A DNA stretch of 63,628 nucleotides, the filler included, from Octopus bimaculoides (taxonomy: Eukaryota), in the NCBI RefSeq assembly GCF_001194135.2. It is 6 parts of 5 records of this genome, joined end to end, with 100 filler letters (N's around TTAATTAATTAA, not from the genome) between each part and the next. Parts side by side here need not be neighbours in the genome. Positions count along the whole stretch, not along the records: positions 12,209 to 19,146 come from NC_069005.1; positions 19,247 to 24,254 come from NC_069005.1; positions 24,355 to 43,853 come from NC_068989.1; 3 more parts are not named here. The stretch is one strand, 5' to 3'. The notes under the pieces are model-generated. The model saw only the letters and a program-made list of their open reading frames with translations, ran no database searches and had not been told where the DNA came from. A program made the translations under genes and the position numbers. This document shows, piece after piece, positions 1 to 63,628 of the stretch; within the stretch, counting starts at the first letter, position 1; every line of letters starts with the position of its first letter.

Positions 1-330
1 AAACGGGCTGATTACTACCTAGCTCAGATACCAGGAAACCCCAAAATGGCTGAAGTTCAAAAGATAGTGCTCATGGGAACTGCCCATATCCTACGTAAAA
101 TACTGTCTATGTGATCTCAAATTTTAAAACAAACACATAATTTTCTTATGGTTTCTTAAACATTCACTAGAACAAAACTGTACAAATCCAAATATATGGT
201 ACCCTAGGCATAACACCTACATGAACTTCTAACTTGTTGTCTCTTGAGGTCTCTGGGTGAGACTTGGATCCAACTTGTACAAATGCAAAACAAAAGTCAA
301 ACATTAAATAATAATAATAATAATAATAAT
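1..330 (+). mobile_element. 3' end of an R4/Dong-like RLE non-LTR retrotransposon with 3' UTR and (AAT)n tail
   Basis: 1-114 translates KRADYYLAQIPGNPKMAEVQKIVLMGTAHILRKILSM*, the typical R4/Dong C-terminus; (AAT)n tail at ~306-330. Confidence 0.85.
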
Positions 331-589
331 GACGATGGTGATGATGATTTCATTTATTTGCCACAAGGACGAAGGATGAGGGGGACAATACAGAGACATA
401 TAAAGTGTGGGGGTTTACATATAACAATGAAATGATAAAAAAATAAACAGTAATAATAACACCATGGATATTGAGCTGTAAAACAAATAAAAGTCAAGTA
501 GTGAGCTGTAAAAAATAAAAATGATAATAAAAAACACTAGCCATGAACAAGGTAGCACCAATAATCATAAAATATATAAAACATTCCAT

Positions 590-2462
590 AAATTAATGGC
601 AGACAATGCTACAACCCCAGACAAAAGAGGGACTCATAAAACCAAAGCCATCCCCATTAGAAGAGGAATATTCCAGGGAGACACGTTCTCTCCACTCCTT
701 CTCTACTTGGTACTGACACCTTTATCTGACATGCTAAACAGAACTGGATGTGCATACAACTGTTACGGCAAAACAATAAGCCATCTCTTGTATATGGATG
801 ATCTAAAACAACGCTATAAATGATAAACAGCTGGAAACATTATTACAGAAAGTACATGGATTTACCAAAGAAATAAACATGAAATTTGACTTAGAAAAAT
901 GTGCCAAAGCAATATTGAAAAGAGGAAAACTAGTTAAGAGTAGCAACATCACACTAGATAAAGCAAATGAAATAAGAAAATTAGACCAAAGCCAGACATA
1001 CAAATATTTAGGGATCAATGAACTAGATACGATACAACACACACACAAATGAAAGAGAAGACAAAAAAGGAATACTATAGACGAGTTAGATTAAAACTGA
1101 AAACAGAGCTCAATGCAAAAATAAAACAAGATAATAGGTATCAACACTCTTGCCGTTTCAGTTATAAGTTACAGATACAATATTCTTAACTGGACTCTAA
1201 ATGAATTAATATAATAAACAGGAAAACAAGAAAAATAATGACAGGATTTAGGATGTACCACACAAAATCTGACATAGAAAGACTATATATACAACGTATA
1301 GAAGGTGGTAGAGGCCTTATGCAGCTAGAAAACTATTACAAAATAACCGCCATAGGACTACAGAAATACCTACTTCAGAAGCAAGGAAAACTAATACAGA
1401 TATCCACAAAATACGAAGAAAACAAAAAACTATTTTCAGTTTTTAAGGAAGTTGATAAATGCAAAAAAGAAGTCATAGTACCTAACAACTATGAAGAAAA
1501 AGAAGAAACAACAAAAGCTATAAAAGAACTGAAATCCAAACTAAAACTGGAACAGCAACGGATCATGATAAAATGATGGCAAGAAAAGCCCATACATGGC
1601 AAAAACTGGGTTAAGCTAAACAGAAAATACATAGACAAAGCAAAATCCCAACAATAACTGAGAAGCACAGGACTCTAAGCAGAGACTGAAGGACTTTTAA
1701 TTGCAGCACAAGATCAAAGCCTTTCCACCAGAAATACCAAAAAACACGCAATGAAAAGAAATACAAGTAACTGCAGAATATGTAGTGATGGAGAAGAAAC
1801 AATAAATCATATTATCTTTGGCTGCCAAGTCCTTGCTAAGAAGGAATATATTCACAGACACGACAGAGTTGGGACCTATATACACTGGATGCTATGCCAA
1901 CTCTATGGAATCACAACAGAAAAAAGTTGGTATAGGCAGAAAAGGTTACAGAAAATGAGAAAGCAACCATACTCTGGGATATGCCAAAACACACAGATAG
2001 GGAAATTAAGGCCAATAGGCCAGATGTAGTTGTCAGAGATCACCAAGAAAAACAAAAACTTCCTAAACGTTGTATCAATATGTTGTTACATGACAGCTTT
2101 AAGACACTATTATTTATTGTTGTTGTTACATGACAATGTTTCTCTAACGGAGAAACTTTCAAAATACAAAGATCTGGAAACAGAGGTAACTCGAAGGTGG
2201 AGCCTAAAAACAGAAACAATTCCTATCATAGTAGGTGCATTAGGTATGATAAAAATCATTCAGACAGATACATAACAAAAACACCAGGGCTTACAAGTAT
2301 ATATAACATACAGAAAATAGCACTACTAGGCACCGCACATATCCTACGTAAAACACTTTCAATACAGAAAGAGCACTACAACAAACCACAGCACATACCC
2401 AAGACACACAGAGCTGCGCTCGGTAGTGCAGTGGAAGCGCCTAATGGAAATAAGACTACTGA

Positions 2463-2536
<74 letters not shown>
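590..2536 (+). mobile_element. Degenerate 5'-truncated R4/Dong-like LINE (RT, CCHC knuckle, restriction-like endonuclease), (AAT)n tail
   Basis: RGIFQGDTFSPLL and ISHLLYMDDLK (RT); CRICSDGEETINHIIFGC (CCHC); ANRPDVVV, EKLSKYKDL, IPIIVGALG (RLE); IQKIALLGTAHILRKTLSI; frameshifts and stops; (AAT)n 2466-2536. Confidence 0.92.
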
Positions 2537-2538
<2 letters not shown>

Positions 2539-2829
2539 TCTTTCAATAGTATTTCAAGTGGCTTAAAACCCCGCTGATAATCTTAGAGACAAGAAAGATT
2601 ATCAGAAGGGTTTTAAACTAGACTATTAAAAGCTTGTAGATACTTAAGGATACAAGTAGTAACTCGCTACCCGCATAAATTCTATAAGGAATAAGAACAA
2701 ACCTGAGTCAAATCACTATCACCATCATCATCATCATCATCATCATCATCAGAAATAACAATAATGATAATAATAATAATAATAATAATAATTATTATTA
2801 TTATTTCTCTTATTAGCCACAAAGGCCCA

Positions 2830-3400
2830 AGACATGGAGGACAGAGTGAGGGAGGGGAGTAAGTTGTGAAAGATATGCTGAGAGATAAAAGGGTTGATTA
2901 TGAAAGCGAGAAAAAGTGTGTATGAGGGCGTAATTGTGCTGACAATGTTATATAGTGCAGAGACGTGGGGGCTGAGAGAGGCGGAAAGGATTCGACTGGA
3001 TGTGTTTGAGATGAGATGTCTGAGGGCTATGGTTGGTGTGATACAGATGGACAGGATGAGGAGTGCGAAGGCGAGCAGGAATGAGAGAAAAACTAACAAC
3101 CAAAACGGACAAACGAATGTTGAGATGGTTTGGCCACAGGGTGAGGATGAATGAGGAGCGAATGGTAAAGAGGGTGATGAAGGCAGAATTGGTAGGCAGC
3201 AGAACCAGAAGCAGACCTCAGTTTGTGTGGATGGATGGAGTGAAGAAAACTTTGGTGGTTAGAGGTGTTGGAGTGAGAGAGACAAGAGAGTTTATAAATG
3301 ATAGGAAAACTTGGAGAGTGTTTGTGGACGGATGACGGATGTTGCTCAAAGGGGTATGGAACCAGCATGATACGGCGGAGGTAAACCAGCATATGCTGTT
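2830..3400 (+). mobile_element. RTE-clade LINE 3' fragment
   Basis: MLYSAETW..FEMRCLRAM..MDR and LRWFGHRVRMNEERMVKRV..GSRTRSRPQFVWMDGVKK, the post-RT signature of RTE elements. Confidence 0.85.
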
Positions 3401-3469
3401 GGGCCCCACTGCTGATATTGGGGGTTGCGTTCTATGCCTTGACACGAGCATAGAACGGGGATAGCCTCT

Positions 3470-3932
3470 TTGAACTAGGAAATGAATGGAATGCCTGGTG
3501 TATGTTTTGTTGTGGCTACCGCCTCCTAAAATAATAGGGAAAGGCTTGGGTATATATATAAAAAAAATCAATGTCTTCAGAAATGAAAACTCTCTTTCTA
3601 AAAAGAAGGTAAACGATGCAGTAAGTGGAGAATCCGCAACCAAGAAAAAATACAAAGATGTTTATAAGCGCATACTAAGCATTGTCAGAGGTTACGATCA
3701 AAATCAAAAACATTATTTGCGTGCAATTTCAATGAACTTACATGATTTTTAACTTTTTAGTTTTTTAGCTTAACTTTTTAAACACAGTGTATGACCTTCA
3801 TTATTTTTATTTTTATTTTCTATCCTTCTCTTCTTATGGTTTACTACAAAATGTCCTTGCGGCGAAATATTCGTACGGTGAATTGTCTTACGGCGAAAGT
3901 CCTACGGTCCTACGGCGAATTGTCCTAGATTC
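3470..3932 (+). mobile_element. MULE-like DNA transposon 3' end
   Basis: KKKYKDVYKRILSIVRGYDQNQKHYLRAISMNL resembles MULE transposase C-termini; subterminal TACGGCGAA repeats at 3860-3925. Confidence 0.65.
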
Positions 3933-3974
3933 GGTAGGTATGGCCTGTATTCAAACATTTCAGATGGGTCTACC

Positions 3975-4066
<92 letters not shown>

Positions 4067-4079
4067 CAACAATAATAAT

Positions 4080-5220
4080 AGCTAATGCTATTAAGGGAAG
4101 AAAGTGGATGACAGAATTGGAGGTGGAAGAGATTACAAGAGAATTAAGAAAGAAAGACCAGGCAGTGGGAAAGACAAACAGCAACATAAGAGATACAGAT
4201 CAAACCAAAGAAGAACCTAAAAGAAAAAATAGTAATAGCACTACCAATAAGGAAAGGACAACTGACACCAGCGATTTAAGTGATTAAAGTGAGGAAGATC
4301 AGAAAATTTTAGATGAGTTGCAGGAAGTAATGAGTAAAGAAGTAAGAAAAAAATTGCCAGCATTAAAAGGTATCAACAGAAGGAAGTTACAAGAAATGAC
4401 TAGGAAAGCAGATTCTGTTATCAGTAGGACAGATACTAAAAATATAGAAGACACTAACTTACTGATCTATGCAAGAGGGGGAGTAATTACCAGAAAATCA
4501 GATATCTCACAGGGAAAGATTAAAAAAGAGCAAATGTGGAAAAAGGAGATTACAAAATAAAGTGAAGTCTTTAAGACAAGATCTGAGTAGAATAGAAGCC
4601 TAGAAACTGAACAAGTTAGGAAACACAAGATGCAAATCTTCCCTCGAGAAAAGATACTTAGTCAAAGAGAAAGGATTTAAGACAGTCATAGAAGAGTTGA
4701 AACAGTGTATCATAGCAGTAGCAGGAAAGCTTTCCAGATATCAGAAAAGAATAAATCAGTATCAACAGAATAGATTATTTGGGACAGATCAGAGGAGATT
4801 CTATAACCAAATAAATAGGGGAGAAGAAAGTACAGAAGATGAGATACTTAATGCAAAAGAAGCTAGAAAGTTCTGGAGTAATATTTGGGATAAGCCAGTC
4901 AATCATAATGGAGATGCAGTATGGTTAACGAAAGTGAGGGTAGAAGTAGTGAGTGAGAAGCAGCCAGACCTAAGACTAACTAGTGCATTAATGAGTAAAG
5001 TGTTAGGAAAAATGCCGAATTGGAAGGGCCCTAGACCAGATTTAGCTCAAGGGTACTGGCTAAAGAAATTTAGTAGTTTACAAGGGAGGCTGAGGGAACA
5101 AATTCAGGATTGCCTGAATGGAGGAATAATACAAGATTGGATGACTAGAGGGAGAACAATATTCCTGATAAAAGATAAAAGCAAAGATAAAACAGCTAGC
5201 AATTATAGACCAATCACTTA
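4080..5220 (+). mobile_element. R4/Dong-like LINE, N-terminal part of the ORF, truncated at the start of RT
   Basis: KLSRYQKRINQYQQNRLF..QRRFY, FWSNIWDKPVNHN, MPNWKGP.PDLAQGYWLKKF, DWMTRGRT, SNYRPIT; begins right after (AAC)n(AAT)n. Confidence 0.9.
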
Positions 5221-5709
5221 CACCCTGACCGACACTGTTCTCGACTAAGGGTCGCGTTCAACATGCACCGCGCGCTTTGCACCATATAATGAACTACCTC
5301 TCGGCGACAGACGGACCCTTTCTCCATCGAGTGAGCAAGAGAACTATGGAAGTAGTGGTTTTCCATCGTTGCAAATGCGAGCGACACTCCCATGCCAAAC
5401 TGGCCGTCCGACGACGCAGGTACGCGACGATGACGACGACGATGAACCGCGAGGAGCGGAACGCCGATAACCGAGCGCGCGTCACGCCACCAGTGACGGC
5501 GGCCGTCGCGGGGCAACATGAATGCTACCGCCTACCGTGTGCCCTCACAAAACCGGACTAGAGTTAAGCTCAACCGCGTCTTCTTTCCCCGCCGATTCGT
5601 CCAAACCAGTTCCCTCGGTTGTGGTTTCGCTACACAATAGATAGGGACAGTGGGAATCTCGTTAGTCCGTTCATGTACGTCATTAATTAGATGACAAGGC
5701 ATTTGGCTA
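5219..5709 (-). rRNA. Dispersed 28S rRNA fragment (pseudogene) starting at the R2 insertion site
   Basis: Plus strand matches the reverse complement of conserved LSU sequence (GACTAGAGTTAAGCTCAAC..TCTTCTTTCCCCGC..GATAGGGACAGTGGGAATCTCGTT..AATTAGATGAC.AGGCATTTGGCTA) plus a GC-rich expansion segment. Confidence 0.93.
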
Positions 5710-6110
5710 TTTTGCTTTATATACTAGAATCAGTAATACAAACTTCCTTATTATTTAACGTGGTCGGTTCCACTATGTCCCGTCAGCAGCACACGCACAT
5801 GATCGGAGAAAGATCTGCTGTATAACCTGGAAAGAGGATAATATAATGACCGAGAAGATAACGTGGAACACTGGAATGAAAGATTGTTGGGGAAAAACAT
5901 ACTATCAGTCTATCAACATCTAAAACAGAAACAAGAGGATGCAGGAAAATTTTCGCCTTGTCCAACTTCGAAGATGCTCCTAAGTGTCTTCAGTGTACCA
6001 GTTTCTGTTCCAGTGAGGGGAAAAGGTCGGTACGTGGAGTTTATTGAAGCAATATATGTGGTGGTTTGTCATCTGTGTGTGAATAGGTTGTTCTAATTTG
6101 ATTTTGTTTT
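5710..6110 (-). mobile_element. Putative R2 retrotransposon 3' end (5'-truncated)
   Basis: Minus strand ...ATAAAGCAAAA|TAGCCAAATGCC: non-rDNA sequence with a short A tail replaces the upstream 28S exactly at the AAGG/TAGC R2 site; weak C-terminal peptide TETGTLKTLRSIFEVG. Confidence 0.75.
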
Positions 6111-6117
6111 TGTATAT

Positions 6118-6153
<36 letters not shown>

Positions 6154-6155
<2 letters not shown>

Positions 6156-6325
6156 CAACACCTCGTCCGTCTTTACGTTCAAATTCCGCCGAGGTCGACT
6201 CTGCTCTTCATCCTTTCGGAGGTCAATGAAATAAATACTAGTCAAGTACTGGGGTCAGTGAAATTGACTTGCACCCTCTTCCAATATTTCAGGCCTTGTG
6301 CCTATAGTAGAAAGGATTATTACTA
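6154..6325 (+). mobile_element. SINE family A, 5'-truncated copy
   Basis: GTTCAAATTCCGCCGAGGTCGAC...GGCCTTGTGCCTATAGTAGAAAGGATTATT, shared with many copies in the window. Confidence 0.85.
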
Positions 6326-7276
6326 TAATTATCGTTATTGTTGTAGTACGAAAGTCTTCAAGATAGATCCGCGAAATACTGAATTTCCCCACGACATTTT
6401 GATGAAAGAAAAGATTCTTGATTCATTTTCTAAGCAAGCAATTTGGAAATATTAGGATGTCTACCCTATTTCCTGGGTGAGGGGAAAAGTTTGTTTTTAG
6501 ATACATTATTTTAAAAAATTGCTAAGTACTAGTAATTTAATATGACTTCTTCTGAAGTAGTGGGAAAAGTTAATAACAAGAAACGAGGTAGCACCAATTA
6601 CGCTCCCAAAGGATATTTAAAAAGTTAACATGAAAAAAGGAAGTGAACAGAAATGAACAAGCAGATACAGCAGAAATGAATACGTTAAGAAATGAAAAAA
6701 ATATCATATTTCCAATAATTTTAATAGGCAAAAGGAAAAACATAAGCCTTATTAGTGTTGTTAGAGAGAAATAATCGAAATAGGCTGCATCCCGGAGAAG
6801 TATTTGGAAGAAGTAAATTACAAAGGATAGCGCCTTGTTTCCCCAGAAATATTCATCATGATAAGTGTAAAGGATTTCATATGCACTCGTCGGTGTAGTA
6901 AGAAGAATTCTTGGCCGATTTGTGACATCATATGTACCCTACTAACTGGGCAACGGTGTATTTAAGTGTGTAATTAATTTTTTAAATGGAGGGAGAAGTG
7001 AGGTGACGAACCTAGTTGATGCAACACTCTCACCTAGGAAAGTGTCTGCTATACATCTAGTAATAGTAACCACTTGAGGACCAACTAACTTGGGTACCTA
7101 ATAAAAAAATGTAGAAAGTGGCTGACAAGAGTATGCTTCTAAAACTCCCGTTTCTAGAATACCACGCAACTCTGAGGACAAAACGGAAAAAAAATCGCCT
7201 CTTTCTCTTACCAGGAGCCGACAACTATGAAACTAGTCAATCTTCTCTCAACAATTGCAGAAGACAAAAAACGGAA

Positions 7277-7371
<95 letters not shown>

Positions 7372-7829
7372 GCACGCACGCACACATGCACACAAACACA
7401 AATTGTGTAAGAGGCATGGTGAAGTGAGTATTTTTCCGTCGAAAGTGAAGGATTTTCCTGTCGAAATATATGGCAGCTAATTAAAAAAAAATGTATAAAT
7501 CAAACTCACCTTCAAAAGAAAATGTCAGCTGTTTATCGTATAACATACACGTGTAGTTTGGAATATGATGAAGAAACGTGATCAATAATATAATGCTAAT
7601 TATAGCACATAAAAGGGAGTGAGAAAAGTCAGGTGTTTATTTACGGCTTAGTTTCCGATATGCGTGTCTGTGTATTGTGTATGTAAAGTGCTATTTTGCA
7701 TAAACGAAATAAACAGGTTTTATATCATTGAATATACGAGCACTCATTCTCATATGCACGTAAACACACACTACGACCGCCATCTACAGAGACAATAACA
7801 GTATCGGCTACAAGTGAAACTTTTAGAAA

Positions 7830-8520
7830 GATCCTATTCTGTTGGCATTTGCGGGAGACATCTACCAAAACGTCGGTTAGCAAGTCTTGGCACGTAAGAA
7901 TATGTAAAGCTCGCAGGACAGACCATCCAAAACAGGTGATTTACTCCTCATACAACCACTTCTCCGAAAATATCTTAGTTGCTGCGATCAGCTTAGCACT
8001 TCACGTCTTTTGCCAAGTGTCGCAGTAAATCGTAGGCTGGAGCTAAATTCAACTATCATCTCTGCTCTACCTCTCGCTCCAATCAGTTGAGTAAGTGCCG
8101 TTGGAAAATCGAGCACAGCTGCTTGGAACCGAATAGCATGCACCCATCCCGGTCTGTCATACATCGAATTGTGGCATTGTTACCACGTTGAGCTCCTAAC
8201 ACTTGAAATTATGGAATAGCTTTGCTTCTTTATGTTTTAGAGTACACACCTTGATTCTGAAAAAATTCGATCGCTCTTCTACGGTCGGACATAAGTGTCC
8301 ACTAGTCTAAAGCATAGCCCTCACTTTTGGTCACTTCTACCACTACCGGTTTATTGTCCGGATCCGGGATAATTGTCCGTACATCGAGATGTAAACCTTT
8401 CTAATGCTGGATAACCACATTAAGAGTCTATCGTGTATTCACCGAAAATGAGTGTCAGTCTGCGTGCTGGAAGTATTGGTTTTATTGATGTGCCCTAGCT
8501 ATCTGTAGCAACATGAGGCC
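7830..8520 (-). mobile_element. Degenerate Tx1/L1-like LINE ORF2 fragment (EN-RT linker)
   Basis: Minus frame QRGNNATIRCMTDRDGCMLFGSKQLCSIFQRHL with interspersed stops. Confidence 0.55.
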
Positions 8521-9289
8521 ATTAAAAAGCATCCTTACATCCAAGCCTGTCCCAAGCCAATAATACATATATTGTACTTGGTGTATAACCATCATGTCGG
8601 AACAAAGACAGAAGTCACCTTGTTCTTGGACAAGGAGAGTCAATTCGGTCTTGTCAGTAACGTGCGTGTGTGTGTGTGTGTGTATGTGCGCGCGTTCCTT
8701 GAAAGGCCGCTCCAAAATGTTTTGCTCGCTCTAATTCGGAACGTTCTGACATCATACTGGAATTATTTTCAGCGACTTATATAGTTTGATGGGATTTTCA
8801 GTAGGAGTCTTTTCGATGGAGATTTTGAGACGAACTTTGTATTTGTGGTTCTATGCACTCAAATTCATTGTACTTTCTACTTACAATACATCTCATGAAA
8901 AATTATTCTTGCGTGTTTGACCGTTCGTGTTCGTGCTGTTAGTGTCGCTGCTACTGCTACTGCTGTTGTTTCTTTTGATGTTTTTTGCAGTAATTGTGTT
9001 TGCGTGTTTCCTTGATTTTATTACTTGTGGATTCAGGTTTGGATATTCTTGCCGTGGTGGTGGTAGTGGTGGCAGCGACGGTGGTAGTGTGGTGGCGGCA
9101 GCGGTGGTGGTGTGGTGGTGGCGGTGGTAGCGGTGGTTTAGTGGCGGCGGCGGTGGTAGTGGGTGGCTACCCACTGAGTTTTCTGCCTCGTTGAATTTTT
9201 ATATATTTGCGGTTAGGACAGCCTTTTGTTTTCTATTTTTTTCTCTTCTCACTTAAGGCACAGGAGGAAAAGGACATATTCGAAAGTTC

Positions 9290-9900
9290 AGAAACTTCGC
9301 CGATCCCTAAATCTCACCGAGAATAAATCCCAACTTCTTAACGAGTACTTTAGACGAAGTCTTCAAGTCCGTGTCCACTTGACTTACGGGCACAATAGTA
9401 TCTAATCTGTCCGTCTTGTTTACATTCTTTCTTTGTAACGTTGCCACATTTTGACTTACACGACTGGGAAAGCTCTCAATCAGCTGCCAGATAAATATTG
9501 ACAAAGTTGGGAACCAATAAGTCTGGCCTCGATAGCAAGATTTGTTGAATAGAATTGATAATAGAATTGATAATAGAATTTGTTGAGTAGATCTTCCAAT
9601 TCAGAAGACTTGCTATTAACGCTGCCGCCCACATAATTTGTATTGTAAGCAGTCGGTTTCTCGCATTATTCTGCATTTGCATCAAAAGGAAGAGCTGTAG
9701 GAGGTCTATGATCACATATTCGATCCTTTCTTTAAATAGCTCACTGAAATGTTGTCCGAAAACCTTGTACTACCGGATCGGATACTTTTTAGCCACTCCC
9801 GGTCCAACAGAAAATGTACAACAGTTTATATCTTCTTTCGAATTTCAGAGCATATTCATTAGTACTGACATTTCAACTTACATGTATTTGAATAACAAAT
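9290..9900 (-). mobile_element. Degenerate Tx1/L1-like LINE fragment (linker and start of RT)
   Basis: YKVFGQHFSELF, SKSSELEDLLNKFY (GKSPGLDGLPYEFY-like), NVATLQRKNVNKTDRLD..DTDLKTSSKVLVKKL. Confidence 0.65.
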
Positions 9901-10445
9901 CTAATTATGTTTTATGGAAAGCTCTTCTAAGAACCAAGATTTGGTGAAACTTTAAAGGCTTCCACATCCCAAAAGAAATCTTGTGAACCTTCTAGTTTTG
10001 TCTTCAACAGAAGTGTTTTATTAATTCTCTTTTGAGGAAATATATTTCTCTCACCAATTCCAACACTATTTTATTTTCTGTTTTCTTATTTTTTAATGTG
10101 TTTCACCAACTCGTTCTTTTTAGCAATTTGAGTAGTCTTTATGATGTTTTTAATTAAAACATATGGTTTCATGTTTTCCGACATCCTGCCTTCTGTTAGT
10201 AATATTTCGAAAATATTCACGTAGACGATCACCCAGCGAGTGGCGATTCTCAATAATGTTGAGAGGAAGTTTGGTGTCATGAATAAACATAATTACAGAA
10301 AAGCAAGAAGCCCAATGCTTTGGGTGCAGGCCTTCTTCCCCCAAAAAAGAAACAAACAAACAAAGAGAGATAGAGAAAGGGAGAGAAGGAAAGAGAGAAA
10401 GAGAGAGGGAAAGAGAGATGGAGAGAGAAAGAGAAGGAGAGAAGC

Positions 10446-10494
<49 letters not shown>

Positions 10495-13220
10495 AAGAGA
10501 ATGCCATGCGTTTTAACTAAAATATATTTAAACACTCATGTTGACAATAAATGTTCTGTTTTGGCTATCTGTTTCTGATGCTGACCCATACCGGTTTTTT
10601 CAAGTTCTGGATTTTACCTTGATACTATAGTATTAGACTCCTGAGACTATACAAGGGAGAAAGAAGTGCAAAAGAATTGTTCGGGATTGTAAAGTTAAAT
10701 CATCTAAGGAAACATTTGATTAGTCCAGGTCGAATGAAAGTGGGAAGCAAGGTGCTTCAGACAAAGAGATGATTGCAGATTGTTAGCAAATTTTCCAATG
10801 TCATTATTTTGATTTCCCCACGTACTTGTTAATAGTTCTGAGATCTTAGTAGTTAGAGCTATTGTACTTCGCCGAGGAAGTCTACAAATAAGACCAAATA
10901 AATATGGCAGTCAGATTCCAGACTCCCACGCTTCTGTTTATCTTTATTTAATTTTAGCTTAATTAAAATTTTGGGATGTTCCTTCCATATCATTTTTGAG
11001 AGTGATTTTCATTAACACCAATGAATTTTCTTCTCATTGCAGTTATAATTGAAAAATTCTTTTCGGCTCAACACATCAAGTAAGGCAGCCAGCACTTAAC
11101 TATATATCCTTTATGCAGAAGGCAAGCTTTATGCAGAAGGTACAATATCTTTAAACAATAGACAAAACGTGGATATGACGGGTTGCGTGGTTACAGAATT
11201 TTCAAAGCGGCTGATACTTGCATGTTTGAGAACAGTGGAGAAAAAGAAAGGAAAGAGATAAAGAAGCAATTCTGTTTGGAATACCATGTTGTTTAGCCTA
11301 AAATCAACACTGAGGAGCAGATCTAAATAAAAAGCGCTCAAGTTTTGACATTCCATCTCTTTTGTTTATGCGTCTTCTCTAAAGTCACATTATCCAATCA
11401 GAGAATATGCAATCAGATTTAACATATGTTAATTCTGAAAAATTAAAATCCTGGGATCAAACGAACACATATAATCGAGAATGCTGGAATATTGGAGTAG
11501 CAGCGGAGAGAATTCAACTTTAAAAAGTAAAGTATTCATCATCATTATCTACTACTACTACTACTACTTCCTCATTTTTGACAAGTGCTCAGGATGAAAC
11601 TTTAGGCCCTTGAAGTCAGTTATGTAGCTTCAAGGTTACAAATAACACACACACACATGTGTATATATATGTATGTGTGTGTGTATATGTATACTTTATA
11701 TATATATAAATATTCTACACACACACACACACGTATATACATATATATCGAGCTGACCAGTCGCAAATTCCTTGTCTCTCCGTCCTTAGGGCATTTTCTA
11801 AGCGTTGCCCACTATTCTCGTCTTCTTGGTCCTAAGGCTACATTTTGCTCGACTGTTCGTCGTTGTCCACCATCCTAAATCACAGTCTGTGTCGTTTTGC
11901 TTTGTTTTGTTTGATCTCGGCCCTAATTAGCTCCAATGAATGTTTTTAGCGGGCGCCACCAATTGTGAAGCTCTCAGTCTTATCATTGAAGGTGTGAAAC
12001 TGAGTATTAGCAATTGGTTGATTACTGATGAGGAATTAGGGACCTTCTGTGTTTGTCTCCCGTCTGGTTTTACACTCTGTATACGTTGTGCCGTATGTTT
12101 ATTTACCTNNNNNNNNNNNNNNNNNNNNNNNNNNNNNNNNNNNNNNNNNNNNTTAATTAATTAANNNNNNNNNNNNNNNNNNNNNNNNNNNNNNNNNNNN
12201 NNNNNNNNAAAAATTAATAATTAAAAGCACAATAAATGAGTATAATATAAAACAAAGTAAATAAAGTGGATCTTCATCGATGAGTTCTTGAAACTTGGTT
12301 ATTTTCCCTAAAACTATATATATTATATATATTTTAATCTATAAAGCTCAATTTAATTTTAATTTTTTATAAATTGATTTTAATTGAGTTTTTACTTGTA
12401 ATTTTGGATTTTGTCCCTAATATTATTATATATATATATATATATGATTATCATTAAAAAAAAATAATAATAATATCAGTGCCCAGCATGCAATTAAAAG
12501 CCGTAGAGGTAAAACTTAATATATATTAAAGAGTTAAATAGGCGGTTGAGAGTCTTTTGACTTCTATTTCTTACATATTGGTACTTTTTCCAAGTATCCC
12601 ACGTTATGATTATATATTCGACGAGCTTCTTTCAGTTTCCGTCTACAAAACTCACAAAGTTATGGTCGGCCCGAGGCTATAGAAGAAAACACTAGCTCAG
12701 GGTGCCATGCAGTAGAACTGAACTTGGAATCGTGTGGCTGGGAAGCAAGCTTCTTACCACTCAACCACGCCTGCACACACACAAAAAACATTAAAATATT
12801 ATTAAGATAGTATAGTTTTCATGAAGCATTTTCTGATATATACATAAATGTTTAGCTATTTTTTCAGCCAAAACAGTACAAGTTCGAAACACATTACAGA
12901 GTAGAGAAGTCGGCAATCAACATCTTCTCCGTAGATTCTTGACAAGGTCCTAACCCTAGAATACTGAAATACTAGGTAAGAGTACTAACCATCAACCTGT
13001 ATTTTTGCGTATTTAAACATTTAGAATATTATTAATTATCGAGCTAATGCTGTCCTTTTCTCACCACTTTGTTATTTCTAATGTGATTATTTTTATGCTC
13101 ATTACATTGAACAAGTTGACATTTATATACGAGGTTCTTCTCTCTCAGTTTCGTCAATCTCGTAAATAACTACAATGTAAAACAACACATAGGAAGTTAA
13201 TTCAAATAATTATCGCTCAC

Positions 13221-13348
13221 CTGTTGTAAATGCAGCCATTTTGTCGTTTAAATAGTCCAAATTTCCACAGCGCGACGTGGTCATTAGAATTGTGGTGGGC
13301 TTGTCCATAACTCCGGTTACTTGAAGCCCATTGAATTTTTGAAATTTT
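13221..13348 (-). CDS. Internal exon of a matrix metalloproteinase (pro-domain with cysteine switch)
   Basis: 128 nt, phase 2->1, TTTTTCATCAG acceptor, CAG|GTGAGC donor; KFQKFNGLQVTGVMDKPTTILMTTSRCGNLDYLNDKMAAFTT(G) matches the MMP pattern FQxFxGLxVTGxLDxxTxxxMxxPRCGxPD. Confidence 0.85.
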
Positions 13349-13763
13349 CTGATGAAAAATATAATATAAAAAATCATAAGAATGAAATTTAAAAATAGGA
13401 CAAAAGTATGATACACGGGGGTGGGGAATGTCATACAAACAAATCGGTGAGGAAGCATATATTTTTATATGTTATCATTTCCCTTTTATTTGTTTCAGTC
13501 ACTGACTATGACCATGTTACGGTACCATCTTCAAGGAATTAATTGAACAAATCAGCCCCAGGGTATAGCATTTCAAAAGCAAACATCTGGTACTTATTCT
13601 ATCGGTCTCTTTTACCAGTGGGTTTGTAAACAGAGCAACACCAGTTGTCAAGCAGTGAGGTGGGGCTGTGAACCCAAACACACATACAGATATACATAAT
13701 GCATGAACGCATACATGCACACATACACACATACATACATATATACATGTATATGTATAAAGA

Positions 13764-13799
<36 letters not shown>

Positions 13800-14569
13800 T
13801 GTATGTATGTATGTATGTATGTATATATATATATATATATANNNNNNNNNNNNNNNNNNNNNNNNNNNNNNNNNNNNNNNNNNNNNNNNNNNNNNNNNNN
13901 NNNNNNNNNNNNNNNNNNNNNNNNNNNNNNNNNNNNNNNNNNNNNNNNNNNNNNNNNNNNNNNNNNNNNNNNNNNNNNNNNNNNNNNNNNNNNNNNNNNN
14001 NNNNNNNNNNNNNNNNNNNNNNNNNNNNNNNNNNNNNNNNNNNNNNNNNNNNNNNNNNNNNNNNNNNNNNNNNNNNNNNNNNNNNNNNNNNNNNNNNNNN
14101 NNNNNNNNNNNNNNNNNNNNNNNNNNNNNNNNNNNNNNNNNNNNNNNNNNNNNNNNNNNNNNNNNNNNNNNNNNNNNNNNNNNNNNNNNNNNNNNNNNNN
14201 NNNNNNNNNNNNNNNNNNNNNNNNNNNNNNNNNNNNNNNNNNNNNNNNNNNNNNNNNNNNNNNNNNNNNNNNNNNNNNNNNNNNNNNNNNNNNNNNNNNN
14301 NNNNNNNNNNNNNNNNNNNNNNNNNNNNNNNNNNNNNNNNNNNNNNNNNNNNNNNNNNNNNNNNNNNNNNNNNNNNNNNNNNNNNNNNNNNNNNNNNNNN
14401 NNNNNNNNNNNNNNNNNNNNNNNNNNNNNNNNNNNNNNNNNNNNNNNNNNNNNNNNNNNNNNNNNNNNNNNNNNNNNNNNNNNNNNNNNNNNNNNNNNNN
14501 NNNNNNNNNNNNNNNNNNNNNNNNNNNNNNNNNNNNNNNNNNNNNNNNNNNNNNNNNNNNNNNNTATAT

Positions 14570-14648
14570 ATCAAAAATCAAAATAAGCAACAAGGATATT
14601 CAAGGTTATCCTTGTTGAATATCCTTGTTCCTTATTTTGATTTTTGAT
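14570..14648. repeat. Short fold-back (MITE-like) inverted repeat
   Basis: ATCAAAAATCAAAATAAGCAACAAGGATATTCAA ... TTGAATATCCTTGTTCCTTATTTTGATTTTTGAT, ~34-bp arms. Confidence 0.75.
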
Positions 14649-15172
14649 CACCTTATTTTTGGGAATTGTTCGGATAATACCATACTAAATTCTGGTGCCT
14701 AAACTTAAGTACCATATTCACTTTTAATCTAAATTTTATATATATATATAGGTAAGTAGAGTGAGCGGTTAGAATAACCGTCTAAGAGCTAAGAATATCC
14801 GTAATTGCTACCGGTGTAAATTAACTATGTTAACCCTGGACATGGGTATACAAGCATACTATGCACTAAGAATACAGGTAATAACAGAATAAGCGAGAGT
14901 TTATCAGAAATCAAATTTGATTCCTGATAAACTTTCGTTTATATATATTATTTTGCTTTTATTGTTTTACTTGTTTCAGTCAGTTGCTTGCGGTCATGTT
15001 GGAGCACCGCAACAAAGTCGACTCTTGGACTTATTCTTTGTAAACCTAGTACTTATTCCATCGGTTTTTTTTTTGCCGAACCGCTAAGCCACGGTGACAT
15101 AAACACACCAGCATCGGTATTGTCAATCGATGGCGCGGTGGCAGACACACACACACACACACAAATATATAC

Positions 15173-15203
<31 letters not shown>

Positions 15204-15669
15204 NNNNNNNNNNNNNNNNNNNNNNNNNNNNNNNNNNNNNNNNNNNNNNNNNNNNNNNNNNNNNNNNNNNNNNNNNNNNNNNNNNNNNNNNNNNNNNNNN
15301 NNNNNNNNNNNNNNNNNNNNNNNNNNNNNNNNNNNNNNNNNNNNNNNNNNNNNNNNNNNNNNNNNNNNNNNNNNNNNNNNNNNNNNNNNNNNNNNNNNNN
15401 NNNNNNNNNNNNNNNNNNNNNNNNNNNNNNNNNNNNNNNNNNNNNNNNNNNNNNNNNNNNNNNNNNNNNNNNNNNNNNNNNNNNNNNNNNNNNNNNNNNN
15501 NNNNNNNNNNNNNNNNNNNNNNNNNNNNAAATTGGTTTTTTCTCATCTTGTATGAAGAATACCGAACGCCTTCATGCACTACCTGCCTGATAAGAGACTC
15601 CCATGTCCCTGGCGATTCACCTGATTGATTTGGAAGGATCATTGTCAATCATGGCCCGGATCTCACCAA

Positions 15670-17689
15670 GAAATTCAACCCCCAATCTGACACATCTACA
15701 CTCCTTTGTCTGGCCGAACTTACCCTCTCACTTAATTGCTTCTCGTTCGCAGATGATTTTTACCAGCAGTTTTCGGAAGTGGCCATGGGAACGAGAATGG
15801 GCCCCAACTATGCGAACCTGTTCGTTGGCTACATCGAGGCCCAAATATTCTCAAGTTTCACTGGTCCAACTCCTATATTGATGACTATATCGGTGCGAAC
15901 TCACTCTCCCTCGAACTTCCTCTCTTTTGTCAAATCTTTCCATCCTGCCCTCCACTTCTCCAGCACTATTTCCGATACCTCAGTCGCCTTTCTCGGCATT
16001 TCGGTCAGCATTCATCACTCCACTCTTACCACCTTCATCCACTACAAACACACAGACTCACATTCATACCTCAACTTCTCCTCCTTCCACCCTAAACAGA
16101 CCAAGCTCTCCATCCCCTATTCCCAATTCCTCTGTCTATGCGGGCTCTGCAGTGACGACCATGACTTTGAGACTCAGTCTCAACTCATGGCTCGCTACTT
16201 CATCCTACATAGATATCCCCTCACCACTATTCACACTGCCCTTTCCAGAGCACGTTCCGTGGACCGTGCATCTGCTCTCTCCCACCGCTCTCGCCTCCCG
16301 TTTCCCTTCACCTACCACCCACCACCTACCTCTCCAACGCACCATTCTCCGAACCTTCCGATGATTCCAGTCCGACCCCTCCACTTCGCACATTTTCCCT
16401 AACCTACCCCTCCTCTCCTTCAAACGAGCCCACAACCTACGAGATCTCTTGGTACACAGCTTTTTCCCTAACCCAACCTCCCAACCCGGCTTCCCCTGCT
16501 CCTGCCCACGCTGCCGCACTTTCCCTTACCTCTCCAACACCACCCTCCTCACAAGCACCTATCATCGACCCTATCATATCACTGACTCCTTCACCTGCAC
16601 TTCTAACAACGTCATCTACTGCATCTCCTGCTCTCTCTGTCCTTCTCTATACATCGGTCAAACGGGACACCGCTTGGCTGACCGGAATACCTCCAAGACA
16701 TCAGACCCAGCAACGACAACCCGGTCTCCTGCCATTTCCACTCTACTTGTCACTCCTTACAACGCCTGTCTGTGTTCGGTTTGTCCTTTCACAGGGGCCA
16801 TCCGGACTCCCGTCTTCGCTGTGAGCAGGGATTAGTCTTCTCTCCTCGCTCCTTTGTGCCACATGGGCTCAACTCTCCTCCCCTCTTCATCTAACCCTCC
16901 TCCTCTCTCCTCTCTTCCTTTCACACCTCCTTCCTTCCCCCACCCCTCCTCCCTTGCTTTGACACTTGCTCCCTCTCTTCACTCCTACCCACCTACTCCC
17001 TTCCACCCTCTCCCGTCATCGTCACCCCTCCCTCGTTACCCCACCCCTACACATTCCAACNNNNNNNNNNNNNNNNNNNNNNNNNNNNNNNNNNNNNNNN
17101 NNNNNNNNNNNNNNNNNNNNNNNNNNNNNNNNNNNNNNNNNNNNNNNNNNNNNNNNNNNNNNNNNNNNTAGACCCTACCCTTGCTTCCCTATTCTTCCTT
17201 CCTCCACACACAAACACCACCAAGCCACCACACTACACCACCACCACACCACACACCACCATACCACACCACATCACACCACCCCGCACACACTAGCACT
17301 GACCACTTCCAAGCACCCACACCATCATCCACACACCTACAGATGCACACATGCACACGTTAGGGTCACCAGCTCCCTTCCACACGCACATACACGCTCT
17401 CACATACACACGCACGCCACACCTTCGTTTTGATATCACCACTACTTTATTATCTCCCCTTCTTCCTAGCTCTCCTGTGTGACTCTTCTGTCCAGCATTC
17501 GCCATGATAGTTCGCTAGCCACTAAAACTTTTGTGTTTTCTCTTCCTGTTTATTTCTGTGTTCCTTTCTGTCGAAGAGCGTAGGCTCGAAACGTAAAAGA
17601 CTTTGTCACTTCCCGAGCGTTAAACTAATACATCTGTTTGTTGTTTACACACCCGTCTTCGTCTTTTGTTTTTTGTAAATTCCCACCAT

Positions 17690-17690
<1 letters not shown>
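15670..17690 (+). mobile_element. Penelope-like element (RT + GIY-YIG) with 3' pLTR
   Basis: VAMGTRMGPNYANLFVGYIE, TFIHYKHTDSHSYLNFSSFHP, SIPYSQF, FTCTSNNVIYCISCSLCPSLYIGQTGHRLADR; terminal hammerhead-like motif at 17564-17599. Confidence 0.9.
17564..17599 (+). ncRNA. Minimal Penelope-type hammerhead, variant core CUGUCGA
   Basis: CUUU-CUGUCGA-A-GAGC[GUAG]GCUC-GAAAC-GUA-AAAG: stems I and II pair and stem III is the palindromic ACGU. Confidence 0.6.
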
Positions 17691-17747
<57 letters not shown>

Positions 17748-17873
17748 GTGTATATATATACATATAAGTATATATATATATGTATGTATATGTATATATA
17801 TATACATATATATATGTGTGTGTATATACTATTTATTTATACTATTTATCTATACTATTTATCATGTATTAAA

Positions 17874-17926
17874 GCGCTACCAATTGTTTCGTATTTTGAG
17901 AAAACTCAAACATATTCTTCAGGCGC
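17874..17926 (-). ncRNA. Type I hammerhead motif (left arm of fold-back)
   Basis: Minus: GCGC-CUGAAGA-AUAUGUUUGAG[UUUU]CUCAAAAUAC-GAAAC-AAUUG-GUA-GCGC. Confidence 0.7.
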
Positions 17927-18402
17927 AAACCACATATCATAAAGAACTAAAGACATTGAATAATAGAAGAAACGCGAAAAAACAGAGAAGGCAGCATATA
18001 GAAAACGCAGACAGTAAACAACGGAAAACGAAAAACCGAAAACGAAATGCAGAAACTAAAAGTAAATATAAAAGGTAAACATGTATAAAAGAGCTATCCT
18101 CCTTACAGCTTAAATGATAAGGCTGGAAAGATATCAAATCAGTCAGGAATATGCGGAATTTTCCAATTCTTCAGAATGTATTTATATATTAGCATGCAAC
18201 CACTGAAAATTTAAGGTCTAAAGAGGTTAGCACTTTTTTCATTTCTACCTTTTACTTTTTTTCTGACATTTTAGTTTCTGTTTTCGTTTTCAGTTTTGCG
18301 TTTTTTATTTTTTTTTTTTTTGCGTTTTCTATATGCCGCCTTCTCAGTTTTTTCGCGTTTCTTTTTTATTCAATTTCTTTAGTTCGTTATGATATGTGGT
18401 TT

Positions 18403-18455
18403 GCGCCTGAAGATTATGTTTGAGTTTTCTCAACATATGAAACTATAAGTAGCGC
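18403..18455 (+). ncRNA. Type I hammerhead motif (right arm of fold-back)
   Basis: GCGC-CUGAAGA-UUAUGUUUGAG[UUUU]CUCAACAUAU-GAAAC-UAUAA-GUA-GCGC. Confidence 0.7.
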
Positions 18456-18535
18456 TTTAATACATTAAATAAATAATATTTATCTCTCATCAAATGGATT
18501 ACTTTTTTGTTGAATTTTCTATCACAGATCAGTAC

Positions 18536-18613
<78 letters not shown>

Positions 18614-19249
18614 AAATACGATGCACGTAGGAGTGTTCTCGCATAAGATAAATAAGGAATTAATCAATCTATGCTGGACCTAATTTCTCGCAAAAGTCCA
18701 GAGTCAATGCAAGGAGATAAGAATTAAGATATTCTTCTAAGTTATGTCCCGTGATCTATGTATATATATATATGGGAATCCCGTTCTGTCTCGTTTATTA
18801 TCGTGTATTCTCGTTCTTTATCATGAAGAACAAATCAACAGTACAAAGAAATCAAATGCCAATCCCTTTAAAACAGCAACCCCCTTTAACACTAGAAAAA
18901 TCACCGTATCACTACATCTACACATTCAAAGCAGCTTACCAGCAGTCCTTCAGCATCAACACACTTCTGTTTAACTCAGTGGCTACTGCTAACTTCAGGC
19001 CACGACAGAGAGGATGCTCTTGAAGCCGAGAATTTGAACTTATGGAGACAATATTTACATATCGCTTGAGAAAACACAATTAGATCTCTTAATGCAGGGA
19101 AACGGTTGCATAATCAAGTACCTGCATGTCTAGAGAACTACTTTACNNNNNNNNNNNNNNNNNNNNNNNNNNNNNNNNNNNNNNNNNNNNTTAATTAATT
19201 AANNNNNNNNNNNNNNNNNNNNNNNNNNNNNNNNNNNNNNNNNNNNATA

Positions 19250-20720
19250 CATCATAGAAAGGATTAGGACTAAAGTTGACTTCGGTTGACTTCTGACCAC
19301 TTTCGTTCAGTGGAAAGAATTCAACAGGGTCGACTGTCGTTACTTGGAAGCCGTCTTGAAATCGGTTGGGTCTGCACTCGATTTCAGAGGCTGGATCACT
19401 GTATAGTATAGCGGCACCTGCTCGGTAGTCAAAGTGAACGATCACTTCTCGGAACCGTTTCGCATCTCACGCTCCGTCTGTCAAGGCTCCCCACTCTCCC
19501 CTCTTCTGTAGTATTGGCTCTTGACATCACATTTCATCTGGGATCCGTATGCAGACGACATCACATATATGGTGTCGAATACCAGCGAAGTGGAGACGTC
19601 CGGTACCATTCTAAGGGAATACGAGACAGTAGCAGCGGCGAAGTTGAAGAGAGAGACAATTCGATGGGCTTGAAGTTGGGCACCTGGACTAATAAACCTG
19701 GTTAGGTCCCTCCCTCCAAGTTTGCCGGAAATGGAAGAGTGATGGGCATGGTGGGGCCAATCGTACTCAGAAAGGGTCGAGAGAAAGCCCTGCAAGTCTG
19801 ACATAGATGGCGAATGCCTTCATCGCCTGCGCTATTATTTACCATCAGAATGTTTTATCTTGTTTCAGATACCGCCTGCTCAAGTTGAAGCGACTGTTAT
19901 TCAGTTTCATGTGGAAGGGACGCATCCTACTTGTCAAGTCACCCATTTTCTGCCAACACCCTCTCTATGGTGGTTTAGACATGCTTTGGTTTTGGTGCAC
20001 AAGCGTGTACTGTGGTTGAGCCACTAGTAAACGATAGCTGGACTGCGATCGTTTGTGGGCACCGTTCGTGAGGCATGTCTTTTCGAAGCTCGACTCCTTG
20101 ACAGAGCAGCAGCCCCGGCAAAACAAAAACCGAGAGTGGGTGACTGACGTTCTTGGGTTGTCTTGGAGTGTCGACGAAAATATTGGAGGGTAATTTCCCG
20201 AGGACTTTCAGCTCGAGAACTGCTGTGGTTAATTCCCAGAAGTCCTTCAAATATCATTGCTACTAAGGACCGCTAATGATTCGCGATCAACGCCACCGAC
20301 ACGGAAGTTCTGTCAGACAAGCCTATTTGAGAAGCGCTCAGAGCGACAAAATATCTTTGCATGCAATCGTTCAGTGTCCATGCACTGCGGGATTGTGAAA
20401 TTTGTCGAATAGCTGTTGTCGCGTGGAGGACGGATTCCGCTACCAGCCGAATCAAAAGTAAGGGTTATTCAGCTGCTCTCTTTTAATTGGACGGCAGTTT
20501 TCTTCAGCGAAAGCGGTTGTGCTGTGAACAAAATTAAAAGAGACAGATATTCCTCTTTGGAAGAGGCCTCATTGACATTTTGGAGTTTCAATTGAAAAAG
20601 GTGAGGTGGGAGAGAGAGGTGCTATCGTCGAGTGAATGTATTGAATAGTGGATGAAAGCGGCGAAAATAATAAGACGTCCTTCAGGTGTCTTGAGGTGTC
20701 AACGAAATATAATAGGGCAT
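19250..20720 (+). mobile_element. Degenerate Tx1/L1-like LINE RT and 3' region
   Basis: EFNRVDCRYLEAVLK, SRSVCQGSPLSPLL, YADDITYMVSNTSEVETSGTILREYETVAAAKL, CQHPLYGGL. Confidence 0.88.
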
Positions 20721-20796
20721 TTTCCTGAAGACTTTCAGCTAGAGGGCTACTATGAATAATTTCCACAAATCCTGTACTTGTTGTTACTGCTAAAGA

Positions 20797-21200
20797 CCAA
20801 GGCGGCGAGTTGGCAGAACCGTTAGCACACCGGGCGAAATGCTTAACGGTATTTTGTCTGCCGCTACGTTCTGAGTTCAAATTCCGCCGAGGTCGACTTT
20901 GCCTTTCATCCTTTCGGGGTCGATTAAATAAGTACCAGTTACGCACTGGGGTCGATATAATCGACTTAATCTGTTTGTCTGTCCTTGTTTGTCCCCTCTG
21001 TGTATAACCCCTTGTGGGCAGTAAAGAAATAGGTATTTCGTTTGCTGCTATGCTCTGAGTTCAAATTCTGCCGAGGTCGACTTTGCCTTTCATCCTTTCG
21101 GGGTCGATGAAATAAATACGAGTCACATGCTGGAGCCGATGTAATCGACTAGACCCCTCCCCTGAATTTCAGGCCTTGTGCCTATAGTAGAAAGGATTAT
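20797..21200 (+). mobile_element. SINE family A, tandem copies (one full length)
   Basis: tRNA-like head GGCGGCGAGTTGGCAGAACCGTTAGC...GAGTTCAAATTCC; related copies near 22.8, 32.1, 32.2, 33.4, 38.3, 40.5(-) and 41.2 kb. Confidence 0.85.
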
Positions 21201-22188
21201 TTCTCAAACTCCTTAAATCACAAGAGGTTTTTGAGCATTCAGAAATGTGCAACAAGAAACATATTTTGAAGTCATGAAATGGTGTTATCCTATTTTACTG
21301 GCCAAAACCGTTTGTGTCTGCTACACTTGTGTCGGTTTTCTCAGAATATATTTCAAACATGAAACTATTTCCTGTACCATCAATGTTTTAGATTGAACTA
21401 CTTTAATTTATATTTTCCAGTACGACGAGAATTCGATGAGGAAGAAACTGGAAAAAAAAAAAAAAATTATAATTATTTTTTAATCAATAAAGATTAATTC
21501 GTTTTTTGATACGCTCCAATTATTTCTGCCAAATTCTTACAGTATTATGGATATTTATTTATTATTGTTATTAATTTATAGTTGTTTTTTCTTTGAGAAA
21601 TGCTAAAACCTTACAAATATTTCTACTTGCTCATAATCTCAAGGGAATGATGCTGCTCTCAGACTTTTCAATATTCTATCCAACCGGAAATGGTCGAGAA
21701 TTGTTACATGACACACGCGCTCGCACACACACACACGCACACACGCACACACACATACGCACGCGTGTGCGCAATGTATGTGTAGTTTCTATAAATCAAA
21801 TCAGCAAGAACTAAAGAAAAAATAGGTCTCACGTGAATATAATTGCATATTTAAAACATGATAATATAGTTTCTCTTCCCCTCCCAACATATATGCCAAG
21901 AGAGAGAGAGAGAGAGAGAGTAAAAGTGAAAGAGAGGAAGAAATAGGAAAAAGAGTGTGAGAGGCGGCCCATCATCGTCAGCCGGTTCCCACAGGAACCA
22001 TCGTTTTATGACTGAGTGATGTCAATTGGAGTAACACCTCAATGAAAAAAAAAACAAAAAACATTTGACCCTTGGACAAGAATAGGTATGTAGATAGATA
22101 GATAGATAGATAGATAACTAGATGGATAAATAAATAGATAGATAGATAACTAGATGGATAAATAAATAGATAGATAGATAACTAGATG

Positions 22189-22226
<38 letters not shown>

Positions 22227-23640
22227 AAACTATATAGATAGATAGATAGATAGATAGAAAACTATATGGATAGATAGATGAATAAATAGATAGATAGATA
22301 GATAGATAGAGAGATAGATAGATATGTCTTCAAAAGTATTTAGTAAGAAACTATGGAAAATTTTAGTAATTGAGTATGAAAATAAGACACCAATGGAATA
22401 TTCATTTATTACACATTGATCCTATGTTTATCCAGAGGTGAAGTGTATCTTCATTTTTACCTTATATAGAGTTGAAATGTATACCGCGTTATCGATACAT
22501 CCACATTGTACTTCTTCACTACATTGCACAATATCTTGTGCAATCAGTATGACTGTCTTTTATGTCCACCTCGCAACCACCGTGAATCAGCCTGTATGAT
22601 GAATGCCTGTCGTTATAATCGCGTATAAAATTCTCAAACGGTTATGGTTATCAAAACTATTGTCTTTAATCTCTGTCTAACACTGGTTTCAATTTTTGGC
22701 ACAATGCCAGCAATTTGTGGGGGTGGGGATAAGTCGATTTCACCGACCCAGTATTCGACGGGTACTTATTTTATTGACCCCCACCCACCCCAATATTATT
22801 AACGTCCAGTTTATGCCAGCGAGCTGGCAGTCATTAGCACGCTTAGCGGCATTTTGTCCGCCTTCACGTTTTGTGTTCAAATTCAGCCGAGGTCCTTTCA
22901 TTCTTTCGGGGCCGATAAAATCAGTACCAGTTGAGTCGATGTAATCGATTTACCTCCACCCCCAAAATTGCTGGCCTTGTGTCAACATTTGAAATCAGTA
23001 TTAACGGCCAGTTGTGGTTTATCTAAAGGGCTCCGTTCCGTTATGATTACAATAAGCACCATCCAACGTATATTTCTTCCTTCTGAAGCAAAGCTGATAT
23101 TCGAAACCTTGTGTTTTTTTTTCCACTCCCCTCCCCAAATCAATAAACTGCAATTTATTTTTGATCTATGATTTCTTTTCTTTTTTTCTTTTCATCACTG
23201 CTACATTAACACTGTATGTATTGTATAGCATGTTAGTATTGCAGTATTTTAATTACCTCGTTAAACCCGTTCCGATTGACCAAACTATCAGAGCGTGTCA
23301 GCTGTGTAACTGAAGATTTGTCACATAACATACTGTTTAATTAATTTATCCTAATTGATATTCAAATGGCTATTGTTCAGCTCCAGTCACAATATTTACT
23401 GTCTTTTCACTTAACACATCACATTCATATATATATATATATATACATATAAAGTACCGAAACATCTAGTTAGAATAGAGGCAGCTGACGAAGGATTTAT
23501 TCCAAGTGGCTATCTGTTTTCCTATGTGTTCGTTCCGTTGTCTGTAGTTCATTGTTCTAACGTCCTGTACCCTGATATGCATCTATATACACATGTAAGT
23601 ATGTACATATATGTGTGTATACATGCATATATATTCTTTG

Positions 23641-23677
<37 letters not shown>

Positions 23678-24061
23678 TGCACACTCTCAAATGCATAGAC
23701 ATATACAGACACACATGCACAAGAACATATACACTCATACATACACATACACATAAGCGTTTCCATTTATTCATACACATTTACATACCAGTAAATGTAT
23801 TGCATGGAAGACATACACACATACATGTATATATATATGTATGTATACATTTTTGAATACGCATATATACCTATGCATGCATGTCTCAGTGTGCTTATAT
23901 ATTCTCATTTCCCCACAAACGTAACCATCTGTCTTGGCCAGTTATCAATCTTTTAATGTCACATCTAACGTTTGCAAAGTAATGGAGACGGCCATTAACA
24001 AGGACGTTCTCCAACACCTTCAATTTCTCTCTTTCACTAACTCTCTGTCTGTCTGTTTGGC

Positions 24062-24110
<49 letters not shown>

Positions 24111-24545
24111 TTCTCTCTCTCTGGGCTGAATGACAAACAGTTTGGCGCCCGCATAATGTGTTTAAAATATCTATTTATCTTTACCGAAAACAATAATATT
24201 TTTAAAAAGAGGACCCTAGAAGAATGAACATATTTCAAACCTCCCTGGTACATTNNNNNNNNNNNNNNNNNNNNNNNNNNNNNNNNNNNNNNNNNNNNTT
24301 AATTAATTAANNNNNNNNNNNNNNNNNNNNNNNNNNNNNNNNNNNNNNNNNNNNTAGGAACGAGGAAGATATGTTTGAATTTTTGGAAATAAGGCTCTAA
24401 ATAGAGCTATTTCCGATTTGAAAAATATATGTTCACGAAGTATTTTGTGTTATACACAACTTATACAAAATTTTAAAACAAAATAGGTCTTTTAAGAGGT
24501 GAAAAATGCAACTTACATGGGAGCCGATGTGTCTACCGTCCGTCC

Positions 24546-24589
<44 letters not shown>

Positions 24590-24626
24590 GTAGGGAGGTA
24601 GATAGGTAGGGAGGTAGGTAAGTAGG

Positions 24627-24692
<66 letters not shown>

Positions 24693-26235
24693 CACACACA
24701 CATATATATATATATGTGTGTATATATATCTATGTGTGGCTGTGATAGCATGAAAAAGCACCAAAGTTTTGAGGGGCGACTCCATCGACTAAACCCGTCA
24801 ACGTGGTGCCCCAGTATGGCCGCAGTCAAATGGCTAAAACAAGTAAAAAAAATAAAAGAATAAATACATAGACCTGTATATATTAATATATATGCATTGT
24901 ACGTAGGTCTTCTTTCACCAGAATACAAATCTAATCTCTTTCTCCTCACATTTGTTTCTGCTTTATTTTTTCTGTCATTTTATCTGTTTATTTAGTTATC
25001 GCGGTACCAACACTATATCTCATCCATCACCGCGATAACCACCTAAACCAACACCGCAAACACCACCTCGACCAAAAGCAACTAACATCACCTTTCACTG
25101 TTATCAGTCCTTATTAATTTCATCGTCACCATCATCATCGTAATCATCACCATCATCATCATCATCATCGTAATCATCACCATCATCATCATCACCATCA
25201 GCGTCACCATCAGCGTCATCACCATTATGATCATCGTCATCATCACCGTCACCACCACCACACCCACCACCACCACCACACCCACCACCACACCCATNNN
25301 NNNNNNNNNNNNNNNNNNNNNNNNNNNNNNNNNNNNNNNNNNNNNNNNNNNNNNNNNNNNNNNNNNNNNNNNNNNNNNNNNNNNNNNNNNNNNNNNNNNN
25401 NNNNNNNNNNNNNNNNNNNNNNNNNNNNNNNNNNNNNNNNNNNNNNNNNNNNNNNNNNNNNNNNNNNNNNNNNNNNNNNNNNNNNNNNNNNNNNNNNNNN
25501 NNNNNNNNNNNNNNNNNNNNNNNNNNNNNNNNNNNNNNNNNNNNNNNNNNNNNNNNNNNNNNNNNNNNNNNNNNNNNNNNNNNNNNNNNNNNNNNNNNNN
25601 NNNNNNNNNNNNNNNNNNNNNNNNNNNNNNNNNNNNNNNNNNNNNNNNNNNNNNNNNNNNNNNNNNNNNNNNNNNNNNNNNNNNNNNNNNNNNNNNNNNN
25701 NNNNNNNNNNNNNNNNNNNNNNNNNNNNNNNNNNNNNNNNNNNNNNNNNNNNNNNNNNNNNNNNNNNNNNNNNNNNNNNNNNNNNNNNNNNNNNNNNNGA
25801 TATTTCTTTCTTTTTTTTTTTGCCCTTATCGTTCTTATTATTATTCATATTTATTATCGCCGTCCACATCGTTCGTCGTATCCTACATTCTCTCTCTCTG
25901 TTTTTTTTTTCTTTGCTTGTTTCTTTCTTTGCTTTTTTTTTTTTCGTCTTTTCTTTTTCCTTCGCCATTGTGTCTCGCGTGATTTGGCGTTCGGAAGCGT
26001 GAGAATAGTTGCCAAACAAACGTTGAAAGAGATTAAGTAATATGGCGCTACAGATAATTCCGCCACCCTGACAAGATAATCTCGGCCAGTATTCAGGAAA
26101 CCTGGCAACATCACTATCCTTTGCAGGGCAACAGGGCAATAAAGACAACACATACAAAAAGACAAAAAAAAAACAATAACAATAACAAGAAATGCCTTAC
26201 CGATAAATGCGCCATCACCCACCAGTAGCACTACG

Positions 26236-26280
<45 letters not shown>

Positions 26281-26302
26281 GCTGCTGCTACTACTGCTAC
26301 TG

Positions 26303-26340
<38 letters not shown>

Positions 26341-26416
26341 GCTACTACTACTACTACTACTGTTGCTGCTGCTTCTACTACTACCACTACTACTTTTAAT
26401 ACAGTTACTTCTGCTG

Positions 26417-26447
<31 letters not shown>

Positions 26448-26483
26448 AGCTACTAGTGCTGCTACTACTACTACGACTACAAC

Positions 26484-27476
26484 GGATCTATTTCAAAACG
26501 GGGGCACCAGTTTTCATTTATGTTTTATGTAGTGTTTTTGGTACCGAAACACTTTCAAACTTCGTATACTTATCTATTTTGTGTTNNNNNNNNNNNNNNN
26601 NNNNNNNNNNNNNNNNNNNNNNNNNNNNNNNNNNNNNNNNNNNNNNNNNNNNNNNNNNNNNNNNNNNNNNNNNNNNNNNNNNNNNNNNNNNNNNNNNNNN
26701 NNNNNNNNNNNNNNNNNNNNNNNNNNNNNNNNNNNNNNNNNNNNNNNNNNNNNNNNNNNNNNNNNNNNNNNNNNNNNNNNNNNNNNNNNNNNNNNNNNNN
26801 NNNNNNNNNNNNNNNNNNNNNNNNNNNNNNNNNNNNNNNNNNNNNNNNNNNNNNNNNNNNNNNNNNNNNNNNNNNNNNNNNNNNNNNNNNNNNNNNNNNN
26901 NNNNNNNNNNNNNNNNNNNNNNNNNNNNNNNNNNNNNNNNNNNNNNNNNNNNNNNNNNNNNNNNNNNNNNNNNNNNNNNNNNNNNNNNNNNNNNNNNNNN
27001 NNNNNNNNNNNNNNNNNNNNNNNNNNNNNNNNNNNNNNNNNNNNNNNNNNNNNNNNNNNNNNNNNNNNNNNNNNNNNNNNNNNNNNNNNNNNNNNNNNNN
27101 NNNNNNNNNNNNNNNNNNNNNNNNNNNNNNNNNNNNAAAATTGTTATACACATAGATACGCACATCGTAATTTATTATATAAACAATATATGCGTATAAA
27201 TTACGATTAAACCGGATGAAATATGTCACAGGGAATAACATTTTTATGACGGCCCAGCAGTAACTCTATTCAGCTGAATAGACGTCAGTGATTGGTTGAA
27301 ATTACAGAAATACGACAACTTTAACATGGAATAACTTGCGATGTACGTCTTTTTGTTAAGAAGACTAAGAGTAAAAGATGTTTTATATGACACATTCTAC
27401 CGGTGTCCCAAGTTTCAAAGTCTTTCGTTAGTGTTTCGTTAAGAAAATACTGGTGCCCCCGTTTTGAAATAGATCC
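26484..27476. mobile_element. Non-autonomous DNA transposon, 27-bp perfect TIRs, 8-bp TSD (Merlin- or hAT-type)
   Basis: GGATCTATTTCAAAACGGGGGCACCAG at 26484 and its exact complement ending 27476; ACTACAAC at 26476-26483 and 27477-27484; interior partly a gap. Confidence 0.88.
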
Positions 27477-27696
27477 ACTACAACTACTACTATCACTGCT
27501 GCTGATGTTGCTACTGATACTACTGATTCTACTGCTGATACTACCACTAATATACTACTGCTGCTACTACTACTACTATTACTATCAGTGCTGTCATCTT
27601 TGAAACTATCATCAACGACTGCGTCACTACGATACTGGCTCTGTCATGAGATATGCAATTGAGCATGCCAAGATAAATAACTCGCAGGGTTTTACT

Positions 27697-27710
27697 GCCC
27701 CCTGGCGGCC
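27697..27710 (-). promoter_or_regulatory. CTCF-like binding motif
   Basis: GCCCCCTGGCGGCC matches the core CTCF consensus GCCCCCTGGTGGCC in AT-rich surroundings. Confidence 0.4.
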
Positions 27711-27839
27711 CCCTTGATTGGTCCAGGTATAGACAGTGTTTTCAACATCATCTTTAGGCAATGGGTAACCAATGTGTCCCTTAAAGTTAAAATCGAACGT
27801 AAACTTCAAAAGATATCAGGTACTAATACAGTGTTGACA

Positions 27840-28345
27840 TGAGCTTCAATAGATAAGTCGAAGGGGCTTACTGCACCCGTAGGGGTCCCTTTGATAAGTT
27901 CAAGTAAAAGTTCATGTTTTCACCTTCCTCTGTTAGCCAAAGGTTATCAATACGTCTCGTTTCGTGGAAACCAAACTCGAACTCGAGCTGTTATGACGTT
28001 TTGTTGCATTGATGATATCAACTTCCACATTCATCAAATTCAGGTCTCCTACCTGAATTTTTGCGCAAGTGCATGCCTGCAAATTTGTAGGTCATAAGCA
28101 AACAAAAGATTAATTTTGGTGAAGATGAGAGGCAAACTGCAGGAAATTTGGGGCCTTTATGCAGTTGTATTGCTGACTCCAAGAGAGGCCTAAGGGGGTT
28201 ATCTACCCCGGGAGTGGCGCAACAATCGATGTACGGAAAAATAAAATAGCCTACAACGCATAATAGGGCTTCAGAAACTTATGTATGAAATTTGGTTCAA
28301 ATCGGTTGTAAAATGTAGAAATGCATGCAGTTACACAGACAGACA
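27840..28345 (+). mobile_element. Possible Helitron/Helentron-associated non-autonomous element
   Basis: ATGAAATTTGGTTCAAATCGGTTG...CACAGACAGACAGACA end motif typical of such elements; no coding support. Confidence 0.35.
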
Positions 28346-28364
28346 GACATCTGTATTATATACT

Positions 28365-28845
28365 TTTTACTCTTTTACTCTTTTACTTGTTTCGGTCACT
28401 TCACTGTGGCCATGCTCGAGCACCGCCTTTGGTCGAGCAAATCGGCCCCAAGACTTATTCTTTGTAAGCCTAGTACTTATTCTATCGGGCTGTTTTGCCG
28501 AATCGCTACATTACGGGGACGTAAACACACCAGCATCGGTTGTCAAGCGATGTTGGGGAGACAAACACAGACACACAAACATATACACACATATACATAT
28601 ATATATANNNNNNNNNNCACACCAGCATCGGTTGTCAAGCGATGTTGGGGAGACAAACACAGACACACAAACATATACACACATATACATATATACGACG
28701 GGCTTCTTTCAGCTTCCGTCTACCAAATCCACTCACAAGGCTTTGGTCGGCGCGAAGCTATAGTAGAAGACACTTGCCCAAGATGCCACGCAGTGGGACT
28801 GAACCCGGAACCATGTGGTTTGTAAGTAAGCCACTCCTACGCCTA
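28365..28845 (-). mobile_element. SINE family B (tRNA head, internal (TA)n/(TG)n, RTE-like tail)
   Basis: Minus head AGGCGTAGGAGTGGCT...GGTTCAGTCCC with Pol III A/B boxes; tail CAGCATGGCC.CAGT..TGAC.GAAACAAGTAAAAGAGT. Confidence 0.85.
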
Positions 28846-29583
28846 TATATATATACATAATATGTGTATGTATATATGTATACATCCTCTGTAATGTATT
28901 ATGTATGTATGTATGTATGTATGTATGTATGCATGTATATATGCATGTTTGTATGTATGTATGTATGTATGTATGTATACGTGTGTTGTGCAAAGATTCA
29001 GCGTTAATAAATAATAAATTTTCATATTTTTTTCCCCCGGTCTAACATGAAGTCATTGGAAGTAAGAAATACCAACCGTGGACATCATCTACAAAGCAAA
29101 GCAAAATTAAACGATTGATGTTCTGTTCTCAAAATATACAATGACTTACATCTCGTACAGAAACAATAATCTTAACCGGGTGTTGATAATTCGGCAATAT
29201 TTATAATAATACATCATAAGGAACAGCTATGAGCGATTATAAGCGCTGTATAAATTATGATATACATATGTACATAAGTTACAATATGAGCGTATGTGCT
29301 GCCGTTGCTCTGAGTGTTCTGATTCAAATAAACATGTAGTTGAAGAAAGTAACTTTTACTTTTGTCTCATATGTTAGGTTTACTTCTTAATTTTTTTTTT
29401 ATTAAAGATAAAACTATAACACTAGGCAGTAGTACCATTCGTTACCTCTCTATTTATATCACCTTCCAGGTGCACATGTTCTATAACAAGATGCGACGAT
29501 ATTGTTTAGATAAGATAAAATCACATATTCAAACTGATTCTCTCATGTTTTGTTTACACACACACACACACACAGAGGCATGC

Positions 29584-29668
<85 letters not shown>

Positions 29669-29805
29669 GAGATGTACTTGCATAGCAAGCGACCTGATCT
29701 GAGACTGTGTGCTGGAACAAAAATAATTGCAGCGTGGAAGGTGTTTATAAGCCATTTAGAATAACACACAAAAACCGTTAGATTCACTTCAACATTTAAA
29801 TTTAA

Positions 29806-29858
29806 TTTGTCAAAAATATTTTCGTCGCTTTGAGACCGCGACCTGTTGAGTGACAAAA
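29806..29858 (-). ncRNA. Decayed hammerhead variant (left arm)
   Basis: Minus: UUUGUCA-CUCAACA-G-GUCGC[GGUCUCAAA]GCGAC-GAA-AAUAUU-U-UUGACAAA; stems intact, core altered. Confidence 0.45.
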
Positions 29859-29871
29859 TTCTGTGCTGAAT

Positions 29872-29922
29872 TTTTTCAGTGAACAGGTCGCGGTCTCAAA
29901 TCGACGAAAATATTTTGACAAA
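29872..29922 (+). ncRNA. Hammerhead variant with G3-C8 core (GUGAACA)
   Basis: UUUUUCA-GUGAACA-G-GUCGC[GGUCUCAAA]UCGAC-GAA-AAUAUU-U-UGACAAA; the two arms together give fully paired stems I and II. Confidence 0.6.
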
Positions 29923-30087
29923 TTAAATTTAAATGTTGAAGTGAATCTAACGGTTTTTGTGTGTTTCTTTGTTTGAGTTTAACCTAAAGATTAAATTACA
30001 TAATTAAATCATTTTATTAGGCAGAATCTCATCAGAGGGCTAGAATGATATACAACACCTAATAACCTAACGGTATATCTTTTCTAC

Positions 30088-30168
30088 CTCTCTGATGAGA
30101 TTTTGTCTAATACAATGGTTTAGCTATTGTAATTTAGTCTTTAGACTAAATTGAAACAGCTGTAAGAG
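30088..30168 (+). ncRNA. Type I hammerhead with extended stem II
   Basis: CUCU-CUGAUGA-[GAUUUUGUCUAA...UUAGACUAAAUU]-GAAAC-AGCU-GUA-AGAG; palindromic stem III ACAGCUGU; predicted cut after 30164. Confidence 0.75.
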
Positions 30169-30336
30169 AATATGTTGGATCTTGTAGTTAATAAATTATA
30201 TTACCACTGGTTTCACGTACATTATTGCAATTAGCAATATAGGTGACCAATCACAACACCTGGCCAATGCACTTGGTGTTTCTGCGACACCTGTATAAGC
30301 TGATGTTGAAATGTCTTTCAATAATTCAAACATGTT

Positions 30337-30385
<49 letters not shown>

Positions 30386-30392
30386 TTATGTA

Positions 30393-30613
30393 TACGAGAA
30401 AGTACTGAAAAGTTCCTTGCTTTGGGTAAAAGAAAATACAGGAGGATCAGTTAATTACGATTTTCTTCAACATATTCCCCTCTCAGATTCACGCACTTAT
30501 TGCACGGACCCTTCAGTTTTTCTAAGCCCTGTAAAAGAACACGGAAGGTTGGGCCTTTAACCAGGACTTTCACAATACCCTTAAACCCAGGAACTATTCA
30601 CTACCTCCTCATA
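30393..30613. mobile_element. Mariner-type MITE
   Basis: TA|CGAGAAAGTACTGAAAAGTTCCT ... CCAGGAACTATTCACTACCTCCTCA|TA; related ends near 37.5 and 57.5 kb. Confidence 0.7.
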
Positions 30614-31473
30614 TACATACATACATATATGTGTGTGTATGTGTGTATTTATATACATTTGTATTTATATATTTGTGCCTATATATCTATATATGTATGT
30701 ATGCATGCATGCATGAATGTATGTGTATATGTATGTATGTGTATATATGTGTATGTGTTTGTCTGCGTGCGTTGTACGCGTCTGTCTATGCCTATATATG
30801 TGTATATGCGTACGTATGAGTTCGTATAACTTAAAGAAACGCCATATTTACTTGAGCCTTGCAAATATGTAATATCTATAGGGATTTTATTATTTGTTTT
30901 CTTGTTAGTTTTTATTCAGTTCTTCTTGGCTTCTTTCCTTGAAAGATGTTTACCGACGCATGCTCAACCAAAACCAACCTTATCTCTCCATGTTAATGTC
31001 TACCTAATAGAGAGAGAGAAAGAGAAAGAGAAAGAGAGAGAGGAGCTGTAAAAAGGGAGTAATGTCTAAGGGACAACAACTGAGTCTGACAAGTGTAGTG
31101 GGCAGAAAACCAATAGCCAATCGACCTCTGGAGATGTCAGGACGGTTAAACTAGTCATGGCAATTGACATATCTTGACAACACTCGCGATGACGAAGAAG
31201 ACGACAACGATGACGCGAAGGACAAAGACGGAGGCGGAATAAGAAATAGGTGGAGGAAGGGGAAGAGGAGGGCCGCCGTGGTGAGCGCACGTAAACAATG
31301 AAGCTGTTTACATGTAATGCATGACTTTACGTGGGTTCTTGTGCTTTCCATATGCATTATGGCTTTATTTACAACACCTGCTCCTTGACTTAACAGATTC
31401 TCTACTCCACAGGCATTTTTTTTTTCATTTTTTTTTTTGTCGTTTCACTCTTCTTTTTCCTATTGTTATCGCT

Positions 31474-31516
<43 letters not shown>

Positions 31517-33251
31517 NNNNNNNNNNNNNNNNNNNNNNNNNNNNNNNNNNNNNNNNNNNNNNNNNNNNNNNNNNNNNNNNNNNNNNNNNNNNNNNNNNNN
31601 NNNNNNNNNNNNNNNNNNNNNNNNNNNNNNNNNNNNNNNNNNNNNNNNNNNNNNNNNNNNNNNNNNNNNNNNNNNNNNNNNNNNNNNNNNNNNNNNNNNN
31701 NNNNNNNNNNNNNNNNNNNNNNNNNNNNNNNNNNNNNNNNNNNNNNNNNNNNNNNNNNNNNNNNNNNNNNNNNNNNNNNNNNNNNNNNNNNNNNNNNNNN
31801 NNNNNNNNNNNNNNNNNNNNNNNNNNNNNNNNNNNNNNNNNNNNNNNNNNNNNNNNNNNNNNNNNNNNNNNNNNNNNNNNNNNNNNNNNNNNNNNNNNNN
31901 NNNNNNNNNNNNNNNNNNNNNNNNNNNNNNNNNNNNNNNNNNNNNNNNNNNNNNNNNNNNNNNNNNNNNNNNNNNNNNNNNNNNNNNNNNNNNNNNNNNN
32001 NNNNNNNNNNNNNNNNNNNNNNNNNNNNNNNNNNNNNNNNNNNNNNNNNNNNNNNNNNNNNNNNGTCGAGTTTACCTTTCATCCTTTGGGGGTCGATAAA
32101 TTAAGTACCAGTCAAGTACGGGGATTGATCTAATCAACTAGCCACCCTCCCCAAAAATGTCGGGCATTGTGCCTAGAGTAAGATTATTATTATTATTATT
32201 ATTATTATCGAAGGCGCGGCGTGTTGGCAGAATCGTTAGCACGCCGGACAAAATGCTTAATGGTATTTCGTCTGCCACTACGTTCTAAGTTCAAAATCCA
32301 CCGAGTCGACTTTGCCCTTCATCCTTTCGGGGTTGATTAAAGAAGTACCAGTTACGCAGTGGTAATCGACTTAATCCCTTCTTCTAAATTTGAGACCATG
32401 AACTTCCAGCAGAAAGATTTATTATTATTATTATTATTATTGGGTGAGAGAGCAGTGCATACACTCAGAATGACACTGGGGTAAAATATAGGAAGCCCCA
32501 TATACCCATCATGACTACCCGTCTGATACGGGTACACCAGGCACATGCATCACAACCATATGTGCGCGACACGGTGATCTTATATCAAGATAAACAGCAC
32601 ATGATTTTGCTGGTGGGGCCCAGTTAGAATTTTCTGCAGGTTGAGTAACCCATCCGCTTAAAAGGTCCCCGAATAAGTGCAGTTTAAGGATGTAGAACGA
32701 ATTACCCACGCTTTCAAAAGTGATTTATTCAAACCCCAAAGAATTTCTCTCAACACATGGCTATGATGTTCCTCCGTTACTTCTGCTCTTGATCAGTGAT
32801 GCACATATCGTCAGCCACCAAAGTTCATGTTCAACTGGTTAAGGCCAAACAACTGACAAGCAAATCTGTGATATTAAGCAGAATATTTGCTGTAGGCCAT
32901 CTTTTTATACTAAGACAAAACAACGTACATGATAACACTTCCAATCAATTAAGATCAGAAGCCATGAGAGCCACTGCCTGCTATTTATTGTCTTTGCACA
33001 ACTTCTATCCCTGTGAATTAACATANNNNNNNNNNNNNNNNNNNNNNNNNNNNNNNNNNNNNNNNNNNNNNNNNNNNNNNNNNNNNNNNNNNNNNNNNNN
33101 NNNNNNNNNNNNNNNNNNNNNNNNNNNNNNNNNNNNNNNNNNNNNNNNNNNNNNNNNNNNNNNNNNNNNNNNNNNNNNNNNNNNNNNNNNNNNNNNNNNN
33201 NNNNNNNNNNNNNNNNNNNNNNNNNNNNNNNNNNNNNNNNNNNNNNNNNNN

Positions 33252-33286
<35 letters not shown>

Positions 33287-33318
33287 CATCACCATCATTA
33301 TCATCATCATTATTATTA

Positions 33319-33373
<55 letters not shown>

Positions 33374-34210
33374 TATTATTATTGTTAAGGCAGTGAGCTG
33401 GTGAAATCGTTAACAAGCCGAGTAAAATGCTCAAGCGGAGCGATAAAATAAAAATACCAGTTTAATACTGAGGATTTCGATGGAATCGATTTAACCTACC
33501 GTTCCGAAATTACTGGCCTTGTGCCAAAAATTTCAAATCGTTATTATTATTGTTGTTGTTGTTGTTGTTGTTGTTGTATGTGTTGAAGGTATGTGACTGG
33601 CACTGTTCTCTTTCCCTTCTTTCTCCGTCTCTATCGTTCATTGACCTTGTCTCTTTTCCTCTCTGTCTCCCTCTGTTCCTTTCTTTCTGTGTCCCTCTTT
33701 GTCTGTTTGTTTCTTTCTCTCTTCCTTTCTCTCTCTCTCTTTCTCTCTGTCACTCTCTCTAGCTCTATCTCCCTTTCGCCCTCTTTCTTTCTCTCTCTAT
33801 CACCCTCTGTCTGTCTCTAACTATCTCTCTCTCTCTCTCTACATAAATCTCTCTGTCCCTATCTCTATCTATTCCCTTCTCTCCTCCCTATTTCTCTCTC
33901 CCTCTCTCTGTTTTTCTGTCCATCTGTCTTTCTCTCTCTCTCTCTTTCCTTCACTCTCTCTCTTTCTCTCTGTCACTCTCTCTAGCTCTCTCTCCCTTTC
34001 GCTTTCTTTCTTTCTCTCTCTATCACCCTCTGTCTGTCTCTAACTATCTCTCCCTTTCTACATATCTCTCTGTCTCTATCTCTATCTATTCCCCTCTCTC
34101 CCTCCCTATTTCTCTCTCTCTCTCTCTCCCTGTTTATCTGTTCATCTGTCTTTCTCTCTTTTCTTCACTCTCTCTCTTTCTCTCTCTCCTTCACTCACTC
34201 TCCCTCCCCA

Positions 34211-34254
<44 letters not shown>

Positions 34255-34753
34255 GACATAATAAGCTTCCTCTTTATCCACTTACGTCTGAAGCGAAATA
34301 AATNNNNNNNNNNTAAGCTTCCTCTTTATCCACTTACGTCTGAAGCGAAATAAATATTCACCAGAACACACATCCACACACACACACACACACACACAAA
34401 TACACACACATGCACAGAGATTCAAACACACTCACCTAACATAATACACATACATACACGAACACACGAATACACGAACACAAACATATACAAACCCATA
34501 TACAATTACATACACACACATACATATGCACACAAAATAACGCATTCTCATGTCCACACGTTTCCTTCAGGACGTGTTTCCCTGCTTATAAAATGCGTCC
34601 AGCATTGAGAAGACAACTACTTATGTTCTAATGTAAACCTGTGTACACTTGTANNNNNNNNNNNNNNNNNNNNNNNNNNNNNNNNNNNNNNNNNNNNNNN
34701 NNNNNNNNNNNNNNNNNNNNNNNNNNNNNNNNNNNNNNNNNNNNNNNNNNNNN

Positions 34754-34785
<32 letters not shown>

Positions 34786-34979
34786 GTGTGTGTGTGTATA
34801 TAGATAGATATAAATATAGATATATATATACATACAAACATATATATACACACACACATATATACACACACACATATATGTATATATATATGTATATATA
34901 TACATATATGTATATATTTATATATATAATATATATTTACATTTATATAGATAGATACATATCTAAATACATATATAGT

Positions 34980-35034
<55 letters not shown>

Positions 35035-35584
35035 NNNNNNNNNNNNNNNNNNNNNNNNNNNNNNNNNNNNNNNNNNNNNNNNNNNNNNNNNNNNNNNNNN
35101 NNNNNNNNNNNNNNNNNNNNNNNNNNNNNNNNNNNNNNNNNNNNNNNNNNNNNNNNNNNNNNNNNNNNNNNNNNNNNNNNNNNNNNNNNNNNNNNNNNNN
35201 NNNNNNNNNNNNNNNNNNNNNNNNNNNNNNNNNNNNNNNNNNNNNNNNNNNNNNNNNNNNNNNNNNNNNNNNNNNNNNNNNNNNNNNNNNNNNNNNNNNN
35301 NNNNNNNNNNNNNNNNNNNNNNNNNNNNNNNNNNNNNNNNNNNNNNNNNNNNNNNNNNNNNNNNNNNNNNNNNNNNNNNNNNNNNNNNNNNNNNNNNNNN
35401 NNNNNNNNNNNNNNNNNNNNNNNNNNNNNNNNNNNNNNNNNNNNNNNNNNNNNNNNNNNNNNNNNNNNNNNNNNNNNNNNNNNNNNNNNNNNNNNNNNNN
35501 NNNNNNNNNNNNNNNNNNNNNNNNNNNNNNNNNNNNNNNNNNNNNNNNNNNNNNNNNNNNNNNNNNNNNNNNNNNNNNNNNNNN

Positions 35585-35643
<59 letters not shown>

Positions 35644-36193
35644 TGCGTGCGCGCGTCTGTATTAAATTTACTCGTTTGAAGCATACAGGTTGTCTGACAA
35701 GAAACTGCGTAATTGTACGCATGTATTACGTAAGTATTATGTATGTATGTACGTTAGAACGTATGTATGCCTTATGTGCGCACGTATGTGTGTATGTATG
35801 CATTATGTATGTATATGTGTGTGCCTGTGTTATTCACGTGTGTATGATTATTATTGCTTCGTATCTATGCGTGTATGTGTTTGCGTGACCAGGTGTAGAG
35901 TGTATGTCTCTGTATATCTTATTAGTTCGAGAATTTGTGTGTTTGTAATTATGTGTTGTGTGTGTGTGTATGTCTGTGTGTGTGTGTGCGTGTTTGTGTG
36001 TGTGCGTATATGTGTGTGTCTGCTAGTGTCTGAGTGTGTGTGTGGCTGTAAAGTTACACTTCTTATTTGATGTATACAGGTTGTTGTCTTGCGTGAAAAA
36101 TTATCTGGGTTTCTGAAGGTGTATGTATGTATGTATGTATGTATGCCTTTGCATGTATATGTTTGTGTGGCAGTGGGTGTTCGTTAGATTGAT

Positions 36194-36244
<51 letters not shown>

Positions 36245-36743
36245 GTGTGTGTGAGTGCGCATTTATAGTAATTTTATTTGTTTGAAGTCTATATGTTATC
36301 AGAGAACATGGAACTCTGTGTGTACGTGTGTCTGTGTGTTTATGTGTATGTGTTTGTTTGTGTGCATGTGTATGTGTGTACCTGTGCGCGTATGTGTATG
36401 TGTTTGTGAGTATGCATGTGTGTGTGTGTGCGTCTGTTTGTGTATGTGTATGTGTGTCTGTGTGCATGTGTGTGTGTGTACCTGTGCGCGTATGTGTATG
36501 TGTTTGTGAGTATGCATGTGTGTGTGTGTGCGTCTGTTTGTGCATGTNNNNNNNNNNCGCGTATGTGTATGTGTTTGTGAGTATGCATGTGTGTGTGTGT
36601 GCGTCTGTTTGTGCATGTGTATGTGTTTGTCTGTGTGCATGTGTGTGTGTATATGTTTGTGAGTATGCAAGTGCTTATGTGTGTGCATGTGTGTGTATGT
36701 GTATGTATGCATGTGTGTGTGTTTGTGTGTGTATGCATGTGTG

Positions 36744-36793
<50 letters not shown>

Positions 36794-37784
36794 TATATAT
36801 AGAATGTGAAATGTTGAAGTATTATGTGTGAGTATATGGTTTGTATGTGTGTATTTGTGTGTGCTTGTTTACGTCTGCGTGTTTGATTCTGATTGGGTTT
36901 ATCTTTGTACGTGTGTATGTATGTGTATGTGTGTGTAAAATACCAACTATTGTAGCAGAGATTATATGTATTTGTGTGTGTGTGTGTGTTTGCGTTTACG
37001 TCTGTACGTCTGTGCAAACGTGAATACAGTATATCTGTGTGTGTGTGTGTGTAGATGTGTGACCGCACGCATGCGTGCATCTAATATATATGCACGCAAA
37101 CATGGCCGATTGTTTTTAAGAAGTTTGCTTTGCAACCATATCCAAGATTCGATCCCACGTACAACGCAGTCCCTTGAGCTAAACCTTCACTTTTATATCT
37201 TAGCTTCGGAAAGTTAATACGCGGAAATTGGAAGGAATCCTGTGTAATGGTACCTTTAACTGAAAGGATTAGTCTTGTCACACACATCATGTCACGCTGA
37301 TTCTACTTAAAGGTTGCTAAAATTAATCGTTCTGTGGAATACCCGACCACTTCGCAACAGAATTACATAAAGTGCAGAAACATTCGTAGAATACTTTGTC
37401 TTTTTGGTGGATTTCTTGTCCGCCATTCCCTACAGATTAACCTGCACAGGTGATTTAGATTATAGTCTATAGTGATTAAACGTTTCCATATTTAAGAGAT
37501 GCGGAATTATGTATCGGGCTGTTCGGAAAGTTCCTGCCGATTTTTAAAGGAAAGAAAAAGCTCAATAAATACTTGCCATTACCTTTTTAATCAACCAAGT
37601 ATGAACTATTTTGTTGCACAATGCGTCTCCATCTTTCCTTTAACTTGAAAATACTCTCTTTTGAGGTGGTTTCATGACAAATAAGTCGAAAGGTAAGCTA
37701 CTATAAATCGGCACGAACTTTCCAGACAACCCAATACATTATGTACATTATTTGCATTACTTACATTTGACGGATATTTGTCCT

Positions 37785-37830
37785 AACACAACGTTTCGGC
37801 TGGTATGCCCTCCAGCCTTCATCAGGTTTC
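37785..37830 (-). ncRNA. Minimal Penelope-type hammerhead, canonical core
   Basis: Minus: GAAAC-CUGAUGA-A-GGCUGG[AGGGCAUA]CCAGCC-GAAAC-GUU-GUGUU; stem I pairs 4 of 5. Confidence 0.7.
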
Positions 37831-37877
37831 TTGGGGAAATTTAGAACCTGGGTTCTCATTCCTAATGTATTCTTCGA

Positions 37878-37921
<44 letters not shown>

Positions 37922-38443
37922 TCACTGCCTAGAATCGACCTCGGAATCTTGGGGTTAGTAGCCCGCTCTCTTAACTGCTACGTCATATGCTCATGGGCAT
38001 ATAGATAATAATTAAACGTTTGTTTTGTACATTGGCGTATTTCTTCCATTAAATCGGTATTGCTTGTACAGGTGTACGGTGTACCACGTGTCAGGTTTCG
38101 AAGTGATCCGAGAGCAACATTAGGTGAAGTGGTTTTTGCTCAAGAACACGATGTATGCACTGCTCCGGGAATCGAGACTGTGACCTTGCGACCATGAGTA
38201 CAACACCCTAACCGCTGGGCCACACGCCTTTGTACTTAACCAACTAAACACTAATTCAATAAACTCGTCGAGCTAGCAGGTACGTTAACACGTAAAATAA
38301 GTACCAGTTGACCACTGGGGTCGATGTAATCGACTTACCCCCTCCTTCGGAATTGCCGGCCTTGTGCCAAAATTTGAAACCAATCAATAAGTAGTTTGAA
38401 CAACATTTGATTGTTACAGTAAAGATTGTTTACCAACATAACA

Positions 38444-38580
38444 TGGCAGTCCTGTTGTTGTAATTTAGCCCCAGGAGACATCGTCTCCAGCTGGCTATAC
38501 GACATGATCTCTGTCCTAGCTGGAGATGATGTCTCCTGGGGATAAATTACAACAACATTAGTCCTAAACCAGGACTGCCA
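38444..38580. mobile_element. Fold-back MITE
   Basis: TGGCAGTCCTG..TTGTTGTAATTTA.CCCCAGGAGACATC.TCTCCAGCT mirrored as AGCTGGAGA.GATGTCTCCTGGGG.TAAATTACAACAA..CAGGACTGCCA. Confidence 0.75.
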
Positions 38581-39489
38581 CGTTAGGCGGTGGTGGTNNN
38601 NNNNNNNNNNNNNNNNNNNNNNNNNNNNNNNNNNNNNNNNNNNNNNNNNNNNNNNNNNNNNNNNNNNNNNNNNNNNNNNNNNNNNNNNNNNNNNNNNACG
38701 GTCGCCGTCAGTGTCGTGGTGATAATGATGACGATACAGTGATGGTTATCAAAAGGAGTCATTGACTTTTAGCCACAGGTTAACCCAAATCGAACAGACC
38801 TAGGATTCAAACAACAAACACCCCGAACAATTTTCTTTTCGCAACCAAAACATAATCTAAGTATAAATTCTAGGGTACATCAACAAATATGTCCTTCACA
38901 TTTTTAACCGATCATCTGCATGCCGAGAGAGATTTGACTGATATTTTTAGCACGCAGGCTGAACAACCACATAGATGCTCCCACGTTAGCTCGAAAATCA
39001 ATATATTGATAAGAAATGTAGGATGCCAGCCTGTGAATGTATTTGTGTGTTAATGTATGCCTGTATAAGCAGTACCATTGTTCCTAATCAAAAGAAATAA
39101 ATGTATGCATGACGGTGAGAGAGTTAGGCGAGATGGTTAAACACCTAACTACATCTAATGCAGCATTTCCTTTCGTGTAAATAGAGATAGCCGTGTGGAT
39201 AACATTTTAGCTTCTCAATAATCTGGTTGTGCGTTTGTTCGATTCTATTGCGTGATTGATATATAGAGCACGAGTTTTTTGCTGCTGCCTCGAGTTTGCC
39301 TAATTCCTATAAAATGAAACTTTGTAGAAAACGGTCAAATTAAACAATACTTGTAAATAGAAAACCAAACCTCCTCACCTTTATTTTGTTCTATTTTTGC
39401 ATCATTTCCATTCGTGTTAATAGGAATGGCCGTGTTTAAGAAATTAGCTTCTCAGTCATATGGTTCTCTGTTTCTTCCGTTCTACAGCG

Positions 39490-39950
39490 CGGTATATTCG
39501 GCACGTGATACGTTTGGCACGTGATACATTTAGTACGTGGTACATTTGGCTCGTGTTACATTTGGTACGTGGTGCATTTAGCACGTGTTGCATTCAACGC
39601 GTGGTAACTTTGGTACGTGGTACATTTGGCACGTGGTACCTTTGGTACGTGTTACATTTGGTACGTGGTGCATTTAGCACGTTTTACATTCAGCACGTGG
39701 TACCTTTGGTACTTGGTGCATTTGGCACGTGATACATTTGGCATATGGTACATTTAGCACGTGGTGCGTTTGTTACATGTTACATGTGGCCCGTGGTACA
39801 TTTGACCCGTGTTACATTTGGCCCGTGGTACATATGGCCCCTGGTACATTTGGCCCCTGGTACATTTGCCGCGTGGTACGTTTGCTACATGGTACATTTG
39901 TCACGTGGTACAATTTGTACGTGGAATATTTGGTACACGGTACATTTAGC
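39490..39950. repeat. ~16-bp minisatellite (GCACGTGGTACATTT(G/A))n
   Basis: About 28 degenerate units, many containing CACGTG. Confidence 0.9.
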
Positions 39951-39954
39951 TCGA

Positions 39955-40200
39955 GTTCAATCCCACAACGATTTGCAGGACATTACTGGAGAAGTGAACA
40001 GGAAGATATACACAAGCAACTGTTGTGGGAACCAACTCAGAGGAGACACAGAAGTTGAATACCTTCTAGAACATTAATCGATTCGATCAATTCTCAGACG
40101 ATACAAACCTCAGTGAGGAGTTGTCAAATGCGATAAGGAATCTTGAATTGCGGAGGAATGTTGTCAGGAATGTTCGACCGTGGTCGGAATAAGGAATTCT
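39955..40200 (+). mobile_element. RTE-clade LINE 3' fragment
   Basis: RFAGHYWRSEQEDIHKQLLWEPTQRRHRS*IPSRTLID. Confidence 0.7.
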
Positions 40201-42502
40201 ATGTCCAACATGATAATGAAAGCCATGTGTAATAGCGGAGACAAGAAAACCCTTTTTGGAACAAGTGATCAATTCCACTGCGTAATACATTGAGCCACGT
40301 CTTCGGATCCATCTAATTCTTGTGACTACTGGTAATTGGAAGATGCAGTTTTGTCTCAAACTTGATTGCAGACACTGCCCTGGAATGTATCCAGGACCTA
40401 GATGTAGTGATGATGGACTGACAAGTGTGGCGGGTAGGCTTTGGAACTCAGCTATAATAATAACAATAATCCTTTCTACTGGAAGCACAAGGCCTCAAAT
40501 TTGGTGGGAGGGGATAAGTTAATTGCACCGACCCCAGTACTCAACTGGTACTTATTTTATCGACTCCGAAAGGATGAAAGGCAAAGTCGACTCGGCGGAA
40601 TTTGAACTCAGAACGTAGCGGTAGACGAAATACCGCTAAGCATTTCGTCCAGCGCGCTAACGATTCTGCCAAATCGCTGCCTTATTCATACTAATAATAA
40701 TCTTTTCTACTCTAGAGACAAGGCCCGAAATTTTGGGTGAGAGGGCCAGTCGATTAGATCGACTCCAGNNNNNNNNNNNNNNNNNNNNNNNNNNNNNNNN
40801 NNNNNNNNNNNNNNNNNNNNNNNNNNNNNNNNNNNNNNNNNNNNNNNNNNNNNNNNNNNNNNNNNNNNNNNNNNNNNNNNNNNNNNNNNNNNNNNNNNNN
40901 NNNNNNNNNNNNNNNNNNNNNNNNNNNNNNNNNNNNNNNNNNNNNNNNNNNNNNNNNNNNNNNNNNNNNNNNNNNNNNNNNNNNNNNNNNNNNNNNNNNN
41001 NNNNNNNNNNNNNNCATTACGTGGAACCTTAAGCTAAACACTCCTTTTTATACTTTAGTTTCGGGTTGACCCAAAATTGTGAATGAAACTGTACGCGGAG
41101 CCCGTGAGATTGAACCTTTGATTCAAAGAGTCGGTCTTGTTACACACCATGTCACATTGATTCTGCTTAAAAGCTGCAGTAAAATAAAGGTGGCAAGCTG
41201 TCAGTAACGTTAGCACACCGGACAAAATGCTTAGCGGTACTTTGTCTGCCGCTACGTTCTGAGTTCAAATTCTGCCGAGGTCGACTTCGCCTTTCATCGT
41301 TTCGGGGTCGATTAAATAAGTACCAGTTGCGTACTGAGGTCGATCTAGTCGACTGCCCCCCCTCCCCAAAATTTTCGGGCCTTGTGCCTACAGTAGAAAA
41401 GAATAAAATTAAACGCTCTGTGGAATACTCATACACTTAAACAGTAATTCAATAAATGGATAGCTCAAACAACACCTGATTATTACAGTTTTACAGATAC
41501 TTCATTTGTGCTGCTTAATGAACAACTAAAATGATCATCGTCGAAAACGAAGGAGGCTCGTTTAAAACGTTTATTGGAGTATGTATATGGGGGCGCGCGC
41601 ACGTGTGTGTTTGTGTGTGTGCGTCTGTGTGTGTGATTTGCTTGTGGAAATTATGAGAACGGATGTAAAATTCAGTGTTACATGAGGAGTCTATCTGATG
41701 GCCGGTTTCTATGGAATATTCAGCCAGCTAAACTATATTTCAATGTGTAGTTATTTCCGTAGATCAAACAACTCTCACACCTGTTCGTCGACACGAAAAC
41801 CACCGGAAATGTATTTACTCAATCCATAAAAGGAAAGAAAAACATTTGATTAAACATAATGGCAGATTTCTTTTTAAAAAAGAATGTAAAGGTTTATTGA
41901 AAAAGAAACAAATTGTAAATGTACTTATGATTTGCTATTTTCTTCCTTTTTTTTTCTTCTCTTTTTTTTTTGTTGCTTGGTAAACTCTTTAACACTTTAA
42001 CAAGTTTCAGCTCAAAAGCTGCGGTCATGCTGGAGCACCACCGTTGGTAAGTTACAAAAATGTTACAGCGTCAAACTATAGCGTTTTGTGATACTTGTGA
42101 TTCAATGAACCTGCTTGCATTCACTCGATCTGCTAGAAATAGCAACCAAATACCCCGCAAATCACCACTGAGGGACGGCATTTGATAGCGTAATTCTACA
42201 GTTTGGCCAAAAGTTTGAAACATAGATCTGCAAATTAGAATTTTTATCTTAAATGCCCAAAGTTATATTTGAATTGAATTGTACTTGGGCGCAACTCTCT
42301 TTTACTTGTTTCAGTCATTTGACTGCGGCCATGCTGGAGCAGCGCCTTTAGTCGAGCAAATTGACCCCGGGACTTATTCTTTGTAAGCCTAGTACTTATT
42401 CTATCAGTCTCTTTTGCCAAAACGCTAAGTGACGGGAGACATAAACACACCACAATCGATTGTCAAGCGATGATGGGGAGACAAACACAGACGCACAAAC
42501 AC

Positions 42503-42543
<41 letters not shown>

Positions 42544-44189
42544 CGACAGGCTTCTTTCAGTTTCCGTCTACCAAATCCACGAGGCTTTGGTTGGCCCGAG
42601 GCTATAGTAGAAGACACTTGCCCAAGGTGCCACGCAGTGGAACTGAACCCAGAACCATGCGGTTGGTGAGCAAGCTTCTTACCAGAAAGCCACTCCTGCG
42701 CCTTATATATANNNNNNNNNNNNNNNNNNNNNNNNNNNNNNNNNNNNNNNNNNNNNNNNNNNNNNNNNNNNNNNNNNNNNNNNNNNNNNNNNNNNNNNNN
42801 NNNNNNNNNNNNNNNNNNNNNNNNNNNNNNNNNNNNNNNNNNNNNNNNNNNNNNNNNNNNNNNNNNNNNNNNNNNNNNNNNNNNNNNNNNNNNNNNNNNN
42901 NNNNNNNNNNNNNNNNNNNNNTATATATATATATGTATATGTATATGTATATATGATATATACATGTGTATGCATATATGTATGCACAGAATGAGAGATA
43001 CGTGCATGCATGCATACGTGCGTTCATACGTATATAAAGAGAGATAGACAGGCGGATAGAAAGACAGACGAACAGAAACAGAGAGAACACAACTCTGGTG
43101 GGATTTGACATCAGAAAGCCAGCGTTGCGCTGCTGTTTGCTACCAAAATAATGATATGGGAAAGAAACAGCAAACGACTTCGGTTATTCGGATGTGTGTT
43201 AGAAAGATAAGAAAACTGTCATGTATTGAAAAAAGGAAGAAATCTCTAAATCACACAAGAAAGAAAAGAAATGAATAAAACTAAAAAGGGCTATAAAAAC
43301 GCACACAGAGAGAAAAAAAGCCCAGAAAAGCAGAACGATATTCTATGGGGTAATTAGAACGTGACATGTCCCGTCCCTAAACAATACGCCTTTTCCAACT
43401 GTTCCGCTAAATCTTTCATCTTTCACAGATGAAAAAAATCATGGGAACATAAATTAACACCTTGACTCCACCCTGATCGAATACTTTGCCAGCCCCCTTC
43501 AGCATAAAGAAAATAGAAAAAAAGGGCCAGCAGTTTCTTCTTAATAAAGACGCTGTTTGTTGTGTGTATGTCTATGTGTTAAGGGTGGGTGGTACCGTGT
43601 GGGTTTTTTATCTCGGATGTCATACGAACACAGATGGTGCTAATACTTTTACGGAATTAAGACAGTAAAGTGTGACATCAGTTCCGCCTCTGTTTTTCTT
43701 TTTCTTTACCAAAAATAGGGGTTTGTTTATTTATTTATTTATTTATGCCATCAGATTGCAGCACCTTTGTCACCTCTTGAAGGTATTCAGTTTCTCTTAC
43801 CCAGTTGCTCTCTGTCAGCAGTCTGATAACATTTTCTCCTATCACCACTACCANNNNNNNNNNNNNNNNNNNNNNNNNNNNNNNNNNNNNNNNNNNNTTA
43901 ATTAATTAANNNNNNNNNNNNNNNNNNNNNNNNNNNNNNNNNNNNNNNNNNNNTATATATATATATATATAAGACAGTCTTCCATACAGTTCTACCAGAT
44001 TCACTCCCAAGTCAGATCAGGGCTTTAGCAGAAAAAACTTGCTCAACGTGCCATACAGTGGGACTGAACCTAAAATCACATGGTTGTAAAGCAAGGCTAT
44101 TAACCACACAGCCATGCCCATGATGCAACAGACATGTATATCTACAGACGTTCCAGTCATGCCCATCCCTTGTATTAAGTATTACTTAC

Positions 44190-44345
44190 ATGTATTCCCA
44201 TCACAGGGTTTCATCGGGCAGGTGTAGCAGCAGGCTTGGGCAACAGACGTCTGGTAGCACTCCCACTGGTGGCTCTTAGACACCTGTTCACAGGTGAGGT
44301 TCGTACCCGAGATTCGATTCTTCTGGTCTCGCAATGGACATTCGT
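44190..44345 (-). CDS. ADAMTS/MIG-17-like gene, exon 8 of those found (Cys-rich module)
   Basis: 156 nt, phase 1->1, CACAG acceptor, T|GTAAGT donor; (D)ECPLRDQKNRISGTNLTCEQVSKSHQWECYQTSVAQACCYTCPMKPCDGNT. Confidence 0.85.
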
Positions 44346-44476
44346 CTGTGGCAGAATCGGCGCATGGGTGGGAACAGAAAATTGAAATAGAGAAAGAGAC
44401 ATGTGTAAAATTTTATTCATAACAAGAGGAATTCATGACGTAGTAGTAGTATTAGTGTTATTATTATTATTATTAT

Positions 44477-44528
<52 letters not shown>

Positions 44529-44873
44529 GGTAGTAGTGGTGGTGGTGGTGGTAGCAGCAGTGCTGGAGTTAGTAGCAGTGGTGATGGTAGTACAGTAGTG
44601 GCTGTAGTAGAGGTAGTTGGGGTGGTAGGAGTCGAGTGGTAGTGGTGACGGTTGTGGTAGTAGTAATAGTGGTGGTGGTGATTATGGTGGTAGTATTAGT
44701 AGTAGTTGTGGTGGTGGTGTTGGCAGTTGTGGTGGTAGTAGTAATAGGGTGGTGATGGTAGTAAAAGTAGTCGTGGCAGTGGTAGTAGTGGTGGCTGTGG
44801 TAGTAGCAGCAGCAGCAGTAGCAGTAGCTTTAGTAGTAGTAGTAGTAGTAGTAGAAATAGTAGCAGTAGCAAC

Positions 44874-44904
<31 letters not shown>

Positions 44905-45065
44905 TTTTTAGGACAAGAACAGAACACAAAGCATCATAACTAAAAATATCGCAAGGAATTTTATCTGTTGTTTTACTGATTCCACCATCCACCACCTGTT
45001 TTTTTTTTTTGTTTTTTTTTGTGTTCCATTGTTTTTTTTAATCAAGGAAGCTTTCTTTTACCAAC

Positions 45066-45117
45066 CTGCAACCTCTGGGGCTTCTCTATCTGTAACACAT
45101 TTCCCATTCATGCACCA
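45066..45117 (-). CDS. ADAMTS/MIG-17-like gene, exon 7
   Basis: 52 nt, phase 0->1, TTTTTTCCTATCCAG acceptor, G|GTTGGT donor; WCMNGKCVTDREAPEVA. Confidence 0.9.
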
Positions 45118-45254
45118 CTGGATAGGAAAAAAGTAGAAGGAAAAAACAAAACAGATTTATTTAGGTCAAATAAAAGTAAATTAGACAAAGAAGGAAGATG
45201 GAGGAAATTAGCAAAAGTAGAGAGGAAAAAACAGATATGTTTTAAAATTACAGA

Positions 45255-45546
45255 CGCAGGAGTGGCTATGTGGTAAGTAGCTTTCTTACCAACCACATGG
45301 TTCTNNNNNNNNNNNNNNNNNNNNNNNNNNNNNNNNNNNNNNNNNNNNNNNNNNNNNNNNNNNNNNNNNNNNNNNNNNNNNNNNNNNNNNNNNNNNNNNN
45401 NNNNNNNNNNNNNNNNNNNNNNNNNNNNNNNNNNNNNNNNNNNNNNNNNNNNNNNNNNNNNNNNNNNNNNNNNNNNNNNNAGCCTCGGGCCGACCAAAGC
45501 CTTGTGAGTGGATTTAGTAGACGGAAACTGAAAGAAGCCCGTCGTA

Positions 45547-45589
<43 letters not shown>

Positions 45590-45780
45590 TTGTGTGTCTG
45601 TGTTTGTCCCCCCCAACATCGTTTGACAACCGATGCTGGTGGGTTTACGTCCCCATAACTTAGCGATTCGGCAAAAGAGACCGATAGAATAAGTACTAGG
45701 ATTACAAAGAATAAGTCCCGGGGTCGATTTGCATGGCCGCAGTCAAATGACTGAAACAAGTAAAAGAGTAAAAGAGTAAT
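45255..45780 (+). mobile_element. SINE family B, full-length copy spanning a gap
   Basis: GCAGGAGTGGCTATGTGGTAAG head, internal (TA)n, GAAACAAGTAAAAGAGTAAAAGAGT tail. Confidence 0.85.
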
Positions 45781-45784
45781 TATA

Positions 45785-48110
45785 GAGAGGAAACAGATTC
45801 TAAAAAAAGCTTGAAAGCAAGTGAGGAAGATAAAGATATGTGATACAGAGAAAGGAAAAATGGATATAAGTAAAAACTACAGAATGATAATCATTGAAGG
45901 AAAACAGACTCTAAAAAATGGAATGATAATGAAAAAGATAAATATATCTGATAGAGAGAAAGAGAAAACAGATATAAGTAGAAAACACAGAAGAATATAC
46001 AAGAAAAGAGAAAAATGGTAATTATAGAGGAAAGAAGGTTCTAAAAACTGGAATGCTAGCAAAAAGGATGAAAATATCTGACAGAGACAAAAAGAAAAAA
46101 ATAGATATAAGTAGACTCTACTGGAGAAGAAAACAAGTGAAATTAGAAAAATGGTAATTGTAGAAGGAAAATAGATTCTAAAAAATGGAATGCTGGTGAA
46201 AAAGATAAATATATCTGATAGAGAGAAAGAGAAAAAGAAACAGATATAAGTAGATACCACAGGAGAAGAATATACAAGAAAACAGAAAAACGGTAATTAT
46301 AGAGGAAAGAAGGTTCTAAAAACTGGAATGCTAGCAAAAAGGATGAAAATATCTGTCAGAGACAAAGAAAGAAACAGATATAGACAGAAAACACAGGAAA
46401 TGAATATAGGAGAAAACAGAAAAAAAAATATAATGAATGGGGGAAACAAATTTTGAAAACAGAAATGTTTGTGAAAAATATTAAAAATCAACAAACAGAA
46501 AAACAGATATGTATAGCAAAGATTGAAGGAAGGCAGACGTGTAAAAGCCACAGGAGGATATAAAAGAAAACAGAAAAAACAGTAATTATAGAGGGAAGAT
46601 GAATTTGAAAAATTTGGAATGCTAGTGAGTAAAGTAAAAATATCTGACAGAGAGGAAAAAACAGATATAAGTAGACACCACTGGCAAGTACAAGATAATA
46701 CAGAAAAACCACAATGAACAAGGGAAGCAAATTTTGAAAACAGAAATGTTAGTGGAAAATATTAAAAATCTGATAGACAGAAAAAAGATGTATAGTAAGG
46801 ATTGAGGGAAAGTAGCTATAGAAAATAGAAATAGAAAATAAAGGATATAGAAGAAAACAGAAAAATAGTAATTATAGAGTGAAAGCAGATTCTAAAAATT
46901 TAGAATGCTAGTGAGAAAGGCGAAAATATGTGACAAAGAGAAAGAAAAAACAGATATAAGTAAAAACCACTGGAGAGGAATATAACAGAAAACAGGAAAA
47001 AACATGAGTAAGGAAACAGATTTTGAAAACAGAACTGTTAGTGAAAAATATTAAAAATCTGACAGACACACTTTAAAAAATAGATATAAAGCAGAAATTG
47101 GGGAAAGCAGATATATGTAAAATCAAAAGAAAACAGAAAAACTATAATGTTAGAGAGAAGACAGATTTTGCAACAATGGAATGCTAATGAAAATGATAAA
47201 AGAAGAAATCATAGGAGAATACAAGAGAAAACAGAAAAATCATAATAAAAGAAGGGAAACAGATTTTGAAAACAGAAATGTTAGGGAAAAATACCAAAAA
47301 TTGACAAACACAAGGAAAAAAAAAGAGGTATAGCAAAGGTTGACGAAAACAGATATAAGTAACAGCCACAGGAGAAGAATATAAAAGTAAACAGAAAAAA
47401 ACAGTAATGATAGAAGAAAAACAGGTTTTATAAGAATGGAATGTGAGTGAAAAAGATTAAAGTACCTGACATGGAGAAAAATAAATGGAGATATGTGTAG
47501 AAATCATAGGAGAAGAATATGAATGAAAGCAGAAAAACCGTAATGAAGGAGGAAACTGATTTTGAAAACTGAAATGTTTTAGAAGAATATTAAAATCTGA
47601 TGGACACAAAAAATTCTCAGATATATAGCAAAGACAGGGGGAAAACATATATGTAGAAATCACAGGATAAGAAGGAAAAAAAACAGTAAAAAACAGTACT
47701 AATATCAAGAAAACAGATTTGATACAGATATAGAAAAAAACAAATGTGATAAAAAAATGTAAAGAAAACTGATATGAGAAGCCAAATGAGAATATGAAAG
47801 AAAATAGGGAAAAACAGAAAGAAGGATACAGATTTTTTAAAAAACTGAAATACTAGCGGGGAAAGTAAAAAAATCTGATAGGAGAAAGTAAAGCAGCACA
47901 GATAACATAAACAGAAATCCTATGGAAAAAAAAGAATAAAATAAACAAAAATAATACAAGAAGAAAAATAAGCAAAAATGCAAAAATAAACAAAATATCA
48001 CTGTAAAAGGAAAACAGTTATAAGAGATACTATTTGATAATGGACAAAAATCAATAGTTGAGGAAAAACAGATATAAACAGAAACCAAAGGCAAAAACAG
48101 AAAATATGCA
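45785..48110. repeat. Degenerate A-rich tandem array, ~130-140-bp unit with dimeric higher order
   Basis: Recurrent AAACAGATT(C/T)T(A/G)AAAA...(GG/GA)AATG anchors at ~45791, 45901, 46031, 46171, 46307, 46444, 46596, 46724, 46883, 47014 and onward. Confidence 0.8.
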
Positions 48111-48139
48111 AGCTATGTATATAAACGTTAAAAACTAAT

Positions 48140-48628
48140 AGAATATATTGTTGGCACTCCGTCGCTTATGACGTCGAGAGTTCCAGTTGATCCGATCAAC
48201 GGAACAGCCTGCTTGTGAAATTAACATGCAAGTGGCTGAGCACTCCACAGACACGTGTACCCTTAACGTAGTTCTCGGGGATATTCAGCGTGACACAGAG
48301 TATGACAAGGCTGACCCTTTGAATTACAGGCACAACANNNNNNNNNNCACGTGTACCCTTAACGTAGTTCTCGGGGATATTCAGCGTGACACAGAGTATG
48401 ACAAGGCTGACCCTTTGAATTACAGGCACAACAGAAACAAGAAGTAAGAGTGAGAGAAAGTTGTGGTGGAAGAGTACAGCAGGGTTCACCACCATCTCCT
48501 GCCGGAGCCTCGTGGAGCTTTAGGTGTTTTCACTCAATGAGCACTCACAACGTCCGGTCTTGGAATCGAAACCGTGATCCAATGACCGTGAGTCCGCTGC
48601 CCTAACCACAGGGCAATTGCGCCTCCAC
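48140..48628 (-). mobile_element. SINE family C (tRNA head plus core)
   Basis: Minus head GTGGAGGCGCAATTGCCCTGTGGTTAGGGCAGCGG...GGTTTCGATTCC. Confidence 0.75.
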
Positions 48629-49834
48629 AATAGAATGTATATAAAACAGTAAAAAAATTCTAAAGTTAAATAGAATACTCCTCCATCTTAAAAAAAACCC
48701 CAGAAAATATCTAAAATAATGAAATATAAGTAAGCAATAAAAGTTTAAAAAATAAAACAGAGTAACTGGAAAAATTACATGGCCTAGTGGTTAGAGCAGC
48801 AGACTTGCAGTCGAGGGATTGTGGGTTTGAATCTCAGACCGGGTAATGTGTATGTTTATGAGCAAAATACCTAAGTTCCACGTGGCTCCAGCAGAAGGTA
48901 ATAGCGAACCACAACTTTCTTTCCTCCTGCATTTAGCAGCTCACCTGTGATGGATTGAGGTCCCTTCCAGGTGTCACACACAGGAATTGAAACTGAGAAC
49001 ACATGGTTGGAAAGCAAATTTCTTAACTATTCAACCAATCAAGTAATAATGCATTTTTACACATGCNNNNNNNNNNNNNNNNNNNNNNNNNNNNNNNNNN
49101 NNNNNNNNNNNNNNNNNNNNNNNNNNNNNNNNNNNNNNNNNNNNNNNNNNNNNNNNNNNNNNNNNNNNNNNNNNNNNNNNNNNNNNNNNNNNNNNNNNNN
49201 NNNNNNNNNNNNNNNNNNNNNNNNNNNNNNNNNNNNNNNNNNNNNNNNNNNNNNNNNNNNNNNNNNNNNNNNNNNNNNNNNNNNNNNNNNNNNNNNNNNN
49301 NNNNNNNNNNNNNNNNNNNNNNNNNNNNNNNNNNNNNNNNNNNNNNNNNNNNNNNNNNNNNNNNNNNNNNNNNNNNNNNNNNNNNNNNNNNNNNNNNNNN
49401 NNNNNNNNNNNNNNNNNNNNNNNNNNNNNNNNNNNNNNNNNNNNNNNNNNNNNNNNNNNNNNNNNNNNNNNNNNNNNNNNNNNNNNNNNNNNNNNNNNNN
49501 NNNNNNNNNNNNNNNNNNNNNNNNNNNNNNNNNNNNNNNNNNNNNNNNNNNNNNNNNNNNNNNNNNNNNNNNNNNNNNNNNNNNNNNNNNNNNNNNNNNN
49601 NNNNNNNNNNNNNNNNNNNNNNNNNNNNNNNNNNNNNNNNNNNNNNNNNNNNNNNNNNNNNNNNNNNNNNNNNNNNNNNNNNNNNNNNNNNNNNNNNNNN
49701 NNNNNNNNNNNNNNNNNNNNNNNNNNNNNNNNNNNNNNNNNNNNNNNNNNNNNNNNNNNNNNNNNNNNNNNNNNNNNNNNNNNNNNNNNNNNNNNNNNNN
49801 NNNNNNNNNNNNNNNNNNNNNNNNNNNNNNNNNN

Positions 49835-49879
<45 letters not shown>

Positions 49880-50152
49880 CACACATATATATATGTGTAT
49901 ACACACACACAGACATGCATATATATATATGCATGTATATATTCAAGTACATGTGTATGTATGCATACATGTGCATCTATGTGTGCACCCATGCATATGT
50001 ATGCACGCATGTATGTGAGTATGCTTGTGTCTGTTGAGAAGCATGTACGTATGTTTCTATGTATACATGTGGTATATATGTACGTACACATGGGCATTTA
50101 TATGTGTATGCATACAAGTATATGAATGCATACATGCATGTATGCGTATGTA

Positions 50153-50192
<40 letters not shown>

Positions 50193-50202
50193 NNNNNNNN
50201 NN

Positions 50203-50236
<34 letters not shown>

Positions 50237-50344
50237 TCACACACACATACATGTATATATATAGACACATATATACATACATATAGATGTATTAATGTAT
50301 ATATATTCATGTATGTATTCATTTATGTACATATATATATATAT

Positions 50345-50375
<31 letters not shown>

Positions 50376-50831
50376 CAAATACATCTATGCATGTGTGCGT
50401 ATATGCATATATATTTGTGTGTGTGTGTGTGCTGGTATGGTGTAATTTAGTGATTGTTTGTGATGTTGCAGCTGTGTTGCAGTGGTGGTGGTGGTGGTGG
50501 TGGTGGTGGTGGTGGTGTGTGATGGTAATCTAGTATGGTAGTGCTAGAAGTAGTTGTAGTGGCAGTGGTAGTGGTGGTGGCGATGGTTGTTGTGGTTGTA
50601 ATAGTACCAGTAGTGGCGGTGGCGGCGGTAGTGGTGAGGGTGGTGATGGTAGTACTACAAGTGGTCATAGTGGTAGTGGTGGTGGTGGTGGTGGTGGTGA
50701 GAGTGGGGTTTGTGGGAGTACTGGTTGTAATAGTTCCAATAGTTATGGTGGTGGTGGTGGTGATGGTAGTACTACAAGTATTAGTAGTGGTGGTGGTGGT
50801 GGTAGTAGTGGTGGTGATAATAGTAGTACTG

Positions 50832-50880
<49 letters not shown>

Positions 50881-50954
50881 CAGCAGCAGTAGTTGTGNNN
50901 NNNNNNNNNNNGGTGGTGGTGGTGGTAGTAGTGGTGGTGATAATAGTAGTACTG

Positions 50955-51003
<49 letters not shown>

Positions 51004-51525
51004 CAGCAGCAGTAGTTGTGTTGGTGGTGGTGGTGGTGATGGTTGTAGTAACGGTAGCAGTAGTGGCAGCAGCAACAGCGGTAGTCATAGCAGTCACGCA
51101 ATGTAGCAACTGATGGTGGTGCCAGTGGTTGACGCCAGCGGTTGCGGTGATGGTTATGGTGGTAGTGGTGTCAATGTATTTATGTGATGTTCAGCTGCTT
51201 AAACCCACCTTAAAACACTCCCCCACATCGAAAAACCATTCTTGCTAACAATGTCTTCTGTTCTGGCTTATAATTTTTGTGTCTTTTCTTTTGATTCCAT
51301 TTTTTTTTTGTTTTTTTTATTTCATTTCAGTTCTTTTTAGAGTTTTTCTCGTTTAATCCTCCTGTTCAGACATGCGTGTATGCGTATTCACGCATGTTCA
51401 TCTGCATTGTTACACGCACGGTATATTTGTGTGCATACACATATATATATATATATATATATGTGCATATATGTGCATATATATGTTTATATGTGTGTAT
51501 ATATATGTATATATCTGTATGAACA

Positions 51526-51602
<77 letters not shown>

Positions 51603-51668
51603 CATACACACACACACATATATATATATGTGTGTGTGTGTGTTTGTGTATTTATATGTGTGTGTGCG

Positions 51669-51721
<53 letters not shown>

Positions 51722-51855
51722 CATATATCAGTGCCTGTATGCATGAGCAAATATGTGCATACATGCATGTCAAGACTGCACGTGCTCCGTGATATATATA
51801 CATATATATATATACACACATATATATATATATACATACATATATGTACATTTTA

Positions 51856-51902
<47 letters not shown>

Positions 51903-53682
51903 TGCGTATGTATGTGTGTGTGTATGTATACATGTATGTATATATGTATGCATACATGTAGATAATTCATTACTATCTTCTGTTCTGTTGTTCTTCACCA
52001 TTTCTTTACTGGCAGTCATCACCTACTCAACCACCTCTTCAATCTTGTTCCTCATTCACAACATTCCCCACCACCACTACACCATCACCTCTAGCCATCC
52101 CTCATTCTCTCCACACACTCTTATAACATTTTAACCACTCCCTCTCCCCTCTCTTTCTTGTATTCACCTTCGATGCTCCAGCCTGGCATGTCTCCACAAA
52201 CATGTTTATCTTTCAGCTCCACCCCCAGATCCTCCTACTGGCTTTTTACTAAATGTGAGGTGCACCTTGTAATTCCTCTGCAGTGGGGAGACATTCAAGG
52301 GTTGGTGACAGGAAGAGAACCCAGCTGGGGGGAAATAGAAAATTTGCCTCAAAGGATAACGTTTGACTCAAGTGAGCCGGGGAAATGTGAATCATTTGCC
52401 TATCATCTTTTAATTGCTTCAGTCTTTTGACTGTGGCCATGCTGGGGTACTGCCTGAAGAGCTTAATGAAATAAACCAAGACCAGTTGTCATGTGATGAT
52501 GGATGTACAAACACAAACACATGCACACACATACACACACAAATATATATATATATATATATATGTATGTATATATGTATGTATGTATATGGTGTTCTTT
52601 ACTGATGAAGGAAATATCCTTTTCGGATATCCATTTGACGGATATTTGTCCTCATTTTCTTTGTTGTTAACACAATGTTTTGGCTGATACATACATACAC
52701 ATATATATATATATATATATATACGATGGGCTTCTTTCCGTTTCGGTCTACCAAATCCATTCACAAGGCTTTGGTCGGCCCAAGACTATAGTAGAAGACA
52801 CTTGCCCAAGGTGCCATGCAGTGGGACTGAACCCGGAACCATGTAGTTGGTAAGCAAGCTACTTACCATACAGCCACACCTGCGCTATATATATNNNNNN
52901 NNNNNNNNNNNNNNNNNNNNNNNNNNNNNNNNNNNNNNNNNNNNNNNNNNNNNNNNNNNNNNNNNNNNNNNNNNNNNNNNNNNNNNNNNNNNNNNNNNNN
53001 NNNNNNNNNNNNNNNNNNNNNNNNNNNNNNNNNNNNNNNNNNNNNNNNNNNNNNNNNNNNNNNNNNNNNNNNNNNNNNNNNNNNNNNNNNNNNNNNNNNN
53101 NNNNNNNNNNNNNNNNNNNNNNNNNNNNNNNNNNNNNNNNNNNNNNNNNNNNNNNNNNNNNNNNNNNNNNNNNNNNNNNNNNNNNNNNNNNNNNNNNNNN
53201 NNNNNNNNNNNNNNNNNNNNNNNNNNNNNNNNNNNNNNNNNNNNNNNNNNNNNNNNNNNNNNNNNNNNNNNNNNNNNNNNNNNNNNNNNNNNNNNNNNNN
53301 NNNNNNNNNNNNNNNNNNNNNNNNNNNNNNNNNNNNNNNNNNNNNNNNNNNNNNNNNNNNNNNNNNNNNNNNNNNNNNNNNNNNNNNNNNNNNNNNNNNN
53401 NNNNNNNNNNNNNNNNNNNNNNNNNNNNNNNNNNNNNNNNNNNNNNNNNNNNNNNNNNNNNNNNNNNNNNNNNNNNNNNNNNNNNNNNNNNNNNNNNNNN
53501 NNNNNNNNNNNNNNNNNNNNNNNNNNNNNNNNNNNNNNNNNNNNNNNNNNNNNNNNNNNNNNNNNNNNNNNNNNNNNNNNNNNNNNNNNNNNNNNNNNNN
53601 NNNNNNNNNNNNNNNNNNNNNNNNNNNNNNNNNNNNNNNNNNNNNNNNNNNNNNNNNNNNNNNNNNNNNNNNNNNNNNNNNN

Positions 53683-53726
<44 letters not shown>

Positions 53727-53865
53727 TATACAGAGAAAGACAGCCAGACACAAAGAGAGAGATAGAGAAAGAGACAGAGACAGACAGAAAGAGACAGAGA
53801 CAGACAGAAAGAGACAGAGAGAGGGGGAAACAGACAGACACAGAGAGACAGAGAAAGCAACTGAC

Positions 53866-53979
53866 CTTTTGTCTTCCACATGATGTGCCATCAGCTGGGA
53901 TAATCTTTTGGCAGTGTCCAGAGTTGGTAGAGCACCAAAGGCCAGTACAAAGACCACGATAAGATGACCAATACTTTGA
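53866..53979 (-). CDS. ADAMTS/MIG-17-like gene, exon 6 (disintegrin-like/Cys-rich)
   Basis: 114 nt, phase 0->0, AACTTCAG acceptor, AAG|GTCAGT donor; SKYWSSYRGLCTGLWCSTNSGHCQKIIPADGTSCGRQK. Confidence 0.92.
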
Positions 53980-54049
53980 CTGAAGTTGACAATGGAAAAG
54001 ACAATCATTTACAAAATGGAAATTTTACACACACATATGTCTATATCTA

Positions 54050-54106
<57 letters not shown>

Positions 54107-54393
54107 ATATATATATTTTTATATATGACGTTGACCACTAACGTGGACATATATATATATATATATATATATCTAAGTCTATCCATCTATATCTATCTAT
54201 CTACTTATCTATGTATGTATGTATGTATCTATCTATCTATCAATCAAATTCTCTATCTATCTATCTTTCTATCTATCTACCTACCTACCTATCTAAATCT
54301 ATCTATCTATCTATCTATCTATCTAAATCTATCTATCTATCTATATATATATATATATTTTTATATATGACGTTGACCACTAACGTGGACATA

Positions 54394-54451
<58 letters not shown>

Positions 54452-54562
54452 TCTATCCATCTATATCTATCTCTCTACTTATCTATGTATGTATGTATCT
54501 ATCTATCTATCAATCAAATTCTCTATCTATCTATCTTTCTATCTATCTACCTACCTATCTAA

Positions 54563-54621
<59 letters not shown>

Positions 54622-55637
54622 AAGTCTCTCTGTCTATTTATCTATCTAGCTTGTAATTTTCAGGTGAAACTAGTCTAGCATTGTGATCTAGCTTCACTTA
54701 TGGGGAGGTTATATCTGCTGACAGTATACAAAAATGTGCTTTCTTGTGGCTCTAAGCATTCTAACTCTTATTTCTAGCAATACAGGTCCTCCCTAGCACC
54801 CTCAGTCACAATTATTGACAACTGAATTTTTCCTTTTTGGTTTTACATTGCGTGCAACTGCCTTTGTTATTCTATGTATATATATTCTTTTATTCTTTTA
54901 TTTATTTACTTCTTTTATTCATTTACTTCTTTTAGTCATTTGACTAGAATTTTTAGCTGAATGTATCAAACCTAGTACTTTATTTTCTAAAGCCTGGTAC
55001 TTATTCCATTGGTCTTTTTTGCTGAACTGCTAAGTTACAGAGACATAAACACACCAGCAGCAGAAATTGTCAATCAGTGGTGGGGGACAAACACATACAA
55101 AAAACACACACACACATGCATGCACACATATATATGGTGGGCTTCTGACAGATTACAGAGGCCATACATATAGTAGTAGACAATGAATAACACCCCTTCT
55201 ACCACACTATGCAGCACAATGACTAAAGACAGGATGAGAGAAGGAAAAATAAATAGACACAGATGCAAACAGTATGATATGTTAAAGCATATATACACAC
55301 ACACAAGACACACATGCACAAACTTAAGATGGAATGAGAAAAAATAGAGGAATAAATGGATTTAAAAAATTAAATAAAAGACAGGTACAAACAGTACAGT
55401 AAGCAAACCCAAATACACACACACGAAACACACATACTAAAAACATGTACTCACACACACACACACACACACACAACATTCATACTAAGCACATGCACAT
55501 GCACACACACACTCACAAACAAAACAAAAATACTAAACACATGTACACACACACAAACACATATATACACACACGTTTAAACACATACACAAAAGCACAC
55601 ACACACACACACACATATAGATGAATAATTGACTTAC

Positions 55638-55767
55638 TCGACATACATACGACGTCTCTCCAAAGATGTGTTGACACTGGACATCAGCGTCAAACATTTG
55701 ACCAAGCTGACGGTGTGGCTTTGAACGACGGACGGACGGTGTGTTCTTCAGACAGTTTGAGTTCTCT
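55638..55767 (-). CDS. ADAMTS/MIG-17-like gene, exon 5
   Basis: 130 nt, phase 2->0, TTGCAG acceptor, CGA|GTAAGT donor; (E)ENSNCLKNTPSVRRSKPHRQLGQMFDADVQCQHIFGETSYVCR. Confidence 0.92.
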
Positions 55768-57108
55768 CTGCAATAGTAGTAGTAGAAGTAGTATTAGTAG
55801 TAGTGATGGTGGTGGTGGAGGTAGTAGAGGTGGTGAAGTTGGTGATGGTGGTGGTGGTGGCGGAGAAGGTGGTGGTGGTGGTGGCTGGGGTGGTGATTGT
55901 AATAGTATTAATGAAGGTAATGGTTGTGGTGCTTTTGGTGGTGGTGGTGGTTGTGGTGGTAATTGTAATGGTATTAGTGAAGGTGACGGTTGTGGTGCTT
56001 TTGATGGTGATGGTGGGGTGTTGGTTGTGGTGCTAGTGATGGTTGTGGCGGTGGCTGAGGTGATGGTGGTTGTGGTGTTGGTGGTGGTGGTGGTGATGGT
56101 TTAAGTGGTGGCATGAATGGGGTGGTGGAGGAAAAAAGAGGTCAGAGAAGCAAGTGGAGGAAGAAGAGGAAAGAGGAAAAGAAAACCCAAATGATTGAAC
56201 ATGAAAATCATCATCATCATCATCATCATCCTACCAATCACTGCCATGTATGTTTGTGAGTGTACAGAGAATTAGATAGATAGACAGACAGATAGATTCA
56301 TTGATAGATAGATGATATAGGTTATACACACACACACACACAAACACACATATATTTCGTTTTTGTATTTGGTTTGCAAGATTCTTTATGTGAATTTGTG
56401 TGTTGAATCGTATTTTATTGTGTCTGGGGAGAGTCATTCTCTTTTAGTGTCTACAGAGTATACTGGGTGCTTTTTACATGTATCATCATCATCATCATAA
56501 TCGTTTAACGTCCACCTTCCATGCTGGCATGATTTGGATGGTTTGACAGGAGCCAGCCAGGCAGAAGACTAAACCAGGCTACTGTGTCTGTTTCAGCATG
56601 GTTTTTGTAAAGCTGGATGCCCTTCCCTACACTGACCACCCCACAGAGTGGACTGAGTGCTTGTCAAGAGGGACAAGCACAGGCGAGGTCACTTTTGCCA
56701 TGGTCTTTTACAGTTGGATGCCCTTCCAAATGCCAAGCACTTCACTGTGTGGACTGGATGCATTTTATGTGGCACCAGCACCGGCAGGGTCACCAAGTAA
56801 CCTGCAAGACAAGGAATTTTGAGAAGGGAGGGGGGCATTGGGGGAGGTGATTTTGTATATATATCTATGTGTGTGTCTGTGTGTTGTGTCCCCCACCACT
56901 GCTTGCCAACCATTGTTGTCATGTTTACATCCCCCATAACATAGTGGTTCAGCAAAAGAGACTGATAGAATAAGTACCAGATTAAAATACAAACAGAAGT
57001 AGTGGTGTCAATTCATTCGACTAAAATTGTTGAAGGCAGTGCCCCAGCCTGGCCACGGTCTAATGGCCGGAACAGCTAAAAGGTAGATAACAGAAACATA
57101 GTACTTAC

Positions 57109-57273
57109 TCGTTAAGGCGTTTCAGATTTTGACCGACAGAGTTACTGGAGCAGGAGGAGAAGTTCCACATATTGAGTATAGATCCTTCTGTGAGGGTCAC
57201 ACTTTTTGGCGACATGATGTAGTGGTCTTCTGGCCGACAAGGGTTCGAGTCTCCATCGTGGCGGGCTCCAAGA
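57109..57273 (-). CDS. ADAMTS/MIG-17-like gene, exon 4 (third His, Met-turn)
   Basis: 165 nt, phase 2->2, TTAATGTAG acceptor, GA|GTAAGT donor; (S)LGARHDGDSNPCRPEDHYIMSPKSVTLTEGSILNMWNFSSCSSNSVGQNLKRLN. Confidence 0.93.
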
Positions 57274-58377
57274 CTACATTAAAACATGGCGAAAAAGCAA
57301 AAAATTGCTTTAGGTAATTTTGAAGAACAATCGAAAGGGGTGAAAGATGGCTAAGTCATCCTTGGTGTAATTTGAAATCAGAATAGATAGATATTCGAAT
57401 CGTATTTCTTTTCTTTCTACATTTCACTTCATGCCCCATGTTTGTGTGTGTGTGTGTGTGTGCGTGTGTGTGTGTGTGCATAGAGGGTGCTGAAAAGTTC
57501 CTGGCTTTGCCCTGACATTGTATGAGAGTCATAAATGAGTGTCACTGTCGTACAAGTAGGGTCATTCATTTCCAATCTTCTGCAAAAACATGTCTGGCCA
57601 CATGCAAATATTGGAAACAGAAGTTAGGTGACAGGAAGCGTACCCGGACATAGAAAACCTATCTCAAGAAAACACTGTCCAACTCATACAAGCATGGAAA
57701 AGTGGATGACACATAACATACACACTTTTACTTGTTTCAGTGATTAGACTGTGGCCATGCTGGGGCACCACCTCAAAGAATATTTTTAGTTAAAAGAATC
57801 AATCCCAGTACTTGTCTTTTTTTTTTCACTTTTTAAGCCTTGTATTCATTCTATCGGCCCCTTTTTGCTGAGCCACTAAGTTACATGGACATAAACAGAC
57901 TAACACCTCTTGTCAAGCAGTGACAAGGGGCAAACAGGCACAAAGACACATACATATACATAAGTGCAGGAGTGGCTGTGTGGTGAGGAGCTTGCTTCCC
58001 AGCCACATGGTTCTGGGTTCAGTCCCACTGCATGGCACCTTGGGTGAGTGTCTTTTACTATAGCCACAGGCCACCCAACTTTTGTGAATGGATCTGGTAG
58101 ACGGAAACTGAAAGAAGCCTATCATATATATATATATATATATATATATCTGTGTGGGTGTGTGTGTGTATCTGTGTCTGTGTTTGTCACCCTGCCATTG
58201 CTTGACAATGGATATTGGTGTGGTTATGTCCCTGTAACTTAGCAGTTCAGCAAAAGAGACCGATAGAATAAGAACTAGGCTTACAAAGAATAAGTCCTGG
58301 GGTCGATTTCTTGATGGTGCTCCAGCATGGCTGCAGTCAAATGACTGAAACATGTAAAACAATAAAACGATATACAT

Positions 58378-58424
<47 letters not shown>

Positions 58425-59184
58425 NNNNNNNNNNNNNNNNNNNNNNNNNNNNNNNNNNNNNNNNNNNNNNNNNNNNNNNNNNNNNNNNNNNNNNNNNNNN
58501 NNNNNNNNNNNNNNNNNNNNNNNNNNNNNNNNNNNNNNNNNNNNNNNNNNNNNNNNNNNNNNNNNNNNNNNNNNNNNNNNNNNNNNNNNNNNNNNNNNNN
58601 NNNNNNNNNNNNNNNNNNNNNNNNNNNNNNNNNNNNNNNNNNNNNNNNNNNNNNNNNNNNNNNNNNNNNNNNNNNNNNNNNNNNNNNNNNNNNNNNNNNN
58701 NNNNNNNNNNNNNNNNNNNNNNNNNNNNNNNNNNNNNNNNNNNNNNNNNNNNNNNNNNNNNNNNNNNNNNNNNNNNNNNNNNNATATATATATGGCAGGC
58801 TTCTTTCAGTTTCCGGCTACCAAATACACTTACAAGGTTTTGGTCAGCCCAGAACTGCAGGAGAAGACACTTGCACGAGGTGCCACATAGTGGGACAGAA
58901 TCATGTGGTTGGGAAACAAACTTCTTACCACACAGCCACACTATCCAACTTGGGGAAATATTATCTTGCTTGGAAACAAGTAAATGTATGTGACAGGAAA
59001 AGCATCAGGCCACAAAAAATCTGCTTCAACAAATTTTGGTGATCTATGCAAGCAGTGAAAACTGGATATTAAAATGATGATGATAACTGAAAGTGAAACT
59101 GAAATGTATGTTACTGAAGACAGTTTCTTGAAGATAAAGACGTCATTGAGAATCAAGTAAAATGATAGTAAACATAGGCATTAC

Positions 59185-59290
59185 CTGTGTGCTAACACAT
59201 GTGTTGCTACAGTGATTGTGCTGAAGTCCAACCGTTCCTGGATGATTGATACACTTTCATTGGAGCAAATCTTTGACTGTGGAGAGTATC
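59185..59290 (-). CDS. ADAMTS/MIG-17-like gene, exon 3 (zinc motif HVLAH)
   Basis: 106 nt, phase 1->2, TTTTACTAG acceptor, AG|GTAATG donor; (G)YSPQSKICSNESVSIIQERLDFSTITVATHVLAH; boundaries fall where ADAMTS genes usually have them. Confidence 0.92.
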
Positions 59291-59723
59291 CTAGTAAAAG
59301 AAGTAGATGAGAATGAGAGAGGGACACATATAGAATGGCTTAAAGTGAGTGATGGGAAGGTATGTCAAAGTATCTATGTGTCTGCCTGCCTATCCATTCA
59401 TCCAACCATGTATCTATATATACATACATACATACATATATATATATATATTACAATTGTTTCATTTGAAGTTTTTATTGTGACATATGCATAATACTGT
59501 TAGATTGCATAATATGTTACATAACAGCTAACTCATCAGGCTACCAGATAAAGAAGTCACTGAAGTTACATATATATAATACCACCAATATGCAAACATA
59601 ACTATTCGCTTAAACATATGCGTACATTATCACTGACACATTAATATACCAATATACACACCTCCATCTACAACCTCATATATACTCTCTCCCATACTCT
59701 CACCCACATTTTTAAACACTTAC

Positions 59724-59761
59724 CTCTCAGTTTTTTCTGTCCATTTTCAAACACTTCAAGG
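59724..59761 (-). CDS. ADAMTS/MIG-17-like gene, exon 2
   Basis: 38 nt, phase 2->1, TTTTGTTATTGATAG acceptor, G|GTAAGT donor; (I)LEVFENGQKKLR(G); bridges the phases of its neighbours. Confidence 0.8.
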
Positions 59762-59884
59762 CTATCAATAACAAAATAAGATATAAACATTTTACAGGGT
59801 GTATATATATATAATTTGCATAAAGTGTACAATGATTTTAATACTGGTGTATATCAGTAGCCTATATTTTTCTTGCTTTTAAGT

Positions 59885-60291
59885 TACTCTCTTTACTCTT
59901 TTACTTGTTTCAGTCATTTGACTGTGGCCATGCTGGAGCACTGCCTTTAGTCGAGCAAATCGACCCCAGGACTTATTCTTTGGATTCCTAGTACTTATTC
60001 TATCGGTCTCTTTTGCCGAACCGCTAAGTTACGGGTACGTAAACGCACCAGTATCGGTTGTCAAGCGATGTTGGGGGGGGGGGGACAAATACAGACACAC
60101 ATATATATATATTTATATACATATATACGATGGGCTTCTTTCAGTTTCCGTCTGCCAAATCCACTCATAAGGCTTTGGTCGGCCCGAGGCTATAGTAGAA
60201 GACACTTGCCCAAGGTTCCACGCAGTGGGACTGAACCCTGAACCATGTGGTTGGTAGGCAAGCTACTTACCACACAGCCACTCCTGTGCCT
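59885..60291 (-). mobile_element. SINE family B, full-length gap-free copy
   Basis: All parts present; further copies near 12.7/13.5, 15.0, 42.3, 52.4, 54.9, 57.7, 58.0, 58.8, 60.8 and 63.4 kb. Confidence 0.9.
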
Positions 60292-61082
60292 AAGTTGGGA
60301 ACCTTTTTTCCTAAGGGCATTCATGTTTTATCATAAGATCTTTCATTATTACCAGAATTATCCTGCATTGAGATATGAATATAACAAGGCTATATAATTT
60401 TGTGCTGGTTTATTATTCTATCTCTTGCTGTTTTTATGACTGTGCATTGCATTTCTTAACGGGTTTTACCTAGCAACCAATGAAATCTCAATGTACTGTT
60501 TACCGATCATATTTTGATGTATTTATTGTTATTTCATTCTAAACTATATTACATTAAATCACATGGATTAATTATATAATAATTAATTATCATAATATCA
60601 AAGATTATTAAATAATGCATGGTAACATTGATCAAGATCTGCAATAATATTATTGCCTTAAATATCAAATCATTGAATATTACAAGTGTTTTATAAATAT
60701 ATTGCTATTGATATTATAACATATATATATATAAATATTAAAAGTATTTAAATACTCCATACAACAATAAATATGATGTGAATCTTTCAGGAATAGCCAT
60801 TAAAAATCTTCATCATCATCATCATCATCATCAACATCATTATAGGCACAGGCATGGCTGTGTAGTAAGAAGTTTGCTTCCCAACCACATGGTTCTGGGT
60901 TCAGCCCCACCGTGTGGTACCTTGGGCAACTATAGTTTTGTGCTGACCATTTGAAAGTAGCAAGACTGGTAACAATAAGCAGAGTATAATATCATAAACA
61001 ACAAAAACAATATTAACAGCAATAACATAATAACATTAACAACGACATAAGATATGAAGCAGAAGCAAGGAGTCAGTCGTAC

Positions 61083-61222
61083 ATGGTGAAGAACATAGCA
61101 TGGTCATGTTCTGGAAGATTCCTTCGTTTTGACCAGTGTGTTAGGGCTTTTAGGAACTGATCAGTTTTAATCTCAGGTTTTTGACGTCCATCTTTGTCCA
61201 GCCATAGTCTTGACTTGGGGTC
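61083..61222 (-). CDS. ADAMTS/MIG-17-like gene, exon 1 of those found (metalloprotease domain)
   Basis: 140 nt, phase 0->2, TTCTGTTGCAG acceptor, AT|GTACGA donor; DPKSRLWLDKDGRQKPEIKTDQFLKALTHWSKRRNLPEHDHAMFFT. Upstream exons not found in the window. Confidence 0.88.
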
Positions 61223-61383
61223 CTGCAACAGAATGCAAAAAGGAGCTGATATATATATGACATTGTACTGTGGGAAANNNNNNNNNNNNNNNNNNNNNNN
61301 NNNNNNNNNNNNNNNNNNNNNTTAATTAATTAANNNNNNNNNNNNNNNNNNNNNNNNNNNNNNNNNNNNNNNNNNNNATATAT

Positions 61384-61419
<36 letters not shown>

Positions 61420-61460
61420 GTGTGTGTGTGTGAGTATGCATATATATATATGAATAAATG

Positions 61461-61496
<36 letters not shown>

Positions 61497-61914
61497 TATT
61501 TATATCATATTTTTATGTTCCCATTTCCATGTTTGCATCAGCTCGATGGAATTTGCTGAAGCAAAATTTCTCTAACTGGACATGTTTATGCAGATGTTTG
61601 GAAACCTGTTTGTTTTTATCATGTTCCTGTGTAAGCCTTCCTTATGTCATGACATTTATTATTGTTTTATCTATATTTTTTCATTTTTTCCCTTTTTAAT
61701 TTGTGTGATTGTATGCGCATGTGAGTAAATGTATATTTAAATACATAGTAAATGTGTATGTATGTGTATATGTGTATGCATGTATGAGTGTAAGACTGTA
61801 TCTGGTGCATAAGAGCAACTGATATGCACGTGTCTCCTTCCTTTATATGTATATCTATGTACATACACTTGTATATCTGCGGTTGTACGTGTGTTGATTG
61901 ATAGGAGGGTGTAC

Positions 61915-61962
<48 letters not shown>

Positions 61963-62204
61963 ATGTACCACTATACATATGTACATATATGTATATTCAT
62001 GTATGCGGAGAGTGTGTATATATGCCTGTATGAGGGTGCATATATGTATAGGTTTATGTTTGTGTACGAGTATATTTATGTCTGTAAATGTTTAATATAA
62101 ATGTAGGCATTTATCTATGTGAGGATGAAGTTGTGTATACATATGTACATATATGTGTGTGTGTATATTTATACATATATATGCATATACATGTATATAT
62201 ATGC

Positions 62205-62247
<43 letters not shown>

Positions 62248-62441
62248 CATATATGTATATATATTCACACACACGTGTGTGTATGTATGTATGTATGTAT
62301 GTATGTATGTATATATATATATGTATATATGTATGTATGTGNNNNNNNNNNNNNNNNNNNNNNNNNNNNNNNNNNNNNNNNNNNNNNNNNNNNNNNNNNN
62401 NNNNNNNNNNNNNNNNNNNNNNNNNNCATGTATATATATGC

Positions 62442-62482
<41 letters not shown>

Positions 62483-63098
62483 CATATATGTATATATATT
62501 CACACACACGTGTATGTATGTATGTATGTATGTATGTATGTATGTATATATATATATGTATATATGTATGTATGTGTGTGCGCGTATATATATATTAATC
62601 CCCAAAACAGAATAAGAATGTAACAGACGACAATAAAAACATACAGACTGATAGACGATACAAAGATGGACAGGAAAAACCAGGACAGATCATTCGTGGC
62701 CTTCTCTTCATCAGTCAAGTTTCCAATTATGTTTACAGTTTTGGCCTGTTACACTTGAGACTGTTCAAAATTGGTTGACCCCAAAAATCTAAGCTCAGAG
62801 CATTAAATTTTTGAAAGAAAGTAAGTGAATGTGTATGACAACACAGACACAAAAAAAAACGAGAAAATGGAGAAAATGTTACGTGATTACAAATACAAAC
62901 AACTAGAGACTAAGAACAGGTGTCTTTTGAGTAATAAGGACAAGTTAAGTTGAACTGGCATGTGGAGTGAAAGCCTTGGGCCACAAACATAGATGAAAGA
63001 CAGGAGACAGGAAGATAAGCTGTTCTACACACTTTTCTTATGTATATCTGTATTGACTTTGTCATTCTTTTCCAAATAAATTCCACTTCATATTTGAG

Positions 63099-63176
63099 GT
63101 TCTGATGAAGCTATAAGGTGTTATTCAGGCACTCAACTAAAAGTCCTCTGTAACTAAAAGCAGAAACAGCCGTAAC
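63099..63176 (+). ncRNA. Decayed hammerhead-like motif
   Basis: CUGAUGA-A-GCU...AGC-A-GAAAC-AGCC-GUA; stem I pairs poorly. Confidence 0.35.
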
Positions 63177-63268
63177 GTAATGAAGTACATAAGACAATCA
63201 TTTATTCTTTTGTCATCTCTCTTTCTTATTATCACTCTATAATCAGCCAGCACTTCATCCTGAAACAT

Positions 63269-63336
<68 letters not shown>

Positions 63337-63628
63337 ACACACACACACACACATACATACACACATGCACACACGCACGCATGCATGCACACACATGCAC
63401 ACATATATAATGCAGTTTGGCATAAGAGAGCGATAGAATAAGTATTAGGCTTACAAAAAAATAAGTCCTGGGGTCAATTTGCTCGACTAAAGGCGGTGCT
63501 CCAGCATGGCTGCAGTCAAATGACTGAAACAAGTAAAAGAGTAAAAGATATATACATATATAATTTAGAGAAAAAAAACCACAATTATTGAATTCATCCA
63601 TGAAAATCCACAGTCAGATATAGAAAAA

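What the first reader, a model, noticed from the sequence alone, without database searches (positions are those of the whole stretch)
5219..6110. Orphan R2/28S 3' junction outside the rDNA array
Seen: 28S homology stops exactly at TAGCCAAATGCC (5709) and is preceded on the minus strand by ~400 nt of non-rDNA ending GCAAAA. Known: this is the R2 cleavage site AAGG/TAGC, and R2 3' ends abut it with a short A run. Inferred: footprint of an R2 lineage in this genome's rDNA, moved as a read-through cDNA or DNA fragment. rDNA arrays are usually absent from drafts, so this may be the only assembled trace.
Basis: partly seen in the sequence, partly recalled or inferred. Interest (0 to 1): 0.8.

Follow-up and report, generated by a model that had tools for sequence, protein, structure and literature searches.

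The report
Decayed 28S fragment broken at R2 site
A dead, roughly 490-base piece of an octopus 28S ribosomal RNA gene starts exactly at the spot where R2 jumping genes insert. It sits among other transposon debris away from any other ribosomal DNA, so it is an ordinary molecular fossil and not a new kind of element.

Summary
Window 5220-5709 (minus strand) is a 28S rRNA fragment (Rfam LSU 90.9 bits, E 8e-22). Its homology begins to the base at TAGCCAAATGCC (5709), the downstream flank of published R2 insertions, and GCAAAA (5715-5710) precedes it. The fragment matches Octopus vulgaris/sinensis 28S through an octopus-specific variable stretch, so the genome is an octopod. It has about 10% substitutions, 16 of them in the invariant core, so it is an old pseudogene. 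No other rDNA lies in the 12 kb, and a Dong-like LINE broken inside its reverse transcriptase adjoins it.

The breakpoint geometry fits target-primed reverse transcription at the R2 nick. Nothing tested shows that 5710-6110 is R2:
- it has no ORF;
- it does not resemble the visible first 399 nt of the Octopus or Eledone R2 3' UTRs;
- it is AT-rich;
- it folds worse than shuffles (z +2.0), whereas five genuine R2 3' UTRs give -0.7 to -2.3.

The tools hold no octopus genome, so copy number and linkage to an RT-RLE ORF could not be tested. R2 is already described in four octopods (Genome Biol 2026), so this is not the only trace. Novelty and interest are low.

The parts
5220..5709 (-). 28S rRNA pseudogene fragment. 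It runs from the R2 insertion site (LSU model position 2280) to about model position 2620 and includes an octopus-type expansion segment.
   Evidence: Rfam RF02543 scores 90.9 bits, E 8e-22, and the match ends at 5220. Against the O. vulgaris flank there are 22 mismatches in 225 aligned nt plus 2 indels, with 16 transitions.
5698..5715 (-). The junction itself: GCAAAA | TAGCCAAATGCC.
   Evidence: Read directly from the sequence. The boundary coincides with the start of the downstream 28S flank in published R2 rows.
5710..6110 (-). Non-rDNA segment ending in GCAAAA. It is a candidate 5'-truncated 3' end of whatever was inserted at the R2 site (R2 or an RNA mobilised by R2). Its identity is not established.
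   Evidence: Position only. Negative results: no ORF, no internal repeat, no match to the visible R2 3' UTR parts, no match to upstream 28S, MFE z +2.0.
6113..6154 (.). (TA)21 microsatellite that bounds the non-rDNA segment.
   Evidence: Tandem Repeats Finder.
6156..6290 (-). Short repeat-like segment that resembles, from my memory only, the abundant octopus tRNA-derived SINE tail (...GTCGACCTCGGCGGAATTTGAAC...).
   Evidence: Read from the sequence. There is no tRNA gene and no Rfam hit. The SINE assignment is recalled and was not tested.
4081..5219 (+). 5' part of a Dong-like LINE with a restriction-like endonuclease (RLE). It begins right after (AAT)23 and is cut inside the RT at the NYRPIT motif, where the 28S fragment abuts. 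The exact breakpoint is ambiguous within about 5211-5226 because of imperfect similarity between the two sequences.
   Evidence: Translation. No continuation of the RT appears anywhere downstream (tblastn). (AAT)n lies at 4011-4080.

Best explanation
Shown: window 5220-5709 (minus strand) is a non-functional, mutated fragment of an octopod 28S rRNA gene. Its 5' end coincides exactly with the R2 retrotransposon target site.

Inferred: on the plus strand the 28S antisense strand ends ...GGCATTTGGCTA and is continued by TTTTGC.... That is the product expected when the R2 endonuclease nicks the 28S bottom strand and the freed 3' OH primes reverse transcription of an RNA ending ...GCAAAA. The feature is therefore most likely the 3' junction of an insertion into the R2 site. 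The inserted sequence was a 5'-truncated R2 copy or another RNA copied by the R2 machinery.

Also inferred: an approximately 0.9-kb piece spanning that junction later came to lie next to a broken Dong-like LINE in AT-rich, transposon-rich DNA. The route could have been a cDNA of an R2/28S co-transcript primed at a break in the LINE, or capture or recombination of an rDNA DNA fragment. The piece has since decayed by about 10%. It does nothing now.
For: - The 28S identity and the exact boundary are established.
- Published R2 flanks give the same boundary in Octopus, Eledone, Sepia, bivalves and fish.
- Decay shows it is a pseudogene: 22 substitutions in 225 nt, 16 of them in the 187-nt core that is nearly identical in all five mollusc reference flanks read (two deviate only inside it, a 32-nt deletion in Eledone and 5 substitutions in Sepia).
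- The octopod origin follows from the variable-region match, which extends to flank position 239 only for O. vulgaris and O. sinensis.
- No other rDNA lies in the 12 kb, and no upstream 28S is present.
- The neighbouring LINE has an intact 5' end at its (AAT)n target but lacks everything after NYRPIT. This implies a break or rearrangement at the 28S end.
- The plus-strand order (LINE sense, then 28S antisense, then element antisense) fits priming of a cDNA from a plus-strand 3' OH at about 5219.
- A genuine R2 3' end found in a metagenome (L039, with a CCHC + KPDIV endonuclease ORF) also ends GCAAAA|TAGCC.
- Extra-rDNA, incomplete R2 copies are documented in Drosophila (PMC2718515).
Against: - No positive evidence ties 5710-6110 to R2. 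It has no coding remnant and no similarity to the visible 399 nt of three octopod R2 3' UTRs. The best local alignment, to Eledone, is reached by 28 to 347 of 1000 shuffles depending on scoring.
- Its composition (39% GC) resembles the surrounding genome more than the known octopod R2 UTRs, which are 48-62% GC.
- Its predicted folding is weaker than shuffles, while five genuine R2 3' UTRs all fold better than shuffles.
- A 4-A run is too short to be diagnostic, and several published R2 3' ends do not end in A.
- The relocation mechanism is pure inference: there is no target-site duplication, no poly(A), and the rest of the LINE is missing.
Confidence: 0.65

Rival explanations
1. Only the 28S piece comes from rDNA. 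A 28S end was produced by R2 endonuclease cleavage, or the breakpoint fell there by chance. The fragment was captured at a chromosomal break, and 5710-6110 is unrelated local or other-repeat DNA, not R2.
For: The 401 nt look like background: GC 0.39 against 0.35 for 6300-7270, CpG o/e 0.75 against 0.72. They have no structure signal (z +2.0) and no similarity to known octopod R2 UTR parts.
Against: A captured broken end would usually be resected, so an exact boundary is less expected than for a TPRT junction. By chance the exact base is hit about once in 3,400. The neighbour ends in an A run, as many R2 junctions do (L039). The distal parts of the octopus R2 UTRs were not available for comparison.
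Confidence: 0.2
2. The locus is not truly orphan. It is a degenerate unit at the edge of, or inside, an rDNA array that has been invaded by other transposons.
For: Array borders commonly carry truncated, mutated rDNA units (general knowledge). Only 12 kb are visible.
Against: There is no other LSU, SSU or 5.8S match in 12 kb. The flanks are (AAT)n-targeted LINEs, microsatellites and AT-rich sequence. The 10% decay argues against ongoing homogenisation with the array.
Confidence: 0.1
3. The LINE/28S join at about 5219 is an assembly chimera.
For: Both partners are repeats, and the breakpoint shows a short imperfect similarity between them (CCAATCA..CT..CACC, read).
Against: The 28S copy is a diverged pseudogene. 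A collapse of rDNA reads would give the array consensus sequence instead. The similarity is far shorter than assembly k-mers.
Confidence: 0.05

Closest known systems
R2 non-LTR retrotransposons of octopods (R2-1_OVu, R2-1_OSi, R2-1_ORu, R2-1_ECi; Genome Biol 2026, PMC13188248)
   Same: The downstream 28S flank starts at TAGCCAAATGCC in the same way. The window's 28S fragment matches the O. vulgaris and O. sinensis flank through the octopus-specific variable region.
   Different: The window has no R2 ORF, no upstream 28S and no ribozyme. Its 401-nt neighbour is AT-rich and shows no similarity to the first 399 nt of those elements' GC-rich 3' UTRs. Their last parts could not be read.
Extra-rDNA, incomplete R2/R1 copies and displaced rDNA-insertion fragments in Drosophila (Stage and Eickbush 2009, PMC2718515)
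   Same: These are incomplete copies of rDNA-specific elements, or segments displaced by recombination, that lie outside the rDNA locus in repeat-rich DNA.
   Different: Those copies were 1-2% diverged and recognisably R2. This one is about 10% decayed in its 28S part, and the R2 identity of its element part is unproven.
Non-autonomous R2 derivatives (SIDEs) and other RNAs copied by the R2 machinery
   Same: They would leave the same 3' junction at TAGCC without any R2 coding sequence (my knowledge of the R2 literature; not tested here).
   Different: SIDEs carry an R2-like structured 3' end and a 5' ribozyme joined to upstream 28S. Neither is seen here.
Dong/R4-type RLE LINEs that target (TAA)n (a Dong element is reported in O. 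bimaculoides, PMC9115989)
   Same: The neighbouring plus-strand elements have an RT, a CCHC finger followed by an RPDVVV motif, and (AAT)n at their ends.
   Different: They are context only. They do not target 28S, and their sequence is unrelated to 5710-6110.

Membership tests
Eukaryotic LSU (28S) rRNA gene, Rfam RF02543 | Matches the covariance model above the gathering score | tested here: met
   90.9 bits against a gathering score of 50, E 8.1e-22, over model positions 2280 to about 2620.
Eukaryotic LSU (28S) rRNA gene, Rfam RF02543 | Complete gene with an intact invariant core (a functional copy) | tested here: not met
   Only about 340 of 3401 model positions are present. There are 16 substitutions in the 187-nt core that is nearly identical in all five mollusc reference flanks read (Eledone and Sepia deviate only by an internal 32-nt deletion and 5 substitutions). 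It is a pseudogene fragment.
R2 retrotransposon (28S-specific, RLE-bearing non-LTR element) | 3' end abuts 28S exactly at ...TTAAGG | TAGCCAAATGCC... | tested here: met
   The boundary is at window 5709/5710. Published flanks give the same boundary.
R2 retrotransposon (28S-specific, RLE-bearing non-LTR element) | Single ORF with N-terminal zinc finger/Myb, RT, and C-terminal CCHC + restriction-like endonuclease | tested here: not met
   No such remnant appears in the minus-strand frames of 5701-12108, judged by reading them; the Pfam scan of these frames failed on stop codons. This is expected for a severely 5'-truncated copy, but the feature is absent.
R2 retrotransposon (28S-specific, RLE-bearing non-LTR element) | Sequence homology of the 3' UTR to an R2 family of the same or a related host | tested here: inconclusive
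   There is no similarity to the first 399 nt of the OVu, OSi and ECi UTRs or to the complete Sepia and Sepiola UTRs. The distal octopus UTR sequence is cut off in the held table.
R2 retrotransposon (28S-specific, RLE-bearing non-LTR element) | Structured 3' UTR RNA | tested here: not met
   MFE z is +2.0 for the 401 nt and +0.4 for the last 200 nt. Five genuine R2 3' UTRs give -0.7 to -2.3. About 10% decay could have blurred any structure.
R2 retrotransposon (28S-specific, RLE-bearing non-LTR element) | 5' junction with upstream 28S and an HDV-like ribozyme | tested here: not met
   The upstream 28S flank (254 nt) has no rDNA-like match in the piece, only a 15-nt chance hit at 4691-4677. There is no ribozyme family hit in 5100-6300 at E up to 10.
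R2 retrotransposon (28S-specific, RLE-bearing non-LTR element) | Multiple copies in the genome, the others linked to rDNA | not testable with these tools
   No octopus genome or reads are available. The protein database returned nothing even for the common LINE query.
Dong/R4-type RLE LINE (neighbouring elements only) | RT plus C-terminal CCHC and PD-(D/E)xK-type motif; insertion in (TAA)n | tested here: met
   RVT_1 E 1.6e-11. zf-RVT scores 24.5 bits, just under the cut-off of 27.5. The CCHC region aligns to a genuine R2 C-terminus, E 6e-4. The RPDVVV motif is read by eye. (AAT)n abuts all three copies. Clade assignment by phylogeny was not done.

The most novel reading that the evidence does not exclude
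The 401 nt at 5710-6110 may be the 3' end of an undescribed octopod element that used the R2 site. It could be a second, AT-rich and weakly structured R2 lineage, or a non-autonomous RNA parasitising the R2 machinery. Either would be distinct from the GC-rich R2-1_OVu/OSi family. The fragment may have reached its present place as a cDNA of an R2/28S co-transcript primed at a chromosomal break.
Probability: 0.2. Interest if true: 0.35.

Novelty: new member of a known kind. Interest (0 to 1): 0.15.

Why it matters
The finding matters only modestly.
- It is a datable fossil. It shows that something was inserted at the R2 site of 28S genes in the octopod lineage about 10% sequence divergence ago.
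- It shows that rDNA/insertion junction fragments get scattered into transposon-rich DNA in cephalopods, as they do in flies.
- Such fragments can mislead rDNA or R2 annotation pipelines that search with junction sequences.
- It opens no new question, because R2 elements of four octopods are already published.

Tried and rejected
- Exact-protein look-ups of two ORFs in the region found nothing on record.
- A six-frame translation of 5710-6110 searched against 5.8 billion proteins gave no hit.
- The O. sinensis R2 N-terminus (399 aa, taken from the paper's table) was searched to fetch full octopus R2 loci and gave no hit.
- A control search with the neighbouring LINE's N-terminal RT region found only 28 word candidates and no hit. 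I take this to mean the database lacks octopus and other eukaryotic transposon proteins, because from my own knowledge this motif region is common in animal proteomes. The two previous negatives therefore say nothing about copy number.
- A metagenome scan for GCRAAATAGCCAAATGCC returned 75 loci. Of these, 74 are chance matches and one (L039) is a real R2/28S junction from an unknown eukaryote. L039 shares nothing with the window beyond the hexamer.
- A local alignment to the Eledone R2 3' UTR looked suggestive (69 columns). It was reached by 28, 70 or 347 of 1000 dinucleotide shuffles under three scoring schemes, so I rejected it as evidence.
- cmscan's weak alignment of 5740-5790 to upstream 28S is no better than shuffles. 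I rejected both the idea of a 28S-derived motif and the idea of an internally deleted 28S.
- I looked for continuation of the broken LINE downstream of the insert, which would indicate simple insertion into a LINE. None was found.
- Two Pfam scans of raw frames failed because of stop codons.
- The preprint version of the R2 paper holds no supplementary text.

Full report
**The observation**

The plus strand reads ...gatgacaaggcatttggcta|ttttgctttatatac... at 5690-5724. On the minus strand this is ...GTATATAAAGCAAAA|TAGCCAAATGCCTTGTCATC..., with TAGCCAAATGCC at 5709-5698 and GCAAAA at 5715-5710.

A whole-piece Rfam scan finds three sub-threshold LSU_rRNA_eukarya pieces on the minus strand between 5220 and 5709, and no other rRNA in 1-12108. 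When only 5100-6300 is submitted, the pieces join into one match of 90.9 bits (gathering score 50, E 8.1e-22). Posterior probability is maximal from model position 2280 (UAGCCAAAUGCC) onward and low upstream of it. The 28S match ends at about window 5220, model position about 2620.

A random breakpoint would hit that exact base about once in 3,400 model positions.

**Organism and state of the 28S piece**

Supplementary Table S2 of a 2026 Genome Biology survey of R2 elements (PMC13188248) lists upstream and downstream 28S flanks for each element. It includes Octopus vulgaris, O. sinensis, O. rubescens and Eledone cirrhosa. In row after row the upstream flank ends ...CTCTTAAGG and the downstream flank starts TAGCCAAATGCC.

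- blastn of the O. vulgaris and O. sinensis downstream flanks gives positions 1-239 = window 5709-5485.
- The Sepia and mussel flanks align only through the conserved first 187 nt. The window therefore carries octopus-type variable sequence, and the genome is an octopod.
- The 254-nt O. sinensis upstream flank has no rDNA-like match in the window; its single hit is a 15-nt chance match at 4691-4677 with E 0.36. A gapped alignment shows identity collapsing exactly at AAGG|TAGC.
- Against O. vulgaris there are 22 mismatches in 225 aligned nt (90.2%) plus two indels. Sixteen mismatches are transitions and seven are CpG-type.
- Sixteen mismatches lie in the core, which is nearly identical in the five mollusc reference flanks read. 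The exceptions are an internal 32-nt deletion in Eledone and five substitutions in Sepia.

It is an old, dead copy and is not part of a homogenised array.

**The neighbour at 5710-6110**

This is the part of the interpretation that matters, and I could not verify it.

- The minus-strand frames contain no RT, CCHC or endonuclease remnant anywhere from 5701 to 12108, judged by reading the frames; the Pfam scan of them failed on stop codons.
- The segment has no second copy in the window.
- Only the first 399 nt of the Octopus and Eledone R2 3' UTRs are readable, because the table cells are cut. These, and the complete UTRs of Sepia and Sepiola, show no similarity to the window.
- One 69-column local alignment to the Eledone UTR is reached by 28, 70 or 347 of 1000 dinucleotide shuffles, depending on scoring. 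I do not count it as evidence.
- cmscan's weak pairing of 5740-5790 with upstream 28S is no better than shuffles.
- The segment is 39% GC, like the flanking genome at 35%. The readable octopod R2 UTR parts are 48-62% GC.
- Its predicted folding energy is worse than that of its shuffles (z +1.9 to +2.0). Five genuine R2 3' UTRs analysed the same way all fold better than their shuffles (z -0.7 to -2.3).
- About 10% decay may have eroded a structure, and the distal UTR sequence of the octopus elements is unseen. The R2 assignment is therefore neither confirmed nor refuted.

**Why database searches could not settle it**

- Exact look-ups of two local ORFs found nothing.
- A six-frame query of the 401 nt found nothing.
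- The O. sinensis R2 N-terminus found nothing.
- A control query with the neighbouring LINE's N-terminal RT region also found nothing, with only 28 word candidates. From my own knowledge this region is common in animal proteomes. I conclude the protein collection has essentially no octopus transposon content, so these negatives are uninformative.
Only L039 continues as 28S. L039 encodes a typical R2 C-terminus (C..C...H....C, then KPDIV). It shows that a genuine R2 can end GCAAAA|TAGCC, but it shares nothing else with the window.

**Context**

Three fragments of a LINE lie on the plus strand.

- Fragment 1 to about 120 is the 3' end of one copy.
- Fragment about 480-2461 contains an RT (RVT_1, E 1.6e-11). 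It also has a CCHC finger (zf-RVT, 24.5 bits, just under the cut-off) followed by ...ANRPDVVV..., the architecture of elements with a restriction-like endonuclease (RLE).
- Fragment 4081-5219 is a 5' part that stops in the RT motif NYRPIT.

Each abuts an (AAT)n run, at 307-330, 2462-2536 and 4011-4080. This is the behaviour of Dong-type elements, and a Dong element is reported in O. bimaculoides (PMC9115989).

The third fragment is joined directly to the 3' end of the 28S piece. Its missing RT and endonuclease part is nowhere downstream. The join is ambiguous within about 5211-5226, because CCAATCACTTACACCCTG resembles both partners imperfectly (read).

On the other side, the 401-nt segment runs into (TA)21 at 6113-6154 and a short repeat-like stretch at 6156-6290.

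**Mechanism**

Shown:
- a 28S fragment whose end is the R2 site;
- a non-rDNA continuation ending in GCAAAA;
- a broken LINE at the other end;
- no other rDNA nearby.

Inferred:
- The 28S antisense strand ending ...GGCTA-3' and continued by TTTTGC... is the product expected from R2 endonuclease nicking followed by target-primed reverse transcription. The junction was therefore most likely made in an rDNA unit by the R2 machinery, copying R2 RNA or another RNA.
- The 0.9-kb piece was later moved. The plus-strand order (LINE sense, 28S antisense, element antisense) fits a cDNA of an R2/28S co-transcript primed from a plus-strand 3' OH at a break in the LINE, with loss of the rest of the LINE. 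Capture of an rDNA DNA fragment, or recombination, fits equally well.
- There is no target-site duplication or poly(A) to discriminate between these routes.

**Rivals**

- The 28S piece alone may derive from rDNA, from an end cut by the R2 endonuclease or by chance, with the 401 nt being unrelated DNA (0.2).
- The locus may be a degenerate unit at an array border (0.1).
- The join may be an assembly chimera (0.05). This is unlikely because the 28S copy is a diverged pseudogene; collapsed rDNA reads would give the array consensus.

**Comparison and novelty**

- R2 elements of four octopods are already published.
- Incomplete R2 copies and displaced segments outside the rDNA locus are documented in Drosophila (PMC2718515).
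- This locus is a further example of a known kind. The claim that it may be the only assembled trace of R2 in such a genome does not hold.
- I do not file the 401 nt as R2. One defining feature is met (the insertion site). One is inconclusive (3' UTR homology). Three are not met in this copy (the ORF, a structured UTR, and a 5' junction with ribozyme).
- Interest is low. The remaining open possibility is an undescribed AT-rich R2 lineage or a non-autonomous passenger of R2 in octopods.

Noticed in passing
window 1-120, 480-2461, 4081-5219 (+), with (AAT)n at 307-330, 2462-2536, 2754-2792, 4011-4080: Three same-strand fragments of an RLE-type LINE (RT, CCHC finger, RPDVVV motif), each abutting an (AAT)n microsatellite. 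This looks like repeated Dong-type insertion into a TAA-repeat target. CpG o/e is only 0.12-0.34, so the copies are old and probably methylated.
   Followed up: partly
window 2894-3335 (+): A GC-rich (0.46-0.48), strongly G-skewed stretch with ORFs reading ...MLYSAETWGLREAE... and ...RMLRWFGHRVRMNEERMVKR.... From memory these resemble the C-terminal tail of an unrelated APE-type LINE. There was no Pfam hit.
   Followed up: partly
window 6156-6290 (-): A segment ...GGTCAATGAAATAAATACTAG.../...GTCGACCTCGGCGGAATTTGAACG... that resembles, from memory, the abundant octopus tRNA-derived SINE. There is no tRNA gene and no Rfam hit.
   Followed up: no
L039 (metagenome contig Ga0056124_1113454), reverse strand, about 310 nt upstream of its R2/28S junction: This genuine R2 3' end carries a second 17-nt copy of the 28S target sequence (AGGTAGCCAAATGCCTG) inside what would be its 3' UTR. 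It may be a 28S-derived motif in the UTR, or a short element stacked behind an R2 at the same site.
   Followed up: no
window 7279-7400, 9054-9167, 10364-10501, 11657-11707: Long (CA)n, (GTG)n-like, (AG)n-like and (TG/TA)n microsatellites. The last produces spurious sub-threshold miRNA-family hits in Rfam (mir-297, mir-466).
   Followed up: no
window 5211-5226: The LINE/28S breakpoint lies in a stretch (CCAATCACTTACACCCTG) that is imperfectly similar to both the LINE's NYRPIT codons and the 28S antisense sequence. This may be microhomology used in the joining. It was not tested against chance.
   Followed up: partly

Follow-up and report, generated by a model that had tools for sequence, protein, structure and literature searches.

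The window, by which we mean the whole 63,628-nt stretch of Octopus bimaculoides DNA analysed here, contains three palindromes, E1, E2 and E3 (Table 1), each within or next to (TA)n/(TG)n tracts, in a gap-rich assembly (6,868 N). Inverted repeats at these places had been proposed in a preliminary description, and they are real: arm identity over aligned letters is 87% in E1 (18111->17852 against 18213->18479, 224 of 257 positions identical), 96% in E2 and 83% in E3. Also as proposed, the three have no obvious sequence in common (the best between-family E of 0.09 amounts to no similarity), and no further copies of any of them were found within the window. Their boundaries, by contrast with those first given, are now placed at 17851-18530 (E1), 29669-29969 (E2) and 29970-~30190 (E3). 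A decayed Penelope-like element (PLE) with a solo hammerhead-like motif lies 0.3 kb upstream of E1; its ORF has 82 protein matches at E<=1e-3, 62 of which also match a second frame, and RVT_1 and GIY-YIG are found on the matches.

Table 1. Features discussed in the text, with positions counted along the window
Feature	Position	Strand	Description
Decayed PLE ORF (RT + GIY-YIG endonuclease)	15629..16832	+	Family distinct from E1-E3
Solo hammerhead-like motif	17564..17599	+	Minimal, unpaired; A6U; behind the decayed PLE ORF
E1 long copy	17851..18212	-	PLE-family 3' end with 5' truncation at 18212; includes the apparent "loop"
E1 left hammerhead	17874..17926	-	Minimal type-I with a canonical core; stem I and helix III both palindromic; A-C at 10.1-11.1
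E1 candidate final codons of PLE ORF	18142..18212	-	N...CxH signature, Hydra clade
E1 inverted copy	18213..18530	+	Cut ~100 nt further 3', joined directly to the long copy
E1 right hammerhead	18403..18455	+	Minimal, canonical core; T-T at 10.1-11.1
E1 one-sided 3' extension	18480..18530	+	~50 bp, PLE "tail"-like; absent from the left arm
E2 left copy	29669..29868	-	Almost complete copy of a ~205-bp repeat of very high abundance; ~5 nt of the fixed 5' end missing
E2 left hammerhead	29809..29854	-	Disrupted here by changes at positions 3 and 5
E2 inverted copy	29869..29969	+	Cut ~13 nt at 5' and ~95 nt at 3'
E2 right hammerhead-like motif	29875..29919	+	G3-C8 core pair, U17, extra nucleotide after A9
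E3 left copy	29970..30051	-	First half of hammerhead only; lacks G12, helix III and cleavage site
E3 long copy	30052..30190	+	With 3' extension; contig pieces 30052-30180, depth to ~30190
E3 right hammerhead	30088..30168	+	Canonical core, 54-nt stem II region

The three elements have the same anatomy, in which a long copy is joined directly, at its 5' end, to an inverted and differently 5'-truncated copy. In E1, what looks like a loop is part of one copy, and the other begins at the very next base; contigs are colinear over 17863-18212, beyond which the family continues with other sequence (22 and 18 contigs). The limits of the E2 left copy come from read depth together with loose ends at 29669 and 29868, and E2-family reads run past 29966 into left-copy sequence. 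E1 and E3 also have a one-sided 3' extension. This tail is clear in E1, where it occurs in another family too, to judge from the high depth of the family and from a second sequence found upstream at 18470, while the asymmetry of E2 and E3 is confounded by truncation at 29969/29970, with the E3 left arm ending at 29970. Both facing 3' ends at the E2-E3 junction would likely have been removed by deletion or secondary insertion. A search for TSDs, which are optional in PLEs, gave no clear case at any of the three elements: E2 and E3 have none, and the sole candidate at E1 is a low-complexity 18-mer.

The strand layout first described, with the motif on the minus strand in the left arm and on the plus strand in the right arm, holds for all three elements. 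Two hammerheads in each do not: a recognisable core is present in four of the six arms, and only E1 keeps both. These four arms (E1 left, E1 right, E2 right and E3 right) have the core boxes, the 3-8 pair, a short stem I and a palindromic helix III. Nor do the motifs always lie at the outer ends, because those of E2 are 7-15 nt from the centre. In E1, the 10.1-11.1 pair is lacking in both arms, and position 18414 in the right hammerhead is A in most family members. At positions 3 and 5, the E2 left hammerhead carries C instead of the G that the family has in 391/397 and 396/397 reads (run X21); these changes, at 29848 and 29850, are private to this copy and unlike ~99% of family reads. In the E3 right hammerhead, which has G-U at 10.1-11.1 and no extra nucleotide, the pair 30106-30145 is T-A, whereas most family contigs have C-G, a compensatory change. 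A relaxed type-I descriptor matched five sites in the window; in 60 block shuffles, it matched 0.25 on average and 2 at most. Canonical cores numbered three against 0.03, and in per-arm tests the descriptor was matched in 7, 2 (E2) and 0 of 3000 shuffles. Three other small palindromes were without a hammerhead. In an Rfam scan, the hammerhead family was absent among the 150 listed of 217 rows; the top rows, miRNA models on hairpins and microsatellites, were rejected, every one being below its gathering score.

The palindromes had been described as non-coding Penelope derivatives, and the minimal-hammerhead anatomy, the microsatellite context, the one-sided extension, the probable C-terminus of an ORF in E1 and the PLE upstream all support this. 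The E1 segment likely holds the last codons of a PLE ORF with the N...CxH signature of the Hydra clade, as judged from a 14-residue motif that was recognised by eye in the window frame, the loose-end consensus and the family letters at 18190/18191 being taken into account. Among the Hydra-clade markers, the N...CxH end alone is present, the RT, linker and CxxC regions being missing from the stub. When compared with 82 proteins of another PLE clade, the 23-residue peptide reached a local score of 39 at best, and the motif occurred in 0/82; against Pfam, it gave only a match at E 0.16, so that no database match confirms the ORF end. A linked RT + GIY-YIG ORF of the element's own family was not seen for E2 or E3, and E1 has only the short C-terminal motif; for E2 and E3, a PLE origin is suggested by hammerhead and layout.

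Based on these data, we suggest that each palindrome is, very probably, a dead-end product of PLE insertion in which a hammerhead-bearing end piece lies head to head with a differently cut inverted copy. According to the literature, the PLE reverse transcriptase and GIY-YIG endonuclease would nick AT-rich or microsatellite DNA, copying would begin inside the RNA, giving the tail, and would stop early and then either fold back or jump to another template, the mirror arm thereby being built at insertion. The hammerheads would have been carried along from the parent RNA, in which they would be active as same-strand dimers or with help from protein. Some observations sit less easily with this model: E2 and E3 are without an autonomous parent, the ORF link of E1 rests on 14 residues, and there is no clear TSD.

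Family copies of relatives in runs X21 and X22 (RNA), X17 and X18 were compared with the window. The flank at 30259-30320 has zero depth in X21, X22 and X17, and in X18 a single bin reaches 4.25; with the flank almost without depth, the RNA data concern the relatives' family copies and not the locus itself, which was not seen in RNA. In a search of runs for the locus, the best share was 0.23, with no RNA run among those listed. For the E1 family, 10 of the 12 joints listed (17 more exist; all from X17) cross from left to right copy, each elsewhere, at a depth of 40-52, like single-locus contigs; for the E2 family, 11 of the 15 listed (123 more exist) likewise do so at differing places, at a depth of 58-105 compared with 1e5-1e6 for the arms. 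Since contigs break at palindromes, paired copies may be under-represented in both families, and joints at 80% likeness can be false. RNA reads that leave the window at 29868 into the family 5' end and unlike flanks number 178 and 113, those covering 29869 only 24 and 19. Unpaired copies supply most E2-family reads, and the fold-back is not a fixed unit, its centre varying between copies. Paired forms are not wholly untranscribed, which counts against the by-product model: for the E2 family, one fold-back copy elsewhere, with a joint 29758-29868, is present in RNA (5 reads in X21, 1 in X22).

For E2, a different origin has to be considered, namely that it is a SINE- or MITE-like repeat unrelated to PLEs, that two of its copies came to lie head to head, and that its motif is a chance look-alike. 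The core is non-canonical (G3-C8, U17), the arm alone prefers another fold by 7.5 kcal/mol, G12 is lost in 101/321 X21 reads and a parent ORF was not found. However, only two of the 3000 shuffles matched, family letters complete stems I and II (29875, 116/141 reads; 29901, 305/315 reads), the extra nucleotide, the G10.1-C11.1 pair and the palindromic helix III are as in PLE minimal hammerheads, and other E2 copies form fold-backs with differing centres; we consider this origin improbable. The E2 unit has a fixed 5' end, 5-bp inverted ends and very high abundance, and these ends are more SINE-/MITE-like than those of a random stub. For the left copy as a whole, the predicted folding does not exceed that of shuffled sequence (z 0.0), and ARAGORN found 0 genes for a tRNA-like head on the unit, a search that a decayed head would escape. 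We also entertain, as a speculation with the odds well against it, that the E2 family is a very abundant, fixed-length (~205 bp), non-coding, SINE-like PLE passenger whose ribozyme, with a naturally swapped G3-C8 core and U17, would cleave as a dimer or with PLE protein, and whose occasional transcribed fold-backs would give dsRNA that silences or edits the whole family.

That the palindromes are MITE-like or self-propagating units moving as whole hairpins is highly unlikely. The defined ends, 5-bp inverted termini and abundance of E2 and its 96% identical arms would fit such a unit, but the abundant unit is the single ~205-bp arm and not the hairpin, all listed joints differ, the arms are asymmetric and TSDs were not found. 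MITE identity was rejected on the varying centres, the asymmetric arms and the missing TSD.

More remote still is the model of the preliminary description, read here as a recurrent and selected fold-back system whose transcript would either be cleaved by its ribozyme or form long dsRNA. It is favored by the one layout in three unrelated families, by isolated E1 arms that are predicted to fold close to the hammerhead, by the fold-back transcribed elsewhere and by siRNAs from Penelope inverted repeats in flies (PMC3681739). Against it, the antisense arm precedes the ribozyme in both directions of transcription, and the predicted cost of constraining the ribozyme is 61, 60, 60, 56 and 47 kcal/mol in five fold-back transcripts compared with 1.7-8.3 kcal/mol in isolated arms; the choice is therefore unsupported. 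Two of the three elements have lost one ribozyme core, centres vary and unpaired copies dominate in E2, which argues against a recurrent system, and minimal hammerheads require a same-strand partner or protein. No pile-ups of read beginnings or ends, as expected of cleavage ends, were seen in RNA-seq of family copies; they are likewise reported to be missing for an active PLE. Nor was the A>G excess expected of editing found in this RNA: for E2/E3, the ratio (A>G+T>C)/(C>T+G>A) is 0.85 and 1.2 in RNA vs 1.21 and 0.67 in DNA; for E1, it is 0.77 and 1.06 vs 0.78 and 0.57. A>G at 29931 (94/367 and 102/314 reads vs <1% of DNA depth) was rejected as an editing site because a G>A site has a similar excess. 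Under the insertion by-product model, a read-through transcript is predicted to reach the antisense arm first and to form a long duplex and, as a result, the ribozyme would be off; at most, the RNA could serve as a passive source for siRNA or ADAR pathways. That repeats of this kind yield dsRNA and siRNA is plausible and already known for Penelope inverted repeats, which, rearranged, yield siRNAs in Drosophila (PMC3681739). An assembly or library fold-back artefact, suggested by the gaps and by the locus not being seen in the runs used, is very improbable, because the arms differ by 4-17% plus indels, far beyond sequencing error, and the asymmetric truncations track family boundaries.

Such hairpins can be mistaken for MITEs, miRNA precursors or ribozyme switches, which calls for caution. 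Of residual interest is the E2 family, which is abundant and a candidate for a natural G3-C8 hammerhead. U3-A8 cores are known from nature, and G3-C8 rescue from engineered ribozymes; a literature search, weak in that it covered the main variant paper (Lunse et al.) only through the review PMC6765202, found no natural G3-C8 hammerhead. The many differing centres could help to test how PLEs build the inverted arm.

Several known systems resemble E1-E3; three pattern scans of metagenome and prokaryote contigs gave 0 matches. Non-LTR retrozymes (bioRxiv 10.64898/2026.07.22.740005) are likewise short, non-coding and PLE-derived with a type-I hammerhead. However, they are head-to-tail tandems, while the copies in E1-E3 are inverted and cannot excise a monomer, and this identity was rejected. 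The siRNA-producing Penelope repeats of Drosophila (PMC3681739) would share the dsRNA route with E1-E3. With metazoan PLE minimal hammerheads (PMC4209133), the elements share type I, a 4-bp stem I, a long stem II, a palindromic helix III and opposite-strand pairs, which in Schistosoma lie 100-700 bp apart; they differ in the missing 10.1-11.1 pair of E1, the 54-nt stem II region of E3, and G3-C8 with U17 in E2 where U3-A8 is reported. Hydra-clade PLEs are described in PMC8557442 as having CxH after a conserved N at the ORF end, CxxC before E, DKT and RWK, and no CCHH; E1 shares with them the CxH after N, a canonical hammerhead and a (TA)n context. The closest match is the insertion unit of EN+ PLEs, a 5'-truncated copy with an adjoining inverted copy and a one-sided tail (PMC8557442, PMC3846280), head to head being the most frequent PLE arrangement (PMC3846280). 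Here, only end stubs are present, the TSD is unconvincing and the E1 extension is ~50 bp instead of 30-40, while the head-to-head joint, differing truncation points, one-sided extension, microsatellite targets and a hammerhead in the terminal repeat, in E2 a variant, are shared. Thus, E1-E3 are likely three more examples of a described PLE by-product, for which the insertion unit, opposite-strand pairs and Penelope siRNAs have already been published.

The preliminary description proposed three palindromic elements (here E1, E2 and E3), each with a hammerhead on the minus strand in its left arm and one on the plus strand in its right arm. All three inverted repeats are present and, as proposed, sequence comparison reveals no relation among their families. 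The accompanying claim of two hammerheads per element holds only in part: E1 has them in both arms, E2 (as a variant) and E3 in the right copy, while the left copies of E2 and E3 are not intact. In the window, which is microsatellite-rich, animal-type DNA, possibly cephalopod-like, with 6,868 N, a strict type-I descriptor identified three cores that are canonical and have a stem I of 4 bp, namely in both E1 arms and in E3 right; a fourth match at 13349 had a weak stem and was rejected by a later descriptor. The relaxed descriptor added the G3-C8 motif of E2 right as well as, at 17568, a solo A6U motif, giving 5 sites versus 0.25 per shuffled window, and shuffling per arm gave 7, 2 and 0 matches per 3000. 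What is said of the families rests on related sequencing runs, whose reads and contigs were aligned to the window at 80% likeness.

Palindromic elements and other repeats in the window
Feature	Position	Description
E1	17851-18530	
E2	29669-29969	family unit 29669-29868, with defined ends
E3	29970-~30190	right copy 30052-~30190
Decayed RT+GIY-YIG Penelope-like element	15629-16832	unpaired hammerhead-like motif behind it
Same element and following sequence	15629-17690	decayed element, solo A6U hammerhead-like motif, (TAGA)n tract
Two palindromes	14570-14648; 14880-14952	70-80 bp, without hammerheads, flanking a short AT-rich segment
Head-to-head palindrome	38453-38557	105 bp, without hammerhead; arms end in ACA-rich tails
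Non-LTR retrotransposon ORF fragments	512-2466; 4604-5248	weak RVT_1 and zf-RVT matches for 512-2466
Dispersed repeat family	42297-42711; 45481-45779; 57955-58367; 59884-60291	~400 bp, internal (TA)n tract, several copies, both orientations
Degenerate tandem arrays	45750-47900; 39488-39953	

In E1, the arms align as 18111->17852 against 18213->18479. Because contigs span 17863-18212 without a break, with the family running past 18212 into other sequence, the "loop" is part of the long minus copy. The plus copy follows directly at the next base; it starts some 100 nt further 3' and has about 50 bp extra at its 3' end. A 13-nt stretch present in many family members is missing from both arms, which suggests one template for both. 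Among the listed joints with inserted letters (12 of 29), 10/12 lead from the left copy into the right one without a change of strand, a path that only a fold-back permits; each listed fold-back joint has its own position and single-locus depth. The commonest inverted form that Penelope-like elements (PLEs) take, the head-to-head palindrome, is attributed to self-priming in PMC3846280. According to PMC11167929, PLE copying begins inside the RNA, giving a tail, with AT-rich nicks preferred; protein assists the hammerhead in cleaving, and insertion in vitro can do without this cleavage. With family letters (the bases found in the family's reads and contigs), the long copy can be read at its 5' end as an ORF end with the pattern L-N-x-R-x-E-x4-C-x-H. 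As read from the sequence, this would agree with the CxH beside a conserved N of Hydra-clade PLEs, which have hammerheads and (TA)n as target (PMC8557442); the peptide had no match among 82 proteins of another PLE clade or in Pfam. The 3' extension (18470-18530) is common to a second, more highly transcribed family with other upstream sequence (160 and 124 reads). PLEs with solo hammerheads occur in this neighbourhood, as the decayed element has an unpaired motif behind it; its degenerate cysteine linker suggests that it may be Neptune-like.

The E2 family has a summed contig depth (not copy number) roughly 100x that of E1 and 270-490x that of E3 in run X17. Family reads in run X21 carry G at core position 3 (391/397) and position 5 (396/397), and thus the left core is broken in this copy only; the right copy is truncated on either side. 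With family letters, stem I of the motif is completed to 4 bp and stem II to 5 bp. At E2, 178 and 113 RNA reads continue beyond 29868 into the end proper to the family and into dissimilar flanks, versus 24 and 19 covering 29869, about half with the family letter; therefore, unpaired copies dominate these transcripts. Among the listed joints, 11/15 are other fold-backs with differing centres, and one of them is present in RNA (6 reads). The family termini (29669-29674 and 29868) form a 5-bp inverted repeat, with a small hairpin near the 3' end. On the sense strand of the family, A>G at 29931 and at 29949/29779 occurs in about 18-35% of RNA reads and is far rarer in DNA contigs, reflecting either editing or alleles of expressed copies.

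In E3 right the core is canonical and stem II is long, one pair of the stem being compensatory relative to the family. E3 left stops at 29970, where E2 right ends too, and lacks the cleavage half. Because window sequence comparison found neither missing end nearby, a deletion or replacement likely took both.

The proposed switch between cleavage and long dsRNA is unsupported. Owing to the fold-back geometry, transcription from either side yields the antisense arm first, and a fold-back transcript constrained to the ribozyme fold pays 47-61 kcal/mol, versus 1.7-8.3 for isolated arms (nearest-neighbour model without tertiary contacts or proteins). Single-arm RNAs could arise if a promoter lay at the palindrome centre, and would still need a partner; bidirectional pLTR promoters have been proposed (PMC3846280). 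RNA tables, whose reads represent family copies of related runs and not the E1-E3 locus, contained neither end pile-ups nor an editing excess.

The E2 G3-C8 family is the single lead meriting a bench test. Its motif shares with the PLE minimal hammerheads listed in PMC4209133 a palindromic helix III, the G10.1-C11.1 pair and the extra nucleotide, but differs from them in G3-C8 and U17. A PLE hammerhead was partially rescued by an engineered G3-C8 swap (PMC11167929). By contrast, the computed preference of the isolated arm for an alternative fold (7.5 kcal/mol) and the frequent loss of G12 in family reads would argue against activity. Inverted truncated PLE copies (PMC8557442), minimal hammerhead pairs on opposite strands (PMC4209133) and siRNAs from Penelope inverted repeats (PMC3681739) are already described; E1-E3 are real and probably ordinary PLE stubs, new examples of an already known type.

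Follow-up and report, generated by a model that had tools for sequence, protein, structure and literature searches.

The octopod gene described here is likely, at a probability of roughly 0.7, to encode a conserved, non-catalytic ADAMTS-like pseudo-protease that retains its zinc site and has been kept for binding. The window, which is the whole stretch of 63,628 nucleotides of Octopus bimaculoides DNA that was analyzed (filler included), carries eight internal exons of this gene on the minus strand of one piece; the gene is real and conserved among octopods, and both of its ends are outside the piece. The general-base glutamate of the HExxH zinc motif is replaced by valine, while the rest of the motif is intact. 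Judging from these residues, the protein is probably zinc binding and probably catalytically dead.

Eight exons and the splice within the zinc motif

The window sequence is identical to chromosome CM046630.1 of GCA_001194135.2. An earlier, sequence-only reading of this DNA had proposed an eight-exon, 901-nt frame with canonical splice sites, and our model reproduces it exactly. Each of the eight exons is bounded by an AG acceptor and a GT donor, the frame is unbroken, and the translation is 100% identical to residues 38-338 of XP_014777755.1 (P0168), an annotated O. bimaculoides protein with a full length of 530 aa that is automatically named "ADAMTS18" in RefSeq. Single-sequence searches based on shared five-residue words matched only the Argonauta protein, and a family-alignment query recovered the O. 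bimaculoides annotation. In the protein collections searched, the octopod protein is represented only by genome-derived models, with no transcript-derived copies. The exons and the intron that divides the zinc motif are as follows.

61083-61222, minus strand: exon a, 140 nt, middle of the reprolysin-type catalytic domain (DPKSRLWLDKDG...HDHAMFFT); AG acceptor, GTACGA donor, phase 0 to 2
59724-59761, minus strand: exon b, 38-nt mini-exon, (I)LEVFENGQKKLR(G); tblastn with the Argonauta protein, AG/GTAAGT sites
59185-59290, minus strand: exon c, 106 nt, ...SIIQERLDFSTITVATHVLAH, first half of the zinc motif; orthologous exons in Argonauta and O. sinensis
57274-59184, minus strand: intron c-d, with an assembly gap, (AT)n and (TG)n microsatellites and SINE-like repeats; splice borders
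57109-57273, minus strand: exon d, 165 nt, SLGARHDGDSNPCRPEDHYIMSP...NLKRLNE, with the Gly, third His, Asp and Met-turn; splice sites, spliced model
55638-55767, minus strand: exon e, 130 nt, start of the ADAMTS disintegrin-like module (NSNCLKN...QLGQMFDADVQCQHIFGETSYVCR); Pfam ADAMTS_CR_2, residues 172-239
53866-53979, minus strand: exon f, 114 nt, SKYWSSYRGLCTGLWCSTNSGHCQKIIPADGTSCGRQK; aligns to ADAMTS-1 ...CSTLWC...ADGTSCGEGK
45066-45117, minus strand: exon g, 52 nt, WCMNGKCVTDREAPEVA, end of the disintegrin-like module; splice sites, ADAMTS structure alignment
44190-44345, minus strand: exon h, 156 nt, phase 1 to 1, first six-cysteine PLAC-like repeat (ECPLRDQKN...CCYTCPMKPCDGNT); splice sites

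Exon a agrees with P0168 and has an Argonauta counterpart of equal length and 71% identity (L001 14845-14984); more 5' exons lie past the edge of the piece. Exon b is 100% identical in O. sinensis. The orthologues of exon c are at L001 17513-17618 in Argonauta (HQLAH) and L004 20476-20581 in O. sinensis (HVLAH), and exon d is 67% identical to Argonauta L001 19235-19399. At the other end of the piece, the donor of exon h (T/GTAAGT; T/GTGAGT in Argonauta) leads to three further six-cysteine repeats past the edge, and P0168 continues after exon h with ...DGNTCCKFDD..., encoded by exons from L003 41800 onwards. We rejected the TAA at 44184-44182 as a genuine stop, since use of the GTAAGT donor at 44189 is evident both from the phase 1-1 structure of the exon and from the annotated protein.

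Splicing of exon 59290-59185 (106 nt) to exon 57273-57109 (165 nt) on the minus strand gives ...YSPQSKICSNESVSIIQERLDFSTITVATHVLAH followed directly by SLGARHDGDSNPCRPEDHYIMSPKS..., in which THVLAH from exon c is joined to SLGARHDG...YIMSP from exon d. The junction yields the canonical HxxxHxxGxxH spacing found in every member of the family alignment. Exons c and d are likewise joined directly in the annotated Argonauta protein. The assembly gap, an N run at 58425-58783, is entirely within the intron (59184-57274), with an (AT)18 array at 58388-58424 on one side and TA repeats on the other. A hidden exon in this gap was considered and rejected, based on the orthologous O. sinensis intron. That intron is 2294 nt long on a gapless contig (L004), has the same AG/GT borders, and aligns at its two ends with both ends of the O. 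bimaculoides intron; it contains no coding exon, only trinucleotide-repeat ORFs.

The general-base position in octopods and their relatives

The zinc motif of the O. bimaculoides protein is HVLAHSLGARHD. The spliced translation bears out the original claim that all three zinc-ligand His residues persist, together with Gly, Asp and Met-turn, and that Val takes the place of Glu. Residue numbers below refer to the 302-residue spliced model, in which V91 corresponds to V128 of XP_014777755.1. The Val codon had been placed at ~59197-59199; it is indeed GTG, at a position one base away (59198-59196).

59199-59201, minus strand: His90 codon, CAT (spliced model)
59196-59198, minus strand: Val91 codon, GTG, at the general-base Glu position of HExxH (spliced model)
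59187-59189, minus strand: His94 codon, CAC (spliced model)
57267-57269, minus strand: Gly97 codon (spliced model)
57258-57260, minus strand: His100 codon (spliced model)
57255-57257, minus strand: Asp101 codon (spliced model)
57213-57215, minus strand: Met115 codon, the Met-turn (spliced model)

A GTG codon produced by sequencing or assembly error, or a rare allele in a species that truly has GAG, would be another explanation of the substitution. Only one O. bimaculoides assembly entered the comparison, and the window is identical to it. Against this, no Glu is present at the position in any of three independently sequenced octopod genomes (0/3; O. bimaculoides, O. sinensis and Argonauta). 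O. sinensis, in an independent assembly and on a gapless contig, has HVLAH with a GTA rather than a GTG codon for Val, and its His codon also differs synonymously; Argonauta hians has HQLAH, with the Gln codon CAG. A Val encoded by a different codon in one species and a Gln in another effectively refute an error or a rare allele. Rescue at the RNA level is rejected as well: as had been argued for GUG, base logic shows that A-to-I editing cannot convert GUG, GUA or CAG to a Glu codon (GAR).

In contrast with the octopods, all 20 non-octopod relatives in the family alignment have Glu at this position. In a representative search with the Argonauta protein as the query, HExxH is kept in 146 of 150 cluster representatives of the molluscan TSR-less (thrombospondin-repeat-less) family. 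The exceptions are the octopod clade, P0142 (an intronless gene with HQLAH), and P0076 and P0136, whose sites are wholly degenerate. The site has been lost at least three further times in the molluscan family, besides the octopods. Of 39 alignment columns that are ≥95% identical in the 20 active-looking relatives, octopods keep 35, and only three of the exceptions are non-conservative, the catalytic Glu among them. H90, H94, H100, D101 and M115 are all kept, the last of these being the Met of YIMSP, a column that is ≥90% conserved in the family alignment. Octopods also share the changes E77Q and P130M at positions that are otherwise invariant.

The protein could still be a working peptidase, in which zinc alone or a nearby residue activates water and Val or Gln merely lowers or alters activity. 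An enzyme would also show the strict conservation of zinc ligands, Gly, Asp and Met-turn seen here, and the dN/dS of the catalytic domain is as low as that of the rest of the protein. We nevertheless regard this as unlikely. The side chain of Val is not ionizable, sister lineages carry different residues (Val and Gln), so that no specific replacement chemistry is conserved, and 146 of 150 relatives have Glu. E-to-Q at this position is the standard inactivating change: the E303Q form of Caenorhabditis elegans MIG-17 "lacks catalytic activity" and does not rescue (PMC4856095), in line with the earlier statement that this Glu is essential.

Selection, gene ends and domain organization

Comparison of 231 codons between O. 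bimaculoides and O. sinensis gives 23 synonymous and 2 non-synonymous codon differences. For Octopus against Argonauta, the overall dN/dS is ~0.11, an approximate value because dS is saturated (1.8), and the catalytic part gives 0.09; the uncorrected pN/pS is 0.27. Every exon length and splice phase is conserved between the two genera, and octopods keep all the cysteines that are invariant in the family alignment, including 13 of the disintegrin-like module and first repeat. By these codon comparisons, the protease-like domain is under strong purifying selection.

These data bear directly on the possibility of a pseudogene, whether young or in decay, or of a misassembled copy, with the open frame a leftover. 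Searches of 7-10 kb upstream did not recover the 5' part of the gene, the collections searched hold no transcript-derived protein, and the introns are rich in gaps and repeats, all of which would fit such a history. However, the frame, lengths, phases and AG/GT sites of the eight exons are kept in both Octopus and Argonauta, as is every family-invariant cysteine, the 23:2 ratio and the dN/dS of 0.11 indicate constraint, and an additional conserved exon is present upstream of the annotated starts in both genera. An intact gene under strong purifying selection is not a decaying pseudogene, and we consider this explanation very improbable.

The 5' end of the gene is poorly served by annotation. 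Three gene models from three species begin at three unrelated places. The 7-10 kb upstream in O. bimaculoides, O. sinensis and Argonauta were searched with 150 relatives as tblastn queries, by comparing the upstream flanks of O. bimaculoides and Argonauta one ORF at a time, and by scanning for motifs; this revealed neither the N-terminal catalytic part (~40 or more residues, judged from relatives), nor a prodomain with a cysteine switch, nor a signal peptide. The sole yield of this search was the additional exon just mentioned (RWFNKG...), upstream of the annotated ATG codons in Octopus and Argonauta. At the 3' end, a search of the Argonauta flank revealed no extra exons within 4.4 kb, and the next Octopus exon is ~10 kb downstream. 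We assume that the octopod protein is secreted and has a complete fold.

The claim that the protein is ADAMTS-like stands. In the 302-aa model, Pfam Reprolysin (PF01421) matches residues 17-160 with 46.8 bits (cut-off, 20.8), and ADAMTS_CR_2 (PF17771), which is also found in full-length P0168, matches residues 172-239 with 65.2 bits (cut-off, 27.3). Structures of ADAMTS proteases, ADAMs and snake-venom metalloproteinases are matched at E values of 4.6e-16 to 9e-3, the match to ADAMTS-1 being at 4.6e-16, while molluscan relatives match across the whole 302 residues at E values of ~1e-67. However, Pfam detects no TSP_1 or spacer match in either the 302-aa model or the 530-aa P0168, which makes the RefSeq name "ADAMTS18" only nominal. 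The disintegrin-like module (exon g) passes directly into the first six-cysteine repeat (exon h), and the order along the protein is reprolysin-type metalloprotease, ADAMTS disintegrin-like module, four six-cysteine repeats, and a Thr-rich tail or stalk. Based on this predicted organization, the protein is not an ADAMTS in the strict sense but a TSR-less one, resembling the MIG-17 type.

The C-terminal cysteine repeats, scanned alone at E values up to 10, match no Pfam family, PLAC included; their C...C...C...CCxxC spacing is similar to that of PLAC, which is a resemblance only. The O. sinensis orthologue is automatically named "mig-17-like" by NCBI, as is a relative from Mya arenaria. Both this name and "ADAMTS18" imply an active protease, and together with three models that have three artificial 5' ends they make the current annotation misleading. 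An AlphaFold2 prediction with two sequences was uninformative (mean pLDDT, 32; pTM, 0.18), and a scan for bacterial promoters and terminators, which is irrelevant to an animal gene, gave nothing above chance. Literature searches by accession, and for ADAMTS proteins or salivary-gland metalloproteases of octopuses, yielded nothing on this gene.

Known relatives and a proposed binding role

The true nearest relatives are the molluscan TSR-less ADAMTS-like proteins, which have the same module order and 32-40% identity across 302 residues. Examples are Liolophura XP_064597481, named "mucin-2-like," and oyster, mussel and scallop proteins named "uncharacterized" or "ADAMTS-like." Among solved structures, the best relatives of the protease and disintegrin-like region are vertebrate ADAMTS-1, -4, -5 and -13 (E values of 4.6e-16 to 1e-11, residues 11-241), which have in common with the octopod protein the frame of the zinc motif, the Met-turn and, in the disintegrin-like module, the Cys pattern. 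They differ in having an active Glu as well as a central TSP1 repeat with Cys-rich and spacer domains. Of the four cysteines in the ADAMTS "CGxxxCDTLG...C...SC" stretch, the octopod catalytic domain lacks three. One ADAMTS13 structure chain, 6qig_A, has HQIGH at the aligned position. We take this chain to be the engineered inactive E225Q form of ADAMTS13, in which case the fold tolerates the change.

A different kind of non-catalytic relative is represented by the ADAMTSL proteins and papilin, which are related to the ADAMTS proteases and have lost the protease domain wholly. Like the protein proposed here, they are non-catalytic ADAMTS relatives, and they are matrix binding or regulatory proteins. 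The two differ in composition: ADAMTSL proteins have TSP1, Cys-rich and spacer modules and no protease-like domain, whereas the octopod protein has a protease-like domain and no TSP1.

MIG-17 is an ADAMTS family member without TSP1 repeats, consisting of a signal, a prodomain, a metalloprotease domain, a disintegrin-like domain and a PLAC-type cysteine module (PMC4856095). It resembles the octopod protein in combining a metalloprotease and a disintegrin-like module with C-terminal cysteine modules and no TSP1, a likeness judged from domain organization. It differs in that its HExxH is present and needed, whereas the octopod protein has Val or Gln in place of the Glu and also carries four cysteine repeats and a Thr-rich tail.

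The closest parallel is with mammalian ADAM7 (HQLGHNLGMQHD) and ADAM29 (HHLGHNLGMNHD), both recognized as pseudo-peptidases whose His ligands and Met-turn are intact (PMC11266112). They belong to the same M12B subfamily and, like the octopod protein, have replaced only the general-base Glu and kept the three His, the Gly, the Asp and the Met-turn (Table 2 in PMC11266112). The HQLAH of Argonauta is exactly the E-to-Q change of ADAM7, and the ADAM7 and ADAM29 genes are likewise conserved and functional despite loss of the Glu. They differ in being members of the ADAM branch and, besides disintegrin, Cys-rich and EGF modules, they have a transmembrane segment and a cytoplasmic tail, whereas the octopod protein has an ADAMTS-type disintegrin-like module and six-cysteine repeats, and its nearest relatives are molluscan ADAMTS-like proteins. 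The octopod loss of Glu is independent; the genes are not orthologous, and the same kind of change has occurred in another clade.

If the octopod protein is a pseudo-protease of this kind, there would be no proton-accepting side chain beside the zinc-bound water and no useful hydrolysis of peptide bonds, although the domain would probably still fold and bind zinc. The gene may then have been kept for a non-catalytic binding role, in parallel with ADAM7 and ADAM29. What its active ancestors bound in the matrix or at the cell surface, or an inhibitor of theirs, may still be held by the domain but left uncleaved, so that it acts as a trap, competitor or adaptor.

A bolder version of this proposal is tentative, and we would sooner doubt it than rely on it. 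It holds that this may be the first natural ADAMTS-side M12B pseudo-enzyme with a full protease-like domain and an intact zinc site, fixed across incirrate octopods (Octopus and Argonauta) and possibly the only cephalopod representative of the molluscan family. Only a ligand-holding function would have been kept, as a substrate trap or inhibitor sink at the cell surface or in the matrix, and E77Q and P130M would be part of a remodelled cleft.

Such a protein would establish no new principle, since ADAM7 and ADAM29 already show the pattern. Pseudo-proteases are increasingly seen as regulators, and the non-catalytic relatives known so far on the ADAMTS side are those that have lost the protease domain. 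If our reading is correct, the octopod gene would provide a natural "substrate-trap" domain of ADAMTS type and a tool for finding the ligands of the TSR-less molluscan ADAMTS-like proteins.

Gene model and the junction across the assembly gap

The sequence-only reading had described a reprolysin zinc motif, assembled by splicing within an eight-exon, 901-nt frame, in which the general-base glutamate is replaced by valine. Joining 59290-59185 to 57273-57109 (minus strand) does yield DFSTITVATHVLAH followed across the junction by SLGARHDGDSNPCRPEDHYIMSP, and both exons have an AG acceptor and a GT donor. The codon GTG (Val) at 59198-59196 occupies the position of the metzincin general-base Glu, while the three zinc-ligand His, the Gly and Asp of the motif and the Met of the Met-turn are kept. 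We rebuilt the gene independently by comparing minus-strand open segments with an Argonauta hians protein, the sole close homologue first found. This gave the same total of 901 nt in a single continuous frame, with canonical splice sites throughout.

Exons of the gene model
61222-61083, minus strand, exon a, 140 nt
59761-59724, minus strand, exon b, 38 nt
59290-59185, minus strand, exon c, 106 nt
57273-57109, minus strand, exon d, 165 nt
55767-55638, minus strand, exon e, 130 nt
53979-53866, minus strand, exon f, 114 nt
45117-45066, minus strand, exon g, 52 nt
44345-44190, minus strand, exon h, 156 nt

A profile search identified the annotated product as XP_014777755.1 (530 aa; [quoted passage not shown]). 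The window exons correspond to its residues 38 to 338 with 100% identity, which confirms the eight-exon model. A TAA lies in frame two codons past the exon h donor (window 44182-44190). As a stop codon (44184-44182) it is ruled out by XP_014777755.1, in which the exon h donor at 44189 (T/GTAAGT) is used and, beyond the piece, three further six-cysteine repeats and a Thr-rich tail follow. Were this intron retained, the product would be truncated after the first cysteine repeat (...CDGNTCK, stop), and Argonauta has a like arrangement after its exon h equivalent (...TTCEY, stop). The last annotated exon, outside the piece (50391-50540 of the O. bimaculoides locus, L003), encodes the low-complexity, Thr- and Met-rich C terminus ASLYWLTAQLMLTAITTSTTTTTTTASTTSMMTMMMMMMTALTITMSRPL, which is conserved in O. 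sinensis with small repeat-length changes. This end may be an anchor signal of the membrane or GPI type, or it may be an annotation artefact.

A run of N's (58425-58783), flanked by (AT)n arrays, interrupts the c-d intron (59184-57274). The window piece is base-for-base GCA_001194135.2 chromosome CM046630.1 (L003 14704-32027), in which two further gaps bound it, so that assembly is not an independent check of the gap. In Octopus sinensis, a 34-kb contig without gaps (L004) carries the six exons a to f with equal lengths and the same AG/GT borders. The intron between its exons c and d, at 2294 nt, aligns at both ends to that of the window and holds no coding exon, only trinucleotide-repeat open reading frames. 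The annotated Argonauta protein joins the equivalents of exons c and d directly, and with this junction the motif has the canonical HxxxHxxGxxH spacing that all aligned relatives show. Based on the O. sinensis contig, the Argonauta protein and this spacing, we conclude that the splice across the gap is sound and the frame unaffected.

All protein models are genome-derived, and the public ones (XP_014777755.1, A0A0L8GUX5 and XP_029654688.2) have three unrelated start places. The RefSeq model takes an internal Met as its start. Unrelated sequence opens both the 2015 model and that of O. sinensis, in which the start falls within a SINE-like repeat (MGLNPEPCGW). Each of the three is incomplete at its 5' end. 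In both Octopus and Argonauta, the frame continues 5' of every annotated ATG codon through a further conserved coding exon with a good acceptor (L003 9941-10033, RWFNKGRTKNGNRKQETITEMQEFYAAMVDR; Argonauta locus L001 8432-8530, RWFNQDLKQRSDHKQHTFTKMEEYYRAIV). A search of 7 to 10 kb upstream did not reveal exons encoding the N-terminal part of the catalytic domain, the prodomain or the signal peptide. A structure prediction from two sequences was uninformative (pLDDT 32).

Intronic repeats in the window
44017-44166, 52724-52884, 57900-58118, 58833-58941, 60064-60324 and 60790-60991, both strands, short interspersed repeat
44450-44930, 50450-51110 and 55800-56110, long trinucleotide-repeat arrays

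The short interspersed repeat translates as ...GLNPEPCGWEA... or ...LLSVSVYQIHSQ..., and it also occurs in the Argonauta locus (86 to 97% identity to L001 23768-23862 and 26683-26776). Spurious open reading frames of 100 to 220 codons, encoding poly-Thr, poly-Val, poly-Leu or poly-His, arise from the trinucleotide arrays, one of which (50450-51110) can be aligned with similar arrays of the Argonauta locus (~71%). Just 3' of Argonauta exon f (L001 21787-22390), a unit comprising the last ~52 nt of the exon, its GT donor plus an (ATC)n tract occurs in at least three tandem copies (period 120 to 126 nt, 89 to 92% matches). This array, which is absent from the window, yields several copies of QCHRIVPL(D/G)GTSCGSQK followed by gtcagt that are possible alternative donors.

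Domain architecture and molluscan relatives

The ADAMTS-like assignment of the sequence-only reading is borne out by profile matches. Two Pfam models match the 302-residue translation of exons a to h: Reprolysin with 46.8 bits (cut-off 20.8) and, for the ADAMTS disintegrin-like module, ADAMTS_CR_2 with 65.2 bits (cut-off 27.3). The top solved relatives across the protease and disintegrin-like regions are ADAMTS-1, -13, -5 and -4 (E of 4.6e-16 to 1e-11). The 530 residues of XP_014777755.1 contain neither a thrombospondin type 1 repeat nor a spacer nor any further domain ancillary to ADAMTS, and the RefSeq name "ADAMTS 18" is therefore only nominal. The automatic name of the O. sinensis orthologue, "metalloprotease mig-17-like", is a better fit to the architecture. 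Caenorhabditis elegans MIG-17 consists of a signal, prodomain, metalloprotease, disintegrin-like and PLAC domain without TSP1 repeats (PMC4856095), and the octopod protein likewise combines metalloprotease and disintegrin-like regions without such repeats. Its cysteine repeats have PLAC-like spacing, yet no Pfam model matched them.

With the Argonauta protein as query, an exhaustive HMMER search returned 507 cluster representatives (E ≤ 0.001). The nearest named representatives are exclusively from bivalves, chitons and gastropods and are annotated "uncharacterized", "ADAMTS-like", "MIG17-like" or "mucin-2-like". These molluscan relatives align over the full length of the 302-residue model with 32 to 40% identity and are built alike: the protease leads into a disintegrin-like module, then six-cysteine repeats and a Thr/Ser-rich stalk, after which a membrane segment is often present. 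Among the best 150 of the 507 representatives, the HExxH Glu is present in 146. Two have HQxxH, namely, the Argonauta protein and P0142, the 731-aa product of an intronless gene on an ENA metagenome contig (L002 3001-5196; HQLAHSLGAYHDG). The remaining two, P0076 (QQVSRSLGANDD) and P0136 (QQVARSLGSRDD), have a wholly degenerate site in which all zinc ligands are gone. The active site has been lost independently in P0142, P0076 and P0136, and pseudo-protease formation thus seems to be recurrent in this family.

Replacement of the catalytic glutamate under constraint

One possible explanation for the Val codon is a sequencing or assembly error or a rare allele. The orthologues argue against this, since neither has Glu. 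In O. sinensis, THVLAH is encoded with CAC GTA TTA GCA CAC where O. bimaculoides has CAT GTG TTA GCA CAC, so a second species, known from an independent assembly, has kept Val despite a synonymous codon change. Argonauta reads THQLAH, with the codon CAG; the pattern of selection described below also speaks against error. GTG and CAG are each one step from GAG and two steps from each other, which indicates that the Glu site has changed at least twice. This site now tolerates chemically unlike residues, while the nearby His residues are invariant.

A pseudogene is likewise not supported. The two Octopus species, compared over 231 codons, show 23 synonymous but only 2 non-synonymous codon differences. 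Octopus and Argonauta share 68% amino-acid identity. Their Nei-Gojobori dN/dS is 0.11 over the compared sequence as a whole, 0.09 in the catalytic part and 0.13 elsewhere, although dS is saturated (1.8); without correction, pN/pS is 0.27. Exon length is the same in seven of the 8 exons, and all splice phases are conserved. We also defined 39 reference columns, each at least 95% identical among 20 active-looking relatives, and the octopods retain 35. The exceptions are the catalytic Glu (E91V/Q), a conservative I114V in Argonauta alone, and the shared E77Q and P130M. Gln77 (window 59240-59238) lies in the S(I/V)VE(D) strand preceding the zinc helix, and Met130 (57170-57168) lies in NPWxFSSCS. 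Both are non-conservative changes at positions invariant in 19 to 20 of the 20 relatives, and both are older than the Octopus-Argonauta split. These comparisons bear the mark of a functional gene in which constraint still acts on the protease-like domain.

Predicted mode of action and comparison with known pseudo-peptidases

In metzincins, the HExxH Glu is the general base that polarizes the zinc-bound water, and its replacement is the standard route to an inactive enzyme. Val offers no proton acceptor. The solved ADAMTS13 chain 6qig_A, which we take to be the engineered E225Q form, has HQIGH at the aligned position, suggesting that the fold and zinc site survive Glu replacement. MIG-17 E303Q lacks catalytic activity and does not rescue most mutant phenotypes (PMC4856095). 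As the sequence-only reading stated for GUG, A-to-I editing yields no Glu codon from GUG, GUA or CAG. The octopod protease-like domain probably folds and binds zinc without cleavage. It may be kept as a binding module whose partner is a one-time substrate, a ligand in the matrix or on the cell surface, or an inhibitor that acts on its active relatives. The disintegrin-like module, cysteine repeats and Thr-rich stalk would serve to display it on cells or within the matrix. Conserved loss of Glu under constraint upholds the core of the sequence-only reading: the gene encodes a real, conserved ADAMTS-like protein that is very probably catalytically dead. The decoy, scaffold and venom-gland roles proposed in that reading are possible uses of such a protein.

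ADAM7 (HQLGHNLGMQHD) and ADAM29 (HHLGHNLGMNHD) are mammalian pseudo-peptidases in which Glu alone is replaced and the His ligands and Met-turn are intact (PMC11266112). The octopod protein has a like lesion, but those two are ADAMs, whereas it is of the ADAMTS/MIG-17 type. The non-catalytic ADAMTS relatives known to us, the ADAMTSL proteins and papilin, lack the protease domain altogether, in contrast to the octopod protein, which retains a protease-like domain. Our literature search returned no account of the octopod gene or of such an ADAMTS-type pseudo-protease; the gene is already annotated, and its inactive site is unreported in the literature searched. While it introduces no new principle, the octopod gene offers a clean natural experiment, and the analysis usefully corrects its annotation.
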